This document shows, one piece after another, positions 1 through 64,000 of a stretch of DNA of 64,000 bases. The DNA comes from a virus. Lineage: Duplodnaviria; Caudoviricetes. The stretch lies in the IMG/VR virus record IMGVR_UViG_2974730439_000001, positions 1 through 64,000 of that record. The stretch is one strand, 5' to 3'. Numbering within the stretch: the first letter of the stretch is position 1; the number at the start of each line of letters is the position of its first letter. A model generated the notes under the pieces. The model saw nothing but the letters and a program-made list of their open reading frames with translations. It had not been told where the DNA came from and made no database searches. The position numbers and the translations under genes are program-made.

Positions 1-46
1 GGAAGCGTCCAACCCAGCGTCAGAATCCAAACGGAACAAACCCGCA
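1..46 (-). repeat. DGR variable repeat VR1 (partial), homologous to 40087-40132
   Basis: 39/46 nt identical to 40087-40132; all 7 mismatches at codon positions 1-2 of NNY codons. Confidence 0.75.
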
Positions 47-2403
47 ATAGACCCAGTGCCCGAGCGACCGCCGATTAGAAGAGTTCTAGGTGTAGCTGTA
101 GCATTAGTCCAGTGATAATCACAATAATAAGTTGTAGCACTAGCTCCATTTCCTACTACAGTTGGGAATAGATCTGCCTAATTATTATTAACGAGTTTTT
201 TTACATATTGACTAGTAATTGTACTTTCTTTAAAGTCTTGTAACTCATAACCTGCTGCAATTAACTGTTCTGCAGTAGGATTATCACCTCCTTCAAATGT
301 ACCAAACTTAGTATAGTCTTTGCAAATGTATACGCTATTGTCAGTACCAGCAACTACTACATCAACTACATTCTTCCATACATGACCAAACGGATTCTCA
401 ATACCACGGTATCTAGGAACATTAAATGTTTTAGTACCAGTAGATGTACCTTCAGCATTAGTGTTAGTATGAGTATATTCAATTATACCAGTACCATTAC
501 CTAATGAATTAGTAGTACCACAAGGTACAAATGACCATGTATCAGCGCCATTTATCTTTACAGATCCTGTGGTTACACCTTCACCTAAACCACCTTGATG
601 ATAACCTTCTGCAGTTAAATTAGCATTAAATGCTTTCTGACTATTCAATGTAGCATATTCTACTACGAATAACCAAGTAAGGTCTCTATGAGCATCATAA
701 GTATACATGTTCCAACCATCTCCGTTTGTTCTAGCATATGTTTGGAATGTTGTTCTATTTAGACTAACTTTTGGAAATTCGTTTGGTGTAGTTAAAATAC
801 TTCTTAGTTTATTTCCAGCATCAACTGTTGCTTCATAATTAGCAATGTATTTCTTATTAACCTTCACGAATCCAGGTAAGTTATATTCACTAATTCTTAC
901 TTCTACTTTATTATCTGGAGTAGCTATTAACAGACGATAATGTTCTGGTATCTCTACCATTCTGTTTCCACCAGCCCCAAGATCTACTGTAGAACCATCT
1001 TCGTATTTACTATGATTATTCGGATTTAAATATCGTATGGTGCTGCTCTAATCTATAGTACAGCTTTTCATCTTACTCTGGATAGGAAGAGTTCTGTGCA
1101 TTTCCATATTACCAGTACGTACACCATCAGGACTAGAGCTATTAGCTAAGTCAAACTTAACTCCATACCACAGTTCATTCTCGTTTCTACTGAGCTTACC
1201 AATCTCTTCATCAAGAGTAACAGCTGCACTTATAGCACTAGGACTACTAGCTAAGTAATTAGTACTTGATAAGTCAGGCATTTCATTAGCTTCAGTTAAA
1301 CCTACCTTATCATTTACTTTAAGTAAAGTAGTTCTAAGCTCTGTAATATCTTGATTTAAAGCTGTTTCTAAACTATCAATGTTACCTTGCAATTCTGTAT
1401 CCTTGGCTTTTAATCCGTTTACAGCTGCTTCTCTAGCAATCTTTTCATCATTAATAGCATCGGGAAGAGTTTCGTTGATAGCTATCTTCTCAGCACCAGT
1501 CATTAAACCAGCGACAGTATTAGTAGCAGGAGTAATAGTAATATTAGATAAAGTAGACTGTACATATTTACCACCACTCTTTTCTACTCCAGTAAGACTA
1601 ATAGTGATATTATTAACATCAGTCTAGTCTAATTGGAATGTACTCAGCAAGTTATTAGGCATAGAGTTAACTACATTCTCCATAGCTTTACCCTTACCAC
1701 CATCATAAGCAGTACCAGTAATATCACCAATGATAATAGCATTAGAATCGATATGTACCCATTGTGAACCAGACCATCTAAACTGATAACTCACTTCACC
1801 AGGAGTTACGTTAACATATATTTTATCTCTTTCACCTACTATAGGAGTTTCATGTTCAGCATCTGCATATAACTGTATATTCTAAAGTACTCCAGTAGGA
1901 GATACAGTATAAGTAGCATATGCATCCATTACATCATCAACATATGAAGGCAATTGACTAGCAGGTACTTTACCATTACCATCAAGTTCAGCAAGACCGT
2001 TAGGTTGACCTTTTAATGCTTTGAAGTCTTGTAAGTCTTCATTCACATCATCAATCTTAGTATCCAGTCTATCTACTTGAGCTTTTATAGCAGCATCACC
2101 TTTATTAATAGCATCTACTATACTAGTACCTTTAAAGTAGTTATTACTACTATTATCAGGTAAAGATATAATGTCACTATTCTTATCATAGTTTAAACCA
2201 ACAGATTGAACAATCTCTTTAATGTGAGTCCATTGGTCTACATTAGCATCTCTATTCAGTGGTATCCATTTCTTAAGATCAGGACTATATGACTTAATAA
2301 CATTACCAGTACTGTCTGTTGCTAAGTCAATCCAGTAAGAAACCTCTTTAGGATTTGGAGCATACTTAGATGCTATGAAATTAGGATTTTCTTGTTTAAC
2401 CAT
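1..2403 (-). CDS. Tail fibre/receptor-binding protein with C-terminal C-type-lectin (FGE-sulfatase/Mtd-like) domain; DGR target; TAG-recoded, runs off left edge
   Basis: ORFs 1882-2403, 1048-1503 and 178-960 are in one frame, separated by TAG; motifs LFVVEYAT, YRGIENPFGHVW, LLIGG...AGLF resemble CLec DGR targets. Confidence 0.8.
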
Positions 2404-2501
2404 ATTTGCAAATATTTAATAATTAAATAATCTCCTGTTCTGGAGTATCGTATTCTTTCTATCTCGTATATTCATCATTGGAACATACAATATTATTCTC
2501 A

Positions 2502-3596
2502 TTATGTTATTGGATTTAATGCTACAACTTGACCAGCTTCAGTTTTATCAAAGTAATTAACTACAGCAAACTCTTCGTCTGCTGCACTACCATCCCTACT
2601 AGTTACATAACTTCTAATAAATTGCTAACCTCTCTTTTCACTATTACCTGCTACGTATCCGTATCGAAATGCAGTATCTATAGTAGGATGATATATGGTT
2701 CCATCTTCATTCATAGCAATTACTTTAATCTATCCTTCTTCAGTCATAGTATTAGTATTAAGACACCTAACAGAACCTATTATTATATTCCCATCTATGT
2801 TTGTCTAATTATTCCATGTCTTATACTACTTACCGTTGAATGTAACATAACCATTAACCGAAGTACTTAAAGTACCATTAAACGTAAAATCTCTTTGTAT
2901 AGTTAAATTAGGCATACCTTCTACGCTATCATCTACAGGATTAATTTTATAATACCTATTTGTATTTGTTTCATCCGCGTGTACAACTGTTTCTCCAACC
3001 CATATTTTATTAGGCATACCTTCTTCATACACCCAACCATCTTTATCAGCGAATACAAATGATTGAGTAGGTACTCCCATATCGGCGCCACTCATCTGAT
3101 AGGCTTTCACTATTACTCCTCCTTTGTAGGCAGTACATTCAACAGTTACAATACCATCTTCTTTTGTACCATACCAGTTTCCTCTAAGCTATACAATTAA
3201 CTATTCTGGCATAGTTAAACTAGTATCATTAGTATATACATCTTGAATGGATTTAATGTCTACCATTACACACTCTGCTCCAGATTGAGTATTATCACCT
3301 CCCCAGTATAGAAACGGTTGAGTTCTATCCTCAGATGAACCCCAACTCCACCCTACTACTTCATTAGGTATACCTGGAGCATTAGTAATATTAGTACCAG
3401 TATCAAAGTCTCTACCGTTAGACGTACTCCATATGAATCTTAACTATATACTATTGAAATCATAAAAGTAAGCTACATCATCTCTAGTAGGCCATATATG
3501 ATTTACTCCATCAAATACATCAGATATATTAGTATTGCCTACAGTTCTCTTTTGTAGGGGAACTGCTCGTCCCCCTGCTATACCTAACTCTAACAT
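2502..3596 (-). CDS. Virion/tail-associated protein, 364 aa, TAG-recoded
   Basis: ATG 3596 to TAA 2502 open except for in-frame TAGs; contains the 2826-3110 fragment; TAATG coupling with the upstream gene. Confidence 0.75.
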
Positions 3597-4216
3597 TACT
3601 CACTCTCCTCATCAATAATATTATAAGTCATACCTGCTACTTTAGTAAGCTAATTATATTCAGCTTCAGTACCAGTCCATATAGGTAATGATATCTTACC
3701 ATTATTAGCACTAGGTAACGCTAAAACAACGCCAGTACCTTTGTTCATTGCCTGTTGTACTGGATCTAATACAGATATCTTATTCTCACTAATAAGTTTA
3801 TTTATTAGCTGAGTAATATACTCTTCATCAAGTAATTCACCAACATTACCAAGATTATTTTCAATATTAGTAATCTTATTATTGATACTAGTTATACTCT
3901 GTTCAATATCATCTATACTAGACTCCAGATTAGTAATTCTGTTGTTAACAGTAGTTATCTTACTATCCAGGTTATTTATCTTACTAGTGAGTTCAGATAT
4001 ACTTTGATTAACTTCATTTTTGAAATCACTTATTGAAGATTCTATAGTAGTATCTATGTAGTTCTTAAGTCTATCATCACTAACTACTAAATCAACAATC
4101 TAGTTAATAGGAGCTTTAAAGTTCTAATCCTTTTCAGCTACAACCATGTATTCACTACCTTCAAGATTGCGCTTAGGATCTAGCTCCAATATCTTTATGC
4201 CATCACATTTATTCAT
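3596..4216 (-). CDS. Coiled-coil tail fibre-associated protein, 206 aa, TAG-recoded
   Basis: N-terminus MNKCDGIKILEL...GSEY is paralogous to the N-terminus of the 12053-15298 protein. Confidence 0.75.
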
Positions 4217-4221
4217 AACTA

Positions 4222-5127
4222 TTATTCTTTAAAGAATCCACTAGGAGCACTTACTTTATTAAATACTACACTATCAGTAGTAGCTAATGATAATTGAGCT
4301 CTAGTAACTATATGAGGATTATCTCTTCTAGCTGCATGAGTATCAATAGCATTCTGTGCATTAGTAATTAACTGTTTAAGCTCGTTAATTTGGGATTGTA
4401 AGTTATTATCTGCATTAGTTCTATTCTCAATCTCCTGATTAATTAATTCAGTAAGGTCAGTAACTTTACCATCTACATAAGTCTTAAGTTCATTCTTAGC
4501 CTTAGTAATCTCACTATTTATATAGCTTCTTAAATCACTAATTTGCTGATCAATCTTACTATCTAACTCTTGTATATTCTGAGTTAATTCAGTAATCTTC
4601 TGTTGAATAGAACTTAAATCTCCACCTATTACTTCAGTTATATCTTGACGTATTTCTTCAATACTAGAATTGATGTTAGTAATATCTTGGTTTATATCAT
4701 CAATGTTGTTATTGATATCTGTAATATCCTACTTGATATTATTAATATCACCTTTGATATTATTAATCTCATTTCTAATATTGTTAATCTGAGTAGTTAA
4801 CTCTTCTACTTTCTGATTAATATACTACCACAGTTTATTAACTTCCTCTTTAAGTTCATCTTTAAACTCAGCTAATTCATTTCTGATTTCAGTTATAGAA
4901 TCATTAATAAACTGTTCTATCTAATCAAGAGCATTATTAATATAATCAATGATAGCATCTACTTGTTTATCATTCAGATCAAGCATCTCCCATGTATTAG
5001 TATCATTACGATAATATCTAATACAACCACCATAGTAGTTAGAAGTAACGTCAATCCAATAATCTACTTCTAGAGGATTAGGCTACGTATCTGATGCTCT
5101 AAATCTAACTATCTCTCTCTGTAACAT
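4222..5127 (-). CDS. Long coiled-coil fibre protein, 301 aa, TAG-recoded
   Basis: PNPLEVDYWID motif shared with the 1-2403 protein; heptad repeats; HAARRDNPHIVT fibre motif. Confidence 0.75.
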
Positions 5128-5130
5128 ATA

Positions 5131-5577
5131 TTATGCTTTAAATGTTGTTATTTTATCTTCTGTGCCATCGTCATAGCAATCTATGTGCACCCAGTTGCAC
5201 TGCTCCTCTAAACGTACTTTACATGGCAACAATAAAGGTTTAGCCTTTATTATCTCTCTTATTTCTTCTGCAGTCTTATCATCACATGTGAAGTCAATAG
5301 CATTACCTGTTACATGTGCAGATACATATACTCCTTTCTTACTCTTTACTAAAGGACACAGGTTACAACGCATACCTCTTTGATGCATGTTACCAATATT
5401 AATATGCATTGGCATACGTAAGATATCAGTACGTAGACACAGTAGTACATGTAGTAGCTATGTACTTAAGAACATCCATGATTGTTCTCCAAATCTACTA
5501 TATATGTGATTACATACTAATTCCTTTACGTTAAAGTAAGGTTTAAGCTGTTTAATTATTTCTTCTCTCGGCATCAT
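5131..5577 (-). CDS. Endolysin, peptidase M15 family, 148 aa, one in-frame TAG
   Basis: SAHVTGNAIDF and WVHID zinc motifs; frame extends 5' through TAG (5458-5460) to ATG 5577. Confidence 0.85.
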
Positions 5578-5743
5578 TGTTATTCATCATTAGAGCATCA
5601 CCAACTAGATTGGCTGCTACGTTCATACCAAATTGTTTAGTATCATTATCTATCTCACTTACCTTTACGTTGATTTGAAGGAGCAGAAGATATATCTGCT
5701 CCAACAATTCTCTATCTGTCATATGTGCTAAGTATGGATTCAT
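5552..5743 (-). CDS. Small hypothetical protein adjacent to lysin
   Basis: 63-aa ORF coupled by TAATG to the upstream gene. Confidence 0.6.
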   Translation of the reverse strand: MNPYLAHMTDRELLEQIYLLLLQINVKVSEIDNDTKQFGMNVAANLVGDALMMNNNDAERRNN

Positions 5744-8019
5744 TATCTTACAAATATTACTGTAGCTGTTATTTCTTTGTATGAAGGGGATGTTCTAGTT
5801 ATAGTAGCCTATACTTCCTAATACGAAGAGGTAGTGTCACTTATTGTTATAGTAGTCTGACCTGCACTTCCGCTAGTTGGAGATACAGTACTATAGTTAG
5901 TACCTTGTCCAATACGTGCTGTCCACGGTGAGGAACTATTTACTACTGCAGTAGCACTATTGCCACTGACCGTCTAACTAGAAGGTGTTACTGTAAATGT
6001 ATCAGTTACCCCCCCCTAGCCCGCCGCTTGAGTTACTGTAACAATACCTTTACTTTTTCCTCCTACTTGTGTAAGAGTAAATGTAGCACTTCTCTATGAA
6101 GTTGTTATATTAGAAGTTATAACTATGCCGGTAGTATTAGTAGTATTACCATAATAAGTAAACCATTTAGAGTCGGTAGAGAATGTATAATCTACAGATT
6201 CTTCAGTTTCACTACCATCGGAGTGTAGTACTGTTTTGTAAGAATCAACGCTAAAATTAACATTCTATGCTGAACTAGATACACGTATAGAAGAAGGAGA
6301 AATTCTCATTCCATGTGTAGCATTATACTCTATCTGATATATGTTAATGTAACATTTTAAACCAGATTCAGCCTGAGTTAATGTAATAGTGCCCTGTCTA
6401 GGTAAACCACTTGTATTATGCGCTACAGTGTAACCACCATTACTATCAACCGTTATCCAGCTTACGTTAGCCGAGAAGCTCACATTATCAAAAAATACTC
6501 CATTCTTCCTACTTACATAAGTATAATCTCCTGACCAGTTAGTAGTCTTTGCTGGTACGTTATTAAACGTAATGCTCTCATATGAGGATGTTTCACCAGA
6601 TTTTCTGACCCCTAAATAGTATTCATCAGCAGCTTTAGCCTCTTGACTAACATTAATAGTAAGTGTCTTACCAGAACCACTCTGAGTTAATACTACTTTT
6701 CCACTTCTTGCAGATCCACTATTATCGGATGCACTGATAGTAACTTTACTACTAGTAGTAGAAGTAGTTATCCAACTAGGCTTACTAGACACACTCCAAG
6801 ATTGACTACTACCATTCTTAGTAGATATTACAGGTATATTGGCAGCAGTTCCATTAGCAGAGAAATCCCACGGGAAGCTTGCGCTAACATCTGAAGTACT
6901 GCCGTCATCCCAAGTAAATACATAATTATCTGCAGGTGGAGTATACCCTGTTTGAGTTAATTCGGCATAATCTCGTTTACCAGATTCATCCTAATCAAAA
7001 TATACTTTTGCTGTTCTACCAGTAGTACTAGTAGTTGATTGTATAGTAAACGTAGAAGTACTCTTATTGAATGAAGCCCATGAAGGTAATGTACTACTAT
7101 CTATGCTATAATCTACATCATAAGTACTGCTACCAACTGTCTTATAAGAACTAATAGTTACACTACCAGATCCACCACTAGAACCTACATTAACCTTATA
7201 CGGATTAATAGAGAAGGTATAAGTAGTAGAAGGTGTAGCACCAGCTTGAGTAACTGTACAAGTAGCTGACTTACCACCATGAGTTGCTTTAATAGTTGCA
7301 GTTCTACTAGATGTAGATGTATTCTCTCCCAATGTTAAAGTACTAGGTGAAGAGCTACTACTAAGACTACCTAAGTTAGTAGATAATGTAGGATTACCTG
7401 TTTCTTCAGTAACATCACCACTAACCCAATATACAGTTCTCTTAGCACTAGCTGTAATAGTAGAAGTACCTCCACTACTAGATACACTAGTGGGACTAGC
7501 TGATACAGATATAGTCCATTCACCATATGAACTAACATCATCCCCATCCTGTGATAAACTAATAGTAACTGTCTTATTAGACTCATTCTGAGTTATAGTA
7601 ACTGTACCTGTTCTATTTGAAGTAATTTCATTAGCAGAAGCACTTACTGTAGTTCCACTTAAAGAGAATCCAGTACCAGATATAGTAGTAGACTTTAATG
7701 ATACACTGGTATCACCACTCTATTCTACTCCATCTAATACTTTTCTCTTATAAGAACTAACAGTGAAAGACTTACTGCCACCACCAGCTCCAAATGACAT
7801 ACTAGTAGGTGATACTGTTAAGTAGTAATTCCAAGTCTCTGCTTTCTTACGTATATCATCTATCTTTACACATTCATTAGCTCCATAAGTAGAAGCATTA
7901 TCAATAACGATTAATGAATTAATAGCTAAAATCTAGGTCTTAGTAGGACATTCTGTCCCACTCTTACCTAGACTAAGCTTACTTAATATCATAGAATATG
8001 TTGCTATTTCATTACTCAT
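5743..8019 (-). CDS. BACON-domain repeat protein, 758 aa, TAG-recoded
   Basis: Repeated SW..., N.s...R.g.i.ltQ units; fragments 6265-6792 and 6991-7332 are in the same frame as ATG 8019. Confidence 0.85.
6009..6016 (-). repeat. G8 homopolymer starting in an in-frame TAG codon
   Basis: Minus strand GGC TAG GGG GGG GTA, just before the last BACON-like repeat. Confidence 0.9.
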
Positions 8020-11000
8020 GCTGCTTATTCTTTAAAGTTTCTATTTCAGCGTTAAGCTTTTCAATCTCATCCTTAAGCATCTTAACTCCTTCAATAGCTA
8101 ATACGCCTAACATCTCATACTCTACCTTCTTAACCTTAACATACTCTTCACCATCTTTAGTGAATGATTCAAACTGTTCAGGATTACTTACTTCAGATTT
8201 AGGAGTATCACTTTCAGTTACTATATCTTCAAAACCTAATTCCTCTAAGTTCTATGCTATAGTACCTATTTGCTTCTAATCATTCATTATAAATGATACA
8301 GTAGGTATAGAGCATATCTAGTCTAGAGTATAGTCTAAAGGTTTAATATCTGATTTTAAACGGGCATCAGATTCTTTGAAGAAACCGCCTGATGCAGATA
8401 CTTTACCGGAAGATGTAACATTACCTACTGTTATATTATCATAAGAGTATATAGACTATTTAGGAGTTATAGTTACTTCTCTAGTTACTCCAGAAGTAGG
8501 CATAGCAGCATTAGTTATACTTTGAACTAGATTATCTTTTGGAGCACTGGTATACGCATGAACATGGAATGTCTAATATGTTCTTGTCTATTTAAACCAC
8601 AAATGAACATACCCTTGATGTATAAATGCTTTTATATCACCGAAGCTAGTTCCGTTGTTGACTCCAGTAGGTTGTAAAATCTCATTATTGTCGTCATAGT
8701 TATAAAACTATATTACTGTATCAAATGGAGGTTTACTATCATAAGAATTACCAAAAATTCTTACTGTTACCATTGTGTTACCATTAGATGGTATTCTTAG
8801 TTTTACTAAACAACCCTTATCGTAATTATATGCAGTATATGGGGAGTATCTTTTATCTAACTCATTAGCATAATTACCTTTATGGAGTAATTTATAATGA
8901 GTACCTCCATAATAGAAAGTTGCTCCTTCATCTAAACTATCTACTCTACCTAATGATATACACGGATGAGTTGTCAGTTTATCGTTATATAAATATGCGC
9001 CTAATGAATTTGTATACCCTACTTCTGCAGTTTGTGCTCCGCTATTAATAAACTAAACATAACTAGAAACATCAGTTCCATGTAAAGTTAAAGGAGTTAC
9101 TGATGAAGTTTGATTTATTGTTGCTGGTACAGTTATAACAGAACCTGATGAATTCCATCTTTGCCATGTATTATTATCCTCATAGCTAGTTCCTATATAA
9201 CAATAGTTAAAATTCTATCCTGATCCATATGCTCCAAATTTAGCTAATACTATGTCATTAGCATTAACAAATTCATAACCTCTATTCCAACCTCCTACAG
9301 TAGAAGTAGCCTTAATAGTAAAGACTCCGTCAGTACGTAAAACACAGTGATAACTATTAGTATTACCCACTGTTAAGTTACCAGTCATAGTATCACCAGC
9401 TTTTTTTACAAAAGCAGATGGACTAATACCACCAACTGTGTCAGCATTACCTGCATTAGCTGGTTTACCAACGCTTACAGTCTGTGCACTACCTCCAGAT
9501 GGAGTTACTGTGAAATTACCAGCAGAACCATTAGCAAATGTATAAGTAGTATTAGTATTCTATGCAGGGATACCTAATGCAGTTATATCAGCTTTAGTTA
9601 CAGCAGTAACACTAGCTACATGACTAGTAGAGTCAGTAGAGAACTTATAGAATCCAGATGATTTACTAGGTGCAGAACCAGCAGGATGTACATAGTTATT
9701 ATATGTAGCTCCTTTAGTTAGAGTAAGAGTATCGCCACTAATAGATGCAGTAGTAACAGCATTACCAGAACCAGCTACAGTTACTTTACCAACCTTCTTA
9801 GCTAATTCTGTATTCATAGTAGACTACAGATTATTGATATTAGTCTATAACTGATTATCACCATCTTTTCTAGCTTGAATCTCTACATTCAAATCATTGA
9901 TGATATCATTTGAACTATTCTCGATAAGCTCTTCTAATCTATCTACTTCAGTAGTTACTTTATTATCCAGATTAGTAATTCTATTAGGTATATTAACGTC
10001 TAAGTTCTGCTTATCAGTTGCAGTCATTACACCAGCTGCAGATTGAGTAGCAGCAGGTATAGTCTATGACTTAGTAATAGGATTAGCGTATGAGTTACTA
10101 GCTGCAGATAAATCAGATTGCTTATAATTAATAGTTACACTAGTTGCATTTCTAGATGTTGCATCTAAACCAGTAACTAGGTTATTAGGTAGTGAATCAA
10201 GCTTATCACCAGGATTCTGTATACTACCAAATTCATTATATAAGCTATCTAATCTACCTTTATCTATTGCAGACATAGCACCTGCATTAGTAGTTGTAGC
10301 TGATGGTATATCTATATTATCATCCTGTAATGGACCATAATTTAAACCATCTTTAGCTGCATACTTATAGTTAATCTTAACTAATTCACCAGTACTAGTA
10401 GTAGGAGTAAGATATGAAGTAAGCTTAGTAGGCATACTATTTAAAGCATCTCTATTAGCTTTACCTTTATCTCCAGGATACGCTGTACTAGGAGTTTCAC
10501 CTAATGCTAAACTCTAACTAATTTCTAAGTATTGAGTACCAGTCCATCTATATGTTAAGTTAGTATCCTTAGCTACATATATCTTACCTGTTTCACCAGT
10601 TTGAGGGAATTGAGCTTTAGTAGAGAACTCTAATACATCATCTACATAAGATGGTAATTGAGCTGCAGGAACCTTACCAGTTGAGTCTAATTCAGCTAAA
10701 CCGCTAGGTTGACCTTTAGTACTAATGAATGCATTTAAACTATTAGTAATAGTAGTATCGCCTGCTTTCCTATCTTCAATTTCTTTCTGTAAAGCATCTT
10801 CTAATGCATCAGTAACTCCATCAAACTTATTCTCTATACGGTCTATCTCAGCTTCTCTATCTGCAATCTCCTTATCAATCTTATCATCGAGATCGTCTAT
10901 TCTATTGTTTAGATTAGAGTCTGCTTCCTTTAGATCTTCAATCTATCCAGGTATAGTAGTATTAAGTTCTACATAGTCTTCCTTACTCATGAGACCATCC

Positions 11001-11659
11001 ATAGAAGCAGTAGCATTAGCTATACGTATATCCATATAGATATTGTTACCACTTTTAACGGTATTCCATGATACACAAGGAGTAGCATTCTATCTGAAAG
11101 TGATGCCATTAGTTACTAAGTCATAAGTAGATGTATTAGTACCATCTTTAAACTTAATGTTAGTTAATGCTAAATTACCTATATATACATACTGACCATT
11201 ATCTGTAAGTACTTTAGTACCATCACCAGTAGTCTTAATTACTGTAGTAGTATATTGTTCTTTACTATAGTTTAATGAACCATCTACAGTAATAGTATCA
11301 AATACTACTTGAGATATATTATCTGTACCTTCTTCTTTAATAAAATCAGGGGATTCGATATATATAGTACCACCAACTATAGCTACTTCAGTTGCTAAAT
11401 CTAAACCATTTCTCTTAGAGTTAATAGTATAGATGAGCTTACCTTCCTCTATAGCTTGCTTTAATGCGTCATAATCTTCTTGACTTACTTTACCATCAAC
11501 GATAGTAGGATCAAAGATATACATAGTCATATCTTTAAACTCTATCATTCGGATCTTACCATTTCTTTCACCATCTTGGAATGGAATCATCTCCTATCCT
11601 GTGACAGCAGTACGTTCTGAAGCTTGACTAATCTTTAAACCTTTAATTCTTGCTATCAT
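8012..11659 (-). CDS. Tail fibre/spike, 1215 aa, with C-terminal intramolecular chaperone (peptidase S74), TAG-recoded
   Basis: Four annotated fragments in frame; C-terminal ESDARLKSDI...IGTIAQ...VEYEML plus coiled coil. Confidence 0.85.
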
Positions 11660-12047
11660 TGTCAATCAAATTATTTTCTTTCTACTATTCTAACAGTACT
11701 ACACCGTTATCTTCCCATAACCAAGGATCTGCATCCTCTGTTAACAATGCTAATACATAAGGATCATATAATCCTTTAAAGTATCCATTACCACAACCAC
11801 ACTTAATACAATACGGTTTGAGTTTCATAGGTATACCACTATATAACTATGGTTTAACCTAATGTAAATATCTTTTTAGTATTTCAGAATCTATAGGAGT
11901 AGTAACACTAGATGCGTTACTAAACTCCAATAAATCTGTCAATTCATTGTATACTATGGTTGCTACAACATCTCTATTATTCCTAAGTATATTAGTTTTA
12001 AGTATAGAGTTTGTTTTACTGTTTATATATTCTTTTGCTTTATCCAT
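11643..12047 (-). CDS. Tail-associated protein, 134 aa, TAG-recoded
   Basis: Extends past TAG 11859 to TAA 11643; includes tandem TAG TAG. Confidence 0.7.
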
Positions 12048-12052
12048 AGTAA

Positions 12053-15000
12053 TTATACGTTTGCGTATGTTTTGGTAGTAAGACTATTTTTTGCAAATAT
12101 CAAACCTTCTGTTGGGTTTAATCTAGCAGAATAGGTATCACTTCCTAATACTTTTTGTATATATATACTACCATCTCCAGATATAGATATCTATGAACCA
12201 TTACTACATCTAACATATATGTTTCCTTCGTTAGGAGACTAATCCTAAGTTCCGTATATATCTATTAGATAAAAGTCTGAATCTGTAGATTGAGGTACTC
12301 TCAGTCCACTAAAACTATCACCTGCTAATATTACTTTACCGTTAGTACTATCTCCTACATTAAGTTCATTAATTTCTCCAGAGGAATTCCAAGTGATATT
12401 ACCTTTTGCCAACTGTCCACTACCATCAGAATTTAAACCAAACCACTCAGTAAATGGAGACTAAGCCTAACCCATACGCATGCCAGTTGAATCTAGTTTA
12501 AACTAATAATCACTTGTAAGCTATGATATATTATTTTTCTTTATATAAGTACCAGAAGTAGATAATGCACCACTGCTTGAATTATTAATCATACTCAACC
12601 CGCTACCATCTAGCGTAAGCTTAGTATCAGTTGTAGTTAACTACAACTAACTATTCTCAGAATCAGCAGCTAAGTGTATGCCTCCAGCTCCAAAGTAAGC
12701 TTCGCCATTCTCAAAGTCTAACAAGAAATTAGGTCTAAATGAATTAGAGGTATTCATAGGATCTGAAGTATTAATCAAATGATACTCAGAACTATCACCC
12801 CCACTAGCATTCTTACCTCTTTGTGAGAACATCAGGTTATTATTAAATACAGCTCCACCTACTAATGAGTTAGGTGCAATAAGTAAGTCAGTATAGATAG
12901 CCTCATAATTCTCTAATACAGTCCATGCACCGGATGTATCTGTAGCTGGAGATACATTATTCTATTGAGTACCAATCCACGTCATTACTGATTTCAAGAA
13001 GTAATAGTTACCGTCACTAGTATCATATACGTAAGGAGCTTTTTCTCCATCATTAATATATGGAGTACTAGTACTATATATACCAGCTGGATATGCTATA
13101 GGTTGTGAACCTACTGGATCTGGAGTAATTATACCTCCCATAGGATTAGGCTTAGACCAATATTGACCAGGCTCTAATTCGTCATTTATTATTCTACATT
13201 GAATAAACCATATGTAGTTATATTCATCACCACTAACTAACTCAGGAACATCTGTAGACCAACCTTTTGGATCTCTCTTACGCTTCATAGTGTCGCTCCA
13301 TTGTTCTCCTGTATAAGTAGTTTCAGTACCTTTACAGTATCTAACTTCATAACCTACTCCAGGAACACCTGAACCACCATTATCACCAGTCATACCAGTC
13401 ATATAGTATGGATCGCACCAGTCTTCTATCATAGTATTATCACTACCATTGATATAAGCAAAAGTAGCCCATAAGACTTTACCATCACTTAAAGCAGGAG
13501 CTGAAGAACTCCAACCAGAAGGATAACGAGTATCTTGGTCTAACGAAGGAGCTGAACTCCAACTATTGTTTCTAGCAAATCTGTATTCATAGTAGTTACC
13601 ATCCATGCCTTGAACCTTACCTACATTTACCCAATCACTACCATTCCATACCCACAAGAAACCATCAATAACCCAACCGTCTCCTATCTAATTACCTTCC
13701 ATTGGAAGATCATCCGTAGAGTCCAAAGTACCTTTAATAACAACGCCTTGACCAGTTACTTTTACTACAGCCCCCCATTCTATTACAGAACCTGTTTCAC
13801 CTTGAACTAATGCTACAGATTTCCACCATATACCTGTGGACATATCAGGAGTAAGTACCCAACCATCACCAGGATTATATGGGTCATTACTAGTAGGCTT
13901 ATCAGGTTGAGTCTAGCTCTATTTAAATGCTTCTACTTGATAATTAAAGTTATTACCATCAAGACCAGGTACACCTGTAATCAAATAAGGACCTTGCCAA
14001 CCTCTTTCGTCTTCAGGTAAAGATTCATCAATTACTAATTGATTATCAAAAGTAACCAAAGCTTGAATACCCCATATTGCTTCTTTACCAGTTGCAGTAG
14101 GCATACCTACACCCCAGATACTACCAGGATTAATATTCAATCTATCTGGATCTCTAGGTTTAACATCACTACCAGATGTCTTAGTATACATTACTCTAAG
14201 ATGATTACCGTCTTGACCATTATCTCCATATTTAGCCCATAATGACGGAGAACTAAAGTTACCCCATTTGTGAGTATCACCTTTATACTTTCTTTTACTA
14301 ACCCATTCATATTTAAACTCTTCACTTACTCCCTTAGGATCATCTGTCCAAGGTTGTTCACCAGGAGCTGATTGAGGTATATATTCATCCTGATCTGGAT
14401 TATTATCTGTAATCTCTTGAGGAGAAGCAGGTAATTTAGTACGCTGATATATATACTCTACTCCATCACCATCTTTACCATTCACTCCCCATTTGGACCA
14501 AATAGTAGGGTCACTCCATTCACTCCAACTGCCATCAGTTTGTAAGTTATGTGAACAAACCCATTCACATTGATACTATTCACTAATACCTGTAGGATGA
14601 TCAGTCCAACCTTGTCTAATGGCTTCAGTTTGGCTATTACCTGTAGGTTTAGTAGGAGTAACTAAACTAGTTACAGTGAGTTTATATACAAACTCAATAT
14701 TACTACCATCTGCACCATCATGCCCATCTGCCCCTGTAAGTCTTACAGGAGTACTCCAAGGCACTACTATTGTACCTTTACTAGAGAACGTAGCAGTAGA
14801 CATCCATACATAACCATTAGGATTACTATCACTACCAGACCAACCTTCAGGATAAGTGATAGTATTGGTTTCATAATCCCAACTACCACCTACAGGAGTA
14901 TCAGGTCTTTCTATACTCTTAGTAGACTTATATGCTATTACTACTCTAGTAGTATCTCCATCTATACCTGGTACACCATCAATACCGTCTTTACCGTCTT

Positions 15001-15298
15001 TACCATCTTTACCATCTTTACCGTCCTTACCTGCATCTCCTGTTCTACCTGCTGGTATGCCAAATGAGAATAAGAACTTATCTTTATCTAAAGATACAGA
15101 TGCAGTAGGTGTACTTGATTCATATACATCCTTAATTGCAGCTTTAAACTTAGAATTACCTATAACTATATCAGCTACAGATTCAAGCGGTAATTTGTAG
15201 TTATTATCTTTTTCTGCAGTAACAATGTATTCACTACCTGTAGCTTCAAGCTTCTCTTCTAAGTCCAATATCTTTACACCATCACACTTTTGTATCAT
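12053..15298 (-). CDS. Large tail fibre protein, 1081 aa, collagen-like GKD repeats, TAG-recoded
   Basis: Fragments 14576-15298, 13919-14485, 12962-13657 and 12647-12832 are in one frame; WS.P...G..G repeats. Confidence 0.85.
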
Positions 15299-15309
15299 AT
15301 CTATTTATT

Positions 15310-16008
15310 TTATAATTTACAATAACTATTACTGCAATTTCCTGTACTGCAAGTATTGTTAGAACAAGAGTAACAAATACCACTAAATAAAGTAGCAGAG
15401 TTACGCTCTTTCTCTAAGTGAAGACATTTATCGTTTTCTGTATTGAAACAATCACCTTTCTGAGTAAGAATAGCATTGTTACAGCAAGTACTAGCTGCAC
15501 ATTTTGGTTTAATAGATATCTCAAGTAATCTACAGATATCTACATATAATTGTAAAGCATCGCGATAGTAATCGGATGCTAAAGCATACTCAAGCAACTA
15601 TCTCTTAAAGACTACTAACATTATGTTCTGCATAGTCTGATCATCTAAACAAGTTGAGCAGTGAGTATGTAATTTCCTAATCTCTGCCATATATACAATT
15701 GAAGGATTGTAGTATATGCCATGAAAATGAATTTCTTCCTATTCCGTAAAACATCTTAATGTAACATACTTCATATTCCAATCTAACTCTAGAATATCGT
15801 CATTAGTTACAGTTACATTATTTTCGGAATCTATTGTAATATTCTCAGAAAAGCTAATGTTATGTATAGGACTGTCTTCAAGTATGTTCTTTAAATTCCA
15901 TACTTCATCTATATAAACTTCCTTACCATAGTTACTAAGATCTACTTCAGTCTCTATCTTAAAGGTCAGTTTATCACCATCTATTTGTATATTTGTTAAT
16001 TTGTCCAT
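15310..16008 (-). CDS. Tail hub-type structural protein with Cys-rich C-terminus, 232 aa, TAG-recoded
   Basis: Two fragments joined in frame through TAG. Confidence 0.7.
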
Positions 16009-16019
16009 ATATCAACAAT

Positions 16020-16058
16020 AAAAAAAGTGGAGAGTGGAATATTCCACAACTCCACTTC
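16020..16058 (-). terminator. Intrinsic terminator after auxiliary capsid gene
   Basis: AAGTGGAG...CTCCACTT stem followed by a U-run on the minus strand. Confidence 0.8.
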
Positions 16059-16108
16059 TGTAGTTTGTAAAAGGAATCTTATCCCAAATTCAATCTCTCT
16101 AACGTGGA

Positions 16109-17083
16109 TTAGGCAATTGTCTTACCAGCAATAAATGACTGAATACCTTTATCTACAATAGAATCAACTAAACTAGGACAATAAACTTCCGTAGTCAACG
16201 GAGTAGTCTTGATGTACTGATTATCATTGCTCAAGTACAGGTTATCGTTTTCAATGATAGCATAATCATATTCTGCATCTTCTACTACTTTACGAGCCTG
16301 TTCAACAATAGGATATGCGCCAGTAAATACGTGACCTTTATAACCCATGTTACGTACTTCTGCATCACGTACTTGCTTCCAATAACCCTTACCAGGATTA
16401 CCTGCAGTCTTTTCAATCTTAGCGCCAACAACAGCCTTAGGCTGATTAGCAAGTAATGCGCCAGGAATAGTTTCATACAGAGAAGCTTCCATAGATACAA
16501 CGCTGTATTCATTCAGAGAATAAACGCCTTCATTATCATCCTTCGGCATGGCAGTCAAAGTCAGAACTGCAGCAGAAGCAGAAGCCTGTACTCTACGATT
16601 CTTATGAGCATTGATCTTCTTCAAGAAAGCAGCAACCAAATCTTCAGCATCCGTAGTGTCAGCATATACTTCATAGGTGTGAGTAAACTGGAAGTTGTTT
16701 ACTTCAAAATCCTTATAAACAATACGCAAAACGTAACGATTGCCAGCAATAATAGTAGCGTTAGTTAAAGTGATTACAATCTTTTCTTCAACAGGAGCTA
16801 CATATTCGCCAATTACTGCAGACGGTTTAGAAGCTTTCTGAATTTCAGTAGAGAAATCAATATTAGCTTTCTGTGCTACTGTACCATTAGGCATAGTAAC
16901 ATTCATCTTTTCACCTGCTACACCTACATACAGAGAGTTAGCATTTACTGCATCAGCAGCAGTTTTAATAAGAGCCTTATTCTCATCGAACAAAGCAACA
17001 TCACCAACAGCTAATGCATCTACTGTAGTATAAGAAGCAGGAGCTTGTTTTCCGATTAATACGGAATGTACTGATTGTAACAT
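16109..17083 (-). CDS. Abundant structural protein, probable auxiliary capsid protein
   Basis: 324 aa, no TAG, highly-expressed codon style; size and position match crAss-like head gene order. Confidence 0.65.
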   Translation of the reverse strand: MLQSVHSVLIGKQAPASYTTVDALAVGDVALFDENKALIKTAADAVNANSLYVGVAGEKMNVTMPNGTVAQKANIDFSTEIQKASKPSAVIGEYVAPVEEKIVITLTNATIIAGNRYVLRIVYKDFEVNNFQFTHTYEVYADTTDAEDLVAAFLKKINAHKNRRVQASASAAVLTLTAMPKDDNEGVYSLNEYSVVSMEASLYETIPGALLANQPKAVVGAKIEKTAGNPGKGYWKQVRDAEVRNMGYKGHVFTGAYPIVEQARKVVEDAEYDYAIIENDNLYLSNDNQYIKTTPLTTEVYCPSLVDSIVDKGIQSFIAGKTIA

Positions 17084-17180
17084 ATTAAAATATTAAAATT
17101 AAATTAGACATTAGCGCTTAGTCTATTCGCTTACTTTCTACTTTCATTATTTCAGATTTCCACGTTGGTAAGCGCCTTAA

Positions 17181-17849
17181 TTATTCGTCCTAAGATTTCT
17201 TAGAACTTGTATTAGGTATAGTTTGTACTATCATTTGAACTGCTAGATCAACTATATCCTAATGTGTATTTTCTGGAAGATCTGTATATTCTTTAGTAAG
17301 ATCACTTACATTACCCAGATCTTTTGCTTTTCTTAAGTAGGTAAGTTCATAAGAACTTATATCATAATTACCATCAGTATATAATACAATTTTATTGTCA
17401 GTATATACTCTAATAGGCTTTGCTTGATTATAACGCAATCTGTGATCTGATAGACTATTACTTAGTCTAGAGCTTACTGTCTCTATTGTAGCCTCTATTA
17501 CATCAGATTCACGAGTAATTAAGTTATTGCATTTATTATCCTTTATACTTATGTATACATTTTCACCAAGTGCAAACATATAATCTTCAGGATAATCAGT
17601 TTCCCATTTGTTACCTAACTTACTAAAATTATAAGTAGTATAATCTTTAGTATTTACTAAAGTACGTATGTTATCAGTAATCTCTTGATTCCTCTAGAAT
17701 ACTCTAAAATTCTATTTAACATATTCGTCTTTAGCTTTATTTATAAAATGAAACAAAGTATCTGAAGGAAACTTGATAGTTTCATTATAATTAGGTATGA
17801 TATTGTTAAGCTACCTCTCTATATTTATTTGAAAATCTCTCTCACACAT
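17181..17849 (-). CDS. Tail ring/neck protein, 222 aa, TAG-recoded
   Basis: ATG 17849 to TAA 17181; FINKAK..., LTYLRK..., H.DIVDLAV motifs, paralogous to the next gene. Confidence 0.75.
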
Positions 17850-17851
17850 AA

Positions 17852-18562
17852 TTATTCAGATACTTGGTTTAACTAAAACTTAGAAGATTGTCTCTGAGAT
17901 TCTATATTCTCTAAAGCAATTACTACAGCTCTATTAATAATCTCATACATGACATCCTCAGGAAAATCTAATTCTTGTTCAGGTTTAGTATAATCAAACT
18001 TAGTTGGTTTCTTAACATAAGTGAGATCTACTCTATAGAACTCTGTATTATCTTCTACTCTTGGAGCATACATAGGATCCTGCATTAAAACAGGATCTAC
18101 GTATACTAAGAGTTTATCATTTTCTAAAGTAGCTACTGGATTCTCTACCCAAGGTATATTATTATAAGTCTGCTTAAAAGGCTTTACTAATTCATGGCTA
18201 GTAAGTACGCAGTTAGTCTAGAATTGTCCATACTTAAGTAATACACTAAGTATAGTCATTCTATTATCTTCATCATGAACATCTTCTAATGCATACTCAT
18301 TATAGTCTGTATGTACAGCATGAAGATTAACATCTGTAGCTATTAACTTCTCTATCTCAGATAAGTTAGATACAGAACCTTCTAAACCTACTCTTAAAGC
18401 ATTATTGCCAGTAATCTTATTACTTAAGATTTCTAACTATGCTTGATTAAGAAATAAGTCTACTTCTTCATCTAAGAACGCTGGGCATCCACCATAAGCA
18501 ATACCTTCTGCATTCTTATCCAGAACTACCTTGAAAATTATATGAGAATCTTTATTAGTCAT
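17852..18562 (-). CDS. Tail ring/neck protein, 236 aa, TAG-recoded
   Basis: EEVDLFLNQAQ, LTYVKKP, EIINRAV motifs; TAATG coupling. Confidence 0.75.
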
Positions 18563-19314
18563 TACTTAGATTTAATTTCATTGAGTATCGCTAATTTAAT
18601 ATCTTGATTCTTTTTATCTTGCAAATAAGCAATAACATCATCAATACCATTACCAATCAAATCTGTACCAAAGAAATATTGAGTACGATTCTTTCTAATA
18701 ATGTTTTTAGCAATAGCTTCTTCAATTACGAAGTTAATTTCTTTATTTGGGTTTTTTACCCATTTCAGCATAAACTTTTCAGGAGAAGTCTCAACTTGTT
18801 CTGTAAGTTTAGCTTCAACTAATTCATTTGACATTGTATCTGATTTCATACCATACAGACGTAAGCACTTACGCATATCTTCAATAGACATTTTATCGAG
18901 CTCACGATAAGCTTCACGTTTAACTTTGTTAACACGATTAGCCTGTTCAGCCTCTGCATCTTTATTAATCAGTACATAATCTTTAGAAGGATTCATATTA
19001 GACAAACCATCTGCTACTCTTTTATGACCTTTAAGAAATAAGTATTGCAATTCATCTAAAGGTTTCTCAGTATCAAGAATCAAATCTCTCTTACCGATTT
19101 TAACTGCAAAGGTAGTCCAAAAGTCACTATTAGGAGCTAATTCACCTTCTTCTTTATTTAAGGCTTTTTCCAATCTACGAGCATCTTCTGAGCTCAAGCC
19201 AGTATAGGTATTACCAGATCCAGTCCAGTACGGACCTACATAATCATATGTTGTAGGCCATTTAGTAAGCCCTGTCCAAGGATTTACTTTCATTATTCTA
19301 ACGATTACTTCCAT
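18562..19314 (-). CDS. Conserved crAss-like structural-module protein downstream of MCP
   Basis: 250-aa intact ORF, position in head module. Confidence 0.7.
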   Translation of the reverse strand: MEVIVRIMKVNPWTGLTKWPTTYDYVGPYWTGSGNTYTGLSSEDARRLEKALNKEEGELAPNSDFWTTFAVKIGKRDLILDTEKPLDELQYLFLKGHKRVADGLSNMNPSKDYVLINKDAEAEQANRVNKVKREAYRELDKMSIEDMRKCLRLYGMKSDTMSNELVEAKLTEQVETSPEKFMLKWVKNPNKEINFVIEEAIAKNIIRKNRTQYFFGTDLIGNGIDDVIAYLQDKKNQDIKLAILNEIKSK

Positions 19315-19339
19315 AATACTTTGTATTGGATTTATCCTG

Positions 19340-20329
19340 TTATTCTTTATATTTCCAAATATATTTTACATTGTTCCAAGCTCTGCCATTAGAGGGATCT
19401 ACTGGATTTTGGAGCTTCCTTTGAATGGATCGTCTATCAGATTTAGTAGACCTAGAAGCCTCTATTATTGAAGGGAATTCTGCTATTAGATTACCTTCTT
19501 TGTCATATTGACAAATTGCCTTAGCTGATTTCATTCCATTGTCTATAGCTGCTTGTTTCTGCTTATCTGATAATTGTCTGTTAACACGCTTTTCTATATT
19601 AGCGTTTTTACAAGCTTCAGATATAGTAGGTTTCCAAGTAGGATCTTTAGCATATAAAGTAGCAGGAACTGTACTAGGTATATCAGGATACTCAGATTTA
19701 TAAACCCAAATGTACGGATTTCTTTTTGACCCTACTATATTTTGATGCTTAAGAGCAGTAATAATAGTAGTAGGGCTCATGCTAAGTTCCTTAGCTGCTA
19801 TATTTACTCCATCAAATTCTTTTATGAAGTTTCCTTCTTTGGTATACTGAAGTATAGGTTTACGTCTGTTGTCTCCTATCTTTCCAGATTCCCAGTAAGC
19901 TACTCTACCTTCTGTTCTTACTTTACCAGCTCCTGATAGTTTCTCTCTAGTCTCTTCTGAGACTTCTCTACCAAGAGCTTTTTGACGAATCTTATCTCTA
20001 GTTTCCATAGTAACATATCTACCGACAGTACCATCTCCACCTTCAGTCATATTATAACCAAATTCGTCTTGAAGAGAGTTATATTCAGAAATGTAATATT
20101 TTTCTTTTTCTATAAGTTCTTCCCAACTATTACAGAAATCGAGCAATTCAATTGAGAAGTTCTCTTTACCATACTTACGTATGGCATTGTGTAATTTGAA
20201 AGGGCATCCGTGCTCGGCATTATAGAGATGTTCCTTCCACCGAGCACTTAAACCTTTACTTGTAATGCCAATGTAAACCTTGTTATTTACTTTATTAGTT
20301 ACCTTGTAAACATCATAAGATCTCATCAT
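19340..20329 (-). CDS. Free-standing GIY-YIG homing endonuclease with NUMOD3/NUMOD1-type DNA-binding repeats
   Basis: VYKVTN...VYIG, R..EH, E...I, GYNMTEGG; C-terminal ICQYDKEGNLIAEF.SI.EA repeats. Confidence 0.9.
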   Translation of the reverse strand: MMRSYDVYKVTNKVNNKVYIGITSKGLSARWKEHLYNAEHGCPFKLHNAIRKYGKENFSIELLDFCNSWEELIEKEKYYISEYNSLQDEFGYNMTEGGDGTVGRYVTMETRDKIRQKALGREVSEETREKLSGAGKVRTEGRVAYWESGKIGDNRRKPILQYTKEGNFIKEFDGVNIAAKELSMSPTTIITALKHQNIVGSKRNPYIWVYKSEYPDIPSTVPATLYAKDPTWKPTISEACKNANIEKRVNRQLSDKQKQAAIDNGMKSAKAICQYDKEGNLIAEFPSIIEASRSTKSDRRSIQRKLQNPVDPSNGRAWNNVKYIWKYKE

Positions 20330-20358
20330 AATTTCTAGATTTTAGTTATATTCTATAT

Positions 20359-20383
20359 AACGCTAATCTAACCGCAAGGTCTC
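20359..20383 (-). promoter_or_regulatory. Putative ECF-type late promoter GAGAC-N16-CGTTA
   Basis: Motif shared by six minus-strand intergenic sites. Confidence 0.55.
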
Positions 20384-20423
20384 TAATAAGTGTAATTATT
20401 TAACAAACTTTAACATTTAGCTC

Positions 20424-21887
20424 TTATTCTAATATCAATTCTCCACACGCACGAGGGTCCCTCAACATTATTCCCATTTCTCCAAGGAAGAATACAGTAT
20501 AACCGTCCTTACCATTAGATCTCAAGGTATCCTTAGACTTAGCATAACCAGACGGAGCAACAGCACCACCAGTATACCAAGTTACGAATTCACGATCCTT
20601 ACGAACTACCTTAACGATATTAGCTTCACCATCACGACGACCAAGATCCAAGAAAGTCATACGATATGATTCCTTCGGTTTCAAGGTTACAGGATGCAAC
20701 TCACGATTGTAAGTAGGATCGTCATACAACGGGAAATATTTCAAAGTCAACTCGATACCATTAGTCATCTTATAAGTCTTGAACTGACCACCAAAAGTCA
20801 AGTTATCACCAGAACCAGTTACAAATACTGTATCCATTAAGTTCATAGTAGCTACCTTTTCTTTTAAGATACGGTCAAATTCACGCATACCCATTTCACC
20901 AGTCAAGGCAACAAACTTACGTTCGTTAGTACCCAGACAGTTATAAGACAGGTCAAACAAGAAGTCTTCCAACATCTCACCAGTCAAGTGGGTGTAGTAA
21001 CGTCTATTAGACGGAGCAATCTGTTCCAACAGACCAGCACCAATAAATACTGGACGACCGTTAGTACCCTTCAGATTACAAGAACCATCTCTGTTAACAT
21101 TAGTCTTCATATAAACGAGCATACGTTCACATCTCTTGTACCATTCACGTAAAGCTTTCCATTCCTGATAATCAGCCCACAGATAAGAAGTCTTGCCAGT
21201 AGCAGGATCCTTCAAAGCAATTGCCATTACTGTAGAATAAGCTGAACCAGTAATATCATAGTTAACACGAATAGTGGTAAGATAGTTGCGCATCTTGAAG
21301 TGAGTGTTGTAGTTCAGGATATCACCCTCTTCACTGTATTCTTCGTATGCAGAAGCAAGACGAGATACTTGTTTTCCAGCTTCAAGATATTCAGAAGGAA
21401 TATAAGAAGTAGGCTGACCATCTGCTACAAAGCAGGTATATACCCACAGATTACCGTCTTGATAAGGAGCACCTGATACACGTACTTGGAACTCTCTGTT
21501 ATCAAATTCGAGAATAGCACCAGGACCAAACCAATTATCTTCTAACCACAACATAATAGGAGTGTTACCCAAACCTGCAGTAGAAGTAGCAGTAATAGCT
21601 GCGCCATTCCATTTAGCGTCTCTAATTGTTACGGCTCTGTCATTATCAACCATTACAGACCATTCAAAAGAAGGCTGATCAATTGTCATTACATTGCCAA
21701 GACCACCTGTCAACATATCCAAAGAAGTGCTATAACCACTATCTTTTGTACCAAATACGTAAGACAAGATAGTAGACACCTGATACGGATTCTGCTGAGA
21801 AGCTACTGAAATCTTAGCAGTATCAATCAAGTCGGAGAACCACTTTCCTTTGTATAATTGAAGGTTATTAAGAATATTGTTATCCAT
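20424..21887 (-). CDS. Major capsid protein (crAss-like, HK97 fold)
   Basis: 487 aa, strong codon bias, position after portal and acidic scaffold-like gene; GAGLLEQI, TGEMGMREF motifs. Confidence 0.9.
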   Translation of the reverse strand: MDNNILNNLQLYKGKWFSDLIDTAKISVASQQNPYQVSTILSYVFGTKDSGYSTSLDMLTGGLGNVMTIDQPSFEWSVMVDNDRAVTIRDAKWNGAAITATSTAGLGNTPIMLWLEDNWFGPGAILEFDNREFQVRVSGAPYQDGNLWVYTCFVADGQPTSYIPSEYLEAGKQVSRLASAYEEYSEEGDILNYNTHFKMRNYLTTIRVNYDITGSAYSTVMAIALKDPATGKTSYLWADYQEWKALREWYKRCERMLVYMKTNVNRDGSCNLKGTNGRPVFIGAGLLEQIAPSNRRYYTHLTGEMLEDFLFDLSYNCLGTNERKFVALTGEMGMREFDRILKEKVATMNLMDTVFVTGSGDNLTFGGQFKTYKMTNGIELTLKYFPLYDDPTYNRELHPVTLKPKESYRMTFLDLGRRDGEANIVKVVRKDREFVTWYTGGAVAPSGYAKSKDTLRSNGKDGYTVFFLGEMGIMLRDPRACGELILE

Positions 21888-21927
21888 AAAAATACTAGTA
21901 ATTTAATTTTTTAATTATTTAATTTTA

Positions 21928-23145
21928 TTATGCGACACGTAGTTGTCGTGCGAAAGCATCCCAGATAGATGAGTTGCTATCGTTATTTATCACTTGCCTT
22001 TTAGATTTCTTAGATACTCCACTATTTCTAGATAGTGTATTCTTGAAATTATCAATAGCATCTTTTTTACCTTTCTTCTTAGCTATATCAATTAAGGTAT
22101 CACCTTTCATTGTAAAGTAAGCAGAAGTGATTAAATTCTTAAGGCTTTTAGCATAATCTTTCTAGTATCTAGTAATGCCGTCTGCATCCGGTTTGAATAT
22201 GTATTCCAACAGGGCTTTCTTATCCTTCTCAGGAATATCAATTCCATAGATACTATCCATGCCTTTTATTTCTGTGACAACGTTATTAAAGAAGTCACGT
22301 TGTTGCTTTTCAGCCTCTCTGGCCTATTTTTCCTGGTTGGCTAATAGCTCTTCTTTACGTGCAACTTTAATGTCTCTAAGAGCCTCTAAAGCATCTGTAG
22401 CCTCATCCTCCAGTAAGCCAGCTTCTTCATATTTGTTAAGTTTCTTTTCAATTTGTTTTGAAGTAAAGCCTTTCTCTTTTAGAAATTCTTTAATAACTAG
22501 TTTTTGATTTACTTCATCATCTTCTATCTCGATATTGTCAATATCAAGATCAGCATCAATACTAAAATAATCTTTAAGCTTACCTCCATTATGAACAAAT
22601 TTATCAAGCTTTTCTACTTCCTCACTAGCATACTGAGGGGTAGAATTTTCTTCTATTACTTCCTTAAAGTAATCAATTAGATCTTCAGCAGTTCTAGGCT
22701 TTTCATCATCTTCTACGTCATCCCATCCTAATTGTGAAGCTAATGAATCAAAGAATCCTACGATTATTTCTTCATCGCTTGTATCATTTCCACCATCGGT
22801 ATTATCACTATTAGTTTCTTGTTCCCCACCCTCATCCTCATCTTCATTAGTTTCTGTATCTTCAGATTTGGATTTCTTTTGAGTTTTAGTAGTTTTTTTA
22901 GGTTTAGATGTAACATCTTCATCTTCCTCTTCATTATCTTCATCTTCGAGCTCATCATCTTCTACTTTAGTAGTTTTCTTAGGTTTAGGATTACGTAATG
23001 CCTCTAACTCTTCATCTGTTAGTTCTTCTGCTGCTGCATCAATTACGTCAGTATCATTATCTTCTGTTTTAGTCTTAGTACCTACATGAGGGTTTAAGGT
23101 GTCTAATATAGCCTCAAAACCATTCAATGTGTTCTTTGCTTCCAT
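21928..23145 (-). CDS. Acidic scaffolding-like protein, 405 aa, TAG-recoded
   Basis: 22324-23145 and 21928-22110 joined through two TAGs; directly upstream of MCP. Confidence 0.75.
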
Positions 23146-23170
23146 AATTATATATAATTAGATTTATTTT

Positions 23171-23446
23171 TTAATAGTTTTTAGTAGCTCCTAACTCGTA
23201 ACATCTTTTTATTAAAAATTCAATCACTTCATGAGCTTCTTCTTGTGTAAAATATTTTTTATCTTCAAACAATTTAATAGAGTTTATCTAGTCTTCCGAT
23301 AAAATATCTTCTATATTATAAGAATCCTATGATGGAGGCATTATAACATCTGGTAAATAATAATACGAATGTTCATCTATATACTTATCTAAAGTATTGA
23401 CTCCCGTTACATAAGTATGTAATTTATTATTAATTTCTGCTCTCAT
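23171..23446 (-). CDS. Small acidic protein, 91 aa, two TAGs
   Basis: ATGA overlap with the upstream gene; open apart from TAG. Confidence 0.6.
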
Positions 23447-24582
23447 TGTTTGTAAAAATATTTATTTGCTCCTATAGCTCCAACTCCAAGAAGAGGAACT
23501 GTATTAAACCATTTAGTATATGATTTTAAAGATTTAAATTGATTGCTAGCCTTCTTGACAGAATCCATACCTTTCGGTAATTTATCTAACGCTGTCTTTA
23601 TTAAAGAAGGAGTAACAACCTAATCTCTAGTATCTATCATCTTATTAGCATACATAAATTCTCTTAATTGATTCATATACGCTTTCTATTCTGTAGGACT
23701 AGAAAAATACTTACTAACAGAGTCAGAATATGGTTTAATAGCCGATCTCATCCACTTATACATGTTACTAGAACCTACTGCGTCCGGAGATTGATTTTTT
23801 AAAAAGTCACTAAAGTGATTAATTTCGTGTGTAGTACTGCCATAAGGAACTCCTCTATCTATATTGAACATATAATCATATTCCCCTATTTTAGGGAAAT
23901 CTCCTCCTTCTTTATGTCTAGTAGTAGCGGATCCTTGCGTTTGCATTTTACCTCTAGCTTCTCCTAAAGATAGGCTCCCTTTAGCTTTTGGTAATAATTC
24001 TGGTGATTCGTTATATGCATTGATTATATCTGCATATATAGAAGTATAATCATCTCCGTATTTATTCTTTACTTGTTGTGCTCTTCTCATATAAGAGGGA
24101 TCATCCATTAATCTCTCCGCTATATTATACGTCTCGTTATTCAAACGAGTAGCCATTTTTGCTTCTTTATTTTGTGCTCTAAGTATTCTATCTATCTAAT
24201 CTGTTCCAGTTCTACGTACTGTAGGTGTAGCTCTTTTTATCGCATTAGGAACGAATGGTATTACAGTAAGAGCAGCTAATCCAGCACCTAACCAATCTCT
24301 ATTCTTTACTGCATCATAAGCGTCTTTAGCCGATATAGCATCACCAATAGGAGTCATATTAGCAGCATCTTCAAGATTAAATACAGGTTTTAAACCTTCT
24401 TCTAAAGGTCTACCACTACTACTTCTACCTGTAGCTTGATAGAATCTTTCCTTCTCAGGATCACCTGTCTGACCACCATCTGCAAATGCTTCTACCTTCC
24501 AATCCCAATAGCCTTTACCGGGATTATTCTCCCGGTAAGACTTTAGGTTTTGCATTCTCTATTTAAATGCTTGTTTATCCAT
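23443..24582 (-). CDS. 379-aa protein with FADGG motif, hydrophobic pre-toxin-like segment and HEINH zincin motif; TAG-recoded
   Basis: Fragments 24196-24555 and 23686-24156 are in frame from ATG 24582 to TGA 23443. Confidence 0.7.
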
Positions 24583-24592
24583 AATCTTTCAA

Positions 24593-24646
24593 TTATTTCT
24601 TTCCGCCTTTTCCGCCTTTGGATTTCTTTCCGCCCTTGCAAGCCAT
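24593..24646 (-). CDS. 17-aa Lys/Gly micropeptide MACKGGKKSKGGKGGKK
   Basis: Fills the gap between two genes; preceded by AAGGAGG. Confidence 0.6.
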   Translation of the reverse strand: MACKGGKKSKGGKGGKK

Positions 24647-24661
24647 AATTAATTCCTCCTA

Positions 24662-25126
24662 TTATTTAATTGTTTTAAGATACTGTTTCCAATTCTTCTT
24701 ATTAGCCTTATAAGTCTTCTTTCTGTCTTTAATCTTGTACTTATCAAGATCCTCAGGCTTACGTGTTTTCAGATAATCAAAGTTATCGTCATTAGCATAA
24801 GCTTCCATCTCATAAGGAATAGTATAGTAAGCACTAGATGCAGGATAGATAATCGGATTACCTTTAATCCATGACCATGCATAAGACCAATAATAACTCA
24901 TCCATCTCTTTCTATCTTTAGCTTGATAGAGATGAATATTTTCGTGATTCCAAGTAGTAGGTTTAATCTGAGACTCAGGTTTTCTACTTAACAAGTAACC
25001 ACACCAGCTCATTGCAGAGTAACCACTAAACGGATAGTGATCCATATGCTTATACTCTACTTTATCTGCTTTTACTTTAGTGAATAGCTATTTAATTATC
25101 CACCATGTTTCTTTAAACCAATTCAT
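24662..25126 (-). CDS. Zincin-like (HENIH...YEMEAY) protein, 154 aa, one TAG
   Basis: HExxH motif; start extends through TAG to ATG 25126, just after the portal stop. Confidence 0.7.
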
Positions 25127-25128
25127 AA

Positions 25129-27651
25129 TTATTTACTCTTTTTAGCTTCTGCGTTTGTCTTATTCTTAAGTGCTGTTTTAGCTTTTAATCTCTCTCTTTC
25201 CATTGCGGCTTTATCTTTAGCTGCCTGCAACTTCATTTCATGATCCATTCTTTCTCTTTCAAGCTGATTCTTCTTATCTTCTATTTCTTTTTTCATCTTC
25301 TGCTCTCTAATCTTAGCATTGAATTCAAATTGTTTAGAAGCTTCATCAGATGCTTGTTTACGTTCAGCTAAAGCTTGTTGAGCTATCTCTACTGGATCTG
25401 GAATTCCGTTACCATCTTGATCCATATTTTCAGCACCTCTATAAGCATTAAGTTGAGCTACAGTAATTTTAGTAGCATTATCTTGATCTATCTTATACTT
25501 CTCAAGATCCATTTCTGCTTCTTTAATCATGAGCTCCTCTTCCTTAATCTCATTTTGCATTTGAATAGCTTGCTGTTCACGTTCTGCTTGAGCTTGTTCC
25601 ATAGCTTGTTGCTGCTCCATACGTTTCTGTTCAATCTCTTCTAATCTAGACTTAATCATACTAATATTATCCATAGTAATGATTTCAGCTATATCAAGTA
25701 AACTAGCACCGTTCTGCATAGCAGGTTGCATAAGTTGTTTAAGAGCTTCTACTTGTTGTTGATTCTTAGTAGTATCATCAATGAATATATCCATATCTTC
25801 ATAGAAGAACTCATCAGAAAGAGTTATAAATGCTCTAGTAGCATCATCAAGGATATAATGTAAGCATCTTTTATTATCTTTCCACGCTACTTTGGAAGTA
25901 TCTAATAACATAGTAAGAGCTTCTTTCTTTACTTGATTATGAACCCAGAACCAAGGTTCAGTAATATGAGCTGACTATACTATAGATCTCTCTACATTAC
26001 CTACTAATTCATTAGATGCAACAGAACCTTCACGCTATTTACTTACTCCTGATATTTCTGATACCATAGCTTCAATCTTATCCATAAGATTAATGTACTA
26101 ATCAATAGTATTAGCCATAGTAAGATCTAATGAAGTAAATTGATTGAACTGAGATGGCTTACCGCCTTCTCTACCAGGTATATCCCATCCTTCTTCGTAT
26201 GGGTTAATAAATGCTACGCCAAGAGCACCTAAGTAATGCATCCACTTATTCACATCTATACCCATAGATTTAGGTATCTGAGTAACATCAATAACAGGCA
26301 CTTTACCTTTATCTCTAGCCATAGCAAGTTCTAGTCTATACCATAGTACGATATACATATATTGTAATGGCTTCATCATACTTACCAAAGATCTAGGAGC
26401 ACTATTAGTATTATTGTATACAACTCCTGTATAAGGTAATTTTTGAGAGTTAAGATTATCAGCAGATATGTGTTGGTATTCTAGTGGCTATATACCTATA
26501 TATAAGTCTTCTCCAACTCTATAACCTTCCCATACCTCTATAATCCAAGTCCATTCAACGTTCAACTCCATACCAGTAACCTTGTAGGACTCGTCTACTT
26601 GTAACTCATCAATTTCTCCAGTATTAGGATCTTGATAAGTAACGAAACCTATTTTCTTAAATGACTTCCAACAGCAATGCCAAACATTAATGTTATCAGA
26701 CCCTTCAAACGGATTTGAAGTTAACCCATTAATGGTTTTTGTCTTTAAGTGAGGGTAATCCATAGATGTCTTACGTACTTCAGGATTAATGCCTCCCCTG
26801 CTTACATCATCTACCATTTCAAGCAATTCATTTAATTGCTTTTCTGTCATTTTATCATAGAATCTATCATAAATTTCTGTAGCTGACATAATCATCTTAC
26901 GGCAACACCAATCAGAGTCATGAATGAATTCTAAGTCTGCGCTCTAGTCATAACTAAAGTAAAGAGGATTAACTCGTTCTAAATAAGGATTACCATTTAT
27001 AATACCAACATAGTATATTTCTTCTCCAGCTATCAATGCATCCTTCCAACCTTTATAAAACTCATGAACTACATTAAGTTTATTCTTAAGATAGTTGAGA
27101 CTATGGTATGCTGTTACTTCTGCTATATCTTTATAATCCTTACTTAGATATTTCTATATCTTTTCTGGAGGTAATATTTCACCATTCTATAATGCTTGTT
27201 GATATCTCTAAGCCTCTTCAGGACCTAATTGACTCATAATAGTAGCCATTACATAATCTTCCAGCATTTGTTTAGCAGTATCTTGTACTTCACTAGTAGC
27301 TATATCACTAGTACGTACTACTCTAAAATTAAATGGTCTTTTTGTTTCTTCACCTAATAATAAGTCTATTTTAGGCTTAATTATATTATAATCCTATGCT
27401 GTAGCAGGAAACCCATCCTTCTATTTAAAAGGATTTGTAACGTACAAAAGATCTTTCTCATTGTAGATACTATTATATAAATCATAGTAAGTCTACATCT
27501 CCTCATATCTAGTACGCCCATTTCTACCACCTCCACTATTAAAGCCTGACTTACCTATTATATAGTCAACATTGGCACGTTTCCAGTCCTCCGTTTTTTT
27601 ACTCATTGGGAGTTTCTATATTGGCATACTCCCTATATTCTTACTAACCAT
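25129..27651 (-). CDS. Portal protein, 840 aa, TAG-recoded
   Basis: Single frame; NIIKPKIDLLLGEETKRP, ERVNP and GVSKQREG motifs; Gln-rich C-terminal barrel; between terL and MCP. Confidence 0.9.
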
Positions 27652-27652
27652 A

Positions 27653-28213
27653 TTAATGTTGTTTGTATTTCCAAATATATTTACGGGCAGTAGCCTTTGG
27701 ATTATTACATGCTCTCCACAAATCTTTCAGACAAATTCCTAATGAACGAGCAATTTCATTCATACTACACCACTCTTTTACCAATTCTCCATCTGCGCTA
27801 AACTATAGTATTGGTTTACTACGTTTTTTACTACTTCTATAATTTCCTGTTCCGTAGTTTTTGTTGTATTTTCTAGTGCACATTTCTAAATTAGATAAAC
27901 TATTATCTAGTTTGTCTTCATTTTTGTGATTTACTTCTAGATCATCAGAATAATTGTCAAAAAACGCTTTAGCAATTAATCTGTGAACTAAATGATTACT
28001 ATGTACTCCATCTTTACATAAAGTAATACACCAATATTTGGAACGTATGCTTTGATTCATTATTCTTTCTGGTATTACGTAAGAATACGTTCCTGGTCTA
28101 TAACCAGTTCTAATTACAGTAACTTCTCTGCATTTAGATTTAATTCTTCCGGAACTACTTACCTAATATAGATCTTCATAGCCTGGTATATCTTTCCAAA
28201 TTTCTCTAATCAT
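27653..28213 (-). CDS. NUMOD4-HNH homing endonuclease, 186 aa, two TAGs
   Basis: EIWKDIPGYEDLYQVSSSGRIKS (Q = TAG), VHRLIA, VNHKNEDKLDNSLSNLE. Confidence 0.9.
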
Positions 28214-28219
28214 ATTCTG

Positions 28220-30265
28220 TTAATTAAATGTATATACATCGTCATCGACTTGACTGAAGTTATCGTCATAACTCCAGCTACTATAAGTAAAGAGAGGGCC
28301 GTCGAATAATAATCTCTCTCTGTTAGTTTTCTTCTTCTCTTTTACAACTACATTATATAGTTGTTCACGATAGATCATTACCTGCATCAACGCCATCACA
28401 CGGTCAAAGTTACCTATATCATTATAACCTATAAGCTCTTCTAATAGCGGTTCTGATAATATATCGTGTAGGTTTTTATGCCCTGGAGATTTCTCATCAT
28501 TTAACCAATCTTTAATGAGTCCTTCACCCCATTGTTTAATTTGTTTATTCATGTGACAACCTTTCTTTCGTTGCACTTTAGAATTGCTGATGATATCAGA
28601 TATAATGTCTGGCTAATCAGCCAAAAGATAGTCACAATGCTTAGCAGTAAAGTATGGAAACAAACCTTTACGCTCATTTTCATACATAATTCTGCCATTG
28701 TAATAAACTGCGAGTTTACGTAAGTTTTCATAATATTCCTCTGCTGTAGCAGGCCTTCCTGTATACTCAGCTACTATTATATCATAGTAGTTTTCAAAAT
28801 TCTAAAATCTCTTATATACAAAAGTAGAACCTAATGAATTAGTACCAGATTGATCATGATCATAAGGGTCTACTCCAAGTATATATAAACCAATAGGAGC
28901 ATCCTTTACAGGATGTTCCCATATAACTATAGAACCAGTAGGATCATCCTCTTTGGATAGAGGATAATGAGTAATATCACCTTGTTTTTTTATTACCCAT
29001 TTAAGACTACCATCTGATTCCCATACTAAATCACCTATCTATTTATGATTTGATAATTTCTTATTTGTACGTATTTTAGCTAGTTGTTCTTGTAACTCTT
29101 TCTTCGGGAATATATTACCATTGAATTCTAGACATGCTTCAGCTGGAGTAATACAACGTTCTGCCACATAACGGTCTACTGCTACAGAACTAGTGGCATT
29201 CTCTATTACGTCTTTACGCTGTTGTAATACATATTCTAAAGCTTTATGTCTTATAGTATTACCATCATTATCCATATACATACGATTCCCCTATTCATCT
29301 CGTATGTCCATGTTTGTATACTGAGGTATGAAGAAACCACATTTAGTATCTCCTACATTCTCATCCCATATGTTATCGAGCTCTAAACAATTATAACCTT
29401 TAGGCTTATAAAACATGTCTTTAAGAGTAAAGAAGTTAGAATCTTCATCCCCACCAGTACCAAATGCTATCATAGTAGCAAATGCTCTACCGTCATTCTC
29501 TACAGAAGGTCTAGCAATTTGCCATGCTGCACCTAATTCTTTAAATGAACCAGCTTCTTCAAATAGAATAAGGTTAGCTTTTTTACCACGTACTACATCA
29601 GGATTGTCTTTCAAAGTAACCCCAATAATTTCAGATTTATAACCTACTTCTATTTGATTACCGTATTCATCCTTCATACTTACTGCAGCACGTTTACGTA
29701 ACTGAGTATTTACAGCTCTTTTCTTACCCCATGCAGTATGTTCATCTATAAAGTCTAAGTAGTCCCAAGCTTTAGTAAGGATACCATCATCTGTTAAATA
29801 TTGCTTATTTGAAGCATATACATATGATTTTGAGTTAGGTATAAGATAGTAATTACGACATAACATAGCTGCTCCTTTATAGGAGTAACCTTTACGTCTA
29901 GACTTAAGTACACATAAATGTTTACCCTATTTATGAGCTTCATTTACTGCATTAAAATAATAATAATCGTAGTCCCAAAAATCAGGAAATGTAACCAACT
30001 ATTCTGATACTACTTCCCCATTTACTATACTATTGACAGTACGATTAATAGGACAATAATTTAAATAAAAATAGTTATATCCACTAATGAAGTCACCATC
30101 ATCAGCTGTATAACCATTAATACAACGTTCCTTTTCCTCTGTCCAGAAACGCATATATTCTGCCGTACCTTTAGGGTGTGGGCAGTATTGACCTGTTCTA
30201 ATATATGTAAGAGCAGGCTATCTGAACTTATTACTATTTACTATCTTTTTATTAAAGTCTACCAT
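28220..30265 (-). CDS. terL: Terminase large subunit, 681 aa, TAG-recoded
   Basis: LKSRRKGYS (Walker A), ILFEEAG (Walker B), LGVDPYD and NFDRVMA nuclease motifs in one frame. Confidence 0.92.
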
Positions 30266-30533
30266 ATTGTATATTTAAAAGGGGCGCGTTTCACAACGAA
30301 CCCCTTCTATTGAGATAATATTTATTAACCTAAAATTCTCTTAATCATGAAAAATATATTGGGGAGATTTCTGTAGCTGTAACCTAGTTTCTTGAGCTGT
30401 GGTTTTATACGCCGTATGTTTAGTACTCCCCACCTGGGCTAATATTACCCCAGACTACCTGTTCACGATAACTACCTATCCAACAAGTTTCCTTCTGCTA
30501 TTATAGTTTCAAAGGACTGGTATTTTAAATTAG

Positions 30534-30833
30534 TAGTCCCTGTAGGTATCGATCCCACTCCTCCCGGGTTCATACTACACTTACTTTTACATAAGCCTTC
30601 TCAGTGAGAAGTTGTAGTCTGGACTATTTCATGACCATATTCTACTAGAACTTAGGCCTCTCCCGTATAGTCTCTACGCCATTTATCAGCAGATGCTGAA
30701 TTTAGTAAGCCATCGCCAAAGTAATATCGCTATTACGAGGTTTCTGTTTGTTAGAGAGATTTTTCAATACATATTTCTACGTAAAGCTCCTACCTAAAAG
30801 AGCCGGGCGCGCTAGCCAGTACGCAAAGGGACA
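30534..30833 (-). tRNA. Amber suppressor tRNA (anticodon CUA, probably Gln), interrupted by a group I intron; exons 30833-30799 and 30570-30534
   Basis: Joined exons give a cloverleaf: acceptor TGTCCCT/AGGGACT-A, D stem GCGT/GCGC, anticodon arm CCCGG-CTCTAAC-CCGGG, T arm GTGGG-ATCGATA-CCTAC. Confidence 0.88.
30571..30798 (-). mobile_element. Group I intron (IC3/Azoarcus-like), 228 nt, no ORF
   Basis: P1 GGCUCU/GGAGCU with U.G at the splice site, L2 GAAA, P3 UCUCUC/GGGAGA, P7 GAGACUA...AUAGUCC, P8 receptor CCUAAG/UAUGG, terminal G. Confidence 0.9.
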
Positions 30834-30901
30834 GTGCACGTGGATATTCTTACCCTCCACGTAAGGGCCCCTTAAGGGTTAAATTAATGATATCTATAAA
30901 T

Positions 30902-31054
30902 TTAAAACCAGCTCTTGATACGCTTAGCTATTCTTTTATACCAAGGTTTTACTTGCAATCTAGCTGCTTCACATTCAGCAATTGCTTCCTCAACAGTTTT
31001 GGTATCATCAGTTAAATCTACGATAATTGTAGGCATTTTTGTATTTTTATCCAT
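30902..31054 (-). CDS. 50-aa peptide with amphipathic C-terminus, upstream of the suppressor tRNA
   Basis: MDKNTKMP...KPWYKRIAKRIKSWF, typical AT-rich start context. Confidence 0.55.
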   Translation of the reverse strand: MDKNTKMPTIIVDLTDDTKTVEEAIAECEAARLQVKPWYKRIAKRIKSWF

Positions 31055-31075
31055 AATCTCAATTTTGTATTATTA

Positions 31076-31102
31076 AACGTTGTTGTTATTTTTTAGTGTT
31101 TA
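31076..31102 (-). promoter_or_regulatory. Putative ECF-type late promoter upstream of small ORF, suppressor tRNA and terL
   Basis: TAAACAC-N16-CGTTT; weaker match than the other five. Confidence 0.45.
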
Positions 31103-31109
31103 TCAAATG

Positions 31110-31655
31110 TTATACTCTAACATTTTGATTAGGAAGTTCAAATAGATTAATCTTAGCGTCACCTTTTACTTTACTAGTTTCAAGCTCACCAGACTTAACA
31201 GCTTTCTCTAAGTAATCTAGAGTAACGAATGTATCTTTTACTTTGGCGAATCCTGCATAATACTTCTCTATTTTCTTTTCATCAAGTTCTTCTAATAGAG
31301 AATCTTTATAGTATTTATTGAAGGTATCTAGCTTTAATCTAATGCTATCTAGCATATCTAAAGTACGAGTATGTTGTAACCTAATAAAGCTATCTTCTGC
31401 TTTTTGTTCATCTTCAGTAAGCTCATAATCTGTATTTCCTAAGAATTCTTCTTTTAGCTTACTTTCTATTTGATCATATGGAATACTCAGTACATAAGGA
31501 CTATCCCATTTATTCTTAAATACTATATAACTAAGTATTGCAGTAGCGTGTTGTTTATCAGCTTTATCTGATTCCCATATTTTCTTAAAAGCAGGTATAG
31601 CTAAAGCGTTTTCATGTATTACTACTTTTCCTCCTATTATATCAAATAGTTTCAT
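31110..31655 (-). CDS. Conserved crAss-like protein upstream of terL (small terminase candidate)
   Basis: 181-aa helical ORF; function inferred from position only. Confidence 0.5.
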   Translation of the reverse strand: MKLFDIIGGKVVIHENALAIPAFKKIWESDKADKQHATAILSYIVFKNKWDSPYVLSIPYDQIESKLKEEFLGNTDYELTEDEQKAEDSFIRLQHTRTLDMLDSIRLKLDTFNKYYKDSLLEELDEKKIEKYYAGFAKVKDTFVTLDYLEKAVKSGELETSKVKGDAKINLFELPNQNVRV

Positions 31656-31667
31656 AATTATTATATA

Positions 31668-32012
31668 TTAGTTACTTGATACGTTTGAGACACATTCACA
31701 CTTAGAGAAAGTGCTGCTTATTTTATGTTTTTTATCTTGCATCTTTGCAATATGATCTTTAATAGTTTTATCACTAATTACAGCATAAACAAAAGTTTTA
31801 TCATCAAGTTTATATGTTTTTGCTATTAAATCACCCTTAGATACTTTTACATTTTCAGTAGTTCCATCTTTTTTTGTGATACTGTATTCTCCATCTTCAG
31901 GAACAATCCATATATAATCGAAATAGAAACTATCTAAAACAGTTACCTCATTTGTATCCGGATTATAACCTATCATGCAACTACTATTATTGTCATTTAC
32001 GTATTTATTCAT
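31668..32012 (-). CDS. Hypothetical protein
   Basis: 114-aa ORF in gene run. Confidence 0.65.
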   Translation of the reverse strand: MNKYVNDNNSSCMIGYNPDTNEVTVLDSFYFDYIWIVPEDGEYSITKKDGTTENVKVSKGDLIAKTYKLDDKTFVYAVISDKTIKDHIAKMQDKKHKISSTFSKCECVSNVSSN

Positions 32013-32111
32013 AATTAATCTATTCTATAATCAGTATAATATTCTTTTTGTAATCTCGCTAATATTACTCTAGCTTGTTTCTCTGAACAATTAGGATTTG
32101 TATATTCAGGA

Positions 32112-32855
32112 TTATTCTGATACTTGTTTATCACTGTCTGATAATACGCTATCTCCTGTTCTAGACTTTCCTTTGTTATATTCATAAATAGTTTCTTCTA
32201 CTAAGTCTTTTAATCTATCTTTATAGGAACACAGTTTTGCTATAACCTCTTCATTAGAACCATATAAATTACGATCTGTAATTATTCCTTTAACTACATT
32301 TTTGTTATTATCTTCTATAATAGCTCCAGTTTCATCTTCGCTTAACCAGTAATTAAAGTTCGTTTTTTTAGCCAGCTCTTTAGATAGCTCTCTAATCGAA
32401 CGAGATATTTCTTTCTTTAAACCACTGATAGTGTCAAATTCAGATCTTCTATCTAACTCTTCTTTGGAAGAAAGTTGTATCTTATCGAGTATGTCATTAC
32501 AACTATTTATTTTTTCTTCAATACGCTCATCTAGAGCTTTAGATAAATCTTCAACAGTTGCTTTTCTAAAAGTGTGTTTACTTATCCACAGCATTGCTAT
32601 TGCATTCCAAGCAACTTGAGCTAAGTGATGGCAACCAGTATCTTTGTCAATAGCATTACCTTTTTCATACTCAAGTAAGTGTCTTAGCATGGCAGCTTTA
32701 TAGCGTTGGTAACCATTATCTAAGTTCTGCCAATTATTATCACCATACTTGATAGAACCGGCTGTGTATACTTTTACGATGTCTTCAATTTCTTCTAGGG
32801 GCAACAAATCCCATCTTAATTTCTTGTCTAAGAAATCATTCTTCTTTCCTTCCAT
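32112..32855 (-). CDS. dATP/dGTP diphosphohydrolase-domain protein (DUF5664-like)
   Basis: KLRWDLLP...GSIKYGDNNW...AAMLRHL...DTGCHHLAQVAWNA. Confidence 0.8.
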   Translation of the reverse strand: MEGKKNDFLDKKLRWDLLPLEEIEDIVKVYTAGSIKYGDNNWQNLDNGYQRYKAAMLRHLLEYEKGNAIDKDTGCHHLAQVAWNAIAMLWISKHTFRKATVEDLSKALDERIEEKINSCNDILDKIQLSSKEELDRRSEFDTISGLKKEISRSIRELSKELAKKTNFNYWLSEDETGAIIEDNNKNVVKGIITDRNLYGSNEEVIAKLCSYKDRLKDLVEETIYEYNKGKSRTGDSVLSDSDKQVSE

Positions 32856-33276
32856 CTTCTTTATTTCTTAAATAATCTATCATAAATTGACCTACTTTAC
32901 CTGCTATCCAACCTAGTAAATAAGCGTAAGGTTCGTTACCTTGATCATATCCTTGTCCTACTCCTCCTATTATATCCCATATTACATCAGTGGCATGAGT
33001 AGATTCATGAGCAGCTACTTCTATAGCTGTACCATCTAATTTATCTGGAGTTTCTATAAGTATGAGTACTCCTTTATCTCCCGTTCTTTTATCTCTTACT
33101 ATAAAGGTGACCCCATCTGCACTTGCTGGACTAATAGGAGAGCCATTATTCTCTTTATTCAGTAAATCTTTAATAGTAGGATAAAACAAGAACTTTCTCT
33201 TCATTTCTTCAAAACAATCTATGGTAGAAATATATATATCTACAGGATATATATCAAGGCAGTATTTTCTAATCAT
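32836..33276 (-). CDS. HExxH (AHESTH...EPYAYL) protein
   Basis: Common phage zincin-like motif. Confidence 0.65.
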   Translation of the reverse strand: MIRKYCLDIYPVDIYISTIDCFEEMKRKFLFYPTIKDLLNKENNGSPISPASADGVTFIVRDKRTGDKGVLILIETPDKLDGTAIEVAAHESTHATDVIWDIIGGVGQGYDQGNEPYAYLLGWIAGKVGQFMIDYLRNKEDGRKEE

Positions 33277-33529
33277 CTTTTATTACTTTATATATATTAG
33301 CAATAGCTCTATTACTAAGTAAGTACACATACAAAAATACTTCATCTGACAATCTATAAGTTGAATCAGGGGTAATGATTTCATTGCTACCTTCTTTAAT
33401 TTGTATCGTGCATTCATCTTTCTGACCTATTGGATAAGACATTTTGTAATATATCATGAGCTCTACTAATTCTGTTAGAATGTCATTTTGTGGTATCTTT
33501 GTTATCCGTATCTTCTTTCTTTCGCTCAT
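33269..33529 (-). CDS. Hypothetical protein
   Basis: 86-aa ORF overlapping neighbours. Confidence 0.6.
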   Translation of the reverse strand: MSERKKIRITKIPQNDILTELVELMIYYKMSYPIGQKDECTIQIKEGSNEIITPDSTYRLSDEVFLYVYLLSNRAIANIYKVIKDD

Positions 33530-33707
33530 ATACCTTCTTAATCTTGATTTTACCTAAGTAAGTGAATAGCATAGGTCTTTCATCACCTTCTGTTATTCTT
33601 CTATTAGCGAACATAAAAGGGTGATTACATATAACCTTTATTACCTAACTAGGAAGTTGATATTTATTACTTAGTTCAGAATATATACTCATTCCAGTTT
33701 TTTTCAT
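33483..33707 (-). CDS. HU/IHF-like small basic protein, one TAG
   Basis: IYSELSNKYQLPSQVIKVIC...MLFTYLGKIKIK when TAG 33645-33647 is read through. Confidence 0.6.
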
Positions 33708-34104
33708 TTGATAACTCTCTAATATTATAATATTTGCTATTCAAGAAAGCTTGTAAATCATTAGTATTATCTGAGAATGTGTTAGTTCTAATAATATTAA
33801 TTGTTGCAAATAGATCTTCAATTTTTATACCTTCTTCTGAACTTGTAGCAATATCACCATTAAATTCTAGAATCTTTTCTAATGTACTAATCTCTTTCTT
33901 ACTATAGTTCTTTTTAGGTTCAGCAATAATAACGTCTGTATTTTTACTAAACACATTTACTAAATCACACGAATCTTTAAAGATAACAAAATGATTATAA
34001 GGTAATACTTTCTTGCTTAGCTTAGCCCAAAATCTCTTAAACCAATTATACTTTTTACATAATAAGACACAACCTGGTTTAAGTGTTACATATTGTATAT
34101 TCAT
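33676..34104 (-). CDS. Hypothetical protein
   Basis: 142-aa ORF. Confidence 0.65.
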   Translation of the reverse strand: MNIQYVTLKPGCVLLCKKYNWFKRFWAKLSKKVLPYNHFVIFKDSCDLVNVFSKNTDVIIAEPKKNYSKKEISTLEKILEFNGDIATSSEEGIKIEDLFATINIIRTNTFSDNTNDLQAFLNSKYYNIRELSNEKNWNEYIF

Positions 34105-34105
34105 A

Positions 34106-34477
34106 TTATTCTTTCTCCAATCTAAGTACGATAGTTAGCTGAACTCTATCTCCTATTATTTCAGGTATTAATGCAGGATTAACCATCCATTCATCATCAG
34201 CTTTACCTTTTATTATCAGACCTTTATCTCTTAATTTCCCTATGTATCTACTTAAGTTATCACTAGTAATGCCTGTTGCAGCTTTTAGATAACGTCTGTT
34301 TTCGGTACTTATCACATTTTTGCTGTACCCAGGGAGCTTAGGAGTATTAATATCTATGTCAATTAATAAAACCATCAAGTCTTGCTCCCTAGTGGTCAGC
34401 TAAAGTACACCATCAAGTGATTTGAGGAATTCTCTGTAAAGATCTGTTTTTTTCACAGCCTTCACTAATTTATTCAT
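34106..34477 (-). CDS. Winged-helix DNA-binding protein, 123 aa, one TAG
   Basis: LTTREQDLM...NLSRYIGKLRDKGLI...WMVNP; start extended through TAG 34400-34402. Confidence 0.7.
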
Positions 34478-34877
34478 TGATAATTTCCTTTACCTTTTTA
34501 AGAATTTGATTCATATTGAAATATACTGTATCTGCTTCAACCTTAACGCAAGTAGGAATCTCTTGATTATTATAGGCTTCTACTAAAGCATCATGGTCTT
34601 TCTTATATTGAGCTTCTAGTGTATCTACTAAATCAGATAATGCACACAATTTATCAATTGCAGAAAGCTCTTCATTTTCATCTTCGATGACTAACAGATT
34701 ACCTGATTCTACAAACTCTTCTGCCGTTTCCTCATCCATACAAATATAACGTGAACACTTCTCACTATCATTTTCAGTTGTCATACTGAATTCATACAAA
34801 TTAGTGTCTTCATTATAAGTAAGCATATCACCTTTTTGTGCAGATGCAAATTCTTTAATTACTTTATAGTTCTTCAT
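34470..34877 (-). CDS. Acidic hypothetical protein
   Basis: 135-aa ORF. Confidence 0.7.
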   Translation of the reverse strand: MKNYKVIKEFASAQKGDMLTYNEDTNLYEFSMTTENDSEKCSRYICMDEETAEEFVESGNLLVIEDENEELSAIDKLCALSDLVDTLEAQYKKDHDALVEAYNNQEIPTCVKVEADTVYFNMNQILKKVKEIINE

Positions 34878-34920
34878 AATAATTATTATTTAGTTGTTTA
34901 ATAGTTGTTACATATACCTA

Positions 34921-34944
34921 AACGGTAAATGTTAAAATAGTATC
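34921..34944 (-). promoter_or_regulatory. Putative ECF-type late promoter GATAC-N15-CGTTT
   Basis: Shared motif; TTAACA-NN-TGTTAA inverted repeat just upstream. Confidence 0.45.
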
Positions 34945-34985
34945 TATTCTTTAACATTTGTTAACTTATATTTAAGTAATGACAT

Positions 34986-35016
34986 GAAAAAAGGCTAGAT
35001 CCGCAGACCTAGCCCC
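34986..35016 (-). terminator. Intrinsic terminator after GroES-like gene
   Basis: GGGGCTAGGTC-TGCG-GATCTAGCC followed by U6. Confidence 0.8.
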
Positions 35017-35043
35017 ACAACAACTATTAATACGCATTAATAT

Positions 35044-35397
35044 TTAGTCTTTTCTTGCTATAATATCATAAGGTTTAACTAACTGACTATCCTTAAATAA
35101 GTCAAAGTCTTTAGCAAACTTCTTATTAAATACTATTGTATCTCCTACTTTAAAGTCTGTTATATTTAGACTTTCTGGAATAGCAAGTACAATTCCTAAT
35201 CTCCACTCTGACTCTACTTCTTTTACTTCAGTCTTAGTCTCAAACTTCTCATAACCATCAACATCTTTTTCACCTGTACCAACTGCTTCGGTTATTTCTT
35301 TCTTTAGCTTAATAGGTTCAAGAGGTTTAACTAACACATCTTTCAGAGGAGTATAACCAATTCCATTAATTACTGTTTCTAGTACTTTATCTTCCAT
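35044..35397 (-). CDS. GroES-like co-chaperonin
   Basis: YTPLKDVLVKP...GIVLAI...FKVGDTIVF...DIIA pattern. Confidence 0.7.
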   Translation of the reverse strand: MEDKVLETVINGIGYTPLKDVLVKPLEPIKLKKEITEAVGTGEKDVDGYEKFETKTEVKEVESEWRLGIVLAIPESLNITDFKVGDTIVFNKKFAKDFDLFKDSQLVKPYDIIARKD

Positions 35398-35419
35398 AAT
35401 ATTCTTATTTATATTCTAT

Positions 35420-35444
35420 AACGTATTATTTGTTGTTTTGTTTC
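35420..35444 (-). promoter_or_regulatory. Putative ECF-type late promoter GAAAC-N16-CGTTA
   Basis: Best match to ECF consensus; directly upstream of the GroES-like gene. Confidence 0.6.
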
Positions 35445-35590
35445 TTTAATCTCAATATATTTCCGCCATTAGAACAGCAGTATCTCCTAGCTAAAGTAGG
35501 ACAATTTTTATCTAAGTAATAGCAACCATCACAACTACCTATAGGATTAGGCTCTACTATAAACTATTTGTTATCTATTGTTACTGGCAT
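35426..35590 (-). CDS. Small Cys-rich protein, 54 aa, one TAG; paralogue of 35846-36046
   Basis: VE....GSCDGCYY...CP......CC..GGNILR versus VE....GMCQGCDL...CP.....LC..GFILK. Confidence 0.6.
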
Positions 35591-35852
35591 TCTGTTCTTT
35601 ACTATCTTCGCTAATTCCTGGTCGTTCAAAGTCATTATCTTCAATTTTGTATATCCATATAAAGTAGTCTACTATATACTTAGCCATTTCACTAGTTTCA
35701 CCATCTTCTATGTAGCTATTCACAACCGCATTATAAGTAGACTCATCAAAAGATAAGCTATTATTATCTATAATAGCTCCGTTATCTAATAGCTTTTGAT
35801 TTATTCTTTCTAATCCCTTTATAGAAGGATTATATTCTACAATATTTAACAT
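35571..35852 (-). CDS. Hypothetical protein
   Basis: 93-aa ORF. Confidence 0.6.
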   Translation of the reverse strand: MLNIVEYNPSIKGLERINQKLLDNGAIIDNNSLSFDESTYNAVVNSYIEDGETSEMAKYIVDYFIWIYKIEDNDFERPGISEDSKEQNASNNR

Positions 35853-36046
35853 TCTTTTTTACATTTTTTAAGTATAAATCCCTGAGTACATAAGGAAGTA
35901 ATTCTAGAAGGGCAATAGCAATTGTATAGATCACATCCTTGACACATACCTTTTACTTCATTCTCTACTAAAGTATAAGGTTTATTACCAAAATATACTT
36001 TCTTACCTAAGTAAGCTACTTCTTTAATTTGTTGCTGTTTCTTCAT
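35846..36046 (-). CDS. Small Cys-rich protein
   Basis: 66-aa ORF with CxxC motifs. Confidence 0.65.
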   Translation of the reverse strand: MKKQQQIKEVAYLGKKVYFGNKPYTLVENEVKGMCQGCDLYNCYCPSRITSLCTQGFILKKCKKEC

Positions 36047-36120
36047 AATATAAATATCTAAAGTAGGAGACTATAATCAGTCTATACTGTCTTAGACTGT
36101 CTTTAACTGTTATAGACAGT

Positions 36121-36146
36121 AACGTATAAACTCTTATAAAAGTTTC
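36121..36146 (-). promoter_or_regulatory. Putative ECF-type late promoter GAAAC-N17-CGTTA
   Basis: Shared motif; TTAACA-NN-TGTTAA upstream. Confidence 0.55.
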
Positions 36147-36212
36147 TTTTATGATAAACTTTTTAACATTTGTTAAGAACAATTATAGCTATTTAATAGC
36201 TAATTTTTAACA

Positions 36213-37073
36213 TTATTTATGAATTAATTTATATAATTCATCGGCTAACTTCTTAGCATCTGGATGAGCTGCACCACTGCAACGTAATTCAAAGAAATGT
36301 TCCCAATCACTTTCAAAGCCTGTCATTACTAATTCTGTCTTAGTTGCATTAGGTAGTACTCCACGAGCTTCTTGAGGCTTCAAACCTTTATTTATTAGTA
36401 ATCTATATTGCATTCCTGCATTGTTCAAACACCATAAAAAGTTATCTGCTATGCCATTATCTGAAGGCAATTGAATCTTCATATTATCAATATCACACCA
36501 ATCACCATCCCAATATGTGTAATCACCAGTAGGTATATTTAACCAAGTAGGTTTAATAAAAGTAAGTTCATTATTGAATTTATCCTTACTGTAGTTACAA
36601 TATCTTTGAGACTCCTGTGCAAAGCTGAATACTCTGTGTCTAACAAACTCATGACTTACTCCTCTATCACATATAAATTTAGCTGTAATACGCTTTTCAT
36701 GATGCTCTGTAGGTTCTACTTGGTATTGTAAATCGTCTAATCTATTATTCTCTACTATTACTCGTAGATTAGTTGTCACATATATTGAATTTCCATGTTT
36801 ACGAACTCTAGTATATTTCTTGTGATTACCATCTGACCAATATAGTCTAGCTGGTGGAAGATGTCCGTCTTCTGTTTTATCTATCTTTAAATATATGGTA
36901 CCATGCTCTAACATAGCTCCATGACCAAGCTTAATCATACGATCTACAAACTCTTTAGCACTGTTCTCTGTTATCTTATCTTCAGACTTATAACAAGTTC
37001 TACCTGCTAATTCTATCATCTTGTAAGGGTCTTTCTCCTCAATAATCTGTACACTGGATTCTATTAATTTCAT
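36213..37073 (-). CDS. thyX: Flavin-dependent thymidylate synthase
   Basis: RHRVFSFAQESQRY signature, GHGAMLEH, QEARGVLP. Confidence 0.95.
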   Translation of the reverse strand: MKLIESSVQIIEEKDPYKMIELAGRTCYKSEDKITENSAKEFVDRMIKLGHGAMLEHGTIYLKIDKTEDGHLPPARLYWSDGNHKKYTRVRKHGNSIYVTTNLRVIVENNRLDDLQYQVEPTEHHEKRITAKFICDRGVSHEFVRHRVFSFAQESQRYCNYSKDKFNNELTFIKPTWLNIPTGDYTYWDGDWCDIDNMKIQLPSDNGIADNFLWCLNNAGMQYRLLINKGLKPQEARGVLPNATKTELVMTGFESDWEHFFELRCSGAAHPDAKKLADELYKLIHK

Positions 37074-37100
37074 ATTATATAGTTATTTGTTATATATTAT

Positions 37101-37127
37101 ATAACGCAAATATTAAGAATAATTACA
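37101..37127 (-). promoter_or_regulatory. Putative ECF-type late promoter TGTAAT-N15-CGTTA heading the minus-strand arm
   Basis: Shared motif upstream of thyX. Confidence 0.5.
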
Positions 37128-37339
37128 GATATTTAACATAAATTAAACATATTTTAAAAATAAAATATAAAAATTTTATAAAAATTTTTTGAGAGAGGTG
37201 GTGCGTGTGTGGAGTAGCAAAAGTTCACTCCCCTGCATTTAGTATCGGAAGGGAATACCCCCGTATTGTTCTTTATGGGCATTCTCTTTCGATATTTATT
37301 TGTTTATTTTTTTTGTTTTACATTCAAATCTTTATTATC

Positions 37340-37993
37340 ATGTTGTGTTATTTACAAAGTGCAGAATTAAGACCACGAGAAGGAAAATTACCTTTCTTTA
37401 TATGCAAGTGGCAAGGTGTCGTAGGCGATACAAGTGCGGACAAAGTAACGGATGAAGGAAACGGCGTTGTAAGAATTAATGTTAAGGCAGCTTTAGCCCG
37501 TAACATTACTCTGACAAAGTCCATATTTCCCGCTGATGAAGAAGCGTTAAGCGAATGGAAAAAGTTACTCAAGTGCCGTGTTATGTACGTTCCCGAAAAG
37601 AATGAAGATGGAACGTATAAAAAAGACGATAACGGTAATTACATTCTCAATGAGAGAGTAAAAGAGGAGAATAAAAACAAATGTGTAGTAAATTTACTTT
37701 ACAAGCAAGTAGATTTAGCTTCTATCAGTGACGAGGTAAAACGCATTGAGTATACCACTTCTGACGGGCGAATAATGAAACAGAGCTTTATCACTGTTAT
37801 TGGTTTTGCTGATGAAAAGGACGTTTGGGCTGAAGAAATCACGCCTGAAGAAATGGCAGCAAACAATCTTCGCACTAATCTTGCCAACGGTACGTATATC
37901 GATATCACGGATGAAGAAGAAGAAAAAGAAGCCAAACCAACCAAAACGGAAAGTAAAAAATCTACACAAGCCTCTGATGACGATTGGGATTAA
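37340..37993 (+). CDS. First early-arm gene, 217 aa, acidic tail (DDDWD); possible ssDNA-binding protein
   Basis: Likely start ATG 37340; acidic C-terminus; followed by a terminator. Confidence 0.6.
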   Translation: MLCYLQSAELRPREGKLPFFICKWQGVVGDTSADKVTDEGNGVVRINVKAALARNITLTKSIFPADEEALSEWKKLLKCRVMYVPEKNEDGTYKKDDNGNYILNERVKEENKNKCVVNLLYKQVDLASISDEVKRIEYTTSDGRIMKQSFITVIGFADEKDVWAEEITPEEMAANNLRTNLANGTYIDITDEEEEKEAKPTKTESKKSTQASDDDWD

Positions 37994-37995
37994 CG

Positions 37996-38029
37996 GAGAC
38001 GGTGGGGAAACCCACCATCCTCGTTTTTT
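37996..38029 (+). terminator. Intrinsic terminator
   Basis: GGTGGG-GAAA-CCCACC hairpin then U6. Confidence 0.7.
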
Positions 38030-38079
38030 AAGACTAATTGTTTTACCAAAATAGACTAATCACATAATATATAGCTTTT

Positions 38080-38244
38080 ATGGACAGAAGTGTAATAATT
38101 GCATTAGTTATTTTTGTTTTTCTTTGGATTGTAATACTAAAATATTGCATTGAAACAAATGATTGGACTGGCTTTATTTACCTAAACGGTCTCGCTTTGT
38201 TGATAACAATATCATGTATATGGACAGACAAAAATAATAAATAA
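38080..38244 (+). CDS. 54-aa two-helix membrane protein
   Basis: MDRSVIIALVIFVFLWIVIL...GFIYLNGLALLITISCIW. Confidence 0.55.
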   Translation: MDRSVIIALVIFVFLWIVILKYCIETNDWTGFIYLNGLALLITISCIWTDKNNK

Positions 38245-38502
38245 ACTTTCAAAAAAACAAGAGAATAGCATAGCGAAAATAATGCGCTTGTTCTATAAAA
38301 AACTCAATAACTTCCCAAGACATTGAGGGCACCAGTTTCTTATAATAGTGTAGTTGGCAGACGTAAGGGCGTACTCAGCTGCCAGATGAAGCAGTGAATT
38401 CTGTGGACTGATAGAGAACGTGTGACATTCAGGCTATGCGTTGCGCAGTTATAAGTTTTAGGTGTAAAATGCAATTTAATCATTAACTAAATAAACAATC
38501 AT

Positions 38503-38586
38503 ATGGATAGAGACACAGAATTAGGTATGTTATCAGTAATAATCATGATGATAGTATTATATCTATCTATATGGTTATTTAACTAA
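38503..38586 (+). CDS. 27-aa single-pass membrane peptide
   Basis: MDRDTELGMLSVIIMMIVLYLSIWLFN with A-rich start context. Confidence 0.45.
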   Translation: MDRDTELGMLSVIIMMIVLYLSIWLFN

Positions 38587-38957
38587 AAACAAACAGAGGA
38601 GTAGAAAACTGTGAACTACTCCGTCTTTAAGGTGAGAATCCTTAACAATCCTGTGGGGCTTATATCTATCAAAAGAACTTACAGCAGCTTTTATATTAGC
38701 TTAGCTGGACTTTATGATAGTATTAGTGCAGACGTTAAAATCAGGAACAACTATATTAGATGGCAATATTACCTTCTTCCAGTCGCAAATGTCATATAGT
38801 TTAATATAGCCAAGTTTGTTTCGTCCTTAGATTTACAGTATCTACCATTTGTTTATTTAATCATTGTTCGTTCTTAATTATACAGATTGATTAATTAAGA
38901 ATAACAGTAAGCGTACTGTTGTCAGTATATTTATATGTGAATATAGATATACTGATT

Positions 38958-39047
38958 GCACTCATTAAGGTAGCCTTCATGTGGCGAGTGTGTTAAGTAA
39001 TAGGTCTAAAGAATCTTCCAGTTTGTACCTATGAAAACTAATACCTT
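38958..39047 (+). ncRNA. HDV-like self-cleaving ribozyme
   Basis: P1 GCACTC/GAGTGT, P2 AAGGTA/TACCTT, P3 GCC/GGC, L3 TTCATGT, P4 ATAGGT/ACCTAT, J4/2 CTAA. Confidence 0.7.
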
Positions 39048-39165
39048 TAACCGCCAGCTCACGCGGTATATAAGACAGGATTGCCGGACCCGCAGGTGTA
39101 ACGAGATAAATACCTGCATTTTTTATTAACCTTGATAATTATCAAGTTGTAAACTTTAATTTAAT

Positions 39166-39248
39166 GCCCAGATGGCGAAATAGGTAGACGCTAAGGTCTT
39201 AAACACCTTTGACCATTGGTCGTGCGGGTTCGACTCCCGCTCTGGGTA
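39166..39248 (+). tRNA. tRNA-Leu (TAA)
   Basis: GCCCAGA/TCTGGGT acceptor, AAGGT-CTTAAAC-ACCTT arm, long variable arm, GGTTCGACTCC. Confidence 0.93.
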
Positions 39249-39280
39249 CAATTAGTAATTAACATTAAAATCAATTTAAT

Positions 39281-39556
39281 ATGAAAGAAGAAAAACTTAC
39301 AAGATTAAAAATTCTAAGAGCAATGTCATATAGACTCTTACATTTCCTTATAAAGGAAAAAATACTTAGTGTATTCTTAACAGAATGTTTACAGAATCCA
39401 TATCGTGTATTACTTGTGGATAGAATATACTGTGATACTTTACCAAGTAATAAAATATATGAATTTGAGTGTTATTTTACATTTGCTAAATCAATTACGT
39501 TAACTGAAAGTATATGGTGGAGATATGCATTTAAATACAGGGAGGAGTATTTATGA
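39281..39556 (+). CDS. Hypothetical early protein
   Basis: 91-aa ORF, weakly similar to 43136-43417. Confidence 0.65.
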   Translation: MKEEKLTRLKILRAMSYRLLHFLIKEKILSVFLTECLQNPYRVLLVDRIYCDTLPSNKIYEFECYFTFAKSITLTESIWWRYAFKYREEYL

Positions 39557-39864
39557 AAAGTCTAAATAGTATTACTAAATCTATAGTAGGTGCTATAATA
39601 TTTACGCTTATAGTCATATGGATAGCTAATAGACTATCTGTTGCACGTGTTAACACAGCTACAGAGTTTTTAGACAATTATAAGAATTGTATAATAGTGA
39701 GAAAAGATAAGAGTACAAACGACTATATACTTACTATTAAAAATCCTTATACTCAAGATATTAGATATCGAATTACTAATGTAGTTGTTCCTTCTGGATT
39801 ATGGTATAACTATTCTATAGGAGATACCATTGGTAAGAAAAAGCAGATATATTTTAATCAATAA
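39553..39864 (+). CDS. Membrane-anchored hypothetical protein
   Basis: N-terminal TM helix, C-terminal IGDTI motif. Confidence 0.7.
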   Translation: MKSLNSITKSIVGAIIFTLIVIWIANRLSVARVNTATEFLDNYKNCIIVRKDKSTNDYILTIKNPYTQDIRYRITNVVVPSGLWYNYSIGDTIGKKKQIYFNQ

Positions 39865-39868
39865 AAGT

Positions 39869-40237
39869 ATGAAAAGAGAAGAAATTAAATCTTACAAAGA
39901 TGCTTGTAAAGTAATAGGTAGAAAACCTAGAACTTATAAGGATAAGCATTTGAATCTGTATGAACAGCTTAGTACAATTATAGCTACTCTAAATTTCATT
40001 AGTAATGATAATAAACCTTGGACACCTAAGTTCGATTATTATTACATCTATTCTTGGTTGCACAGAAAAGATGGATATAATAAAACTGCGGGTTTGTTCC
40101 ATTTGTCTTCTAACGATGGGTTGGCCTCTTCCTTTGCTGCTGTCGGGACTTCTCTGAAGATAAAAGAAGAAGAGGATGGAAATTACATAATGGAAAACTT
40201 TGAAGAACTACTCCAAGATTGGTTTTGGGGAGATTAA
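39869..40237 (+). CDS. Small early protein carrying a DGR variable repeat (second DGR target)
   Basis: Likely start 39869; AGLFHLSSNDGLASS matches AGLFRLDSDAGLDAS of the tail fibre at DNA level. Confidence 0.75.
   Translation: MKREEIKSYKDACKVIGRKPRTYKDKHLNLYEQLSTIIATLNFISNDNKPWTPKFDYYYIYSWLHRKDGYNKTAGLFHLSSNDGLASSFAAVGTSLKIKEEEDGNYIMENFEELLQDWFWGD
40087..40132 (+). repeat. DGR variable repeat VR2
   Basis: See VR1; GC-richer island with unusual codons in an AT-rich gene. Confidence 0.75.
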
Positions 40238-40262
40238 TTACTAATTTTAAAACATTATCAAA

Positions 40263-40727
40263 ATGGAAAATGAAATGATGGCGAGACCTAAACCGCCAAG
40301 AATAATAGTTTGGGTAGTATTAATAACTCTTGCCTTAATAGGCATGATGGGAGCAATAATTTACGCAGAGCGTGAAAACATTGCTAATTTCTTAAATGGT
40401 GTGAACCAAGAAGAAGTACAAGAAGATCCTCAAGTTATCATTGAGGAACCTGTAACAACAATACAGGATATTCTTGATATGCGTGAGCAAATGAGAGAAG
40501 ACAGAAGAGTTGATAGTGTATTTTTAGCTATGCCAAAGGTAGTATTAATTGATATTTTGATGCAACATGGTACATCGTTGTCTATAAAAGACATGATTTA
40601 CATATATGAATCAAACACATCAACGTACAACACAGTATTATCTGGGGCAAGAGCTCAAAAATATCTTGATGACTCTATACAAACTCATGTTATATCAACG
40701 GTTGTAAATGACTCTATTCAGAATTAA
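40263..40727 (+). CDS. Membrane-anchored hypothetical protein
   Basis: 154 aa with N-terminal TM helix. Confidence 0.7.
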   Translation: MENEMMARPKPPRIIVWVVLITLALIGMMGAIIYAERENIANFLNGVNQEEVQEDPQVIIEEPVTTIQDILDMREQMREDRRVDSVFLAMPKVVLIDILMQHGTSLSIKDMIYIYESNTSTYNTVLSGARAQKYLDDSIQTHVISTVVNDSIQN

Positions 40728-41129
40728 AACCAAACCTTCTTTCTGTTTTAAATGAACATTAGAGTCTAGTATACTCAGTCTGTGAAGATAGAGTATACGT
40801 CCTCAGAAAATGACAAGCATGTGGGGCATAGTAAATACTATAATGGCAGATTGAATTAGTAAGGCATACGTATGCATATGTAGAACAAACCATTTGATTA
40901 AATGTATTTATGATTGTGCGAGACGTTAAAATCATGTACTCCAATAAGATTTAGTTTGACAGCTATTTCTGCTTATGAGTTAAAACTATAGTGAGAGTCA
41001 TAGCGTAAGTAACGATTGTAGTCGTTTATCTTTGTCTTATAACAAATGCTATAAACTAAGAGTTGGCACTAACTTAATTAAATCCTGAGTGTCCAGGCGT
41101 CATTATTAATCAATTTAAACGTTTAAATT

Positions 41130-41393
41130 ATGGGAATATTATCAAAATTAACCAGAGCAATGCGTATTAGAAAAATACGCAGAGAAGCTAGGCAAAAAGC
41201 TTATGAAGCATTATGCCTATCACCATTGAAATACTCTAGAGCAATTGCTGAAATAGATTGTGTTATTGATGGTCACAAATGGAGTAGTGAATTTGATCCT
41301 AAAAAGGAAATAGCTAAAGGCACTACTAAGAGAGTATACTGCAAACATTGTGGAGTATACTATCATACTCATACTTATAAAGAGAATATATGA
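41130..41393 (+). CDS. Small protein with C...H...CxxC zinc-finger-like motif
   Basis: DCVIDGHKW...YCKHCG. Confidence 0.65.
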   Translation: MGILSKLTRAMRIRKIRREARQKAYEALCLSPLKYSRAIAEIDCVIDGHKWSSEFDPKKEIAKGTTKRVYCKHCGVYYHTHTYKENI

Positions 41394-41617
41394 AAAAGTT
41401 AAGTAATGGATACCTAGAGACAACATTTAAAGTATTTTGTCGTAGTGATGATACTATAGTAGACGAAACAGAAGCTTATATTAAAATAGACTCTATAGTA
41501 GGAATATGTAGAAGTATTAAAAGTAATACTACAGATATAATACTTACAAGTGGAGATAGGTATACAACTACAGAGAATTTTGAGGATTTCTGTATAGATT
41601 TTTTTAAAGAAAATTAA
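41390..41617 (+). CDS. Hypothetical protein
   Basis: 75-aa ORF, ATGA-type overlap. Confidence 0.6.
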   Translation: MKKLSNGYLETTFKVFCRSDDTIVDETEAYIKIDSIVGICRSIKSNTTDIILTSGDRYTTTENFEDFCIDFFKEN

Positions 41618-41641
41618 TTTTAATCAATAAAACTTAAACAA

Positions 41642-42040
41642 ATGAAACTTTTAATTATTGGATTTAAAGATGGAGTTGATGATGCGCTCATCGAAAATGG
41701 TGTACTTGCTCTTCAAGGTATAATGGGAATAGATGTTAAAGCTACTATCTACACTGAAGATGAATTTCTACCTACTAATAAAAACAAGAAAAAGCCTGTG
41801 AAAAGCGATTTTATGGTCGCTATAGAAACAGTTAATGAAGTATGTGGAGGAGAATCAGACAGTATAGCTTTCCGTAGCTCTTTCTATACTCTTGTATTAA
41901 AAGGAGTAATACAGAGACCTATTCTTGAAGTACTATCATATGGTCCTAAAACTAGTAGAGATCTTGAATTTCTTTCTAAAAGAAAAGAAATGGAAAATAT
42001 TGTAGAATATGCTCGTGTAGCTTTATCAATGATTTCATAA
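41642..42040 (+). CDS. Hypothetical protein
   Basis: 132-aa ORF. Confidence 0.7.
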   Translation: MKLLIIGFKDGVDDALIENGVLALQGIMGIDVKATIYTEDEFLPTNKNKKKPVKSDFMVAIETVNEVCGGESDSIAFRSSFYTLVLKGVIQRPILEVLSYGPKTSRDLEFLSKRKEMENIVEYARVALSMIS

Positions 42041-42165
42041 TGGGAAAGACATTCAAAGATAGTAATTATGCCATGAAATATGGCAATACTAAGAAAACAA
42101 GATCACGTAGAGCTAAATTACAGCCTTATGATCGTAAAGCTAGAGACTATGAGACTGATAAGTAA
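42040..42165 (+). CDS. 41-aa basic peptide (MGKTFKDS...)
   Basis: TAATG coupling with the upstream gene. Confidence 0.5.
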   Translation: MGKTFKDSNYAMKYGNTKKTRSRRAKLQPYDRKARDYETDK

Positions 42166-42337
42166 TCAAAAACTTAAAGCAACAGTAAATAATCGTTTAA
42201 AGAACGATTGCCCGTTACAATGCAATAAAAAACATTGTGATGTATGTCAATTCAGAAATGACAAATCTGAATCGATTCCAACAGTAACTACTAATACTCC
42301 TTCGCCAGAGGTATACGGTAGAGATATGTATTATTAA
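42149..42337 (+). CDS. Small Cys-containing protein
   Basis: CPLQC...CDVC; likely start 42149. Confidence 0.5.
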   Translation: MRLISNQKLKATVNNRLKNDCPLQCNKKHCDVCQFRNDKSESIPTVTTNTPSPEVYGRDMYY

Positions 42338-42555
42338 CCCTAAACAAGTTAGTATGGTGCAGTCAACCCAAAACTACTATTATCAACCAGATCCCTAATG
42401 GAAGCTTAGTAACAACTAAGCTACTAAGCAAGAGTACAATGGACTATACAACGGTCAACCAGTATCTAATATTGGTCTAAGATGAAGGAAAAGGGTTGCC
42501 TATGAATAAGAGATACGAATAAGTAGGATAGTAGTTTTTTAAAGAAATTAAAGAA

Positions 42556-42810
42556 ATTGACTGTTAGGTCTATTGAATCATCGTAAGACTTCCGTTCGAG
42601 TCGGAAATGCTCCACTAAATTAAAACAAGGAAGTTATTAGGTTTCTTAGCCGTTAGGTTGCAAGTCCTATAAAAAAGAAACCCTTATCAATGGGGCATAC
42701 AGGTTTTGATTGCGATAGTGAAGGTAGAATAGGTCAATAAGCAGATAACTGGCAATACAAGTTATATTATGAACTATAGCCGTATTGCGGCGTAAGTTCA
42801 AACGGCTAAG
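42556..42810 (+). ncRNA. ssrA: Circularly permuted (two-piece) tmRNA: acceptor piece about 42556-42614, intervening segment, coding piece from 42692; tag GNTSYIMNYSRIAA
   Basis: T arm TTCCG-TTCGAGT-CGGAA then ATGCTCC-A precedes GGGGCAT (G3.U70); helix-2 pairings between pieces; ATAACT-GGC resume context; ORF ends GCG GCG TAA. Confidence 0.88.
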
Positions 42811-42828
42811 CTAATGTCGTAGAAAGCT

Positions 42829-42891
42829 GGAGCATATCAGGCTAGATCAGACGTAAGGGCTGTGAAGGGTTCGATTCCCTTCAATGCTACA
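42829..42891 (+). ncRNA. tRNA/tmRNA-like remnant with T arm, downstream of the tmRNA coding piece
   Basis: GGAGCAT...GAAGGG-TTCGATT-CCCTTC-AATGCTACA; no anticodon arm. Confidence 0.45.
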
Positions 42892-42912
42892 AAACTTTTA
42901 ATTATCAAAATT

Positions 42913-43161
42913 ATGAGAACAGAAAAGCAAATAAAAGCTACTAAGAGAAATTTTGCTATTTTGTATCTTACTGGCTTATTAAAGATGCTAGATCGCATAG
43001 ATTCTTGGACAAGAAACTATGCAATTAAAGGTAGCGTAAATACAGTCAGAAATAGTACTAAATATCTTATATTAGTATTAAAAGATACAAATATTGAACA
43101 TTCATTTTATGGTTCACCTCAAAAAGATGTAAAGTATGAGTGTAAAGAAGGCAATCAATGA
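42913..43161 (+). CDS. Hypothetical protein
   Basis: Likely start 42913 (MRTEKQIKAT...). Confidence 0.6.
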   Translation: MRTEKQIKATKRNFAILYLTGLLKMLDRIDSWTRNYAIKGSVNTVRNSTKYLILVLKDTNIEHSFYGSPQKDVKYECKEGNQ

Positions 43162-43417
43162 CTTGATCCCACCTGAATGGGATTATGTTCTTAGAAAGAA
43201 CAAAGTTCTAACAAAGTTCATAGATTATATGTATGAATTTTGCGTACCAATTTACTGGAGAAATAATAAGTATCATAGAAAAGCAATTGAAAGAATTCGA
43301 TTTAAATTTAATCGAGGAATTTTAGATTGTATTGATGCTATAAATACTTCAGAAGGATATCATTTTTGGAAGAAAATTGAATTAGAAATAGAAACATATA
43401 AAGAGCAAATACGATGA
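43136..43417 (+). CDS. Hypothetical protein (T.EG..FW motif)
   Basis: 93-aa ORF. Confidence 0.65.
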   Translation: MSVKKAINDLIPPEWDYVLRKNKVLTKFIDYMYEFCVPIYWRNNKYHRKAIERIRFKFNRGILDCIDAINTSEGYHFWKKIELEIETYKEQIR

Positions 43418-43599
43418 ATAAAATTGAAATCATTCCTTGGGTTAAGTTTAATGATCCAGGAGTAAAACAAGAAATCGAAAAACTTGCAGAAAAGTCTACA
43501 TCTAAAATGGATTTTCTTTCAAGAGTAAAAGATCAGTATAATTTATCATTATCTGATGCTAAAATTGTTGCAGACAAATTCTTTAAAAAGGAGGTATAA
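43414..43599 (+). CDS. Hypothetical protein
   Basis: 61-aa ORF. Confidence 0.6.
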   Translation: MNKIEIIPWVKFNDPGVKQEIEKLAEKSTSKMDFLSRVKDQYNLSLSDAKIVADKFFKKEV

Positions 43600-44058
43600 A
43601 TGTTAGAACTTAAAAGAGCTGGCTTATATATAGCCAATGGAAAAAACACAAGTGTTTTAGTAAGAGTTGCTGGTGAATATCCTTATTTACGAGTAATTAG
43701 TGGCGTTCTATTGAACGATATGGAAAAAGACGGCACAGTTACTGTCTTAAAAGAAGATGATCCTGAATTGCAGGATATAGTATGTAATCCAAAGAACTAT
43801 ATCTTTGATCTTCCATCTGTAAGTAGTTCTATTAAGAATGAAAATGGATTAAAGACTACTGAAAAGAAGTCTATCGAGTTTACAAATGAGCAATTCGATG
43901 AATGGGTTAATAAATATATTAACTTTACTAAAATGTACCCAGAACAGTACAATGTCAAAGCTCAAGTAATGATTATCAGTGCAGGATTTAGCATATCTCA
44001 AGCTGATCTTATCATTCAACAAATTCAAACAAGACTTCGTTTACGTGGTATTATGTAA
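43600..44058 (+). CDS. Hypothetical protein
   Basis: 152-aa ORF. Confidence 0.7.
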   Translation: MLELKRAGLYIANGKNTSVLVRVAGEYPYLRVISGVLLNDMEKDGTVTVLKEDDPELQDIVCNPKNYIFDLPSVSSSIKNENGLKTTEKKSIEFTNEQFDEWVNKYINFTKMYPEQYNVKAQVMIISAGFSISQADLIIQQIQTRLRLRGIM

Positions 44059-44064
44059 AGTATT

Positions 44065-44547
44065 ATGAAAGCATTTGAGTATTTACAAAAAAATATTAAG
44101 AAAGAATATTCTTTCTATCCTGGTACAATTATATCTTTAACTACTAAAGATGCAATTACTCCATTTAGACTTAACGAAAAGGAGTATTGTACTGGAAGAA
44201 CTAAGATAGGTAATCAGTATTATAATTTCCTAAAAGATGAATCTAGTGATGGTGCAATCTTTAGTGGATTACCTGATAATATCTATAAAAGAATAGAATA
44301 TCCTATACTTAATACAATAGCACAAAGAATCCAAGACAAGATTATGGTATTTGCTGTTAGTCATGCAGAGATGCAACAAACTAAAACTGAGTTAGTTCAG
44401 TTAAGAATAGCAAATAGTATGATTATGAATCTCAAATGTCTTAGTTCAGATGATAGAATTCTCTGGGCTAATTGGATAAAAGAACTTTACTGGGAGAGAA
44501 AAAAGATACTACACAGATGGTATCTAGAATATGTTTTACCATTTTAA
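44065..44547 (+). CDS. Hypothetical protein
   Basis: 160-aa ORF ending LPF. Confidence 0.7.
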   Translation: MKAFEYLQKNIKKEYSFYPGTIISLTTKDAITPFRLNEKEYCTGRTKIGNQYYNFLKDESSDGAIFSGLPDNIYKRIEYPILNTIAQRIQDKIMVFAVSHAEMQQTKTELVQLRIANSMIMNLKCLSSDDRILWANWIKELYWERKKILHRWYLEYVLPF

Positions 44548-44606
44548 TTACTGAATAAGGATTAAAGTCATTGGGTTGGCTTTAGTCCACTAAAATCTAG
44601 CGAACT

Positions 44607-45155
44607 ATGAAAGAAGAAGAAAAGCTTCTTGTAGAGCAAGCTAGAGATGGTTCCGAAAGAGCTTTTAGTACACTTTATAATACTTATAAAAAGACTGTTT
44701 GGTATACTGCTTTTAAAGTAGTAAACAACGCAGATGCAGCAGATGATATAACATCCCAAGTATTTACTAAAGTATATTTAAAGCTTAAATCTTATACACA
44801 TCACTTATCATTTGAGATGTGGTTAAAGACTATTACAGTTAATACTGCAATAGATTATATAAGAAGGAACAAAAAAGAGCAATTGAATAACTATATTGAT
44901 GAAGAAGATTCTACAATTCAATTAAATGGATTAGAGCATAGTCCAGAAGATAATCTTATATTTCAGCAAAATATAAATATTGTTATGGATTGTATTCCTC
45001 GTCTTAAGAAGAAATATAGAGATTTAATTTATGCTCGGTTGGATGGAAAATCCTACCAACAAATTTCAGAAGAGCTTGCTATTCCAGAAGCGACTGTAAA
45101 GACGTGTTTGAATAAAGCAAGACAAAGACTGAGAGAGATGTTTAACAAATATTAA
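44607..45155 (+). CDS. ECF-type RNA polymerase sigma factor
   Basis: G...AFSTLY, ADDITSQVFTK, SFEMWLKTITVNTAIDYIR (region 2); SYQQISEELAIPEATVKTCLNKARQRL (region 4). Confidence 0.92.
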   Translation: MKEEEKLLVEQARDGSERAFSTLYNTYKKTVWYTAFKVVNNADAADDITSQVFTKVYLKLKSYTHHLSFEMWLKTITVNTAIDYIRRNKKEQLNNYIDEEDSTIQLNGLEHSPEDNLIFQQNINIVMDCIPRLKKKYRDLIYARLDGKSYQQISEELAIPEATVKTCLNKARQRLREMFNKY

Positions 45156-45171
45156 CCAATACTTACAAATT

Positions 45172-45537
45172 ATGGCAAATTCATTTGGTCTACTGTGTCT
45201 TGCAGTAGTAATTGGATTCATTGCTTCTATAGTAATGAAGGATGCCAAAGCTTTCGGCAAATTGATGGCCATCATGCTGATAAGCTTACTTGTAGGTGCA
45301 GGAGTAAAGGAGTTAGTAGACATTACTAATGATGATATTACTTCTGAGAAAACTGCAGTAGTTTCTACAGAATCTACTCCCATGCACAGTAGTATTTCTC
45401 CTTTTGTATTGGAGGATACTGTTGCTATTCCAGATTGTGCAAGTAAGGAAATAGTAGAGCGTGACAGTGTAGAAATTGAAGCAGAAGGAGTACCTACAAA
45501 ACAGAGAGTGAAAAGTAGTTATATAGATGATTCATGA
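45172..45537 (+). CDS. Two-TM membrane protein after sigma (anti-sigma candidate)
   Basis: Two hydrophobic helices plus acidic tail; role inferred from position only. Confidence 0.55.
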   Translation: MANSFGLLCLAVVIGFIASIVMKDAKAFGKLMAIMLISLLVGAGVKELVDITNDDITSEKTAVVSTESTPMHSSISPFVLEDTVAIPDCASKEIVERDSVEIEAEGVPTKQRVKSSYIDDS

Positions 45538-45619
45538 GAGTATATTACTCTCAATATTATTTATATATATCTACAAGTATTTAATCTAATTTACGCGTAA
45601 GGAGCGCATCATTATCAAA

Positions 45620-47002
45620 ATGGCAAAGAATAATAAGAATGCAATTAAAACTGCAAAGAAACAAACTAAGACTGTAGAGGAAAAAGTAAAGACTCAAGCA
45701 GCAGAAGCTGCAGTTGAAGCGCCAAAAGCAGAAGAAACTAAGGTTGAAGAAACCAAAGTTGAAGAACCTACTCCTGCTCCTGTAGAAGAGAAAAAGGAAG
45801 AAATTGCTAGTCCAAATGGAGAAGTAATTAATCCAGAAGTAGTCGAAGAGGCCAAGGTTGAAAAGCCTAAACCTGCTACTCAGGTAGTAAATACGTCAAA
45901 AGCAACATCTTTAGGTGCTGCACTTTCTTCAGCTGGAGGTTCTACAGACCGTATTGACAAGAATCATGCAATTGACCTTGCAAAGATGGTATATCAGGAG
46001 TATGTAAATAATCCAGATACTCCTAGTAGCATTCGACAGACTGCTAAAAAGCAGTTTGATGTAATGACTGGAGTTGCTTTGCTTCAGTATTTTACTCAGC
46101 TAGAAGAAGACTTCGAGAATCTAGGAGTGCGCATTAAACCACATATGCGTGAACAAGCAGAAAATGTTCTTACAAACTATCTTGGAGTTAAAGTAAAGAC
46201 TACTGCCCAGGATGATGGTCAGTTATTGCTTCAATTTGAAGAAATTCCAACTGAGACTCGTAAGACTGTTGCACAGGACAATAAGGCTAAAGAAAAACCT
46301 ATACCAGAACCAAGTCCTGAACTTCCTGAGAAAGAGAAACTAGAAGCATTACGAACAATTTTCGCTCAAACTAATAAGGGTGGAATTGGAGGTAATCTCT
46401 TGAGTGGTATTGAATGGGCACGTAAAGCATTCTCATTCGCTGCTGAAGAGAAGAAGTCTGTTATCTTTGCAAATATCCTTCACAAGGGTACTGAAGCTAC
46501 TATGATTAACTGCTTACGTGGTATGGTTAATGGTAAGATGGGAGCTGAACATAGTATTCTTGGAGCTCATGCATTATTGAAAGCTTGGTGTCCTACATTA
46601 AGTGAACAAGAAGTTGCAGAACTAACTGCAGTACTTATGTCTGCTGCTTCTAAGAAGAAAGTTGACGATTGGAATGAGAAAGCCAGTCCATCACAAGGAA
46701 AGCCGACTTATGACGGAGAACTTACAGTAGTAAATCGCCAGATTTTAGCAGCAAATGCAGGAAACGTAATTGATGCTATCTTAAAGGGTAACATTGAGGA
46801 CGTTGCTGTAAAGGTTCCAGACAGTCAGCTTGACATGATTGTTCATCCAAATTCTATCCGTAAAACGCTTATAGCAGCATATGGAGATTCTGAAAATATC
46901 CTAAAGGATAAACTAAAAGAACTTGTTCAGTATTATGCTAAACCTATTATGCGTTTGTCTTCATATGTAGACAAGTCAGCATATGCTGAAGCTAAGAAGT
47001 AA
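45620..47002 (+). CDS. Hypothetical protein, 460 aa, low-complexity E/K/A/P N-terminus
   Basis: Long ORF with highly-expressed codon style. Confidence 0.8.
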   Translation: MAKNNKNAIKTAKKQTKTVEEKVKTQAAEAAVEAPKAEETKVEETKVEEPTPAPVEEKKEEIASPNGEVINPEVVEEAKVEKPKPATQVVNTSKATSLGAALSSAGGSTDRIDKNHAIDLAKMVYQEYVNNPDTPSSIRQTAKKQFDVMTGVALLQYFTQLEEDFENLGVRIKPHMREQAENVLTNYLGVKVKTTAQDDGQLLLQFEEIPTETRKTVAQDNKAKEKPIPEPSPELPEKEKLEALRTIFAQTNKGGIGGNLLSGIEWARKAFSFAAEEKKSVIFANILHKGTEATMINCLRGMVNGKMGAEHSILGAHALLKAWCPTLSEQEVAELTAVLMSAASKKKVDDWNEKASPSQGKPTYDGELTVVNRQILAANAGNVIDAILKGNIEDVAVKVPDSQLDMIVHPNSIRKTLIAAYGDSENILKDKLKELVQYYAKPIMRLSSYVDKSAYAEAKK

Positions 47003-47007
47003 TCAAT

Positions 47008-47391
47008 ATGAAGCGTTTTAATATGTTAGTCACACTAGTAATGGTGTGCCTAGGAGGGTTTATAGGATTTGATCCTAATTCTCCGTCTCAAACTGCAAAC
47101 GCTGAAGAAACTCGAATTCGTTGGGTAGACGTACCTAAAATGCCAGTAGACGTACTAGGCTTGAATGAAGAGAAATCTATCAACATTGACTTGCAGGAAA
47201 AGACTGTATTATTTAATGGAGACGTTGATAATACCACTGTGACAATTAAAACGGACGTTGAGACACGTCCAGAGTATATAACTAAGGTAGTAGAAAAGGT
47301 AGTATATCTGCCTGAAGATATTGCCTATAGAAGTAAATTTTTTAACCGTTTAAAACCGATTAATAAAGAACTACCAGTGAAGAATTGGTAA
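47008..47391 (+). CDS. Signal-peptide/membrane-anchored protein
   Basis: MKR plus hydrophobic N-terminus. Confidence 0.7.
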   Translation: MKRFNMLVTLVMVCLGGFIGFDPNSPSQTANAEETRIRWVDVPKMPVDVLGLNEEKSINIDLQEKTVLFNGDVDNTTVTIKTDVETRPEYITKVVEKVVYLPEDIAYRSKFFNRLKPINKELPVKNW

Positions 47392-49587
47392 CTGCCGAAG
47401 AGAAACGCAGACCGCTACTAGAACTATACAAGCGGTATATAAGAGCTATAAGTATAAATATTCATTATTTGAGCCTAACTAAGCCGTGTAATGTGAGTAA
47501 TACAGGATACTGAAATGTATTAAATAAAAGCTAACACTTTTATTTATACTATAGTATGATAACTTGTTGTGTTATAAAATTACTCTATAACTGAAGAAGC
47601 AACAGGAAAATGGGAGAGCGTGCATAACCCATAAGCGAGAACCGTACTGGTGGCTAAAAGACGCAGGTGTGGAAGGAGCAGCTATCGCATCTAAACAAAG
47701 CAAGGGGTATCGTTTACCTCTATACACATTCGTTGACCAATATCACTGGTGAAATCACGAAGGAATGTGAACACGTGCTGTTTATACGTTGTCATCTTAA
47801 CTGAGAATCGACTAGCATTCTAGGGTGTCTCCAAAACCCCCTTGGCCCACTACTTAAGTGTGTACGAGCCTAAAGAATATTGCCTTAGTGTTCTATATTA
47901 TATCTAAAGATCTTCTGTTGTATAGAAGTGTAAAATTCAATTGGGAATCGGGAAAATCGATGGCAAGATTAGTACTTGGATATGGTATATATGAAGGAGG
48001 AGGATAATATAATAATGAGCAGAAATTAATTAAGACATGGCTGAGTGGCTATGATCCGTATAATATCTTTTTGTATGAGAGTTATATGACAGATTAACCA
48101 GATTGGGTGCAAAACCCTTACGCAATACAGTGAACGTTAGAGTTAGCTGTTTGGGAGAAATCCCTATGGAAAGTAAATTGCGTGTCTTACAGCTTAAGAG
48201 ATTTCATAATATAGTTGCAATTACTATAGTGTTTAGAAATAAGCATAATGAGGTTTAGGTTATTATATTATAAAGTGACTTGTTAGTAATGTCACTATAA
48301 AGCTTAGTGTGCTTTGCACCGAGTAATAAACTAACTAGCGCTTGAAGTCCGCGAAAAGACTATTAGTGGTTGAATATATGATCAATATAAGTATATTCAT
48401 GGGAAACAAAGGAAGGTGGAACTGAGCCCACCCATAAAACTCAGACAAAGTAAGTGAGGTATCTTTAACCAAGATTCGCTAGAAATAATTAGGTAAGAGC
48501 TATGCACTCCAGCATAGAGCAGGATCTTACAATGCGTCTTAAGAGGCCGACACGAAGTAGAATGGAAGTAATCTACGTATTGCCTTGGTTAGTTAATGTT
48601 ATATAAGATGTTATGTACTTTAGTAAGTCTAATCAATGAGTGCCTACGCTGAAACGAACAGCTAAAACAAATAAGGAGAGTGTAAACATGTTTAATTTTT
48701 AAAACAATAGGGAAGTTCAATGGTAGTACCTTGACAAAGTATGAGCCACCCCGCTATTGAAGTAACTTGCTACATGAAATTCTGTAAACTAATGTGCGCA
48801 ACACATTAGCTAAGGAGATCGCTGAGACGGCTGGTACGCTTCTCATTAGAGTGTACTAAAACGTTTGTTGAATGGTTGGAAATACCATGAGTAGAAAATA
48901 GTAACCTGAGATTTATCGCAATGTCAGAAGTGAAATGTCCAAAAGTGGGTGCTGCGAAACATCAGCAGCTTTTGTATTAGTAGTTTTAGTAACGTTTCTC
49001 AACAGAAACGACCCTCATTCGCCAAGTCTATTTTTAAGATAAGAATGTTGTAATAGCTTATATGCCCGTAGATAGTATCGTACTATTGATGATGGAGCTC
49101 TCTACATCTTTGCATCAAATCGCGTTGTAGAGTACGGCAAACAAAGGGAAACGGTAGGTGTTACGAGTCCCCTTTAAGTATAATCTCGAAACCCAAAATT
49201 GCCAATATTAACAGATATTAGCAGAAAATATTATATTTTAGAGGAGTAGGAATAAATAAGTGAAGAACGGCTGACTTATCTGTCTAATAAGTAAAGTCCT
49301 ACGGGGAATGCCGAGTAGTGAAATATCACTACGTTCTAGTAATGAGTTTTATTATACTTTGACTTATTTTACAGTATTAACAAATTTTATCAGAATTTTA
49401 ACTAACGTTGTATTACCATATGCATCATTGAGATTGATTAACCTCATTCAAAGCTTTTTAAAGCGTATCCTTTAGGTACAGGATAAGGTTAGAATAAAAG
49501 GTAATACATTAATTTTTAATTTTATTTATTAACTGATTAATTTCTCGTTAAAGAAATCAATCTTAAAATCAAAAAGGAGAAATAAAT
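47392..49587. ncRNA. Candidate large structured non-coding RNA locus (about 2.2 kb)
   Basis: No ORF of 60 aa or more lies within it in the six-frame track; visibly less AT-rich; many short hairpins. Confidence 0.45.
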
Positions 49588-50154
49588 ATGAACGAAATGA
49601 ATGCAGTGATCAATCCTGAATTGATCGGTAAAAACAGAGCTATTCTTGAATCTTGGAACTTAATTGGTAAAAAGATTTTCGTTGTTCGGCGGGAGCCAGC
49701 AGATCTTATGTTCAATGACCGTAAACGGGACGGCGATCCAACTTTGACAATGAAACCAATCATGAAGTACATTATTGAAGGTACTAATATCTTCGGTGTG
49801 CGGTTAGTTCCACTTCCTGATAAGACTACTCTTGTAGTGGAGTTAAACAACAATCCAACTCTGCAGTTTAAGATTGGACCTGCTAAATTCCGTGAAGTTA
49901 CTATGGAAACTATCACAGAAGCAGTAGAAAACAATGAGAAGAATTCTTCTCTTGGACGGGAACCGATTTTGTTTGATGATTTGATCTCTCTTACTGAGCA
50001 GGTTAACAAGTTGAATGCTCTGGAGAAAGCAAAAGCTGAGGCTATTGCAGAAGATATGCTTAACCAGGCTAAGTTGTTAAGCGACCTTAATGACATTCAT
50101 TTGACGGAGTGTGATAAGTATTATACTGAACTTGGCACTCCTATTACGAAATAA
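49588..50154 (+). CDS. Hypothetical protein
   Basis: 188-aa ORF. Confidence 0.75.
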   Translation: MNEMNAVINPELIGKNRAILESWNLIGKKIFVVRREPADLMFNDRKRDGDPTLTMKPIMKYIIEGTNIFGVRLVPLPDKTTLVVELNNNPTLQFKIGPAKFREVTMETITEAVENNEKNSSLGREPILFDDLISLTEQVNKLNALEKAKAEAIAEDMLNQAKLLSDLNDIHLTECDKYYTELGTPITK

Positions 50155-50162
50155 TTTGAGCT

Positions 50163-50696
50163 ATGTCAAAAGTAAGACTAATCTCCAAATCTCGAGAAGA
50201 CTTACTAAAGCTTTTATTAAAAGATAATCGTATTAGTAGCATTGTTCTTTTGAATAATGAGATTCCAGAATCAATTGTTATCAATGACGATGGGTCGGTA
50301 ACATTTGGTAGAACACCAAAACATTGGTGGAATAAAATTTTTCGAGATTACACAACCCTGTCCTTTACAGATTTGTGTTTTAAAATGCTTAATGCATTTT
50401 CACGGTATTTACCAAAAGATAGTAATTTACCACGAATTCTGACAGAAGAAATCATTACTAATGCTATTAATAAGCAACAGTATGATTTTGTTATTGATCG
50501 ATTTGTTATGTATGCTTTTCTAGGTGTAACAGAAGGTGACTACAAATTGAGTATCCTACAGCTGATAGATGAGAACCCGCAGCAACAGCAAAAAAATGAT
50601 TGTGGTCGAAAAAAACGTTTCCGGGGTGAAGGTATTGCATATCTTGATCTTGGAGGAGGACAAATTCCAATTGGAGTACGTCTAGAAGAAGATTAA
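50163..50696 (+). CDS. Hypothetical protein
   Basis: 177-aa ORF. Confidence 0.75.
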   Translation: MSKVRLISKSREDLLKLLLKDNRISSIVLLNNEIPESIVINDDGSVTFGRTPKHWWNKIFRDYTTLSFTDLCFKMLNAFSRYLPKDSNLPRILTEEIITNAINKQQYDFVIDRFVMYAFLGVTEGDYKLSILQLIDENPQQQQKNDCGRKKRFRGEGIAYLDLGGGQIPIGVRLEED

Positions 50697-50903
50697 TTAT
50701 TCATGAATAAGTATTAGCAGATGGACGCTTATTCATACTTTGGATTGAATAGATTTGTTTAATAAAGTAGTACAAAGTATAACTGAGTTAGTAGATTAGA
50801 TGTAAATATCTACTTACTATAGTTATATAGAGAATGAAAACGTTAAACATTTATATATAAAACCGTAGAGCCCAAGACGATGGGTCGGGTATCTTGGTTT
50901 TAT

Positions 50904-50989
50904 GGCCTTGTGGCGAAATTGGTAAACGCGTCGGACTTAAAATCCGATGATCAGAAATGGTCTTGAGGGTTCGATTCCCTCCTTGGCTA
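50904..50989 (+). tRNA. tRNA-Leu (TAA), acceptor stem with two U.U mismatches
   Basis: TCGGA-CTTAAAA-TCCGA arm, GAGGG-TTCGATT-CCCTC; acceptor GGCCTTG/CTTGGCT. Confidence 0.8.
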
Positions 50990-51056
50990 CACAGGTAAGC
51001 GATTTCTAATATACGATATTTAAATCAAGTATTAACTAAAATAATATCAACTATAT

Positions 51057-51578
51057 ATGAAATCAATTACAAAAACTATTAAGCCGAACATGTTAATCGA
51101 TAAGCGTGATAAATTAACTAATGAAATTTCTCGTTATTGGAAAATTATAGCAACAGAAAATGTACTTAAAAAAGGTTTAACACGCAATTATGACCTAAAA
51201 TCTCTATTAATTCATATTAGAGCAACATATGATGAATTAGTAATTGTTAAATTACGTATTCAGTGTGCAAATATGGGTATTAAGTTAAAGGATTTATCTA
51301 GTGATGCAAACATTATTAATATCTATAAACTATCTGCTTTAAATGAGTATATGGTTAAGTTAGATGAAATGATGAAACATCATACAATTAATCCTGTACT
51401 TAAGGCTAAACGAGGGAAAAAAGGTTTAGCAGTAAATGAGGAACTTACGTATAACTATTTACGTGCTAAGAAGAATGAATGTTCGTTACCATTAAATGAA
51501 TTACGAAAGAAAATTGCAGAATTTAATGACAATACTGATTTGAATGAGGAAGAAACTCCTTTATTCTTAGCAGCATAA
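51057..51578 (+). CDS. Helical hypothetical protein
   Basis: 173-aa ORF ending LAA. Confidence 0.75.
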   Translation: MKSITKTIKPNMLIDKRDKLTNEISRYWKIIATENVLKKGLTRNYDLKSLLIHIRATYDELVIVKLRIQCANMGIKLKDLSSDANIINIYKLSALNEYMVKLDEMMKHHTINPVLKAKRGKKGLAVNEELTYNYLRAKKNECSLPLNELRKKIAEFNDNTDLNEEETPLFLAA

Positions 51579-51724
51579 AAAATCATATTTTTTAAAATTT
51601 AAAAAAAAAATAATAAAGTAATCTTAAAGGGATAGATAAGTAACAATCGACGGTAATACGCCGAATGTGAGGTGTGTCGGAGGCATCTATTCCTTATTTT
51701 TTAATCTTTAAAAACAATAACATT

Positions 51725-52399
51725 ATGAATAAGACTGATCAACAGAAAAATAATAAGTATATCAATTACTGGACAGAAAATGGTAAATCTTCTAAAGAAA
51801 TTAATAGAGCGATGAAGATTGCAATTACAACTACTTATAAGGATAGTAAAGGAAATTTACGTACTTGTACAACATACCGTCATCCTAAATTAAGTGATTT
51901 AACGTTTGAATCTTTACCAGCAAAAAGTTTTGCTCTTACAAAGGAGCAAAAAGAGGAAAGATTCAATAATGCTAAATATAGTGATAAACATGATAAGTTA
52001 GTATCTAACCTATATGGAAAGATAAATAATATCTTTAAGAAGCAAGCAGAAAAAGCAGCACATGAGGATAAAATTAACAATATTATGTTTAACAAAAAAG
52101 TACGTACTTTAGTAAGTAAGCAGAGAATTAAAGGTGAATATCCTAATTTGCTTATTATACAGAGAAAGAACAGTAAAGGTTTACCATATGATTTTAGTAT
52201 AAATCCATCTCGTAAAACATTAGAAGAACTCCGTAAAGACGGAGAAGAGCTAAATGATACATTTAGTAAAACTATGCGAGATTATTGTGGTATCGAAATT
52301 TGGGAAAAGTCTCGATATGAACTAAAAGGAACCGATGTTCCAACGAATTATCGTTATTGTATCTTTAAAAATAAAGAAACTATTAAAAGTGCAGCATAA
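51725..52399 (+). CDS. Basic hypothetical protein
   Basis: Likely start ATG 51725. Confidence 0.7.
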   Translation: MNKTDQQKNNKYINYWTENGKSSKEINRAMKIAITTTYKDSKGNLRTCTTYRHPKLSDLTFESLPAKSFALTKEQKEERFNNAKYSDKHDKLVSNLYGKINNIFKKQAEKAAHEDKINNIMFNKKVRTLVSKQRIKGEYPNLLIIQRKNSKGLPYDFSINPSRKTLEELRKDGEELNDTFSKTMRDYCGIEIWEKSRYELKGTDVPTNYRYCIFKNKETIKSAA

Positions 52400-52623
52400 T
52401 GAGAAAAATTGATAAATTAGATGTTATACATATCAAAAAGAAAGCTGATACGTATATTAAAAAGAACACTGAAATTAGAGAAGGACAAGCTCTGTTTTGC
52501 GCTTCTTATGATTTGTTCCCTAAATCAACAGATAAATTATCTGGAACACCATGTGATTGTTTTTATGAAGATAGCAGAATACCTATCTTTTTAGAAGAAT
52601 TACAAAAATTAGACGCTGAATAG
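52399..52623 (+). CDS. Small phage protein (REGQALF...DCFYED), ends at TAG
   Basis: 74-aa ORF, TAATG coupling. Confidence 0.7.
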   Translation: MRKIDKLDVIHIKKKADTYIKKNTEIREGQALFCASYDLFPKSTDKLSGTPCDCFYEDSRIPIFLEELQKLDAE

Positions 52624-52630
52624 CGTCTTC

Positions 52631-52704
52631 GGTCCTATAGCTCAATTGGATAGAGCAACAGACTTCTAATCTGTAGGTTTTGCGTTCGAGTCGCAATAGG
52701 ATCA
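52631..52704 (+). tRNA. tRNA-Arg (TCT)
   Basis: GGTCCTA/TAGGATC acceptor, ACAGA-CTTCTAA-TCTGT arm, TTGCG-TTCGAGT-CGCAA. Confidence 0.93.
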
Positions 52705-52723
52705 CTAACTAAACTTTAATGAT

Positions 52724-54721
52724 ATGCAAATACGTGGAAAAGCGGTATTTGTATTCGATATCGAAGTATTTCAAAACATCTTTCATTGTTCTGTAAAAGA
52801 CACAGAAACAAATACTATTTATAAATTTGAAATATCAGAAAGAAAAAATCAACTAAGAGAATTAGTTAAATTCTTTAAACAGGTAAATAAGTATATTACT
52901 TGGGGAGAATATTATACTACAACTAGACAAATAGAATCTAATATTATATTCTGTGGTTATAATAATCTGCATTATGATAATCCAATAATCAATTATATAA
53001 TTGAATATGAGGATACTTTAATGAATCACAATGTATTTACTATTTGTAGTTCTATATTCAACTTAAGTAAGACTATTACTACTTCTAAGGAAGATAATAT
53101 AGATGCATGGAAGCATTGGAAATATCAAATATGGTTTGATACTTTTGATATTCTTACTATGTTATATTCTAATAAACTTAGAGTAGGTTTAAAGGAAATC
53201 CAAGTAACAATGCAATATCCTAATGTACAGGAATTTGTATGTGATTGGACTAAACCACTTCCTTTAGAAGATTTTGACTCTATGATAGATTATAATATCA
53301 ATGATATTGAATCTACTTCAGAATTATTAAATAGATGTAAGAAAGATGTTGATTTACGTATAGCTATTGAAGATGAATACGGAGTAAGAGTACTTAGTAA
53401 AGATGGTGTAAATATTGGAATGAAGATTTTAACTCAGAAATATCTTGAAAAAACAGGTTTAACCTGGTGGGATATAGAAGGTTTAAGATCTCCAATGGAT
53501 TATATTCCTTTAAAGGATGTGATATTGCCATTTATTAAATATGATAGCCCTATTCTAAATAGAGTACTAGAAGACATGAAAGATCAGATAGTATCTCCAG
53601 GTAGAAAAGGATATGAAAATAACTTTGTATTTGCAGGCTTACGTTATACTATAGGAGTAGGAGGAATTCATTCTAAAAATGATCCTGAGATAATTATTCC
53701 TAAAGAAGATGAAATGCTTATAGACATCGATGTCGCATCTCTATACCCAAGTATGTTAATTGAATATGGGTTCTATCCTAAACATTTAGGACCTGAATTT
53801 CTAGAAGTATATTCTCAAATTAAAAATGAGAGAATAGAAGCAAAACATAATGGAGATAAGGTAAAGAATGAGACATTAAAGTTAGCTCTAAATGGTTTAT
53901 CAGGAAATCTACAAAATGAACATAACTTTTGTTATAGTCCTGAAGCTGTAATGAAAATCAGAATTAATGGACAGTTATTATTACTTATGTTAGCTGAAAA
54001 GCTAACGCAAGTAGGATGCCGAATCATCCAAGCTAATACAGATGGTTTATTTGTATTACTTAAGAAAGATAACTATCAACAGGTTAACACTATTTGTAGA
54101 AATTGGGAACAACTTACTAAACTTACTCTTGAAGAAGAGCGTTTTGAAGCTATGTATCAATATGCTATTAATGATTATATAGCAGTTAAAGAAGGATACC
54201 AAAAAACTAAAAATCCTGATTTAATTAAAACAAAAGGAATGTTTATTACTAAAGTATTATTAGGTAAAGGACTATCTGCAAAGATAATTCCTGAAGCTAT
54301 AATAAAATACTTTGTAGATGGTATACCAGTTGAACAAACTATTAAGGAATGTAAAGATATTAAAAAGTTTTTAATGTCTGAAAAAACTGGTAAACAATGG
54401 CATGTTGAATATATGAATGAGGAACAACAGAGAACTAATCGTTTCTATGCATCTACCAATGGTGGATACTTATGGAAATGGAAAGATACTGGTCACAAAG
54501 AAGGTGAAATTATAACATACACTGAGCCATATGTAGGAGAACATAAATATAAGGCTTCTGCAAGACAGTATCAGAATATGCTAACAGCATCTGGCGTTAC
54601 TCTTTTAAATAAATTTGATGATAAACCAATAGAAGAGCGTAAAATTAATTATAGATATTATCTTAGAGAAGCTCTTAAGATAATTGAAGAATTACAACCA
54701 AGACAATTAGAACTGTTTTAA
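52724..54721 (+). CDS. polB: Family B DNA polymerase
   Basis: Exo I FDIE, Exo II GYNNLHYD, Exo III YNINDI; DVASLYPS, KLALNGLSG, ANTDG. Confidence 0.93.
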   Translation: MQIRGKAVFVFDIEVFQNIFHCSVKDTETNTIYKFEISERKNQLRELVKFFKQVNKYITWGEYYTTTRQIESNIIFCGYNNLHYDNPIINYIIEYEDTLMNHNVFTICSSIFNLSKTITTSKEDNIDAWKHWKYQIWFDTFDILTMLYSNKLRVGLKEIQVTMQYPNVQEFVCDWTKPLPLEDFDSMIDYNINDIESTSELLNRCKKDVDLRIAIEDEYGVRVLSKDGVNIGMKILTQKYLEKTGLTWWDIEGLRSPMDYIPLKDVILPFIKYDSPILNRVLEDMKDQIVSPGRKGYENNFVFAGLRYTIGVGGIHSKNDPEIIIPKEDEMLIDIDVASLYPSMLIEYGFYPKHLGPEFLEVYSQIKNERIEAKHNGDKVKNETLKLALNGLSGNLQNEHNFCYSPEAVMKIRINGQLLLLMLAEKLTQVGCRIIQANTDGLFVLLKKDNYQQVNTICRNWEQLTKLTLEEERFEAMYQYAINDYIAVKEGYQKTKNPDLIKTKGMFITKVLLGKGLSAKIIPEAIIKYFVDGIPVEQTIKECKDIKKFLMSEKTGKQWHVEYMNEEQQRTNRFYASTNGGYLWKWKDTGHKEGEIITYTEPYVGEHKYKASARQYQNMLTASGVTLLNKFDDKPIEERKINYRYYLREALKIIEELQPRQLELF

Positions 54722-54771
54722 CAGAATCTAACATATCGTATCAAATTCTTATAAAATTGTCATAAACTTTA

Positions 54772-55338
54772 ATGCTTATGATACTAGAATTAGATACATC
54801 TCTATTAAACAAATTTAGTATATCAATTAATCAATTAGTATTTATTAGCCTTGTATTGAATGATAATCAAATAAATAATCAAGACATTCATGAACTTCTC
54901 AGCCGAGTTAATGAAGAAGAAATACAAGACTTAATTCAACGTAACATTATCGTAGTTACTATTTCTGACGATAATAAAATTTATAGTCCTTCAAAAGAAC
55001 TACTTGATTTCATTAAAAAGAATGAACAGAGTATGTTTGACGAGTTCTATGAAGTATTTCCTATTTATGTAACAAGACCAGATGGAACTAGAGGTTTTCT
55101 TAGGTCTAACGTAAATAAATGTAGAAAAGAATATAACCGTATTATCGGTAAGTCTAAAGCTATGCATGAGCATATTCTATCCTGTTTAAAATATGAGATA
55201 GATGATAAGTTGCAGACAGGTAAAATAGGTTATATGAAAACTATGTGGAAATGGCTTACTCAACATGAGTGGGAATGTTACGAAGAGCAAATAAATGAAC
55301 AACAAAATGCAGAATTATATGGAGCAACAGTTATTTAA
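54772..55338 (+). CDS. Replication initiator/helicase-loader-like protein
   Basis: N-terminal wHTH-like region, FDEFYEVFP...KWL...W motif; overlaps helicase. Confidence 0.55.
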   Translation: MLMILELDTSLLNKFSISINQLVFISLVLNDNQINNQDIHELLSRVNEEEIQDLIQRNIIVVTISDDNKIYSPSKELLDFIKKNEQSMFDEFYEVFPIYVTRPDGTRGFLRSNVNKCRKEYNRIIGKSKAMHEHILSCLKYEIDDKLQTGKIGYMKTMWKWLTQHEWECYEEQINEQQNAELYGATVI

Positions 55339-56302
55339 GACACTACCGTATAAGACTATTGCTGAAGTAACTAATGAATCTGTTAGTTATATTCAAGCAA
55401 GAAAGGATAGAACTATTATTCCTCTTAAAACAAGATGGAAAAAGTTCAATAGAGTTTGTTGTGGAGGATTAGAACCAAACATGATTTTAACAATTGCAGG
55501 AGGTTCTGGATCTGGTAAATCAGCATTTGCAAATACGCTTGAAACTGATTTAATTGATCTTAATACAGATCAAGAAATTGTAATTTTAGATTTTTCGTTT
55601 GAGATGCTTAGTTATAGACAAATAGGTCGAAAACTGAGTAATCGATTAAGACGCACTACCTCGGAATTATATAGTGCAGAAGACAGTATAGATGATGCTA
55701 CATTTACTAAAGTAAAAGAAGAAGCAGAACGCATTAAGAAGTATCAGATATATTATATAGATACTCCCAGTACTGTTGAAAATATCGAAAAAACTATAGA
55801 TTATTTCCATGAAACAATAGCTAAAGATAAATGGCTAATTGTTATCCTAGATCATGCTTTATTGGTCGAAGGAGATACGGAACGTGGAACAATAGTAGAT
55901 TTACAGAAAATGTTTATTCGTAAAAAGAAATTATCTAATACGAGTATTATACAGATTTCACAGATGAATCGAAATATTGAATTGCCTGATCGTATAAATA
56001 ATCCATCTATGCATTTTCCGTTGCGTAGCGATTTAGCTGCATCAGATGCTATATTCCAAGCAAGTGACTATGTGATAGCATTATCACGTCCAGAATTACT
56101 TAATATTCAAAGTTATGGGGTCAATCGCTTACCTGTGAAGAATAAGGTATATCTACATTTTCTTAAAGTAAGAGATGCTGGAGAACCTTGTATATTAGAG
56201 TTTGACAATGAACTTAAATATGGTAATCTGATAGAAACTGAAGGAAATACTACTATGCAGCAAAATGTAGTATTTAACAATAAAAATAGGCTGAAATTAT
56301 GA
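55295..56302 (+). CDS. dnaB: DnaB-like replicative helicase
   Basis: GGSGSGKS, FSFEM, ILDH, SQMNR, SDLAASDAIFQASD, KVRD. Confidence 0.9.
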   Translation: MNNKMQNYMEQQLFKTLPYKTIAEVTNESVSYIQARKDRTIIPLKTRWKKFNRVCCGGLEPNMILTIAGGSGSGKSAFANTLETDLIDLNTDQEIVILDFSFEMLSYRQIGRKLSNRLRRTTSELYSAEDSIDDATFTKVKEEAERIKKYQIYYIDTPSTVENIEKTIDYFHETIAKDKWLIVILDHALLVEGDTERGTIVDLQKMFIRKKKLSNTSIIQISQMNRNIELPDRINNPSMHFPLRSDLAASDAIFQASDYVIALSRPELLNIQSYGVNRLPVKNKVYLHFLKVRDAGEPCILEFDNELKYGNLIETEGNTTMQQNVVFNNKNRLKL

Positions 56303-56847
56303 AAAAGACTTTTACAATAACTACTCCGAATGCAAAATGTGATCCGACTGGTGAATATAAGAATTATCTTTTGAAGCGTTTGCTTACTAGTTATCCAGAA
56401 TTAGTTATTGACGGTATTGATACTGAGGAAACTCCGTTTAGTTATCAGTACATTGGCCCGAACAACAAGATACGTTTTGGTGCTGATTTATTTTCAAAGT
56501 GTGACGTTGCTAAGTATGTGGATTGCAAATATTGCCCATATGCTACACCATATTATCCTGCTGAAAAAGTGGAAAATTATAATTTAGCAACACAGTTTGC
56601 TCTTGCAATGAAACGTTTAGACGATTATGCAAAAGCAAAACGTAATTATAAACCTCTGTACGATTTTCGATTAGCAGATGGAACTCCTGTTAAGGAGTAT
56701 GGAAATTTCATCCAGGTTGGTTATAAACTAATTCCGAAGTACGATCTTAGTTATTTTAACACAATCAACGATGAAGAAAAAACTATCATTAATAACATTA
56801 TTATTATGATTAATAATACTGAAATTAATGCAGAACTTAATATCTAA
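56299..56847 (+). CDS. Hypothetical protein
   Basis: 182-aa ORF. Confidence 0.7.
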   Translation: MKKTFTITTPNAKCDPTGEYKNYLLKRLLTSYPELVIDGIDTEETPFSYQYIGPNNKIRFGADLFSKCDVAKYVDCKYCPYATPYYPAEKVENYNLATQFALAMKRLDDYAKAKRNYKPLYDFRLADGTPVKEYGNFIQVGYKLIPKYDLSYFNTINDEEKTIINNIIIMINNTEINAELNI

Positions 56848-56930
56848 TAACTTTTACTTTACATAATACAAATTTTAACATAATTTATCATAGACTATCA
56901 TATCGAGTAAAGTAGTATAACCTATTTAAT

Positions 56931-57671
56931 ATGTTAATACTACCAACTGAAAAAAATATACCAAAAGTACAAAATCCTAGATTTTTAATACTTTTTGGAA
57001 AACCTAAAGCTGGTAAAACAACATTACTTTCTATGCTTGAAGGATGTCTTATAATAGACTTAGAAGGAGGTTCAGAATTTCTTGAAGCTCTTTCTATTCA
57101 AGCAAGAAGTGTAAGTGATTTAGGAGAAATTGCTAACCTAATACGTCAAAAAATTACTGAGACAGGTAAGAAGCCTTATAAGTATATTGCAATTGATAAT
57201 GCAACACGCTTAGAAGAGATATGTTTACCATATGCTGCTACACTTTATAGGCAAACTCCTATGGGGAAAACCTTTAAAGGAGATGATGTAAGACAGCTTC
57301 CCAACGGATCTGGATATCTATATCTTCGAGAAGCAGTAAAGAAAGTAATTTTTATGTTTAAAGAGTTATGCGATAACTTTATTCTTATTGGTCATACTAA
57401 AGATAAGATGATTAATAAGGATGGTGAAGAGCTTACAGAAATGGCAATAGATTTAGTTGGAAGACTAGGTGATATTGTTTGTGGTGAAGCAGATGCTGTA
57501 GGTTATGTCTATCGAAAAAAGAATGAAACTCATATTTCATTTGAAGGTGGAGATAACTCAGTACGCGAAGCAAGAGCTCCTCATTTAAGAGGAAAAAACA
57601 TAGTAATTGCAGAAAGTAATGAAAACAATGAGATTACTACTCATTGGGAAAGAATTTATTTACCAGAATAA
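56931..57671 (+). CDS. Sak4-like/AAA_24 ATPase (single-strand annealing)
   Basis: GKPKAGKTT, IDLEGG, IAIDN, LIGH, ADAVGY. Confidence 0.8.
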   Translation: MLILPTEKNIPKVQNPRFLILFGKPKAGKTTLLSMLEGCLIIDLEGGSEFLEALSIQARSVSDLGEIANLIRQKITETGKKPYKYIAIDNATRLEEICLPYAATLYRQTPMGKTFKGDDVRQLPNGSGYLYLREAVKKVIFMFKELCDNFILIGHTKDKMINKDGEELTEMAIDLVGRLGDIVCGEADAVGYVYRKKNETHISFEGGDNSVREARAPHLRGKNIVIAESNENNEITTHWERIYLPE

Positions 57672-57683
57672 AAAGATTAAGAT

Positions 57684-58295
57684 ATGTATAGTAAAGAAAG
57701 AGCACAACAGATAACAAAAAATGACGTTAGATTTATTCCTGCAGGCATTCATGAGAATGTACAATTAAAAAGTGCACGTTTAGCAGAATCTCCTACAGGT
57801 AATAAGTTTCTTGAAATTGTCTTTGAAAAAGATGGGGCAACCTTAACTCAGACTGAGTGGAAACCTACGAAGTTTGAAGGTATGGACGAAGCAGCATTAC
57901 AGAAGAAAGAAGATACTCAATTTTCTCGTATGATGCAAATTTTGCTTTGTTTTTATAAAGATGAACAATTGATTTTCAATGGTTCTACATTTGAAGAGTT
58001 TGCTACGGAAGTAGTTAACTATTTAAATAATGCAGATAAGTCTAAGTTAGTAAGAGTAAAGATTGTATATAACAATAAAGGATATACTACTTTGCCTTCA
58101 TATGCAAAATATACATTTATTGAGCCTATGATCTTACCCGATGGTATGACTTCTGCAATTGCTAAATTAGGTATTGACAATTTTGAAAAGCCTATTGTAG
58201 CAGATGTAGAAACTCCTGTAGATACACTTGATAGTGTAATTAAGAATGAAACAACTTCATTTAATACAGGTAATTTGAACGATTTGCCATTTTAA
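57684..58295 (+). CDS. Single-stranded DNA-binding protein (Sak4 partner)
   Basis: IPAGIH N-terminus, C-terminal DLPF, position after Sak4-like gene. Confidence 0.65.
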   Translation: MYSKERAQQITKNDVRFIPAGIHENVQLKSARLAESPTGNKFLEIVFEKDGATLTQTEWKPTKFEGMDEAALQKKEDTQFSRMMQILLCFYKDEQLIFNGSTFEEFATEVVNYLNNADKSKLVRVKIVYNNKGYTTLPSYAKYTFIEPMILPDGMTSAIAKLGIDNFEKPIVADVETPVDTLDSVIKNETTSFNTGNLNDLPF

Positions 58296-58411
58296 TAAAT
58301 AAGGTTTAAATTAAATGCCTACGCTAGGCTAATATAGCGATACGAGAGTGTGAGTAGAGTCTAACGAAAGCACTCTCGTTTATTTTATGTCTAATTAAAA
58401 ATCAATTTAAA

Positions 58412-59560
58412 ATGCGTTTATCAAAATTCATAAACAAACATTTCTTTAATAAAGACATAGATACAGTAGATCCTAACTACACGATTGAAAATATCAATGT
58501 AGATAAAAAGCGTGACGAGCTTAAAGAAGGGGATGTAATCTATGCTGCCATTTCTACTACGATTAAAGAAAATGGTAAGAAAAAAAGATTGAATCAACGA
58601 AAGGATCTTTATATGCTTAAAGATTCCTATGGTAAATTTACTTTCGTCGACTATCTTGGTAATGAATATAAAACCTCTCTTACAGGTATTAAAATTATTA
58701 ATAGTTTAAGTAAGAAACTTAAAGAACAAGAAATAAATAATTTATTAGATACTTATGAAAGAGACCTAAAAGAAGCAGAAAGACTAAAGTATCTAGAGGA
58801 AAGTAAAAGTTTAGGATTCAATTTTACTGACCTAGAGCCAGAAGAGAAGTTACGTAGAACTGTCAAAGCTGGCATAAAGAATATATGGATGGTTGGTCCT
58901 GCCGGTTGCGGTAAGAGTACTATGGCTAGAAATATAGCAGAAGAGATGGAAATTCCATATCTATGTATTAGCTGTGGTATAGGGACATCAGCTACCGAGT
59001 TTATTGGTTATAAGTATCCGACGCGTGAATCTACTCGATTTGGAGAGTATTATGCGAAACCATCTATTATATTGATTGACGAGATAACGGCATTAGATCC
59101 AGCAGTTGCGCAAATTCTTAATGCAGCGTTAGCAAATGATGAAATTGAGACTACTACGGGCTTAGTTCATCGACATCCGAACTGTATTATTATTGCCACA
59201 AGTAATACATTTGGGTTTGGGTGTGATCGTCAATATGTGGCAAATAACCAATTAGATGCGTCTACTATAGACCGTTTTATTGGCGGTATTGTAGAAGTTA
59301 CGTATTCTGCTAAGTATGAAAGTCAGTATGATTCTGAAGTAGTAGATTATATAAATACTTTACGTAGATTTGCTAAAGAAACAAATTTACGTAAGGTAAT
59401 ATCTACTCGTATGGTTCAAGCTGGTCATACTCTTAAGTATAATCACTTTATGGATTGGAAACAAAGACTAATTATAAATTGGTCTGAAAATGAGAGAAAG
59501 ACATTAGAACAATGGTTGGAGTCTAGTGATGAAACTCCTGCGAAAAAAAAATCTAGTTAG
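58412..59560 (+). CDS. MoxR/CbbQ-like AAA+ ATPase
   Basis: GPAGCGKS, ILIDEI, IATSNT, LDASTIDRF. Confidence 0.85.
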   Translation: MRLSKFINKHFFNKDIDTVDPNYTIENINVDKKRDELKEGDVIYAAISTTIKENGKKKRLNQRKDLYMLKDSYGKFTFVDYLGNEYKTSLTGIKIINSLSKKLKEQEINNLLDTYERDLKEAERLKYLEESKSLGFNFTDLEPEEKLRRTVKAGIKNIWMVGPAGCGKSTMARNIAEEMEIPYLCISCGIGTSATEFIGYKYPTRESTRFGEYYAKPSIILIDEITALDPAVAQILNAALANDEIETTTGLVHRHPNCIIIATSNTFGFGCDRQYVANNQLDASTIDRFIGGIVEVTYSAKYESQYDSEVVDYINTLRRFAKETNLRKVISTRMVQAGHTLKYNHFMDWKQRLIINWSENERKTLEQWLESSDETPAKKKSS

Positions 59561-59562
59561 TT

Positions 59563-60357
59563 ATGAAAGAATTATTATATAATTATGATAGCATTACAGA
59601 TTTTTACAATGATGCAATTACTCCTACTCCAGAAGGAAATTCTAATGATCTTAACACTCATTTAAAAACTGAAGAAAAAGATTTTAGAGGATTATCTATA
59701 GATGATATACAAAAGAGTAAGTATTGCTATCTTAAAGGTTTAGATGGTCTTAAAGAAATAGAATTAAATGTTGATTTAGGAGGTTCTAAACGTAGTTATA
59801 CTTATGACGAGTTTGATGGAGATGACATGAATTATGATAGATTACTTGAAGGTTTTCCAGCAATGAGAAAACGAGTAAAAACTCATGGAATAGGAAGTGG
59901 ACGTCTTATAAACGTATATGTAGTAATATCTGAAAATTGCAACATAGGTTATAAAGAAATGCTTAATAAAGCCTATACAGCTATACAAATTGTAGATATG
60001 CTTGAAAATATAGGATATAGAGTTGCAATATATGCATGTGATTCTACCAGAGATGCTTATGGTAGCTGGAGAGAAGAAACAGGTGTAATATATGAAGTAC
60101 GTGTATGTTTAAAGAAACATGAAGATTCTATGAATAAAGGATTAATATTAAATGGTATTAGTCCTTGGTTTTTTCGTTATTATATGTTTGCTCATCAAAA
60201 AGGTCATTACAAAAATGGCTGGGGAATGGGGCATGCTATACCACTTAATATAGAGCAAACAAAAGAAAATATAGTAATTAATCATGGTCAGTGTTTATCT
60301 AAAGAATCTGCTGATGCAAAATTGAAACAAATTGAAGAATTATTCAAGGTAGATTAG
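59563..60357 (+). CDS. Probable VWA-like partner of the MoxR ATPase
   Basis: Adjacent to MoxR gene; alpha/beta pattern, degenerate MIDAS. Confidence 0.55.
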   Translation: MKELLYNYDSITDFYNDAITPTPEGNSNDLNTHLKTEEKDFRGLSIDDIQKSKYCYLKGLDGLKEIELNVDLGGSKRSYTYDEFDGDDMNYDRLLEGFPAMRKRVKTHGIGSGRLINVYVVISENCNIGYKEMLNKAYTAIQIVDMLENIGYRVAIYACDSTRDAYGSWREETGVIYEVRVCLKKHEDSMNKGLILNGISPWFFRYYMFAHQKGHYKNGWGMGHAIPLNIEQTKENIVINHGQCLSKESADAKLKQIEELFKVD

Positions 60358-60689
60358 AAACGTTAAGCCATAAAGAGCTATTATACTATTCCTAAAGTAT
60401 AATGATGAGATGTAATGAATGATAGGTGTAAGTCCTATGATACATATTTATCTTGACAGTTTAGGGAAAATTATAGTCTTTAATATTTTTTAAAGAATTT
60501 TATTGTTCTCTGCTTAACTATATGAGAATTCGAGCCTGAGTTGATGGTCAAGTTGCTCTTGAATATAGAACCAAGGGTTTTCTTTATTTTTAGTTAATCT
60601 ATGCAAACATAGAACTGTAAAAAATAATTTATTATATTAACAAACAATGACAAATTTTATCCTATAGTGTGAGAGCCTATAGGATATAC

Positions 60690-60749
60690 GGAATGTTCTT
60701 TAGAAAAGGAAAGATACTAATGTAGTGGGTTCGATTCCCACACATTCCA
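60690..60749 (+). ncRNA. 60-nt tRNA mimic lacking a real anticodon arm
   Basis: Perfect acceptor GGAATGT/ACATTCC-A, T arm GTGGG-TTCGATT-CCCAC, D arm CTTT/AAAG, stub TAC-TAAT-GTA. Confidence 0.7.
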
Positions 60750-60767
60750 CAATAAAAATCATATATT

Positions 60768-61775
60768 ATGTATGACAAAAGAAGGGTTAAAACCCCTACT
60801 AATATTACTTTAGATTATATCTTATCTAAAGTAACGGAGTATGATATATATACTCATTATCTTGGACAATTTAAAGTAGGCGCTATTTATAATAGTCCAT
60901 TCCGTAAGGATAATAATCCTTCTTTTGGAATATACTATAGTAAGCGTACAAAACAACTTTTGTTCAAAGATCATGGAACAGGAGAATGTGGTAATATAGT
61001 TAAATTTGTATCATTATACACAGGTTTAACAAATTATAACGATATACTACAAGATATAGTAGATAAGTTAAATATTACTACTTCAACTAAGCTCGATAGC
61101 TCTAAGCAATACATACCTTCTTCTGAGACTGTAATTGGTGTAGTAAGACAAAACTTTACTCTAACAGACATCAATTACTGGTCTCAGTTTCATATTTCAA
61201 AGGAAACATTAAAGAAATATAACGTTAATAGTATTAAATATTATTTATGCAATGGTATAGTTAAAGGCATTTATAAACCTGAAAATCCTATGTATGCTTA
61301 TAAAGTGTATAATAACTTTAAGATATACAGACCATTAGCAGATAAATATACTAAATGGAGAAACAATCTTACAGAGTATGACATACAAGGTTATGCTCAA
61401 TTGCCTAAGAAAGGTAATGTACTCTTTATTACTAAGAGTATGAAAGATGTAATGTGTCTTCATGAAATGGGTTATACGGCAATATCGCCTTCTTCAGAAA
61501 GTACATTCATTCCATTAGATATCTTAGAACAGCTTAAGAGACGTTTTAAGCGTATTATAATACTATTTGATAGAGATGTAGCTGGAGTAAAAAATAGTCG
61601 TAAATTAAGCCTTAAACATGGCTTAGATGCAATGTTTGTCCATAAGAAATTTAATGCAAAAGATATATCTGATGCAGTTAAGTTAAATGGATTTGATAAA
61701 GTTAAAAAATGGTTAAATGAAACGATTAACAAAGAAAAAAGGTTAGAAGAAAGTACGAAATGCAACTCCAAATGA
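60768..61775 (+). CDS. dnaG: DNA primase (DnaG-like, TOPRIM)
   Basis: SPFRKDNNPSF, FKDHG, ITKSMKDV, LFDRDVAG, KDISD. Confidence 0.85.
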   Translation: MYDKRRVKTPTNITLDYILSKVTEYDIYTHYLGQFKVGAIYNSPFRKDNNPSFGIYYSKRTKQLLFKDHGTGECGNIVKFVSLYTGLTNYNDILQDIVDKLNITTSTKLDSSKQYIPSSETVIGVVRQNFTLTDINYWSQFHISKETLKKYNVNSIKYYLCNGIVKGIYKPENPMYAYKVYNNFKIYRPLADKYTKWRNNLTEYDIQGYAQLPKKGNVLFITKSMKDVMCLHEMGYTAISPSSESTFIPLDILEQLKRRFKRIIILFDRDVAGVKNSRKLSLKHGLDAMFVHKKFNAKDISDAVKLNGFDKVKKWLNETINKEKRLEESTKCNSK

Positions 61776-62112
61776 ATACGACGGAATTAAATTTCGTAGT
61801 AAACTTGAAACCTATACATATAAGAAGCTGAAAGAAGCTAATATTCCAGCACAATATGAAGCAATACATTTTGAACTTATACCTAAGTTTGAATACAATG
61901 GTGAAAAGGTAAGAGCTATGACTTACTTACCTGATTTTGTTGGTAAAAATTTCATAATTGAATGTAAAGGACTAATGGGTGACTCATTTCCATTACGCTG
62001 GAAGATTTTTAAATATACTCTTATGAAGAGTAGAGCGAATTATAAGTTATACTTAGTTCGTAACCAAAAACAAGTCGATTCTATGATCGATGAATTAAAA
62101 ACTAAAAAATAA
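61717..62112 (+). CDS. PD-(D/E)xK endonuclease/Holliday junction resolvase-like, 131 aa, in-frame TAG at codon 10
   Basis: YDGIKFRSKLE...TYLPDF...IIECKG; no in-frame ATG/GTG/TTG between the TAG and the FRSKLE motif. Confidence 0.75.
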
Positions 62113-62118
62113 CAGATT

Positions 62119-63030
62119 ATGTCAGAATTTATAAAAGCAGGTAATAAGATCCTTAATAAACCTAATGGTTTTGATTATGATTTAATTAATGGTAAAGTAT
62201 ATAATCTTAAGTATGAACACTATGGAGTTGGTCCATATTTTGAAGAAGACGGATCTTTAAGTTTACCTAAGAAAGTATATACTACTAAAGATGACGATAT
62301 CTTTATTAAACGAGTAAATACTTATTTTGAAAAGACATCAAAGCTGTCCACTGGTGTTATGCTTAGTGGTGTTAAAGGTACTGGTAAAACAGTTATGGCA
62401 AAAGTAATTGCTAAAAATTCAAATTTACCAATTGTTGTAGTAGATGAAGATTTTCCTACAAGTCAGATTAATGACTTCTTTCGTAAGTTTAGTACTCCCG
62501 TAGCCGTTATTTTCGATGAGGTAGATAAGCATTGGGATACAGAAGACTTATTAGGTTGGCTTGATGGAGTACAAACAAATGCTAAGAAATTAGTATTATT
62601 TACATGTAACAATGAAGATCGAGTTAATGAGTATCTTAAAGACCGTTGTTCTCGTGTACGTTACACTCGTCATTTTGAGGCAAATGACAATGCTCGATTC
62701 TTAAAAGAAATTCTTAAGGATAAGGGTATTGCTGAGAATGAAATTGAATCTACTTATACATTTATCGTAAATAACTTTAATTTATTATCTATTGATAATA
62801 TTTTATCGTTTATTGATGAAAAATTAATGTTCCCTGGATTATCTAACGAATATCTCCTTAAAGACATGAATATTAGTTCAGATTCTGAATTAAGCGTTAA
62901 TAAGGAACCGAAGAATGTTGAATCTGGAAAGGATGAAGACGAAGACGAATATGATGAGGATGATAATAACGAGGAATATGATAATGAGGATGGATGGTTA
63001 CAATTAGTAGCCAATACGTTTTTAAACTAA
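62119..63030 (+). CDS. AAA ATPase
   Basis: GVKGTGKT, IFDEVDK, LDG, FTCN, DRCSR. Confidence 0.85.
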   Translation: MSEFIKAGNKILNKPNGFDYDLINGKVYNLKYEHYGVGPYFEEDGSLSLPKKVYTTKDDDIFIKRVNTYFEKTSKLSTGVMLSGVKGTGKTVMAKVIAKNSNLPIVVVDEDFPTSQINDFFRKFSTPVAVIFDEVDKHWDTEDLLGWLDGVQTNAKKLVLFTCNNEDRVNEYLKDRCSRVRYTRHFEANDNARFLKEILKDKGIAENEIESTYTFIVNNFNLLSIDNILSFIDEKLMFPGLSNEYLLKDMNISSDSELSVNKEPKNVESGKDEDEDEYDEDDNNEEYDNEDGWLQLVANTFLN

Positions 63031-63036
63031 AAAATA

Positions 63037-63060
63037 GGCTAGCAGAAATGCTAGCCTTTC
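63037..63060. terminator. Hairpin/terminator
   Basis: AGGCTAGCA-GAAA-TGCTAGCCT flanked by A- and short T-runs. Confidence 0.6.
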
Positions 63061-63066
63061 TATACT

Positions 63067-63966
63067 ATGAAAATATGTGGATTAAGCGATATACATGGAC
63101 AATTTAGAGATATACCAGAATGTGATGTGTTATGTATCACCGGAGATATAATTAATTTAAATGATCAAAGGTCTATAGATGCATCACGACATTGGTGGTA
63201 TACTAGATTTACTAAATGGGTAAATAGATTACCTTGTAAGAAAGTAATAATTACTCCAGGTAATCATGATTTCTTTTTAGAAGATGCTTATAATAAGTAT
63301 TATTATGATGAATTAAAACAGGATTTATCAGCAAGAACTAATGACAAATTAGTTATATTAATAAATGAACAATATGAGTATGAAGGTATAAAGTTTTATG
63401 GTTGTCCCTATATCAATCCGATAATGTTCCAAGAAGGAAGATGGGCATTTGAAGATAAAGGTATAATGCCAGGAGAAATAGATCCTGATACTGGAGAAGA
63501 AAACCAAACAGGAGAAATAATAAGCCATTACAATAAAATACCTCAAGATATAGATATATTGCTTACTCATGATAATCCATTTAAAAATGGATTATTAAGT
63601 AATGCTCCAAGGCCTAAGTTAGCTCATCTGTATGGACACTGGCATGATGGAAGAGATTTACGAGAGGTAGGATATTATAATTGTTCATTATTAGATAATA
63701 ATTATAATGTTAAAAAGAATTTTAAACCCATAATAATAGACATAATGAAAGAGCAAGAAAAGATAAGTTTTTTAGATTCTCTATCTTTATTAATTGAACC
63801 TTTCTATAAATTAAAAGGAGAAAAACCTTTATCTTTAGAAGATATAAAGGAATTCTTTAATATGCAAAAGGAGTTTTATAAAACGCAATTAGAAGATATA
63901 ATTGCAGAAGATGAAATTCCTTGGGATACTAACTTAGAAATAGAAGAAGAAAATGATGAAGATTGA
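63067..63966 (+). CDS. Calcineurin-like metallophosphoesterase
   Basis: SDIHG, TGD, PGNHD, LLTH, GHWH. Confidence 0.9.
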   Translation: MKICGLSDIHGQFRDIPECDVLCITGDIINLNDQRSIDASRHWWYTRFTKWVNRLPCKKVIITPGNHDFFLEDAYNKYYYDELKQDLSARTNDKLVILINEQYEYEGIKFYGCPYINPIMFQEGRWAFEDKGIMPGEIDPDTGEENQTGEIISHYNKIPQDIDILLTHDNPFKNGLLSNAPRPKLAHLYGHWHDGRDLREVGYYNCSLLDNNYNVKKNFKPIIIDIMKEQEKISFLDSLSLLIEPFYKLKGEKPLSLEDIKEFFNMQKEFYKTQLEDIIAEDEIPWDTNLEIEEENDED

Positions 63967-64000
63967 TATTCCATATTATGAAGATAATACAAGAATATCA
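63953..64000 (+). CDS. Start of next gene (partial)
   Basis: MMKIDIPYYEDNTRIS runs off the edge. Confidence 0.5.
   Translation, partial: MMKIDIPYYEDNTRIS

Follow-up and report, generated by a model that had tools for sequence, protein, structure and literature searches.

It is very likely that the amber suppressor tRNA of the crAss-like gut phage analysed here, most likely a tRNA-Gln, is split between positions 35 and 36 by an ORF-less IC3 group I intron of Bacteroidales lineage, carried as a tolerated mobile passenger. The precursor, interrupted at this point, would lack a CUA anticodon. Self-splicing, started by guanosine at the U.G pair of P1 and completed by ligation after the omega-G, would give a 72-nt tRNA with the loop CU-CUA-AC, and the spliced tRNA would decode the approximately 290 in-frame TAG codons of the late arm. 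We propose that the intron moved from the tRNA-Leu(UAA) IC3 lineage of the Bacteroidales, the host clade, into the phage tRNA(CUA), whose target loop CUCU/AA (the slash marks the insertion site) resembles the Leu site CUU/AAAA, and that the internal guide was re-tuned to the new exon.

The window (the whole stretch of DNA that was analysed, 64,000 nt, positions 1 to 64,000 of the IMG/VR virus record IMGVR_UViG_2974730439_000001) belongs to a 99,848-bp circular genome that has 32.6% GC and a terminal repeat of 55 bp. Positions 30833-30534 of the minus strand read as a 72-nt tRNA cut by 228 nt into a 5' half ending CCCGG-CUCU (30799) and a 3' half beginning AAC-CCGGG (30570), exactly as described in the initial annotation. 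The exons were joined by the U(-1)/omega-G rule, with the 5' site placed after the U of the P1 U.G wobble (30799) and the 3' site after the terminal G (30571). ARAGORN folded the joined exons into a single cloverleaf tRNA with a 7-nt anticodon loop C-U-CUA-A-C, including U33, the anticodon CUA and a purine at position 37. The 3' exon has the T loop AUCGAUA, the discriminator A73 and no encoded CCA, and the 1-72 pair is a U.U mismatch; the T loop (A54) and U1.U72 are atypical of tRNAs. The exons are identical in the window and in the related loci L016 and L034. The locus probably encodes a real intron-split amber suppressor tRNA, with its function predicted from this anatomy.

The expectation that standard tRNA finders would miss the gene was borne out: neither ARAGORN in the default mode nor the Rfam tRNA model called anything at the locus, and the tRNAs that they called in the window were three, Leu-UAA twice and Arg-UCU. 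ARAGORN detected no second CUA tRNA anywhere in the 99.8-kb circular genome. In the intron mode, ARAGORN on the unspliced DNA read the gene as Ser(CGA) and placed an intron of 228 nt at 34/35, both cuts being one base off the sites given above.

Four RNA-library runs (X1, X2, X4 and X8), among the public runs holding the locus, were compared with positions 30300-31100. In a 60-nt contig of X2 (depth 23.5), 30570 is followed directly by 30799 and exactly 228 nt are left out, with zero positional ambiguity and zero mismatches, so the joint GGCTCT/AACCCG that was to be looked for in transcriptome data was found in X2, a library that may hold DNA; no joint was found in X1, X4 and X8. Contigs of X4 and X8 diverge from the window at the tRNA edges and run into a cassette of the type found in crAssphage cr53_1. 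X2 is a random-PCR library in which DNA is possible and coverage is maybe uneven, and its contigs show no strand. The intron-bearing unitig of X2 (30541-30828) has a depth of 151.5 and the flanking contigs have depths of 21.4 and 38.2; an intron path so much deeper than its flanks is unlike a pure DNA mixture, and an intronless DNA allele in the X2 sample may be the alternative source of the joined contig. Such an allele was not found in IMG/VR with the 23-mer junction, nor in the phage database by blastn with the 72-nt joined tRNA, and 11 metagenome-contig matches to the 19-mer junction were rejected as unrelated sequences. Whether the X2 contig is RNA or intronless DNA, it confirms the exon junction.

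The joint in X2 corresponds to the predicted CUCU/AAC and not to the cut of the ARAGORN intron mode, and together with ARAGORN on the joined exons it agrees with the earlier claim that the anticodon CUA is created at a junction between U35 and A36. Splice sites other than these are extremely improbable. The 34/35 call is the one result in their favour, and the cut that it makes follows C and ends in U, breaking both the U(-1).G and the omega-G rules, while the 30570/30799 joint of X2 is unambiguous. The same one-base offset was repeated by ARAGORN in the split CUA tRNAs of Lak-B1, L057, L058 and L131. The Ser(CGA) identity is ruled out by the splice-site rules and the X2 joint.

Table 1. Features of the split tRNA(CUA) locus, its intron and its immediate surroundings (window coordinates)
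Feature	Position	Strand	Evidence and remarks
terL, 681 aa, 7 in-frame TAG; opens the recoded late arm	28220..30265	-	PHROG 6681, E 1.4e-157
tRNA(CUA) 3' exon, 37 nt: A36-C38, anticodon stem, 4-nt variable region, T arm, acceptor	30534..30570	-	ARAGORN on joined exons
Group I intron, 228 nt, ORF-less, tRNA-Leu(UAA)/IC3 lineage, omega-G at 30571	30571..30798	-	Rfam Intron_gpI, covariation, own family HMM (E 1.3e-55), RNA-library contig skip
P9.0 ACUAC/GUAGU enclosing hairpins P9a and P9b	30574..30618	-	P9a and P9b covary (helices 14-16)
P7 (30674-30667 with 30627-30621) enclosing P3' and P8 (30658-30633)	30621..30674	-	P7 invariant 19/19; P8 double changes
P6/P6a region: GCU/GGC or CU/GG (two possible P6 registers), then hairpin UCAGC/GCUGA	30678..30710	-	Alignment helices 8 and 9
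P4-P5 domain: P4 as C-G and A-U (30746/30711, 30745/30712), P5 CC/GG, P5a 6 bp with GCGA loop	30711..30746	-	P4 pair covaries
P3 5' strand, partner 30664-30659	30754..30759	-	Double changes in 5/6 pairs (UA/CG/GC)
P2, 6 bp, GAAA tetraloop (30777-30774)	30768..30783	-	Double changes in all 6 pairs
P1: exon GGCUCU (30804-30799) / internal guide GGAGCU (30790-30785), 8-nt L1	30785..30804	-	6 bp with U(-1).G
tRNA(CUA) 5' exon, 35 nt: acceptor, D arm, anticodon stem, loop C32-U35	30799..30833	-	ARAGORN on joined exons; end set by U(-1).G in P1 and joined contig
Conserved hairpin ACGUGGA-11 nt-UCCACGU, 4 nt upstream of the tRNA	30838..30862	-	Precedes the tRNA cassette in cr53_1, L008, L015, L016, L053, L056 and L059

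The insert is a group I intron by its helices and their covariation, and autocatalysis is predicted from this structure. In a permissive local search of 801 nt, the Rfam model RF00028 (Intron_gpI) aligned along its full length with 30808-30605, with the same P1 register as in the first reading (21.3 bits, E 0.005); the covariance-model check proposed earlier thus found the intron, at a score below the gathering threshold of 50 bits, at which there is no match at the locus. In Williams 2020 (bioRxiv 10.1101/2020.01.27.920355), the Rfam seed is described as being without bacterial introns, and the cut-off applied there was 18-20 bits. Alignment A1, consisting of 19 distinct intron members, was used for covariation analysis, with the P3/P7 pseudoknot included in the structure that was counted. 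On A1, 87% of the cells pair, versus 72% in shuffled alignments and about 40% with slid partners; double-sided changes were found in 45 of the 68 pairs among the 19 relatives. The covariation score was 0.404 versus 0.160 for the shuffles (0 of 500 as high), and the slid controls reached at most 0.107. Double changes support P2, P3, P5a, P8, P9a and P9b, and P7, formed by GACUAU/AUAGUC with a bulged A, is invariant. The wobble at the 5' splice site lies in a 6-bp P1, and the omega position is G in 17 of the 19 relatives and A in L008 and L015. The internal guide tracks the exon, GGAG occurring with the exon end CUCU (CUA tRNAs) and GAGU with ACUU (Leu(UAA)).

The compact Azoarcus pre-tRNA-Ile(CAU) IC3 intron has a regular P4 of 7 bp, and its P5 carries a second receptor. 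Compared with its general description, the phage intron is alike in compact size, the GAAA L2, the 11-nt receptor in P8 (CCUAAG, 30656-30651, with UAUGG, 30639-30635) and the AGAGACUA...AUAGUCC core, and the group I anatomy that had been read from the sequence (P1, GAAA L2, P3, P7, the P8 receptor and the terminal G) is supported. It differs in having two Watson-Crick pairs in P4 and GCGA in L5a, versus the regular 7-bp P4 and the P5 receptor of Azoarcus.

A regular P4 stacked on P6 was not found: P4 is limited to two Watson-Crick pairs, which lie one position out of register, and in the register homologous to the canonical members it pairs at 3-4 of 7 positions. RNAalifold likewise gave two P4 pairs in the shifted register, one of which covaries in the phages (AU 9, CG 5, GC 3). 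The same P4 motif, CAAAC-N-G ... N'-GGCU, was detected in at least 52 of 80 intron copies on bacterial contigs. Almost all of these copies sit in tRNA-Leu(UAA) genes of Bacteroidales, and there the covariation of the P4 pair is perfect (A-T 34, G-C 18). Judged by these alignments, the odd P4 is a conserved lineage trait, because it is common to chromosomal Bacteroidales tRNA-Leu introns with covariation, and decay of the phage intron is ruled out as its cause by the same copies. An alternative pairing of CUUAC, in the region of the P4 3' strand, with GUAAG of P9b was also ruled out, since P9b covaries internally and not with P4.

These data bear on the suggestion that the gene is dead, in which case splicing would have been lost through the weak P4, the split tRNA would be a relic, and TAG would be read by a host suppressor or an undetected one. 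We consider this very unlikely. The non-canonical P4, the low Rfam score and the A at the omega position of L008 and L015 would fit such a loss, but the catalytic core is invariant, the helices covary, and the irregular P4 is shared with the covarying bacterial copies. The exact joined form is present in library X2, there is no other CUA tRNA in the genome despite its load of in-frame TAGs, and the exons are unchanged across the window, L016 and L034.

To place the intron among its relatives, we used an exact 18-mer across P7/P9.0, which detected 37 IMG/VR loci. Among the 39 sequences with the 18-mer (the 37 loci, the window and Lak-B1), 16 are CUA tRNAs split between U35 and A36; the tRNAs resolved among the remaining sequences comprise Leu(UAA), Lys(UUU) and Ile(UAU), in each of which the intron follows U34. 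The 18-mer also occurs in 84 stretches of bacterial genome contigs (about 80 contigs), overwhelmingly Bacteroidales, where the tRNA, if resolved, is Leu(UAA) in approximately 61 of 63 copies and never CUA. In a FastTree phylogeny of about 175 core columns, the finer branching of which is weakly supported, seven Leu introns of Bacteroidales join the clade of the window (support 0.86, with a core identity of 82% at best), and the CUA intron of L037, which has a canonical P4, lies in another clade (support 0.999). Because the L037 intron lies in a separate clade, the tree would mean at least two independent moves of the intron into CUA tRNAs.

The likeness to the tRNA-Leu(UAA) IC3 intron includes the exact 18-mer, approximately 82% core identity, the P3-P9 layout, the small size and the lack of an ORF, as well as insertion after a U in the anticodon loop, the U.G in P1 and the omega-G. 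The differences are that the present intron is phage-borne, lies in a CUA suppressor, is inserted after position 35 and not 34, and has the guide GGAG and not GAGU. The tRNA-Leu(UAA) group I intron, known from cyanobacteria and plastids, is the class 'Leu.3Ug' of Williams 2020 (bioRxiv 10.1101/2020.01.27.920355), in which the group-I-split bacterial tRNA classes were extended to 21; the Bacteroidales tRNA-Leu(UAA) IC3 intron was found in the present analysis. By sequence comparison, the locus adds a new host and a new insertion site to this known kind of intron. It documents a host-clade tRNA-Leu intron that appears to have moved into phage tRNAs with its guide re-tuned, and the altered genetic code of the phage would thereby be made dependent on a ribozyme reaction.

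The TAG codon is read through in the late arm, where approximately 290 in-frame TAGs were counted in ORFs of at least 150 aa (minus strand, 30265 to 2502, then 99427 to 65481), including 12 in the portal gene and 49 and 80 in the genes of two giant virion proteins. The minus-strand ORFs of at least 150 aa upstream (31110-37073) have zero TAGs and the plus-strand ORFs have 0-2 each. The TAG-bearing ORFs start at 30265 and those at 31110-37073 are without TAG, which puts the split tRNA exactly on the boundary between the two codes, and this ORF/TAG map agrees with the earlier placement of the tRNA directly upstream of terL at the edge of the recoded arm.

In an alignment of 79 TerL relatives, glutamine is the commonest partner of TAG, and the three conserved TAG columns of the phage's own TerL alternate with Q only (45/45, 6/6 and 42/42), in line with the TAG=Gln assignment published for crAss-like phages. 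We infer from this TAG/Q alternation that the tRNA most likely carries glutamine. The 1-72 mismatch described earlier as Gln-like is present (U.U, with A73), but it does not serve as a test of Gln identity. The D arm of the split tRNA differs from that of the cr53_1 cassette, which is labelled tRNA-Gln in its record.

The hairpin at 30838-30862 precedes every cassette type in the relatives, with one compensatory change in L008, and may be a candidate processing or regulatory signal. An ORF of about 50 aa (30902-31053, minus strand), ending in KSWF and a stop, terminates just before this hairpin, and its counterparts in L016 and L034 end in SWF and a stop. A free-standing HNH endonuclease ORF with 2 in-frame TAGs (27653-28213, minus strand; PHROG 59, E 1.9e-39) lies between terL and portal. 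A sigma-70 scan of 30200-31200 gave 9 promoter-like matches versus a shuffle mean of 3.2, none of them tied to the tRNA; a scan of the same region detected no terminator-like site, and the strict motif GAAAC-N16/17-CGT was absent at 31076-31102. A Clostridiales-3 match at 30835-31000 (19.9 bits versus 103.4) was taken as chance.

The split gene has flanks with 97.5% identity to those of crAssphage cr53_1 (Suoliviridae, Blohavirus; NC_055889), and the two phages have in common the slot order hairpin-tRNA-terL, the loop CUCUAAC, U1.U72 and A73. In cr53_1 the CUA tRNA is intronless and has another tRNA body, representing a different cassette. Phages of the crAss-like group with TAG=Gln and an intronless suppressor tRNA(CUA) were described previously (Yutin et al. 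2021, PMC7886860; Borges et al., 10.1101/2021.08.26.457843). Among 80 IMG/VR loci of relatives with TerL 72-99% identical, approximately 67 have an intronless CUA tRNA upstream of terL. The window's tRNA cassette recurs in L016 and L034 only. In three relatives, L057 (1084-2160), L058 (1004-2078) and L131 (984-2058), with TerL up to 99% identical, U35 and A36 of a cr53_1-type CUA tRNA are separated by an unrelated intron of 1002 nt, in which a P7-like AGACUAAA/AAUAGUC core and an HNH-type ORF were read by eye. The family HMM did not detect the window's intron in the 80 TerL-relative loci; because the same HMM finds the window at E 1.3e-55, the relatives are taken to be truly without it. The distribution is thus sporadic, and on this comparison the pre-terL slot is a hotspot of cassette and intron turnover.

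The initial annotation had suggested that the code switch would be gated by splicing, which could serve as a timer for late genes. In the form considered here, the intron would have been selected because slow or conditional splicing delays or throttles the suppressor and so times translation of the TAG-bearing late genes. This we regard as unlikely. The split gene is the sole suppressor of the genome and lies exactly at the early/late code boundary, CUA tRNAs make up 16 of the 39 phage-borne family members versus 0 of about 63 bacterial ones, in X2 the intron path has about 6 times the depth of the joined one, and the weak P4 could slow folding. However, the recoded late arm works without an intron in most relatives, since about 67 of 80 carry a CUA tRNA without an intron at this site, which in three others is occupied by the different HNH-ORF intron; for these reasons the timer idea is unsupported. 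The same intron family also occurs in ordinary sense tRNAs, namely phage Leu(UAA), Lys(UUU) and Ile(UAU) and Bacteroidales Leu(UAA), the weak P4 is common to the chromosomal introns, and contig depths cannot measure kinetics. A related reading, that the intron is not neutral, is also improbable: a folding-limited ribozyme step, due to the weak P4 and maybe requiring a chaperone or high Mg2+/GTP, would delay or dose the suppressor and help to set the switch from the standard code to TAG=Gln, and selection, in addition to target similarity, would then account for the excess of the family in suppressor tRNAs. The tolerated mobile passenger is the reading that we retain.

Other variants were observed at the slot. 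The crAss-like contigs L008 (773-1004, plus strand) and L015 (8919-9151, minus strand) have a related intron between U35 and A36 of another CUA tRNA in the pre-terL slot, with A in place of G at the omega position and a C.C mismatch in P1; these introns may splice non-canonically or be inactive. L053 (approximately 1575-1690) and L054 have a non-canonical CUA tRNA-like gene after the hairpin, with the anticodon arm GAAAU-CUCUAAA-AUUUC and aberrant D and T arms; it was missed by ARAGORN and Rfam, and an ORF follows it. In L085 and L086 the TerL match begins at residue 128, and the translation of the upstream stretch resembles an intein or a homing-endonuclease insertion in terL. An element of about 104 nt upstream of terL adjoins the CUA slot in a subgroup of relatives (L089, L100, L101, L106, L131 and others); ARAGORN labelled it 'tRNA-Val(gac)', interrupted by an intron of 13-16 nt, and the Rfam tRNA model scored it at 35-36 bits.

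Homologous split genes were found in the Lak megaphages. Lak-B1, B3, B6 and B9 have a 245-nt homologue (73.7% identity) between U35 and A36 of a CUA tRNA, located in Lak-B1 at L002:267-584 (MK250020.1, approximately 412033-412350). Because the 29 intronless tRNAs that ARAGORN found in Lak-B1 include no CUA, the split gene is by this sequence survey its sole amber suppressor; the intronless Lak junction was not detected in Lak-B1, B2 or C1. 'Enigmatic' introns, unclassified, were reported in Lak Tyr, Phe, Gly and Thr tRNAs by eukaryotic-mode tRNAscan (Devoto et al. 2019, PMC6784885); these are phage tRNA introns, as here, in tRNAs other than CUA, and neither a split CUA tRNA nor a group I assignment was found in that paper. 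A TAG suppressor was reported in 38 of 51 Lak genomes (Crisci 2021, PMC8346664).

Recoded phages without a detectable suppressor have been discussed (Yutin 2021, PMC7886860; a 2026 Crassvirales preprint, 10.64898/2026.08.21.746148), and the 2014-2026 papers on TAG-recoded phages of this kind invoke host suppressors or mechanisms not yet known. The idea that split genes could explain such 'missing' suppressors holds for Lak-B1, a published TAG=Q megaphage whose only CUA tRNA is the homologous split one. One concrete cause is thus that the suppressor is present with its anticodon split by a group I intron, so that finders in the bacterial mode skip the gene and the intron mode mislabels it Ser(CGA). 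A published description of an intron-split suppressor tRNA was not found in full-text literature searches, the class list of Williams 2020 lying outside their reach. The main practical weight is on the annotation of recoded phages: screening them for group I introns between tRNA halves should bring many 'missing' suppressors to light, to the benefit of code prediction and gene calling.

Further structured RNAs were detected on the plus strand of the window. Two Hatchet ribozymes lie in the early non-coding region (38623-38746 and 40799-40937; 103.5 and 69.6 bits, gathering score 51). A RAGATH-9 RNA (42359-42538, 158.5 bits, E 3.9e-29) abuts the tmRNA gene, a permuted, two-piece tmRNA (42525-42886) for which ARAGORN predicted the tag GNTSYIMNYSRIAA followed by a stop.

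Follow-up and report, generated by a model that had tools for sequence, protein, structure and literature searches.

One template, two distant targets: a probable diversity-generating retroelement acting on a tail protein and a small phrog_11581 protein in a crAss-like phage

Introduction

Why should a short stretch of a small gene in the replication block of a phage closely resemble the end of a tail protein gene that lies about 40 kb away on the other strand? An earlier note on this DNA proposed that a diversity-generating retroelement (DGR) rewrites both genes and that its template and enzyme lie outside the stretch that was analysed. This whole stretch of 64,000 nt, here called the window, comprises bases 1-64000 of a source record of 99,848 nt. 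The reading that best explains the full set of observations is a DGR with one template and two targets, to which a probability of roughly 0.88 is given. The role of the second target is a separate question, and it is answered below in more tentative terms.

Genome and layout

The IMG/VR virus record carries a terminal repeat of 55 nt and is, therefore, taken as a circular assembly of 99,793 bp. The phage is assigned to Crassvirales, family Suoliviridae (crAss-like), near Blohavirus cr53_1. TAG is a sense codon in the late genes of this genome, and in-frame TAG is abundant in the minus-strand virion, RNA-polymerase and lysis genes. The gene holding the second variable repeat (VR2) belongs to an ORF cluster near the start of the plus-strand block, and the same layout of four small ORFs around it is also found in cr53_1. 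The features on this strand are as follows.

Window 37340..64000, plus strand: replication/early block, extending from 37.3 to 65.5 kb; almost TAG-free; sigma factor, DNA polymerase, helicase and primase
Window 39281..40727, plus strand: four tightly packed small ORFs downstream of a tRNA-Leu gene (39166-39249); the VR2 gene comes third
Window 39869..40237, plus strand: gene of the 122-aa second target; phrog_11581 (E 1.6e-7); no TAG codon; no Pfam domain
Window 40085..40150, plus strand: VR2, the non-adjacent variable repeat; 66 nt, 22 codons

A gene for ThyX (flavin-dependent thymidylate synthase; window 36213-37073, minus strand) sits at the divergent switch between both gene blocks. ARAGORN called a permuted tmRNA-like gene at 42525-42886, together with two tRNA-Leu(UAA) and one tRNA-Arg(UCU) at 39166-39249, 50904-50990 and 52631-52705; the same scan found no CTA (CUA) suppressor tRNA despite the recoded TAG. 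A scan for sigma-70 promoters was uninformative.

Template, reverse transcriptase and variable repeats

The template repeat (TR) and the reverse transcriptase (RT) had been predicted just left of base 1. A search of the rest of the genome found both of them there, 162-1416 nt to the left on the circular genome and on the minus strand. The sequence that had been predicted for the TR was correct apart from three additional adenines (GCA, GAG and TTA), where it failed. Read along the minus strand of the circle, the elements follow one another as tail-protein gene with VR1 at its end, TR, spacer of ~136 nt and RT.

Window 1..2403, with the stop at genome 99664-99662, minus strand: tail protein gene (VR1 target); phrog_5302 'tail protein', E 8e-84
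Window 1..77 and genome 99793-99775, minus strand: VR1, 96 nt, of which 77 lie in the window and the final 19 across the circular junction
Genome 99632-99537, minus strand: TR, 96 nt, the third copy of the repeat
Genome 99400-98378, minus strand: RT, 340 aa with TAG read as Gln; 9 in-frame TAG; a single ORF

With TAG read as sense, the ORF map gives the tail protein gene 844 codons, 4 of them in-frame TAG, and 801 of the codons are inside the window. VR1 ends this protein. Its orthologue in the RefSeq genome of cr53_1, KNV47_gp71, was annotated by the depositors as 'tail protein, similar to sulfatase / major tropism determinant'. The domains of such targets are named CLec by Benler et al. 2021 (PMC8008677) and in depositor notes; neither Pfam nor a PDB profile search returned anything for the VR1 domain, and a structure model of the C-terminal 230 aa with VR1 (pLDDT 36, from 8 sequences) is unusable.

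The RT matches PF00078 (about E 1e-20 to 2e-19) and phrog_1423 (E about 1.7e-123), and its RVT_1 match at genome 99184-98609 (minus strand) itself contains in-frame TAG codons. Motifs of the DGR clade are present, namely the DGR signature IGNYLSQ and the catalytic YADD. Holin and lysis-regulator genes, assigned by orthology with cr53_1, lie directly downstream of the RT (genome 97754-98263, minus strand, outside the window); the DGR cassette thus has the tail genes on one side and the lysis genes on the other. When the complete genome was scanned with adenines masked, no third VR appeared. For the accessory gene Avd (PF05635), there was no match in the genome at E <= 1; Avd is not a universal DGR feature, since most zeta crAss-like DGRs are also without it (PMC12386605).

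The similarity that had raised the question, 39 identical positions out of 46 between window 40087-40132 (plus strand) and 46-1 (minus strand), was confirmed, and its seven differences are exactly the codon pairs that had been listed (cgt/cat, gat/tct, gac/aac, gct/gat, gac/gcc and gct/tct). Followed across the circular junction, the match is 64 nt long (blastn E 3e-10). The similarity of VR1 and VR2 is not due to chance. Compared with the TR, VR2 is changed at 17 of 23 adenines and matches at all 43 non-adenine positions, while VR1 is changed at 26 of 35 adenines and at none of the 61 other bases. The probability that 17 random mismatches over 66 positions would all fall at adenines is 4e-11. 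Over the common 66 nt, VR1 and VR2 differ from each other at 10 sites, and all of these are TR adenines. Thus, the proposal that the mismatches correspond to template adenines was borne out for both repeats, with zero exceptions.

Read in the tail-protein frame, the TR holds 10 AAY codons, and VR2 is read in the same frame as VR1, where it encodes residues 73-94 of 122. Its hypervariable codons comprise seven that are derived from AAY and one from GAC, which together allow ~7e8 variants. VR2 is shorter than VR1 at its 5' end; its 66 nt, against 96 nt, are attributed to the shorter 5' homology.

At the 3' end, some differences between template and targets are nearly fixed: the VRs read GTCGGGACT, and the TR reads GTCAGGACA.

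Window 40141..40150, plus strand: candidate IMH-like 3' boundary, TGTCGGGACT in the VRs versus TGTCAGGACA in the TR

The G at 40145, the site of the first TR adenine there, is invariant in 50/50 relatives, and the final base of VR2 (40150) is still variable among them (35 T, 11 A, 4 G). Downstream of this boundary, VR1 and VR2 have nothing in common, and DNA hairpins downstream of either repeat were not above shuffled controls. By analogy with the BPP-1 DGR, the nearly fixed differences may represent an IMH/IMH*-like pair with a role in homing.

The second target and its family

The two targets are unrelated proteins, as had been claimed, and have only ~34 VR-encoded residues in common. The fold prediction suggested for 39869-40237 was carried out with AF2 and gave a model of pLDDT 79 with two helices at the N-terminus, a poorly defined loop, the VR-bearing beta-hairpin and two helices at the C-terminus. 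The hairpin spans residues 76-93 at pLDDT 50-72. Going by this model, VR2 would encode a surface beta-hairpin of a small phrog_11581 protein. Searches with the model by Foldseek (PDB) and a VIA wide fold search gave no match above Z 4.7, and the BFVD fold search returned uncharacterised phage proteins only. In its motifs, the family resembles a CLec fold (WGG...GFRLC) more strongly in the longer homologues than in the 122-aa protein. Similarly, Pfam, a PDB profile search and the ESM Atlas, used with the protein and 15 relatives, gave no annotated relative. The relatives form 597 clusters at 90% identity and only 44 at 50%, as is expected from a hypervariable patch on a conserved scaffold.

Going by the sequences compared, the phrog_11581 family, which is without functional annotation, is a recurrent DGR target. 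The homologues in LoVEphage and in phage Versailles (Bacteroides) match it at E 4e-47 to 1e-78. When the crAss-type profile was aligned to the LoVEphage distal target with hhalign, the two matched end to end over residues 3-120, with 99.3% probability and E 4.5e-20. In both of these phages, the family member lies far from the RT and differs from the TR of the same phage at adenines alone (17/17 mismatches in LoVEphage, 14/14 in Versailles). A second crAss-like lineage (L095/L140) has the same layout, with a target 44% and an RT 74% identical, paired hypervariable codon positions and 11 of 11 TR/VR mismatches at adenines. Phage contig L141 (54.8 kb) encodes two family members in tandem, both with VRs, and a TR and a DGR RT follow immediately downstream. 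The two VRs differ from the TR at adenines except for one G-to-C change, common to both, at the 3' boundary. Four more loci (L144, L152, L159 and L170) have the same ORF layout as L141, as judged by layout comparison only.

Tandem two-domain fusions of the family, of 247-310 aa, were observed in P0153, P0163 and P0166-P0169, and L141:1028-1875 holds two adjacent target genes. No relatives of P0156 were found in viral contigs. In the 109-aa database protein P0132, compared with L139:533-1222, the N-terminal two-thirds of the small-target family are joined to the exact C-terminus of the tail protein (…VGTRLVYIP), either through recombination between VR1 and VR2 or through chimeric assembly at the common repeat.

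Role of the second target

What, then, may the small protein do? Its gene lies in the TAG-free plus-strand block with the genes for DNA polymerase, helicase, primase and sigma factor, and its position and codon use suggest that it is expressed early. The earlier note had seen no obvious signal peptide; the N-terminus is indeed hydrophilic, with no hydrophobic signal-like segment when read from the sequence. The protein is probably cytoplasmic. It may bind a variable factor of the host or of a competitor in phage-host conflict, an idea that parallels the hypothesis published for Quimbyvirus (PMC8008677). We hold this intracellular role tentatively, at somewhat below even odds, and favour it over a role in the virion or outside the cell.

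The competing proposal, which leaves the DGR itself unchanged, is that the small protein is an adhesin associated with the virion or released at lysis, a minimal lectin-like extracellular binder alongside the tail protein. Every known phage DGR target with an assigned role binds a receptor (PMC8144416), the depositors annotated the Versailles homologue as 'tail protein', and the VR segment is one that the family has in common with tail proteins, as phrog_5302 matches the VR of the LoVEphage and Versailles homologues. The surroundings of the gene speak otherwise: in four unrelated phage groups, it is found among replication, recombination or DNA-modification genes and not among structural ones. 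The Versailles member lies between NinB and the replisome organiser, the LoVEphage member among methyltransferases, and those of L142 and L147 adjoin RecT or an SSB. An adhesin would also have to be reconciled with the lack of a signal peptide and of any TAG codon in the gene, though late genes are full of TAG, and the uncorrelated alleles of VR1 and VR2 (see below) weigh weakly against a common ligand. An adhesin is, on balance, somewhat less likely than the intracellular role.

A wider proposal is that phrog_11581 represents a conserved class of DGR-diversified intracellular binders. It would be an antibody-like repertoire with which phages neutralise variable host defence or competitor factors early in infection, and which Bacteroidota phages pair with tail-fibre diversification from the same template. 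We regard this as speculative and, as a whole, doubtful. If it were true, a single family of intracellular binders would span crAss-like, Quimbyvirus-like and Versailles-like phages as well as 55-kb phages, where it serves as primary target.

Rewriting among relatives

Hypervariability of VR2 at the sites of TR adenines had been predicted for metagenomic reads; it was found across 50 related IMG/VR genomes from which the gene was aligned, a comparison between genomes and not of reads within a sample. The mean entropy was 1.27 bits at TR-adenine sites, against 0.10 bits at the remaining VR sites and 0.14 bits in the gene outside VR2, and in the seven AAY codons it reached 1.4-1.96 bits at positions 1-2. 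As many as 49 distinct VR2 alleles occur in the 50 genomes. Genomes that are identical in the rest of the gene have 9-16 base differences in VR2, and among 19 genome pairs with 0-2 differences in 300 non-VR bases, 18 differ at 8-16 of the 66 VR bases. A T/G polymorphism of the TR is mirrored in VR2 in 9/10 complete relatives that retain the TR. VR1 and VR2 are as alike within one genome as between genomes (permutation p = 0.67). With no such correlation inside a genome, VR2 is not copied from VR1; both repeats are, therefore, written independently. The RefSeq genome of cr53_1 has the same architecture, and its gp19 ('hypothetical protein') matches its own TR at all non-adenine sites.

It could be argued that VR2 is a fossil, which was written by the DGR or gene-converted from VR1 in an ancestor, and that the variation seen today consists of inherited alleles shuffled by recombination. 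VR2, along with VR1, is intact in 6 of 15 complete relatives in which TR, spacer and RT are deleted. VR2 of G007 and G009 has 3-4 non-adenine mismatches to its own TR, and in G009 and G013 changes at the 3' end of the TR are seen in VR1 and not in VR2. A fossil would, however, be hard to square with an intact match in the present genome (0/43 non-adenine mismatches), with adenine sites that are near saturation in an otherwise quiet gene and with the many VR differences between genomes identical outside it. The tracking of the TR polymorphism and the independence from VR1 argue in the same direction. A fossil VR2 is, thus, improbable. As for a protein motif in common, or chance, with ordinary substitution, distant family members do retain a G-x-G ... 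VGSRL-x-F pattern, and this account is nevertheless ruled out, with practically no probability left to it, by differences limited to TR adenines (P = 4e-11), identical synonymous third positions, the presence of both TR and RT and the variability of VR2 in relatives.

Rewriting of two targets by the DGR is, as far as genome comparison can tell, real and ongoing among close relatives, and the relatives suggest that the DGR of the present genome is active too. The relatives with deleted TR and RT provide natural DGR-minus controls. Two distinct deletions, equivalent to genome 99.6-98.4 kb, were observed, type 1 in L059, L067, L074 and L075 and type 2 in L068 and L076. Each takes the spacer together with the greater part of the TR, and of the RT it leaves only the last ~20 codons. 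L066 (G007) has three non-adenine TR changes that are absent from its VR2, and its VR1 has a one-codon insertion; its cassette may have been gained by recombination, or homing may have ceased. In a 98%-identical relative, L055 (G004; 1249-2320, minus strand), the RT frame is broken near codon 290 into ORFs of 293 and 80 aa, possibly a frameshifted or decaying RT.

Proposed course of rewriting

Mechanistically, this is an ordinary DGR that reaches its second site in trans. By analogy with BPP-1, RNA of the TR would be reverse-transcribed with adenine-specific errors, and the cDNA would replace VR1; VR2 at 40085-40150, which lies ~40 kb away on the opposite strand, would be replaced independently of it. 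The RT, with its 9 TAG codons, would be translatable only after TAG becomes sense; rewriting would, therefore, take place late in infection, in replicating genomes. The VR2 gene has no TAG, and a new VR2 allele would accordingly be used in the next infection, when it would be expressed from the TAG-free replication block.

Comparison with known systems

The BPP-1 DGR (Mtd, TR, Brt, Avd) is alike in its adenine-specific transfer from TR to VR, in its AAY codon design, in a VR at the 3' end of a tail protein, in a spacer between TR and RT and, possibly, in nearly fixed 3'-end base differences between TR and VRs of the IMH/IMH* kind. In contrast, neither Avd nor a hairpin downstream of the VRs was found here, and a second, distal and non-structural target is present. 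Wu et al. 2018 (PMC5758913) reported phage DGRs in which an adjacent target is joined by a non-adjacent one within 50 kb. Their architecture matches that of the present DGR, the 5' boundary differs between targets of one TR, and action in trans is expected; however, their non-adjacent targets were not characterised as a family, and crAss-like phages were not included. In the tentaclin DGRs (Baykov et al. 2023, PMC10743442), one TR likewise serves two functionally different proteins, each on a beta-hairpin, but these are predicted extracellular binders of the lectin-plus-Ig type and belong to another family than the 122-aa target.

DGRs have been reported in alpha (PMC7290462), epsilon (PMC11054128) and zeta (PMC12386605) crAss-like phages. 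As in the present phage, the RT lies downstream of the tail-fibre target and amber codons in the RT hamper its detection; the targets in those reports are, however, tail fibres only. No mention of a distal non-structural DGR target in Suoliviridae was found in the crAss-like DGR papers that were read, and the main text of Yutin 2021 (PMC7886860) does not mention DGRs. Roux et al. 2021 (PMC8144416) noted that their own metagenome approach would miss remote targets, and a target of the VR2 type would escape any survey limited to RT-adjacent ones.

The closest precedent is the DGR of Quimbyvirus ('Quimbyviridae'), for which Benler et al. 2021 (Microbiome 9:78, PMC8008677) described dual targeting of a tail gene and a non-structural gene. 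The concept of a non-structural second target is, thus, already published. That second target is encoded on the opposite strand, was suggested to be non-structural, and a role in phage-host conflict was proposed for it. Both systems have one RT and one TR with two targets, one of them beside tail genes and one at a distance, encoded on the opposite strand amid non-structural genes. The phage described here differs in being a lytic-type, TAG-recoded, crAss-like member of Suoliviridae, and its RT is a single ORF.

Two aspects appear to be new. One is a dual-target DGR with a non-structural second target in Suoliviridae crAss-like phages, whereby an abundant lineage hypermutates a non-structural protein as well. 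The other is that several unrelated Bacteroidota phages have second targets belonging to one and the same protein family, and that in other phages this family supplies the primary target. Homologues of the 122-aa protein serve as distal targets in LoVEphage and Versailles and as the primary target in other phages, so that what had been published as an isolated oddity becomes a family of proteins open to study. Named cultured host strains exist for the LoVEphage-type BI-TP1 and PV4-TP1 and for Versailles, which is an inducible prophage of B. caecimuris (OMM12 strain), and with such phages the benefit of hypermutating a cytoplasmic-looking protein becomes experimentally approachable.

LoVEphage has several of the Quimbyvirus traits: it is a 71-kb Bacteroides phage whose RT is divided among three frames, and methyltransferase genes abound in the neighbourhood. 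These traits suggest that it belongs with Quimbyvirus; no paper linking the two was found among those searched. Its distal target is homologous to the 122-aa protein (hhalign 99.3%). At 194 aa, it is longer than the protein described here, which is without the 'WGG' insert and has small uncharacterised ORFs as neighbours instead of methyltransferases. The LoVEphage RT (L193-L195; MW660583.1, 47930-48984) was matched in three separate pieces and frames.

Follow-up and report, generated by a model that had tools for sequence, protein, structure and literature searches.

The window analyzed here, a stretch of 64,000 nucleotides (positions 1 to 64,000 of IMG/VR virus record IMGVR_UViG_2974730439_000001), very probably harbors a functional circularly permuted tmRNA gene, located inside a plus-strand early or middle transcription unit of a Suoliviridae-type crAss-like phage. 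tmRNAs free stalled ribosomes. In the gene described here, the segment for the 3' acceptor and the T arm precedes the 5' acceptor strand and the tag frame. The same arrangement, together with compensatory changes, was found in 97 of 102 related loci, and the match is therefore not due to chance. The virus record containing the window, 99,848 bp in length, has direct terminal repeats and a completeness rating of 100%.

We applied ARAGORN to the whole window and again to a 900-nt excerpt. It called one 'tmRNA* (permuted)', with a 3' tRNA domain at 42579-42615, a 5' tRNA domain at 42692-42717, the resume consensus GATAACTGGCAATACAAG, and the tag GNTSYIMNYSRIAA* at 42751-42795; its outer coordinates (42525-42886) are padding and not mapped ends. 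Both the permuted gene and the tag peptide of the original prediction, which had been made from the letters of the sequence alone, were thus called independently. The outcome with Rfam was mixed. At gathering thresholds, no tmRNA match was obtained in the window. In a permissive search with 451 nt, the model RF04321 (tmRNA_permuted) aligned to 42557-42795 with 37.4 bits (E 4e-6), which is below its gathering score of 47, while relatives from the same alignment reached 50.3-62.7 bits. The betaproteobacterial tmRNA model scored only 19.6 bits against a gathering score of 84 and matched the tRNA-like domain alone. The alphaproteobacterial and cyanobacterial models were not listed at E values up to 10 in this permissive search, from whose output two lower-scoring overlapping matches of the same clan were omitted. 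An isolated T-loop-like match to a tmRNA model (15.5 bits) lies at 60725-60741 of the window; ARAGORN calls no tRNA there, and the match may represent another tRNA-like element.

The T arm (TTCCG-TTCGAGT-CGGAA), the strand ATGCTCC, the discriminator A, and the GGGGCAT motif are all present where they had been placed, as are the 77-nt intervening segment and its hairpin, the latter being recovered by RNAfold (Table 1). The position of the gene end has to be corrected: it had been set at 42810, but the coding piece extends to about 42830, its likely 3' end, where a tRNA-like element begins. When the two pieces were folded with RNAcofold, an energy of -57.6 kcal/mol was obtained for both together versus -39.4 kcal/mol apart, and all proposed helices were recovered. 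The P5-like hairpin at the tag consists of UGAACU/AGUUCA closing GCCGU/GCGGC. Among the relatives, conservation starts exactly at ATTGAC, and five unrelated contexts are found upstream of the acceptor piece.

Table 1. Features of the permuted tmRNA locus (positions in the window)
Feature	Position	Strand	Description
RAGATH-9 motif	42359-42538	+	Rfam RF03146, 158.5 bits (gathering score 75.2); directly upstream of the acceptor piece, 17-nt spacer
Acceptor piece	42556-42614	+	P2c 3' strand 42556-42562, P2b 42569-42574, P2a 42580-42586, then GAC
Acceptor piece, 3' part	42590-42614	+	T arm 42590-42606; acceptor 3' strand ATGCTCC 42607-42613; A73 42614
Intervening segment (77 nt)	42615-42691	+	Hairpin GGUUUCUU/AAGAAACC with inner T-arm-like hairpin; RNAfold -12.5 kcal/mol
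Coding piece, start	42692-42750	+	Acceptor 5' strand GGGGCAT 42692-42698; D-loop analogue ACAGGUUUUGA
Coding piece, 5' helix strands		+	P2a 42710-42716, P2b 42723-42728, P2c 42732-42738; then 12-nt linker to the resume codon
Tag frame GGC...GCG GCG TAA	42751-42795	+	Encodes GNTSYIMNYSRIAA*; 3' half and stop in P5-like hairpin
Post-tag hairpin ACGGC-UAAGCUAAU-GUCGU, then AGAAAGCUGG	42802-42830	+	Candidate H-type pseudoknot: loop GCU, downstream AGC
Degenerate tRNA-like element (59 nt)	42831-42889	+	Acceptor AGCAU../..AUGCU, 5/7 pairs; A73 at 42889
Second T arm AAGGG-UUCGAUU-CCCUU	42865-42881	+	Inside the degenerate tRNA-like element

The two-piece reading was examined by covariation in two sets of relatives. 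One set consisted of eight loci from GenBank phage records (of nine retrieved, that of cr109_1 was truncated by the end of its record), while the other was obtained from more than 116 IMG/VR contigs, which were scanned with an exact 19-mer located downstream of the tag frame; the invariance of this 19-mer in the alignment is thus partly by construction. In 97 of the 102 loci with a recognizable 5' end, all seven positions of the upstream strand pair with the downstream GGGG strand. Six strand pairs account for these acceptor stems: GGGGCAT/ATGCTCC (56 loci), GGGGCTA/TAGCTCC (15), GGGGCTG/CAGCTCC (12), GGGGTAT/ATACTCC (8), GGGGATG/CATCTCC (5), and GGGGGTA/TACCTCC (1). Positions 5-7 of the acceptor are therefore fully compensated across them, whereas the invariance of A73 is partly by construction, since the matching script demanded CTCC followed by A. 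We then used an alignment (A1) of 60 distinct genes with intervening segments of at most 200 nt. Here, the G3.U70 pair is invariant (60/60), as is the C following A73 (60/60), which is the only base of the CCA end that is encoded in the window (42615). For the acceptor stem, the T stem, and the three inter-piece helices taken together, 90.9% of the cells are paired, compared to 34-50% if the partners are slid by one to three columns. Changes on both sides were observed for 18 pairs (181 cells), and none of 500 shuffles reached the observed covariation score.

Broken down by helix, 100% of the cells are paired in the T stem, 96% in P2a, 91% in P2b, 99.8% in P2c, and 95.7% in the inter-piece acceptor stem, where the unpaired cells come from four rows that are apparently offset by one column in A1. 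All five pairs of the T stem covary, and nine pairs of P2a-c are changed on both sides. The original prediction of a two-piece tmRNA, whose 7-bp acceptor (GGGGCAU with AUGCUCC, then A) carries the alanine determinant G3.U70 and whose pieces are further held together by three helices, is thus supported in relatives; it had named the lack of covarying acceptor and helix-2 pairs as one of the results that would speak against it, and both were found to covary. A 4-bp hairpin over the resume codon was considered separately and rejected: it holds in two clades (GCCA/UGGC and GUCA/UGAC), but only 45.8% of its cells are paired overall, and it fits the window poorly.

The tag frame shows the signs of a coding sequence. 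It is open in all 102 loci and comprises 13 or 14 codons (14 in the window). In the window, it starts with the glycine resume codon GGC, which is shared with the one-piece tmRNAs of Bacteroidota, of which 101 were compared. We counted 21 peptide variants with the consensus G/D-N/K-T-S-Y/F-V-T/M-D-Y-T-R-I/L-A/V-A, and one and the same peptide can be encoded by several nucleotide versions that differ by synonymous changes. Insertions and deletions in the frame are multiples of three. The tag always ends in A, and in most variants in AA; an ...(I/L)(A/V)A end is conserved. In the 102 loci, the stop codon is TAA or TGA, but never TAG. Of 48 distinct sequences, 44 form the hairpin of tag and stop with a stem of 5-7 bp, for which 20 strand combinations were counted, and a change from ATT...TAA to ATC...TGA keeps one pair of this hairpin.

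Other parts of the gene vary considerably among the relatives. The intervening segment ranges from 15 to 603 nt. Its hairpin is the same in L001, L002, and L075, with one compensated pair (GGTTTCCT/AGGAAACC). The segment acts as a landing pad: some phages carry a complete tRNA-His(GTG) in it (L002:2084-2156, which is cr114_1, and L114), other relatives contain an insert of about 600 nt, annotated in the cr113_1 record as an opposite-strand endonuclease gene, and in still others the segment is reduced to 15-17 nt (further loci listed for its variability are L006, L009, L012, L028, L039, and L078). The T stem of the window copy is unusual, with UUCCG/CGGAA in place of the GAGGG/CCCUC of RefSeq relatives. 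In L024, L026, L071, L080, L081, L084, and L110, the T loop UUCGANU is replaced by GGGGC-UAUCGUAU-GCCCC or CGCGG-GGCAGUG-CCGCG; the covariation of the stem is kept in these clades, and their elbows are unusual for a tRNA-like domain. Group I introns are known to split the T loop in bacterial tmRNA genes as well. In L007:301-1113 (cr4_1), L008, L011, L032, and L048, the permuted tmRNA gene is also interrupted by an intron, which lies within the acceptor-piece T loop, either after base 2 (GGGTT|...|CGACT) or after base 7, and the insert in cr4_1 matches an Rfam group I intron model with 74.9 bits. A form that is both permuted and intron-containing is not listed in the 2025 tmRNA database paper (PMC11915505).

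Of the usual four pseudoknots of tmRNA, PK1 precedes the tag and PK2-4 follow it. As had been noted, there is little room for them here. Only 12 nt separate P2c from the resume codon, and therefore no PK1 is present. The stop codon is followed by about 35 nt, which contain one hairpin (ACGGC/GUCGU) and possibly a second stem of 3-4 bp. PK1-3 are thus missing and at most one weak pseudoknot is left. PK1 matters in E. coli tmRNA, but accepted tmRNAs elsewhere have reduced sets of pseudoknots, so that this reduction is compatible with membership in the tmRNA family. The post-tag 19-mer is the most conserved part of the gene. In three scans, no single-base changes of its loop GCU were found in IMG/VR; the sole compensated variant of this loop is GCC/GGC in cr4_1. 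By inspection only, the post-tag block resembles the Bacteroidota motif ..CUAAGCAUGUAGAAAGC preceding the 3' strand of helix 2, and TGTAGAAAGC occurs in 80 of 101 host tmRNAs. An nhmmer search with the pseudoknot block against the host loci gave nothing significant.

The gene is located in an RNA-rich block that also contains Hatchet ribozymes at 38623-38746 and 40799-40937 and the RAGATH-9 motif. RAGATH-9 lies beside the tmRNA in some relatives (L001, L084) and at a distance of 1.4 kb in L016, while RAGATH-20 and RAGATH-7-assoc are also found near the tmRNA in relatives. We found no mention of RAGATH-9 in the papers searched. We regard this motif as context only, with at most a putative part in processing. 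Within the RNA block, no promoter-like or terminator-like site was detected on the plus strand between the flanking plus-strand open reading frames, which fits an excision of the tmRNA out of a longer transcript.

The tRNA-like element behind the coding piece begins exactly 10 nt past GUCGU in most of the relatives. Its counterparts there are mostly 73-80 nt long, end with a discriminator A, show 27 acceptor types, and are fully paired in 45 of 76 cases; some are called as tRNA by ARAGORN or Rfam, such as tRNA-Ile(GAU). The element in the window is a shortened and poor form of them. In L020, L037, and L060 the elements have the size of a cloverleaf and are called 'tRNA-?' by ARAGORN, with a two-base anticodon or an odd anticodon loop; these may do more than mark a cleavage site. 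In all likelihood, the downstream element provides an RNase P site at which the 3' end of the coding piece is generated. This element could also be taken as the 3' end of an ordinary one-piece tmRNA, in which GGGGCAT (42692) would pair with ..ATGCTAC (42885-42891) and the upstream piece would be a leftover fragment. Such a reading would account for the presence of a second canonical T arm, and the strand behind this arm does match GGGGCAT at six of seven positions in the window. But the downstream strand pairs at 7/7 with the GGGG strand in none of 77 distinct relatives, compared to 97 of 102 for the upstream strand; it covaries instead with its own adjacent 5' strand and lacks G3.U70, and helices P2a-c require the upstream piece. 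The covariation has already refuted the second T arm as a tmRNA 3' end, and the chance of a one-piece gene is practically negligible.

Two other readings accept the two pieces and dispute their function. The RNA could act as a decoy or inhibitor, its tRNA-like domain titrating host SmpB or AlaRS in the manner of the DS6A RNA, with the tag frame left untranslated. The lack of smpB in the phage and the loss of PK1-3 would suit this role, and a molecule consisting of the tRNA-like domain only is reported to inhibit tmRNA (PMC4131195). An untranslated frame, however, is hard to reconcile with 13-14 codons that stay open in 102 of 102 loci, tolerate indels only in threes, and vary synonymously, with a conserved ...(I/L)(A/V)A end and with stops that avoid TAG. 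In addition, the sequence just ahead of the resume codon is host-like, and a change of this codon is compensated in a hairpin. We therefore give the decoy only a small chance. The gene could also be a decaying relic, either a fragment of a host ssrA attachment site beside a captured piece or a hitch-hiking pseudogene, given that integration often takes place at tmRNA genes and that fragments of ssrA may be found in phages (PMC9004378); that the window copy stays under the Rfam cut-off would fit decay. Against this stand the conservation of the gene in more than 100 contigs from several Suoliviridae subfamilies, with compensatory changes in every helix, and the fact that the two pieces are complementary and not duplicates. 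Moreover, judged by this genome, with its direct terminal repeats and its completeness rating of 100%, there was no sign of integrated elements. A relic is accordingly very improbable.

We therefore favor a functional permuted tmRNA. From its anatomy, covariation, coding constraint, and similarity to host tmRNAs, we infer how it would be processed, charged, and used for tagging. Cleavage of the precursor would release two RNAs, the acceptor piece (42556-42614, about 59 nt) and the coding piece (42692 to about 42830, about 139 nt). Two paired RNAs are expected because the CCA end and G1 both have to be free, and because the intervening segment varies from 15 to 603 nt among relatives, some of which carry a tRNA-His or an endonuclease gene in it. 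As the 5' ends of all tmRNAs are made by RNase P, this enzyme would here generate the one at G42692; a second RNase P cut, before the degenerate tRNA at 42831, would yield the 3' end of the coding piece. The trailer past A42614 would be trimmed and the CCA completed by a host enzyme. Via the 7-bp acceptor stem and three helix-2 segments, the two RNAs would then pair to form an alanine-accepting tRNA-like domain with G3.U70 and A73. No smpB was found in the phage genome, so host SmpB would be needed; together with host AlaRS and EF-Tu, it would bring the paired RNA to stalled ribosomes, where translation would resume at GGC and add (A)GNTSYIMNYSRIAA, a likely degradation tag.

The most likely benefit for the phage would be an extra capacity for ribosome rescue during infection. 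Its genome also points to a changed genetic code. If TAG is read through, frames of at least 150 codons contain 10,251 instead of 5,886 residues for the minus-strand late genes, whereas little changes for the plus-strand genes, the tmRNA among them (5,632 to 6,057 residues). The late-gene frames on the minus strand of the window (2504-30274) contain 2-17 in-frame TAG codons each, which indicates reassignment of TAG; ARAGORN found no suppressor tRNA in the window. It is conceivable that the tmRNA is tied to this code switch. In the most far-reaching version, the gene would have a separate, phage-borne two-piece origin from a Bacteroidota gene and would in addition be part of a phage recoding program: it would rescue ribosomes stalled on late genes with in-frame TAG that are read against host RF1, as well as those stalled when host defenses cut tRNA or mRNA, and would mark the products with a phage-specific tag whose stop is never TAG. 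We consider this combination rather unlikely.

The gene family as such is not new to the databases. Three Suoliviridae genomes, cr125_1 (NC_055900), cr114_1 (NC_055897), and cr52_1 (NC_055888), carry the RefSeq label 'transfer-messenger RNA, SsrA'. The closest public matches to the region are cr125_1 and cr114_1 with 78-79% DNA identity, besides an unannotated human fecal contig with 87%. The three labeled genes belong to the same family as the window copy, share its synteny, are all called permuted by ARAGORN, and encode related tags (GNFYVTDYTRIAA, GNTSYVTDYTRLVA), whereas the window copy differs by its replaced T stem, its own tag variant, and its shortened downstream tRNA-like element. In Table S1 of Buchholz et al. 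(2022), 13 crAss-like phages, among them a cr115_1 of 99,848 bp, are entered as 'Permuted' on the basis of ARAGORN, but these entries are not discussed in the text (PMC9004378). The 2025 tmRNA database paper searched the RefSeq viruses and reports 79 phage sequences, while naming three permuted clades (PMC11915505). The novelty of a permuted tmRNA gene in such a phage was thus overstated in the original prediction. On the structure or origin of the crAss-like permuted tmRNA we found no paper, only the automatic annotations and one supplementary table, so the family is one that databases have already labeled, without a describing paper having been found.

Permuted tmRNA genes are a textbook case of RNA gene rearrangement, which has been recognized in three bacterial lineages and in organelles. 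If a further origin, derived from Bacteroidota and residing in a very common group of human gut phages, is true, this rearrangement recurs readily. Likewise, an RNA of about 200 nt that has a tag frame but lacks PK1 and contains no more than one pseudoknot would offer structural and mechanistic studies a naturally minimal tmRNA. The gene would also raise the question why lytic TAG-recoding phages invest in ribosome rescue. For annotation it serves as a warning, since standard tmRNA models miss or under-score the permuted tmRNA genes of crAss-like phages.

For a comparison with host genes, we used a pattern for the Bacteroidota tag G-E-T/N-N-Y-A-L-A-A, which yielded 120 loci, nearly all of them from Bacteroidota. 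In 101 of these, ARAGORN called a one-piece tmRNA of the standard type, about 397 nt long, and in none a permuted one, in agreement with the view that Bacteroidota tmRNAs are one-piece with a glycine resume codon. In nhmmer searches, the profile of the phage acceptor piece hit host positions 350-398 in 102 of 104 cases (E about 1e-8 to 1e-9), and the profile of the phage 5' block hit positions 1-26 in 89 of 92 matches. Members of the phage family are up to 90% identical to Bacteroidota tmRNA over the last 41 nt and up to 92% over the first 24 nt; the window copy is more diverged, with 59% and 79%, respectively. The one-piece genes (Segatella, Bacteroides, Parabacteroides; tags GENNYALAA and GETNYALAA) have in common with the phage gene GGUUUUGACAGCG behind the acceptor strand, CGUUUGGAC ahead of the T arm and ..CUCCAC, the GGC resume codon after UAACU, and GUAGAAAGC ahead of the 3' strand of helix 2, just before the break of the phage gene. 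In contrast, the host genes are collinear, about 397 nt long, and have four pseudoknots and a 9-codon tag. Judged by these sequences, the phage gene seems to have arisen from the one-piece tmRNA of its Bacteroidota hosts. Among 151 Bacteroidales genomes, one permuted match exceeded the cut-off, and it represents a different kind of gene: L250:1410-1896, on contig 48 of a Bacteroidales assembly, matches RF04321 with 51.1 bits, encodes the tag GNKIESKIAA*, and has a terminator of its own besides an intervening segment of about 200 nt, without the motifs of the crAss-like family. Together with the latter, it makes at least two kinds of permuted tmRNA in Bacteroidales-associated DNA.

The two-piece tmRNAs of Alphaproteobacteria (Caulobacter), a betaproteobacterial lineage, and cyanobacteria (RF01849, RF01850, RF01851, merged as RF04321) show the same order of acceptor piece, intervening segment, and coding piece as the phage gene, with the break between the last pseudoknot and the helix 2 3' strand, and their pieces are also held together by the acceptor stem and helix 2. 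The phage gene differs by its resume codon, which is Gly and not Ala, by the absence of PK1-3, by a total of only about 200 nt, and by its end sequences, which resemble Bacteroidota tmRNA. According to the model scores, lineage-specific features of the three groups were not encountered outside the tRNA-like domain. The independent permutation proposed by the original prediction is therefore supported by the host-like ends of the tRNA-like domain, the shared GGC, the lack of an alphaproteobacterial or cyanobacterial match, and the 19.6 bits to the betaproteobacterial model; as it is based on model scores and shared host characters, a separate origin can be regarded as well supported, though not as demonstrated. 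The two-piece tmRNA genes of the OM43 phage Melnitz and of pelagimyophages are likewise phage-borne permuted ssrA genes for which no phage smpB was reported, but they are of the alphaproteobacterial type and carry a glutamine riboswitch (PMC9004378), whereas the crAss-like gene would derive from another bacterial phylum and thus from another permutation event. Extreme reduction with loss of pseudoknots is shared with the permuted tmRNA of jakobid mitochondria (RF02544) and with the RNA of mycobacteriophage DS6A, which consists of the tRNA-like domain only. Both of these RNAs are devoid of a tag frame, while the phage gene keeps a conserved frame of 14 codons.
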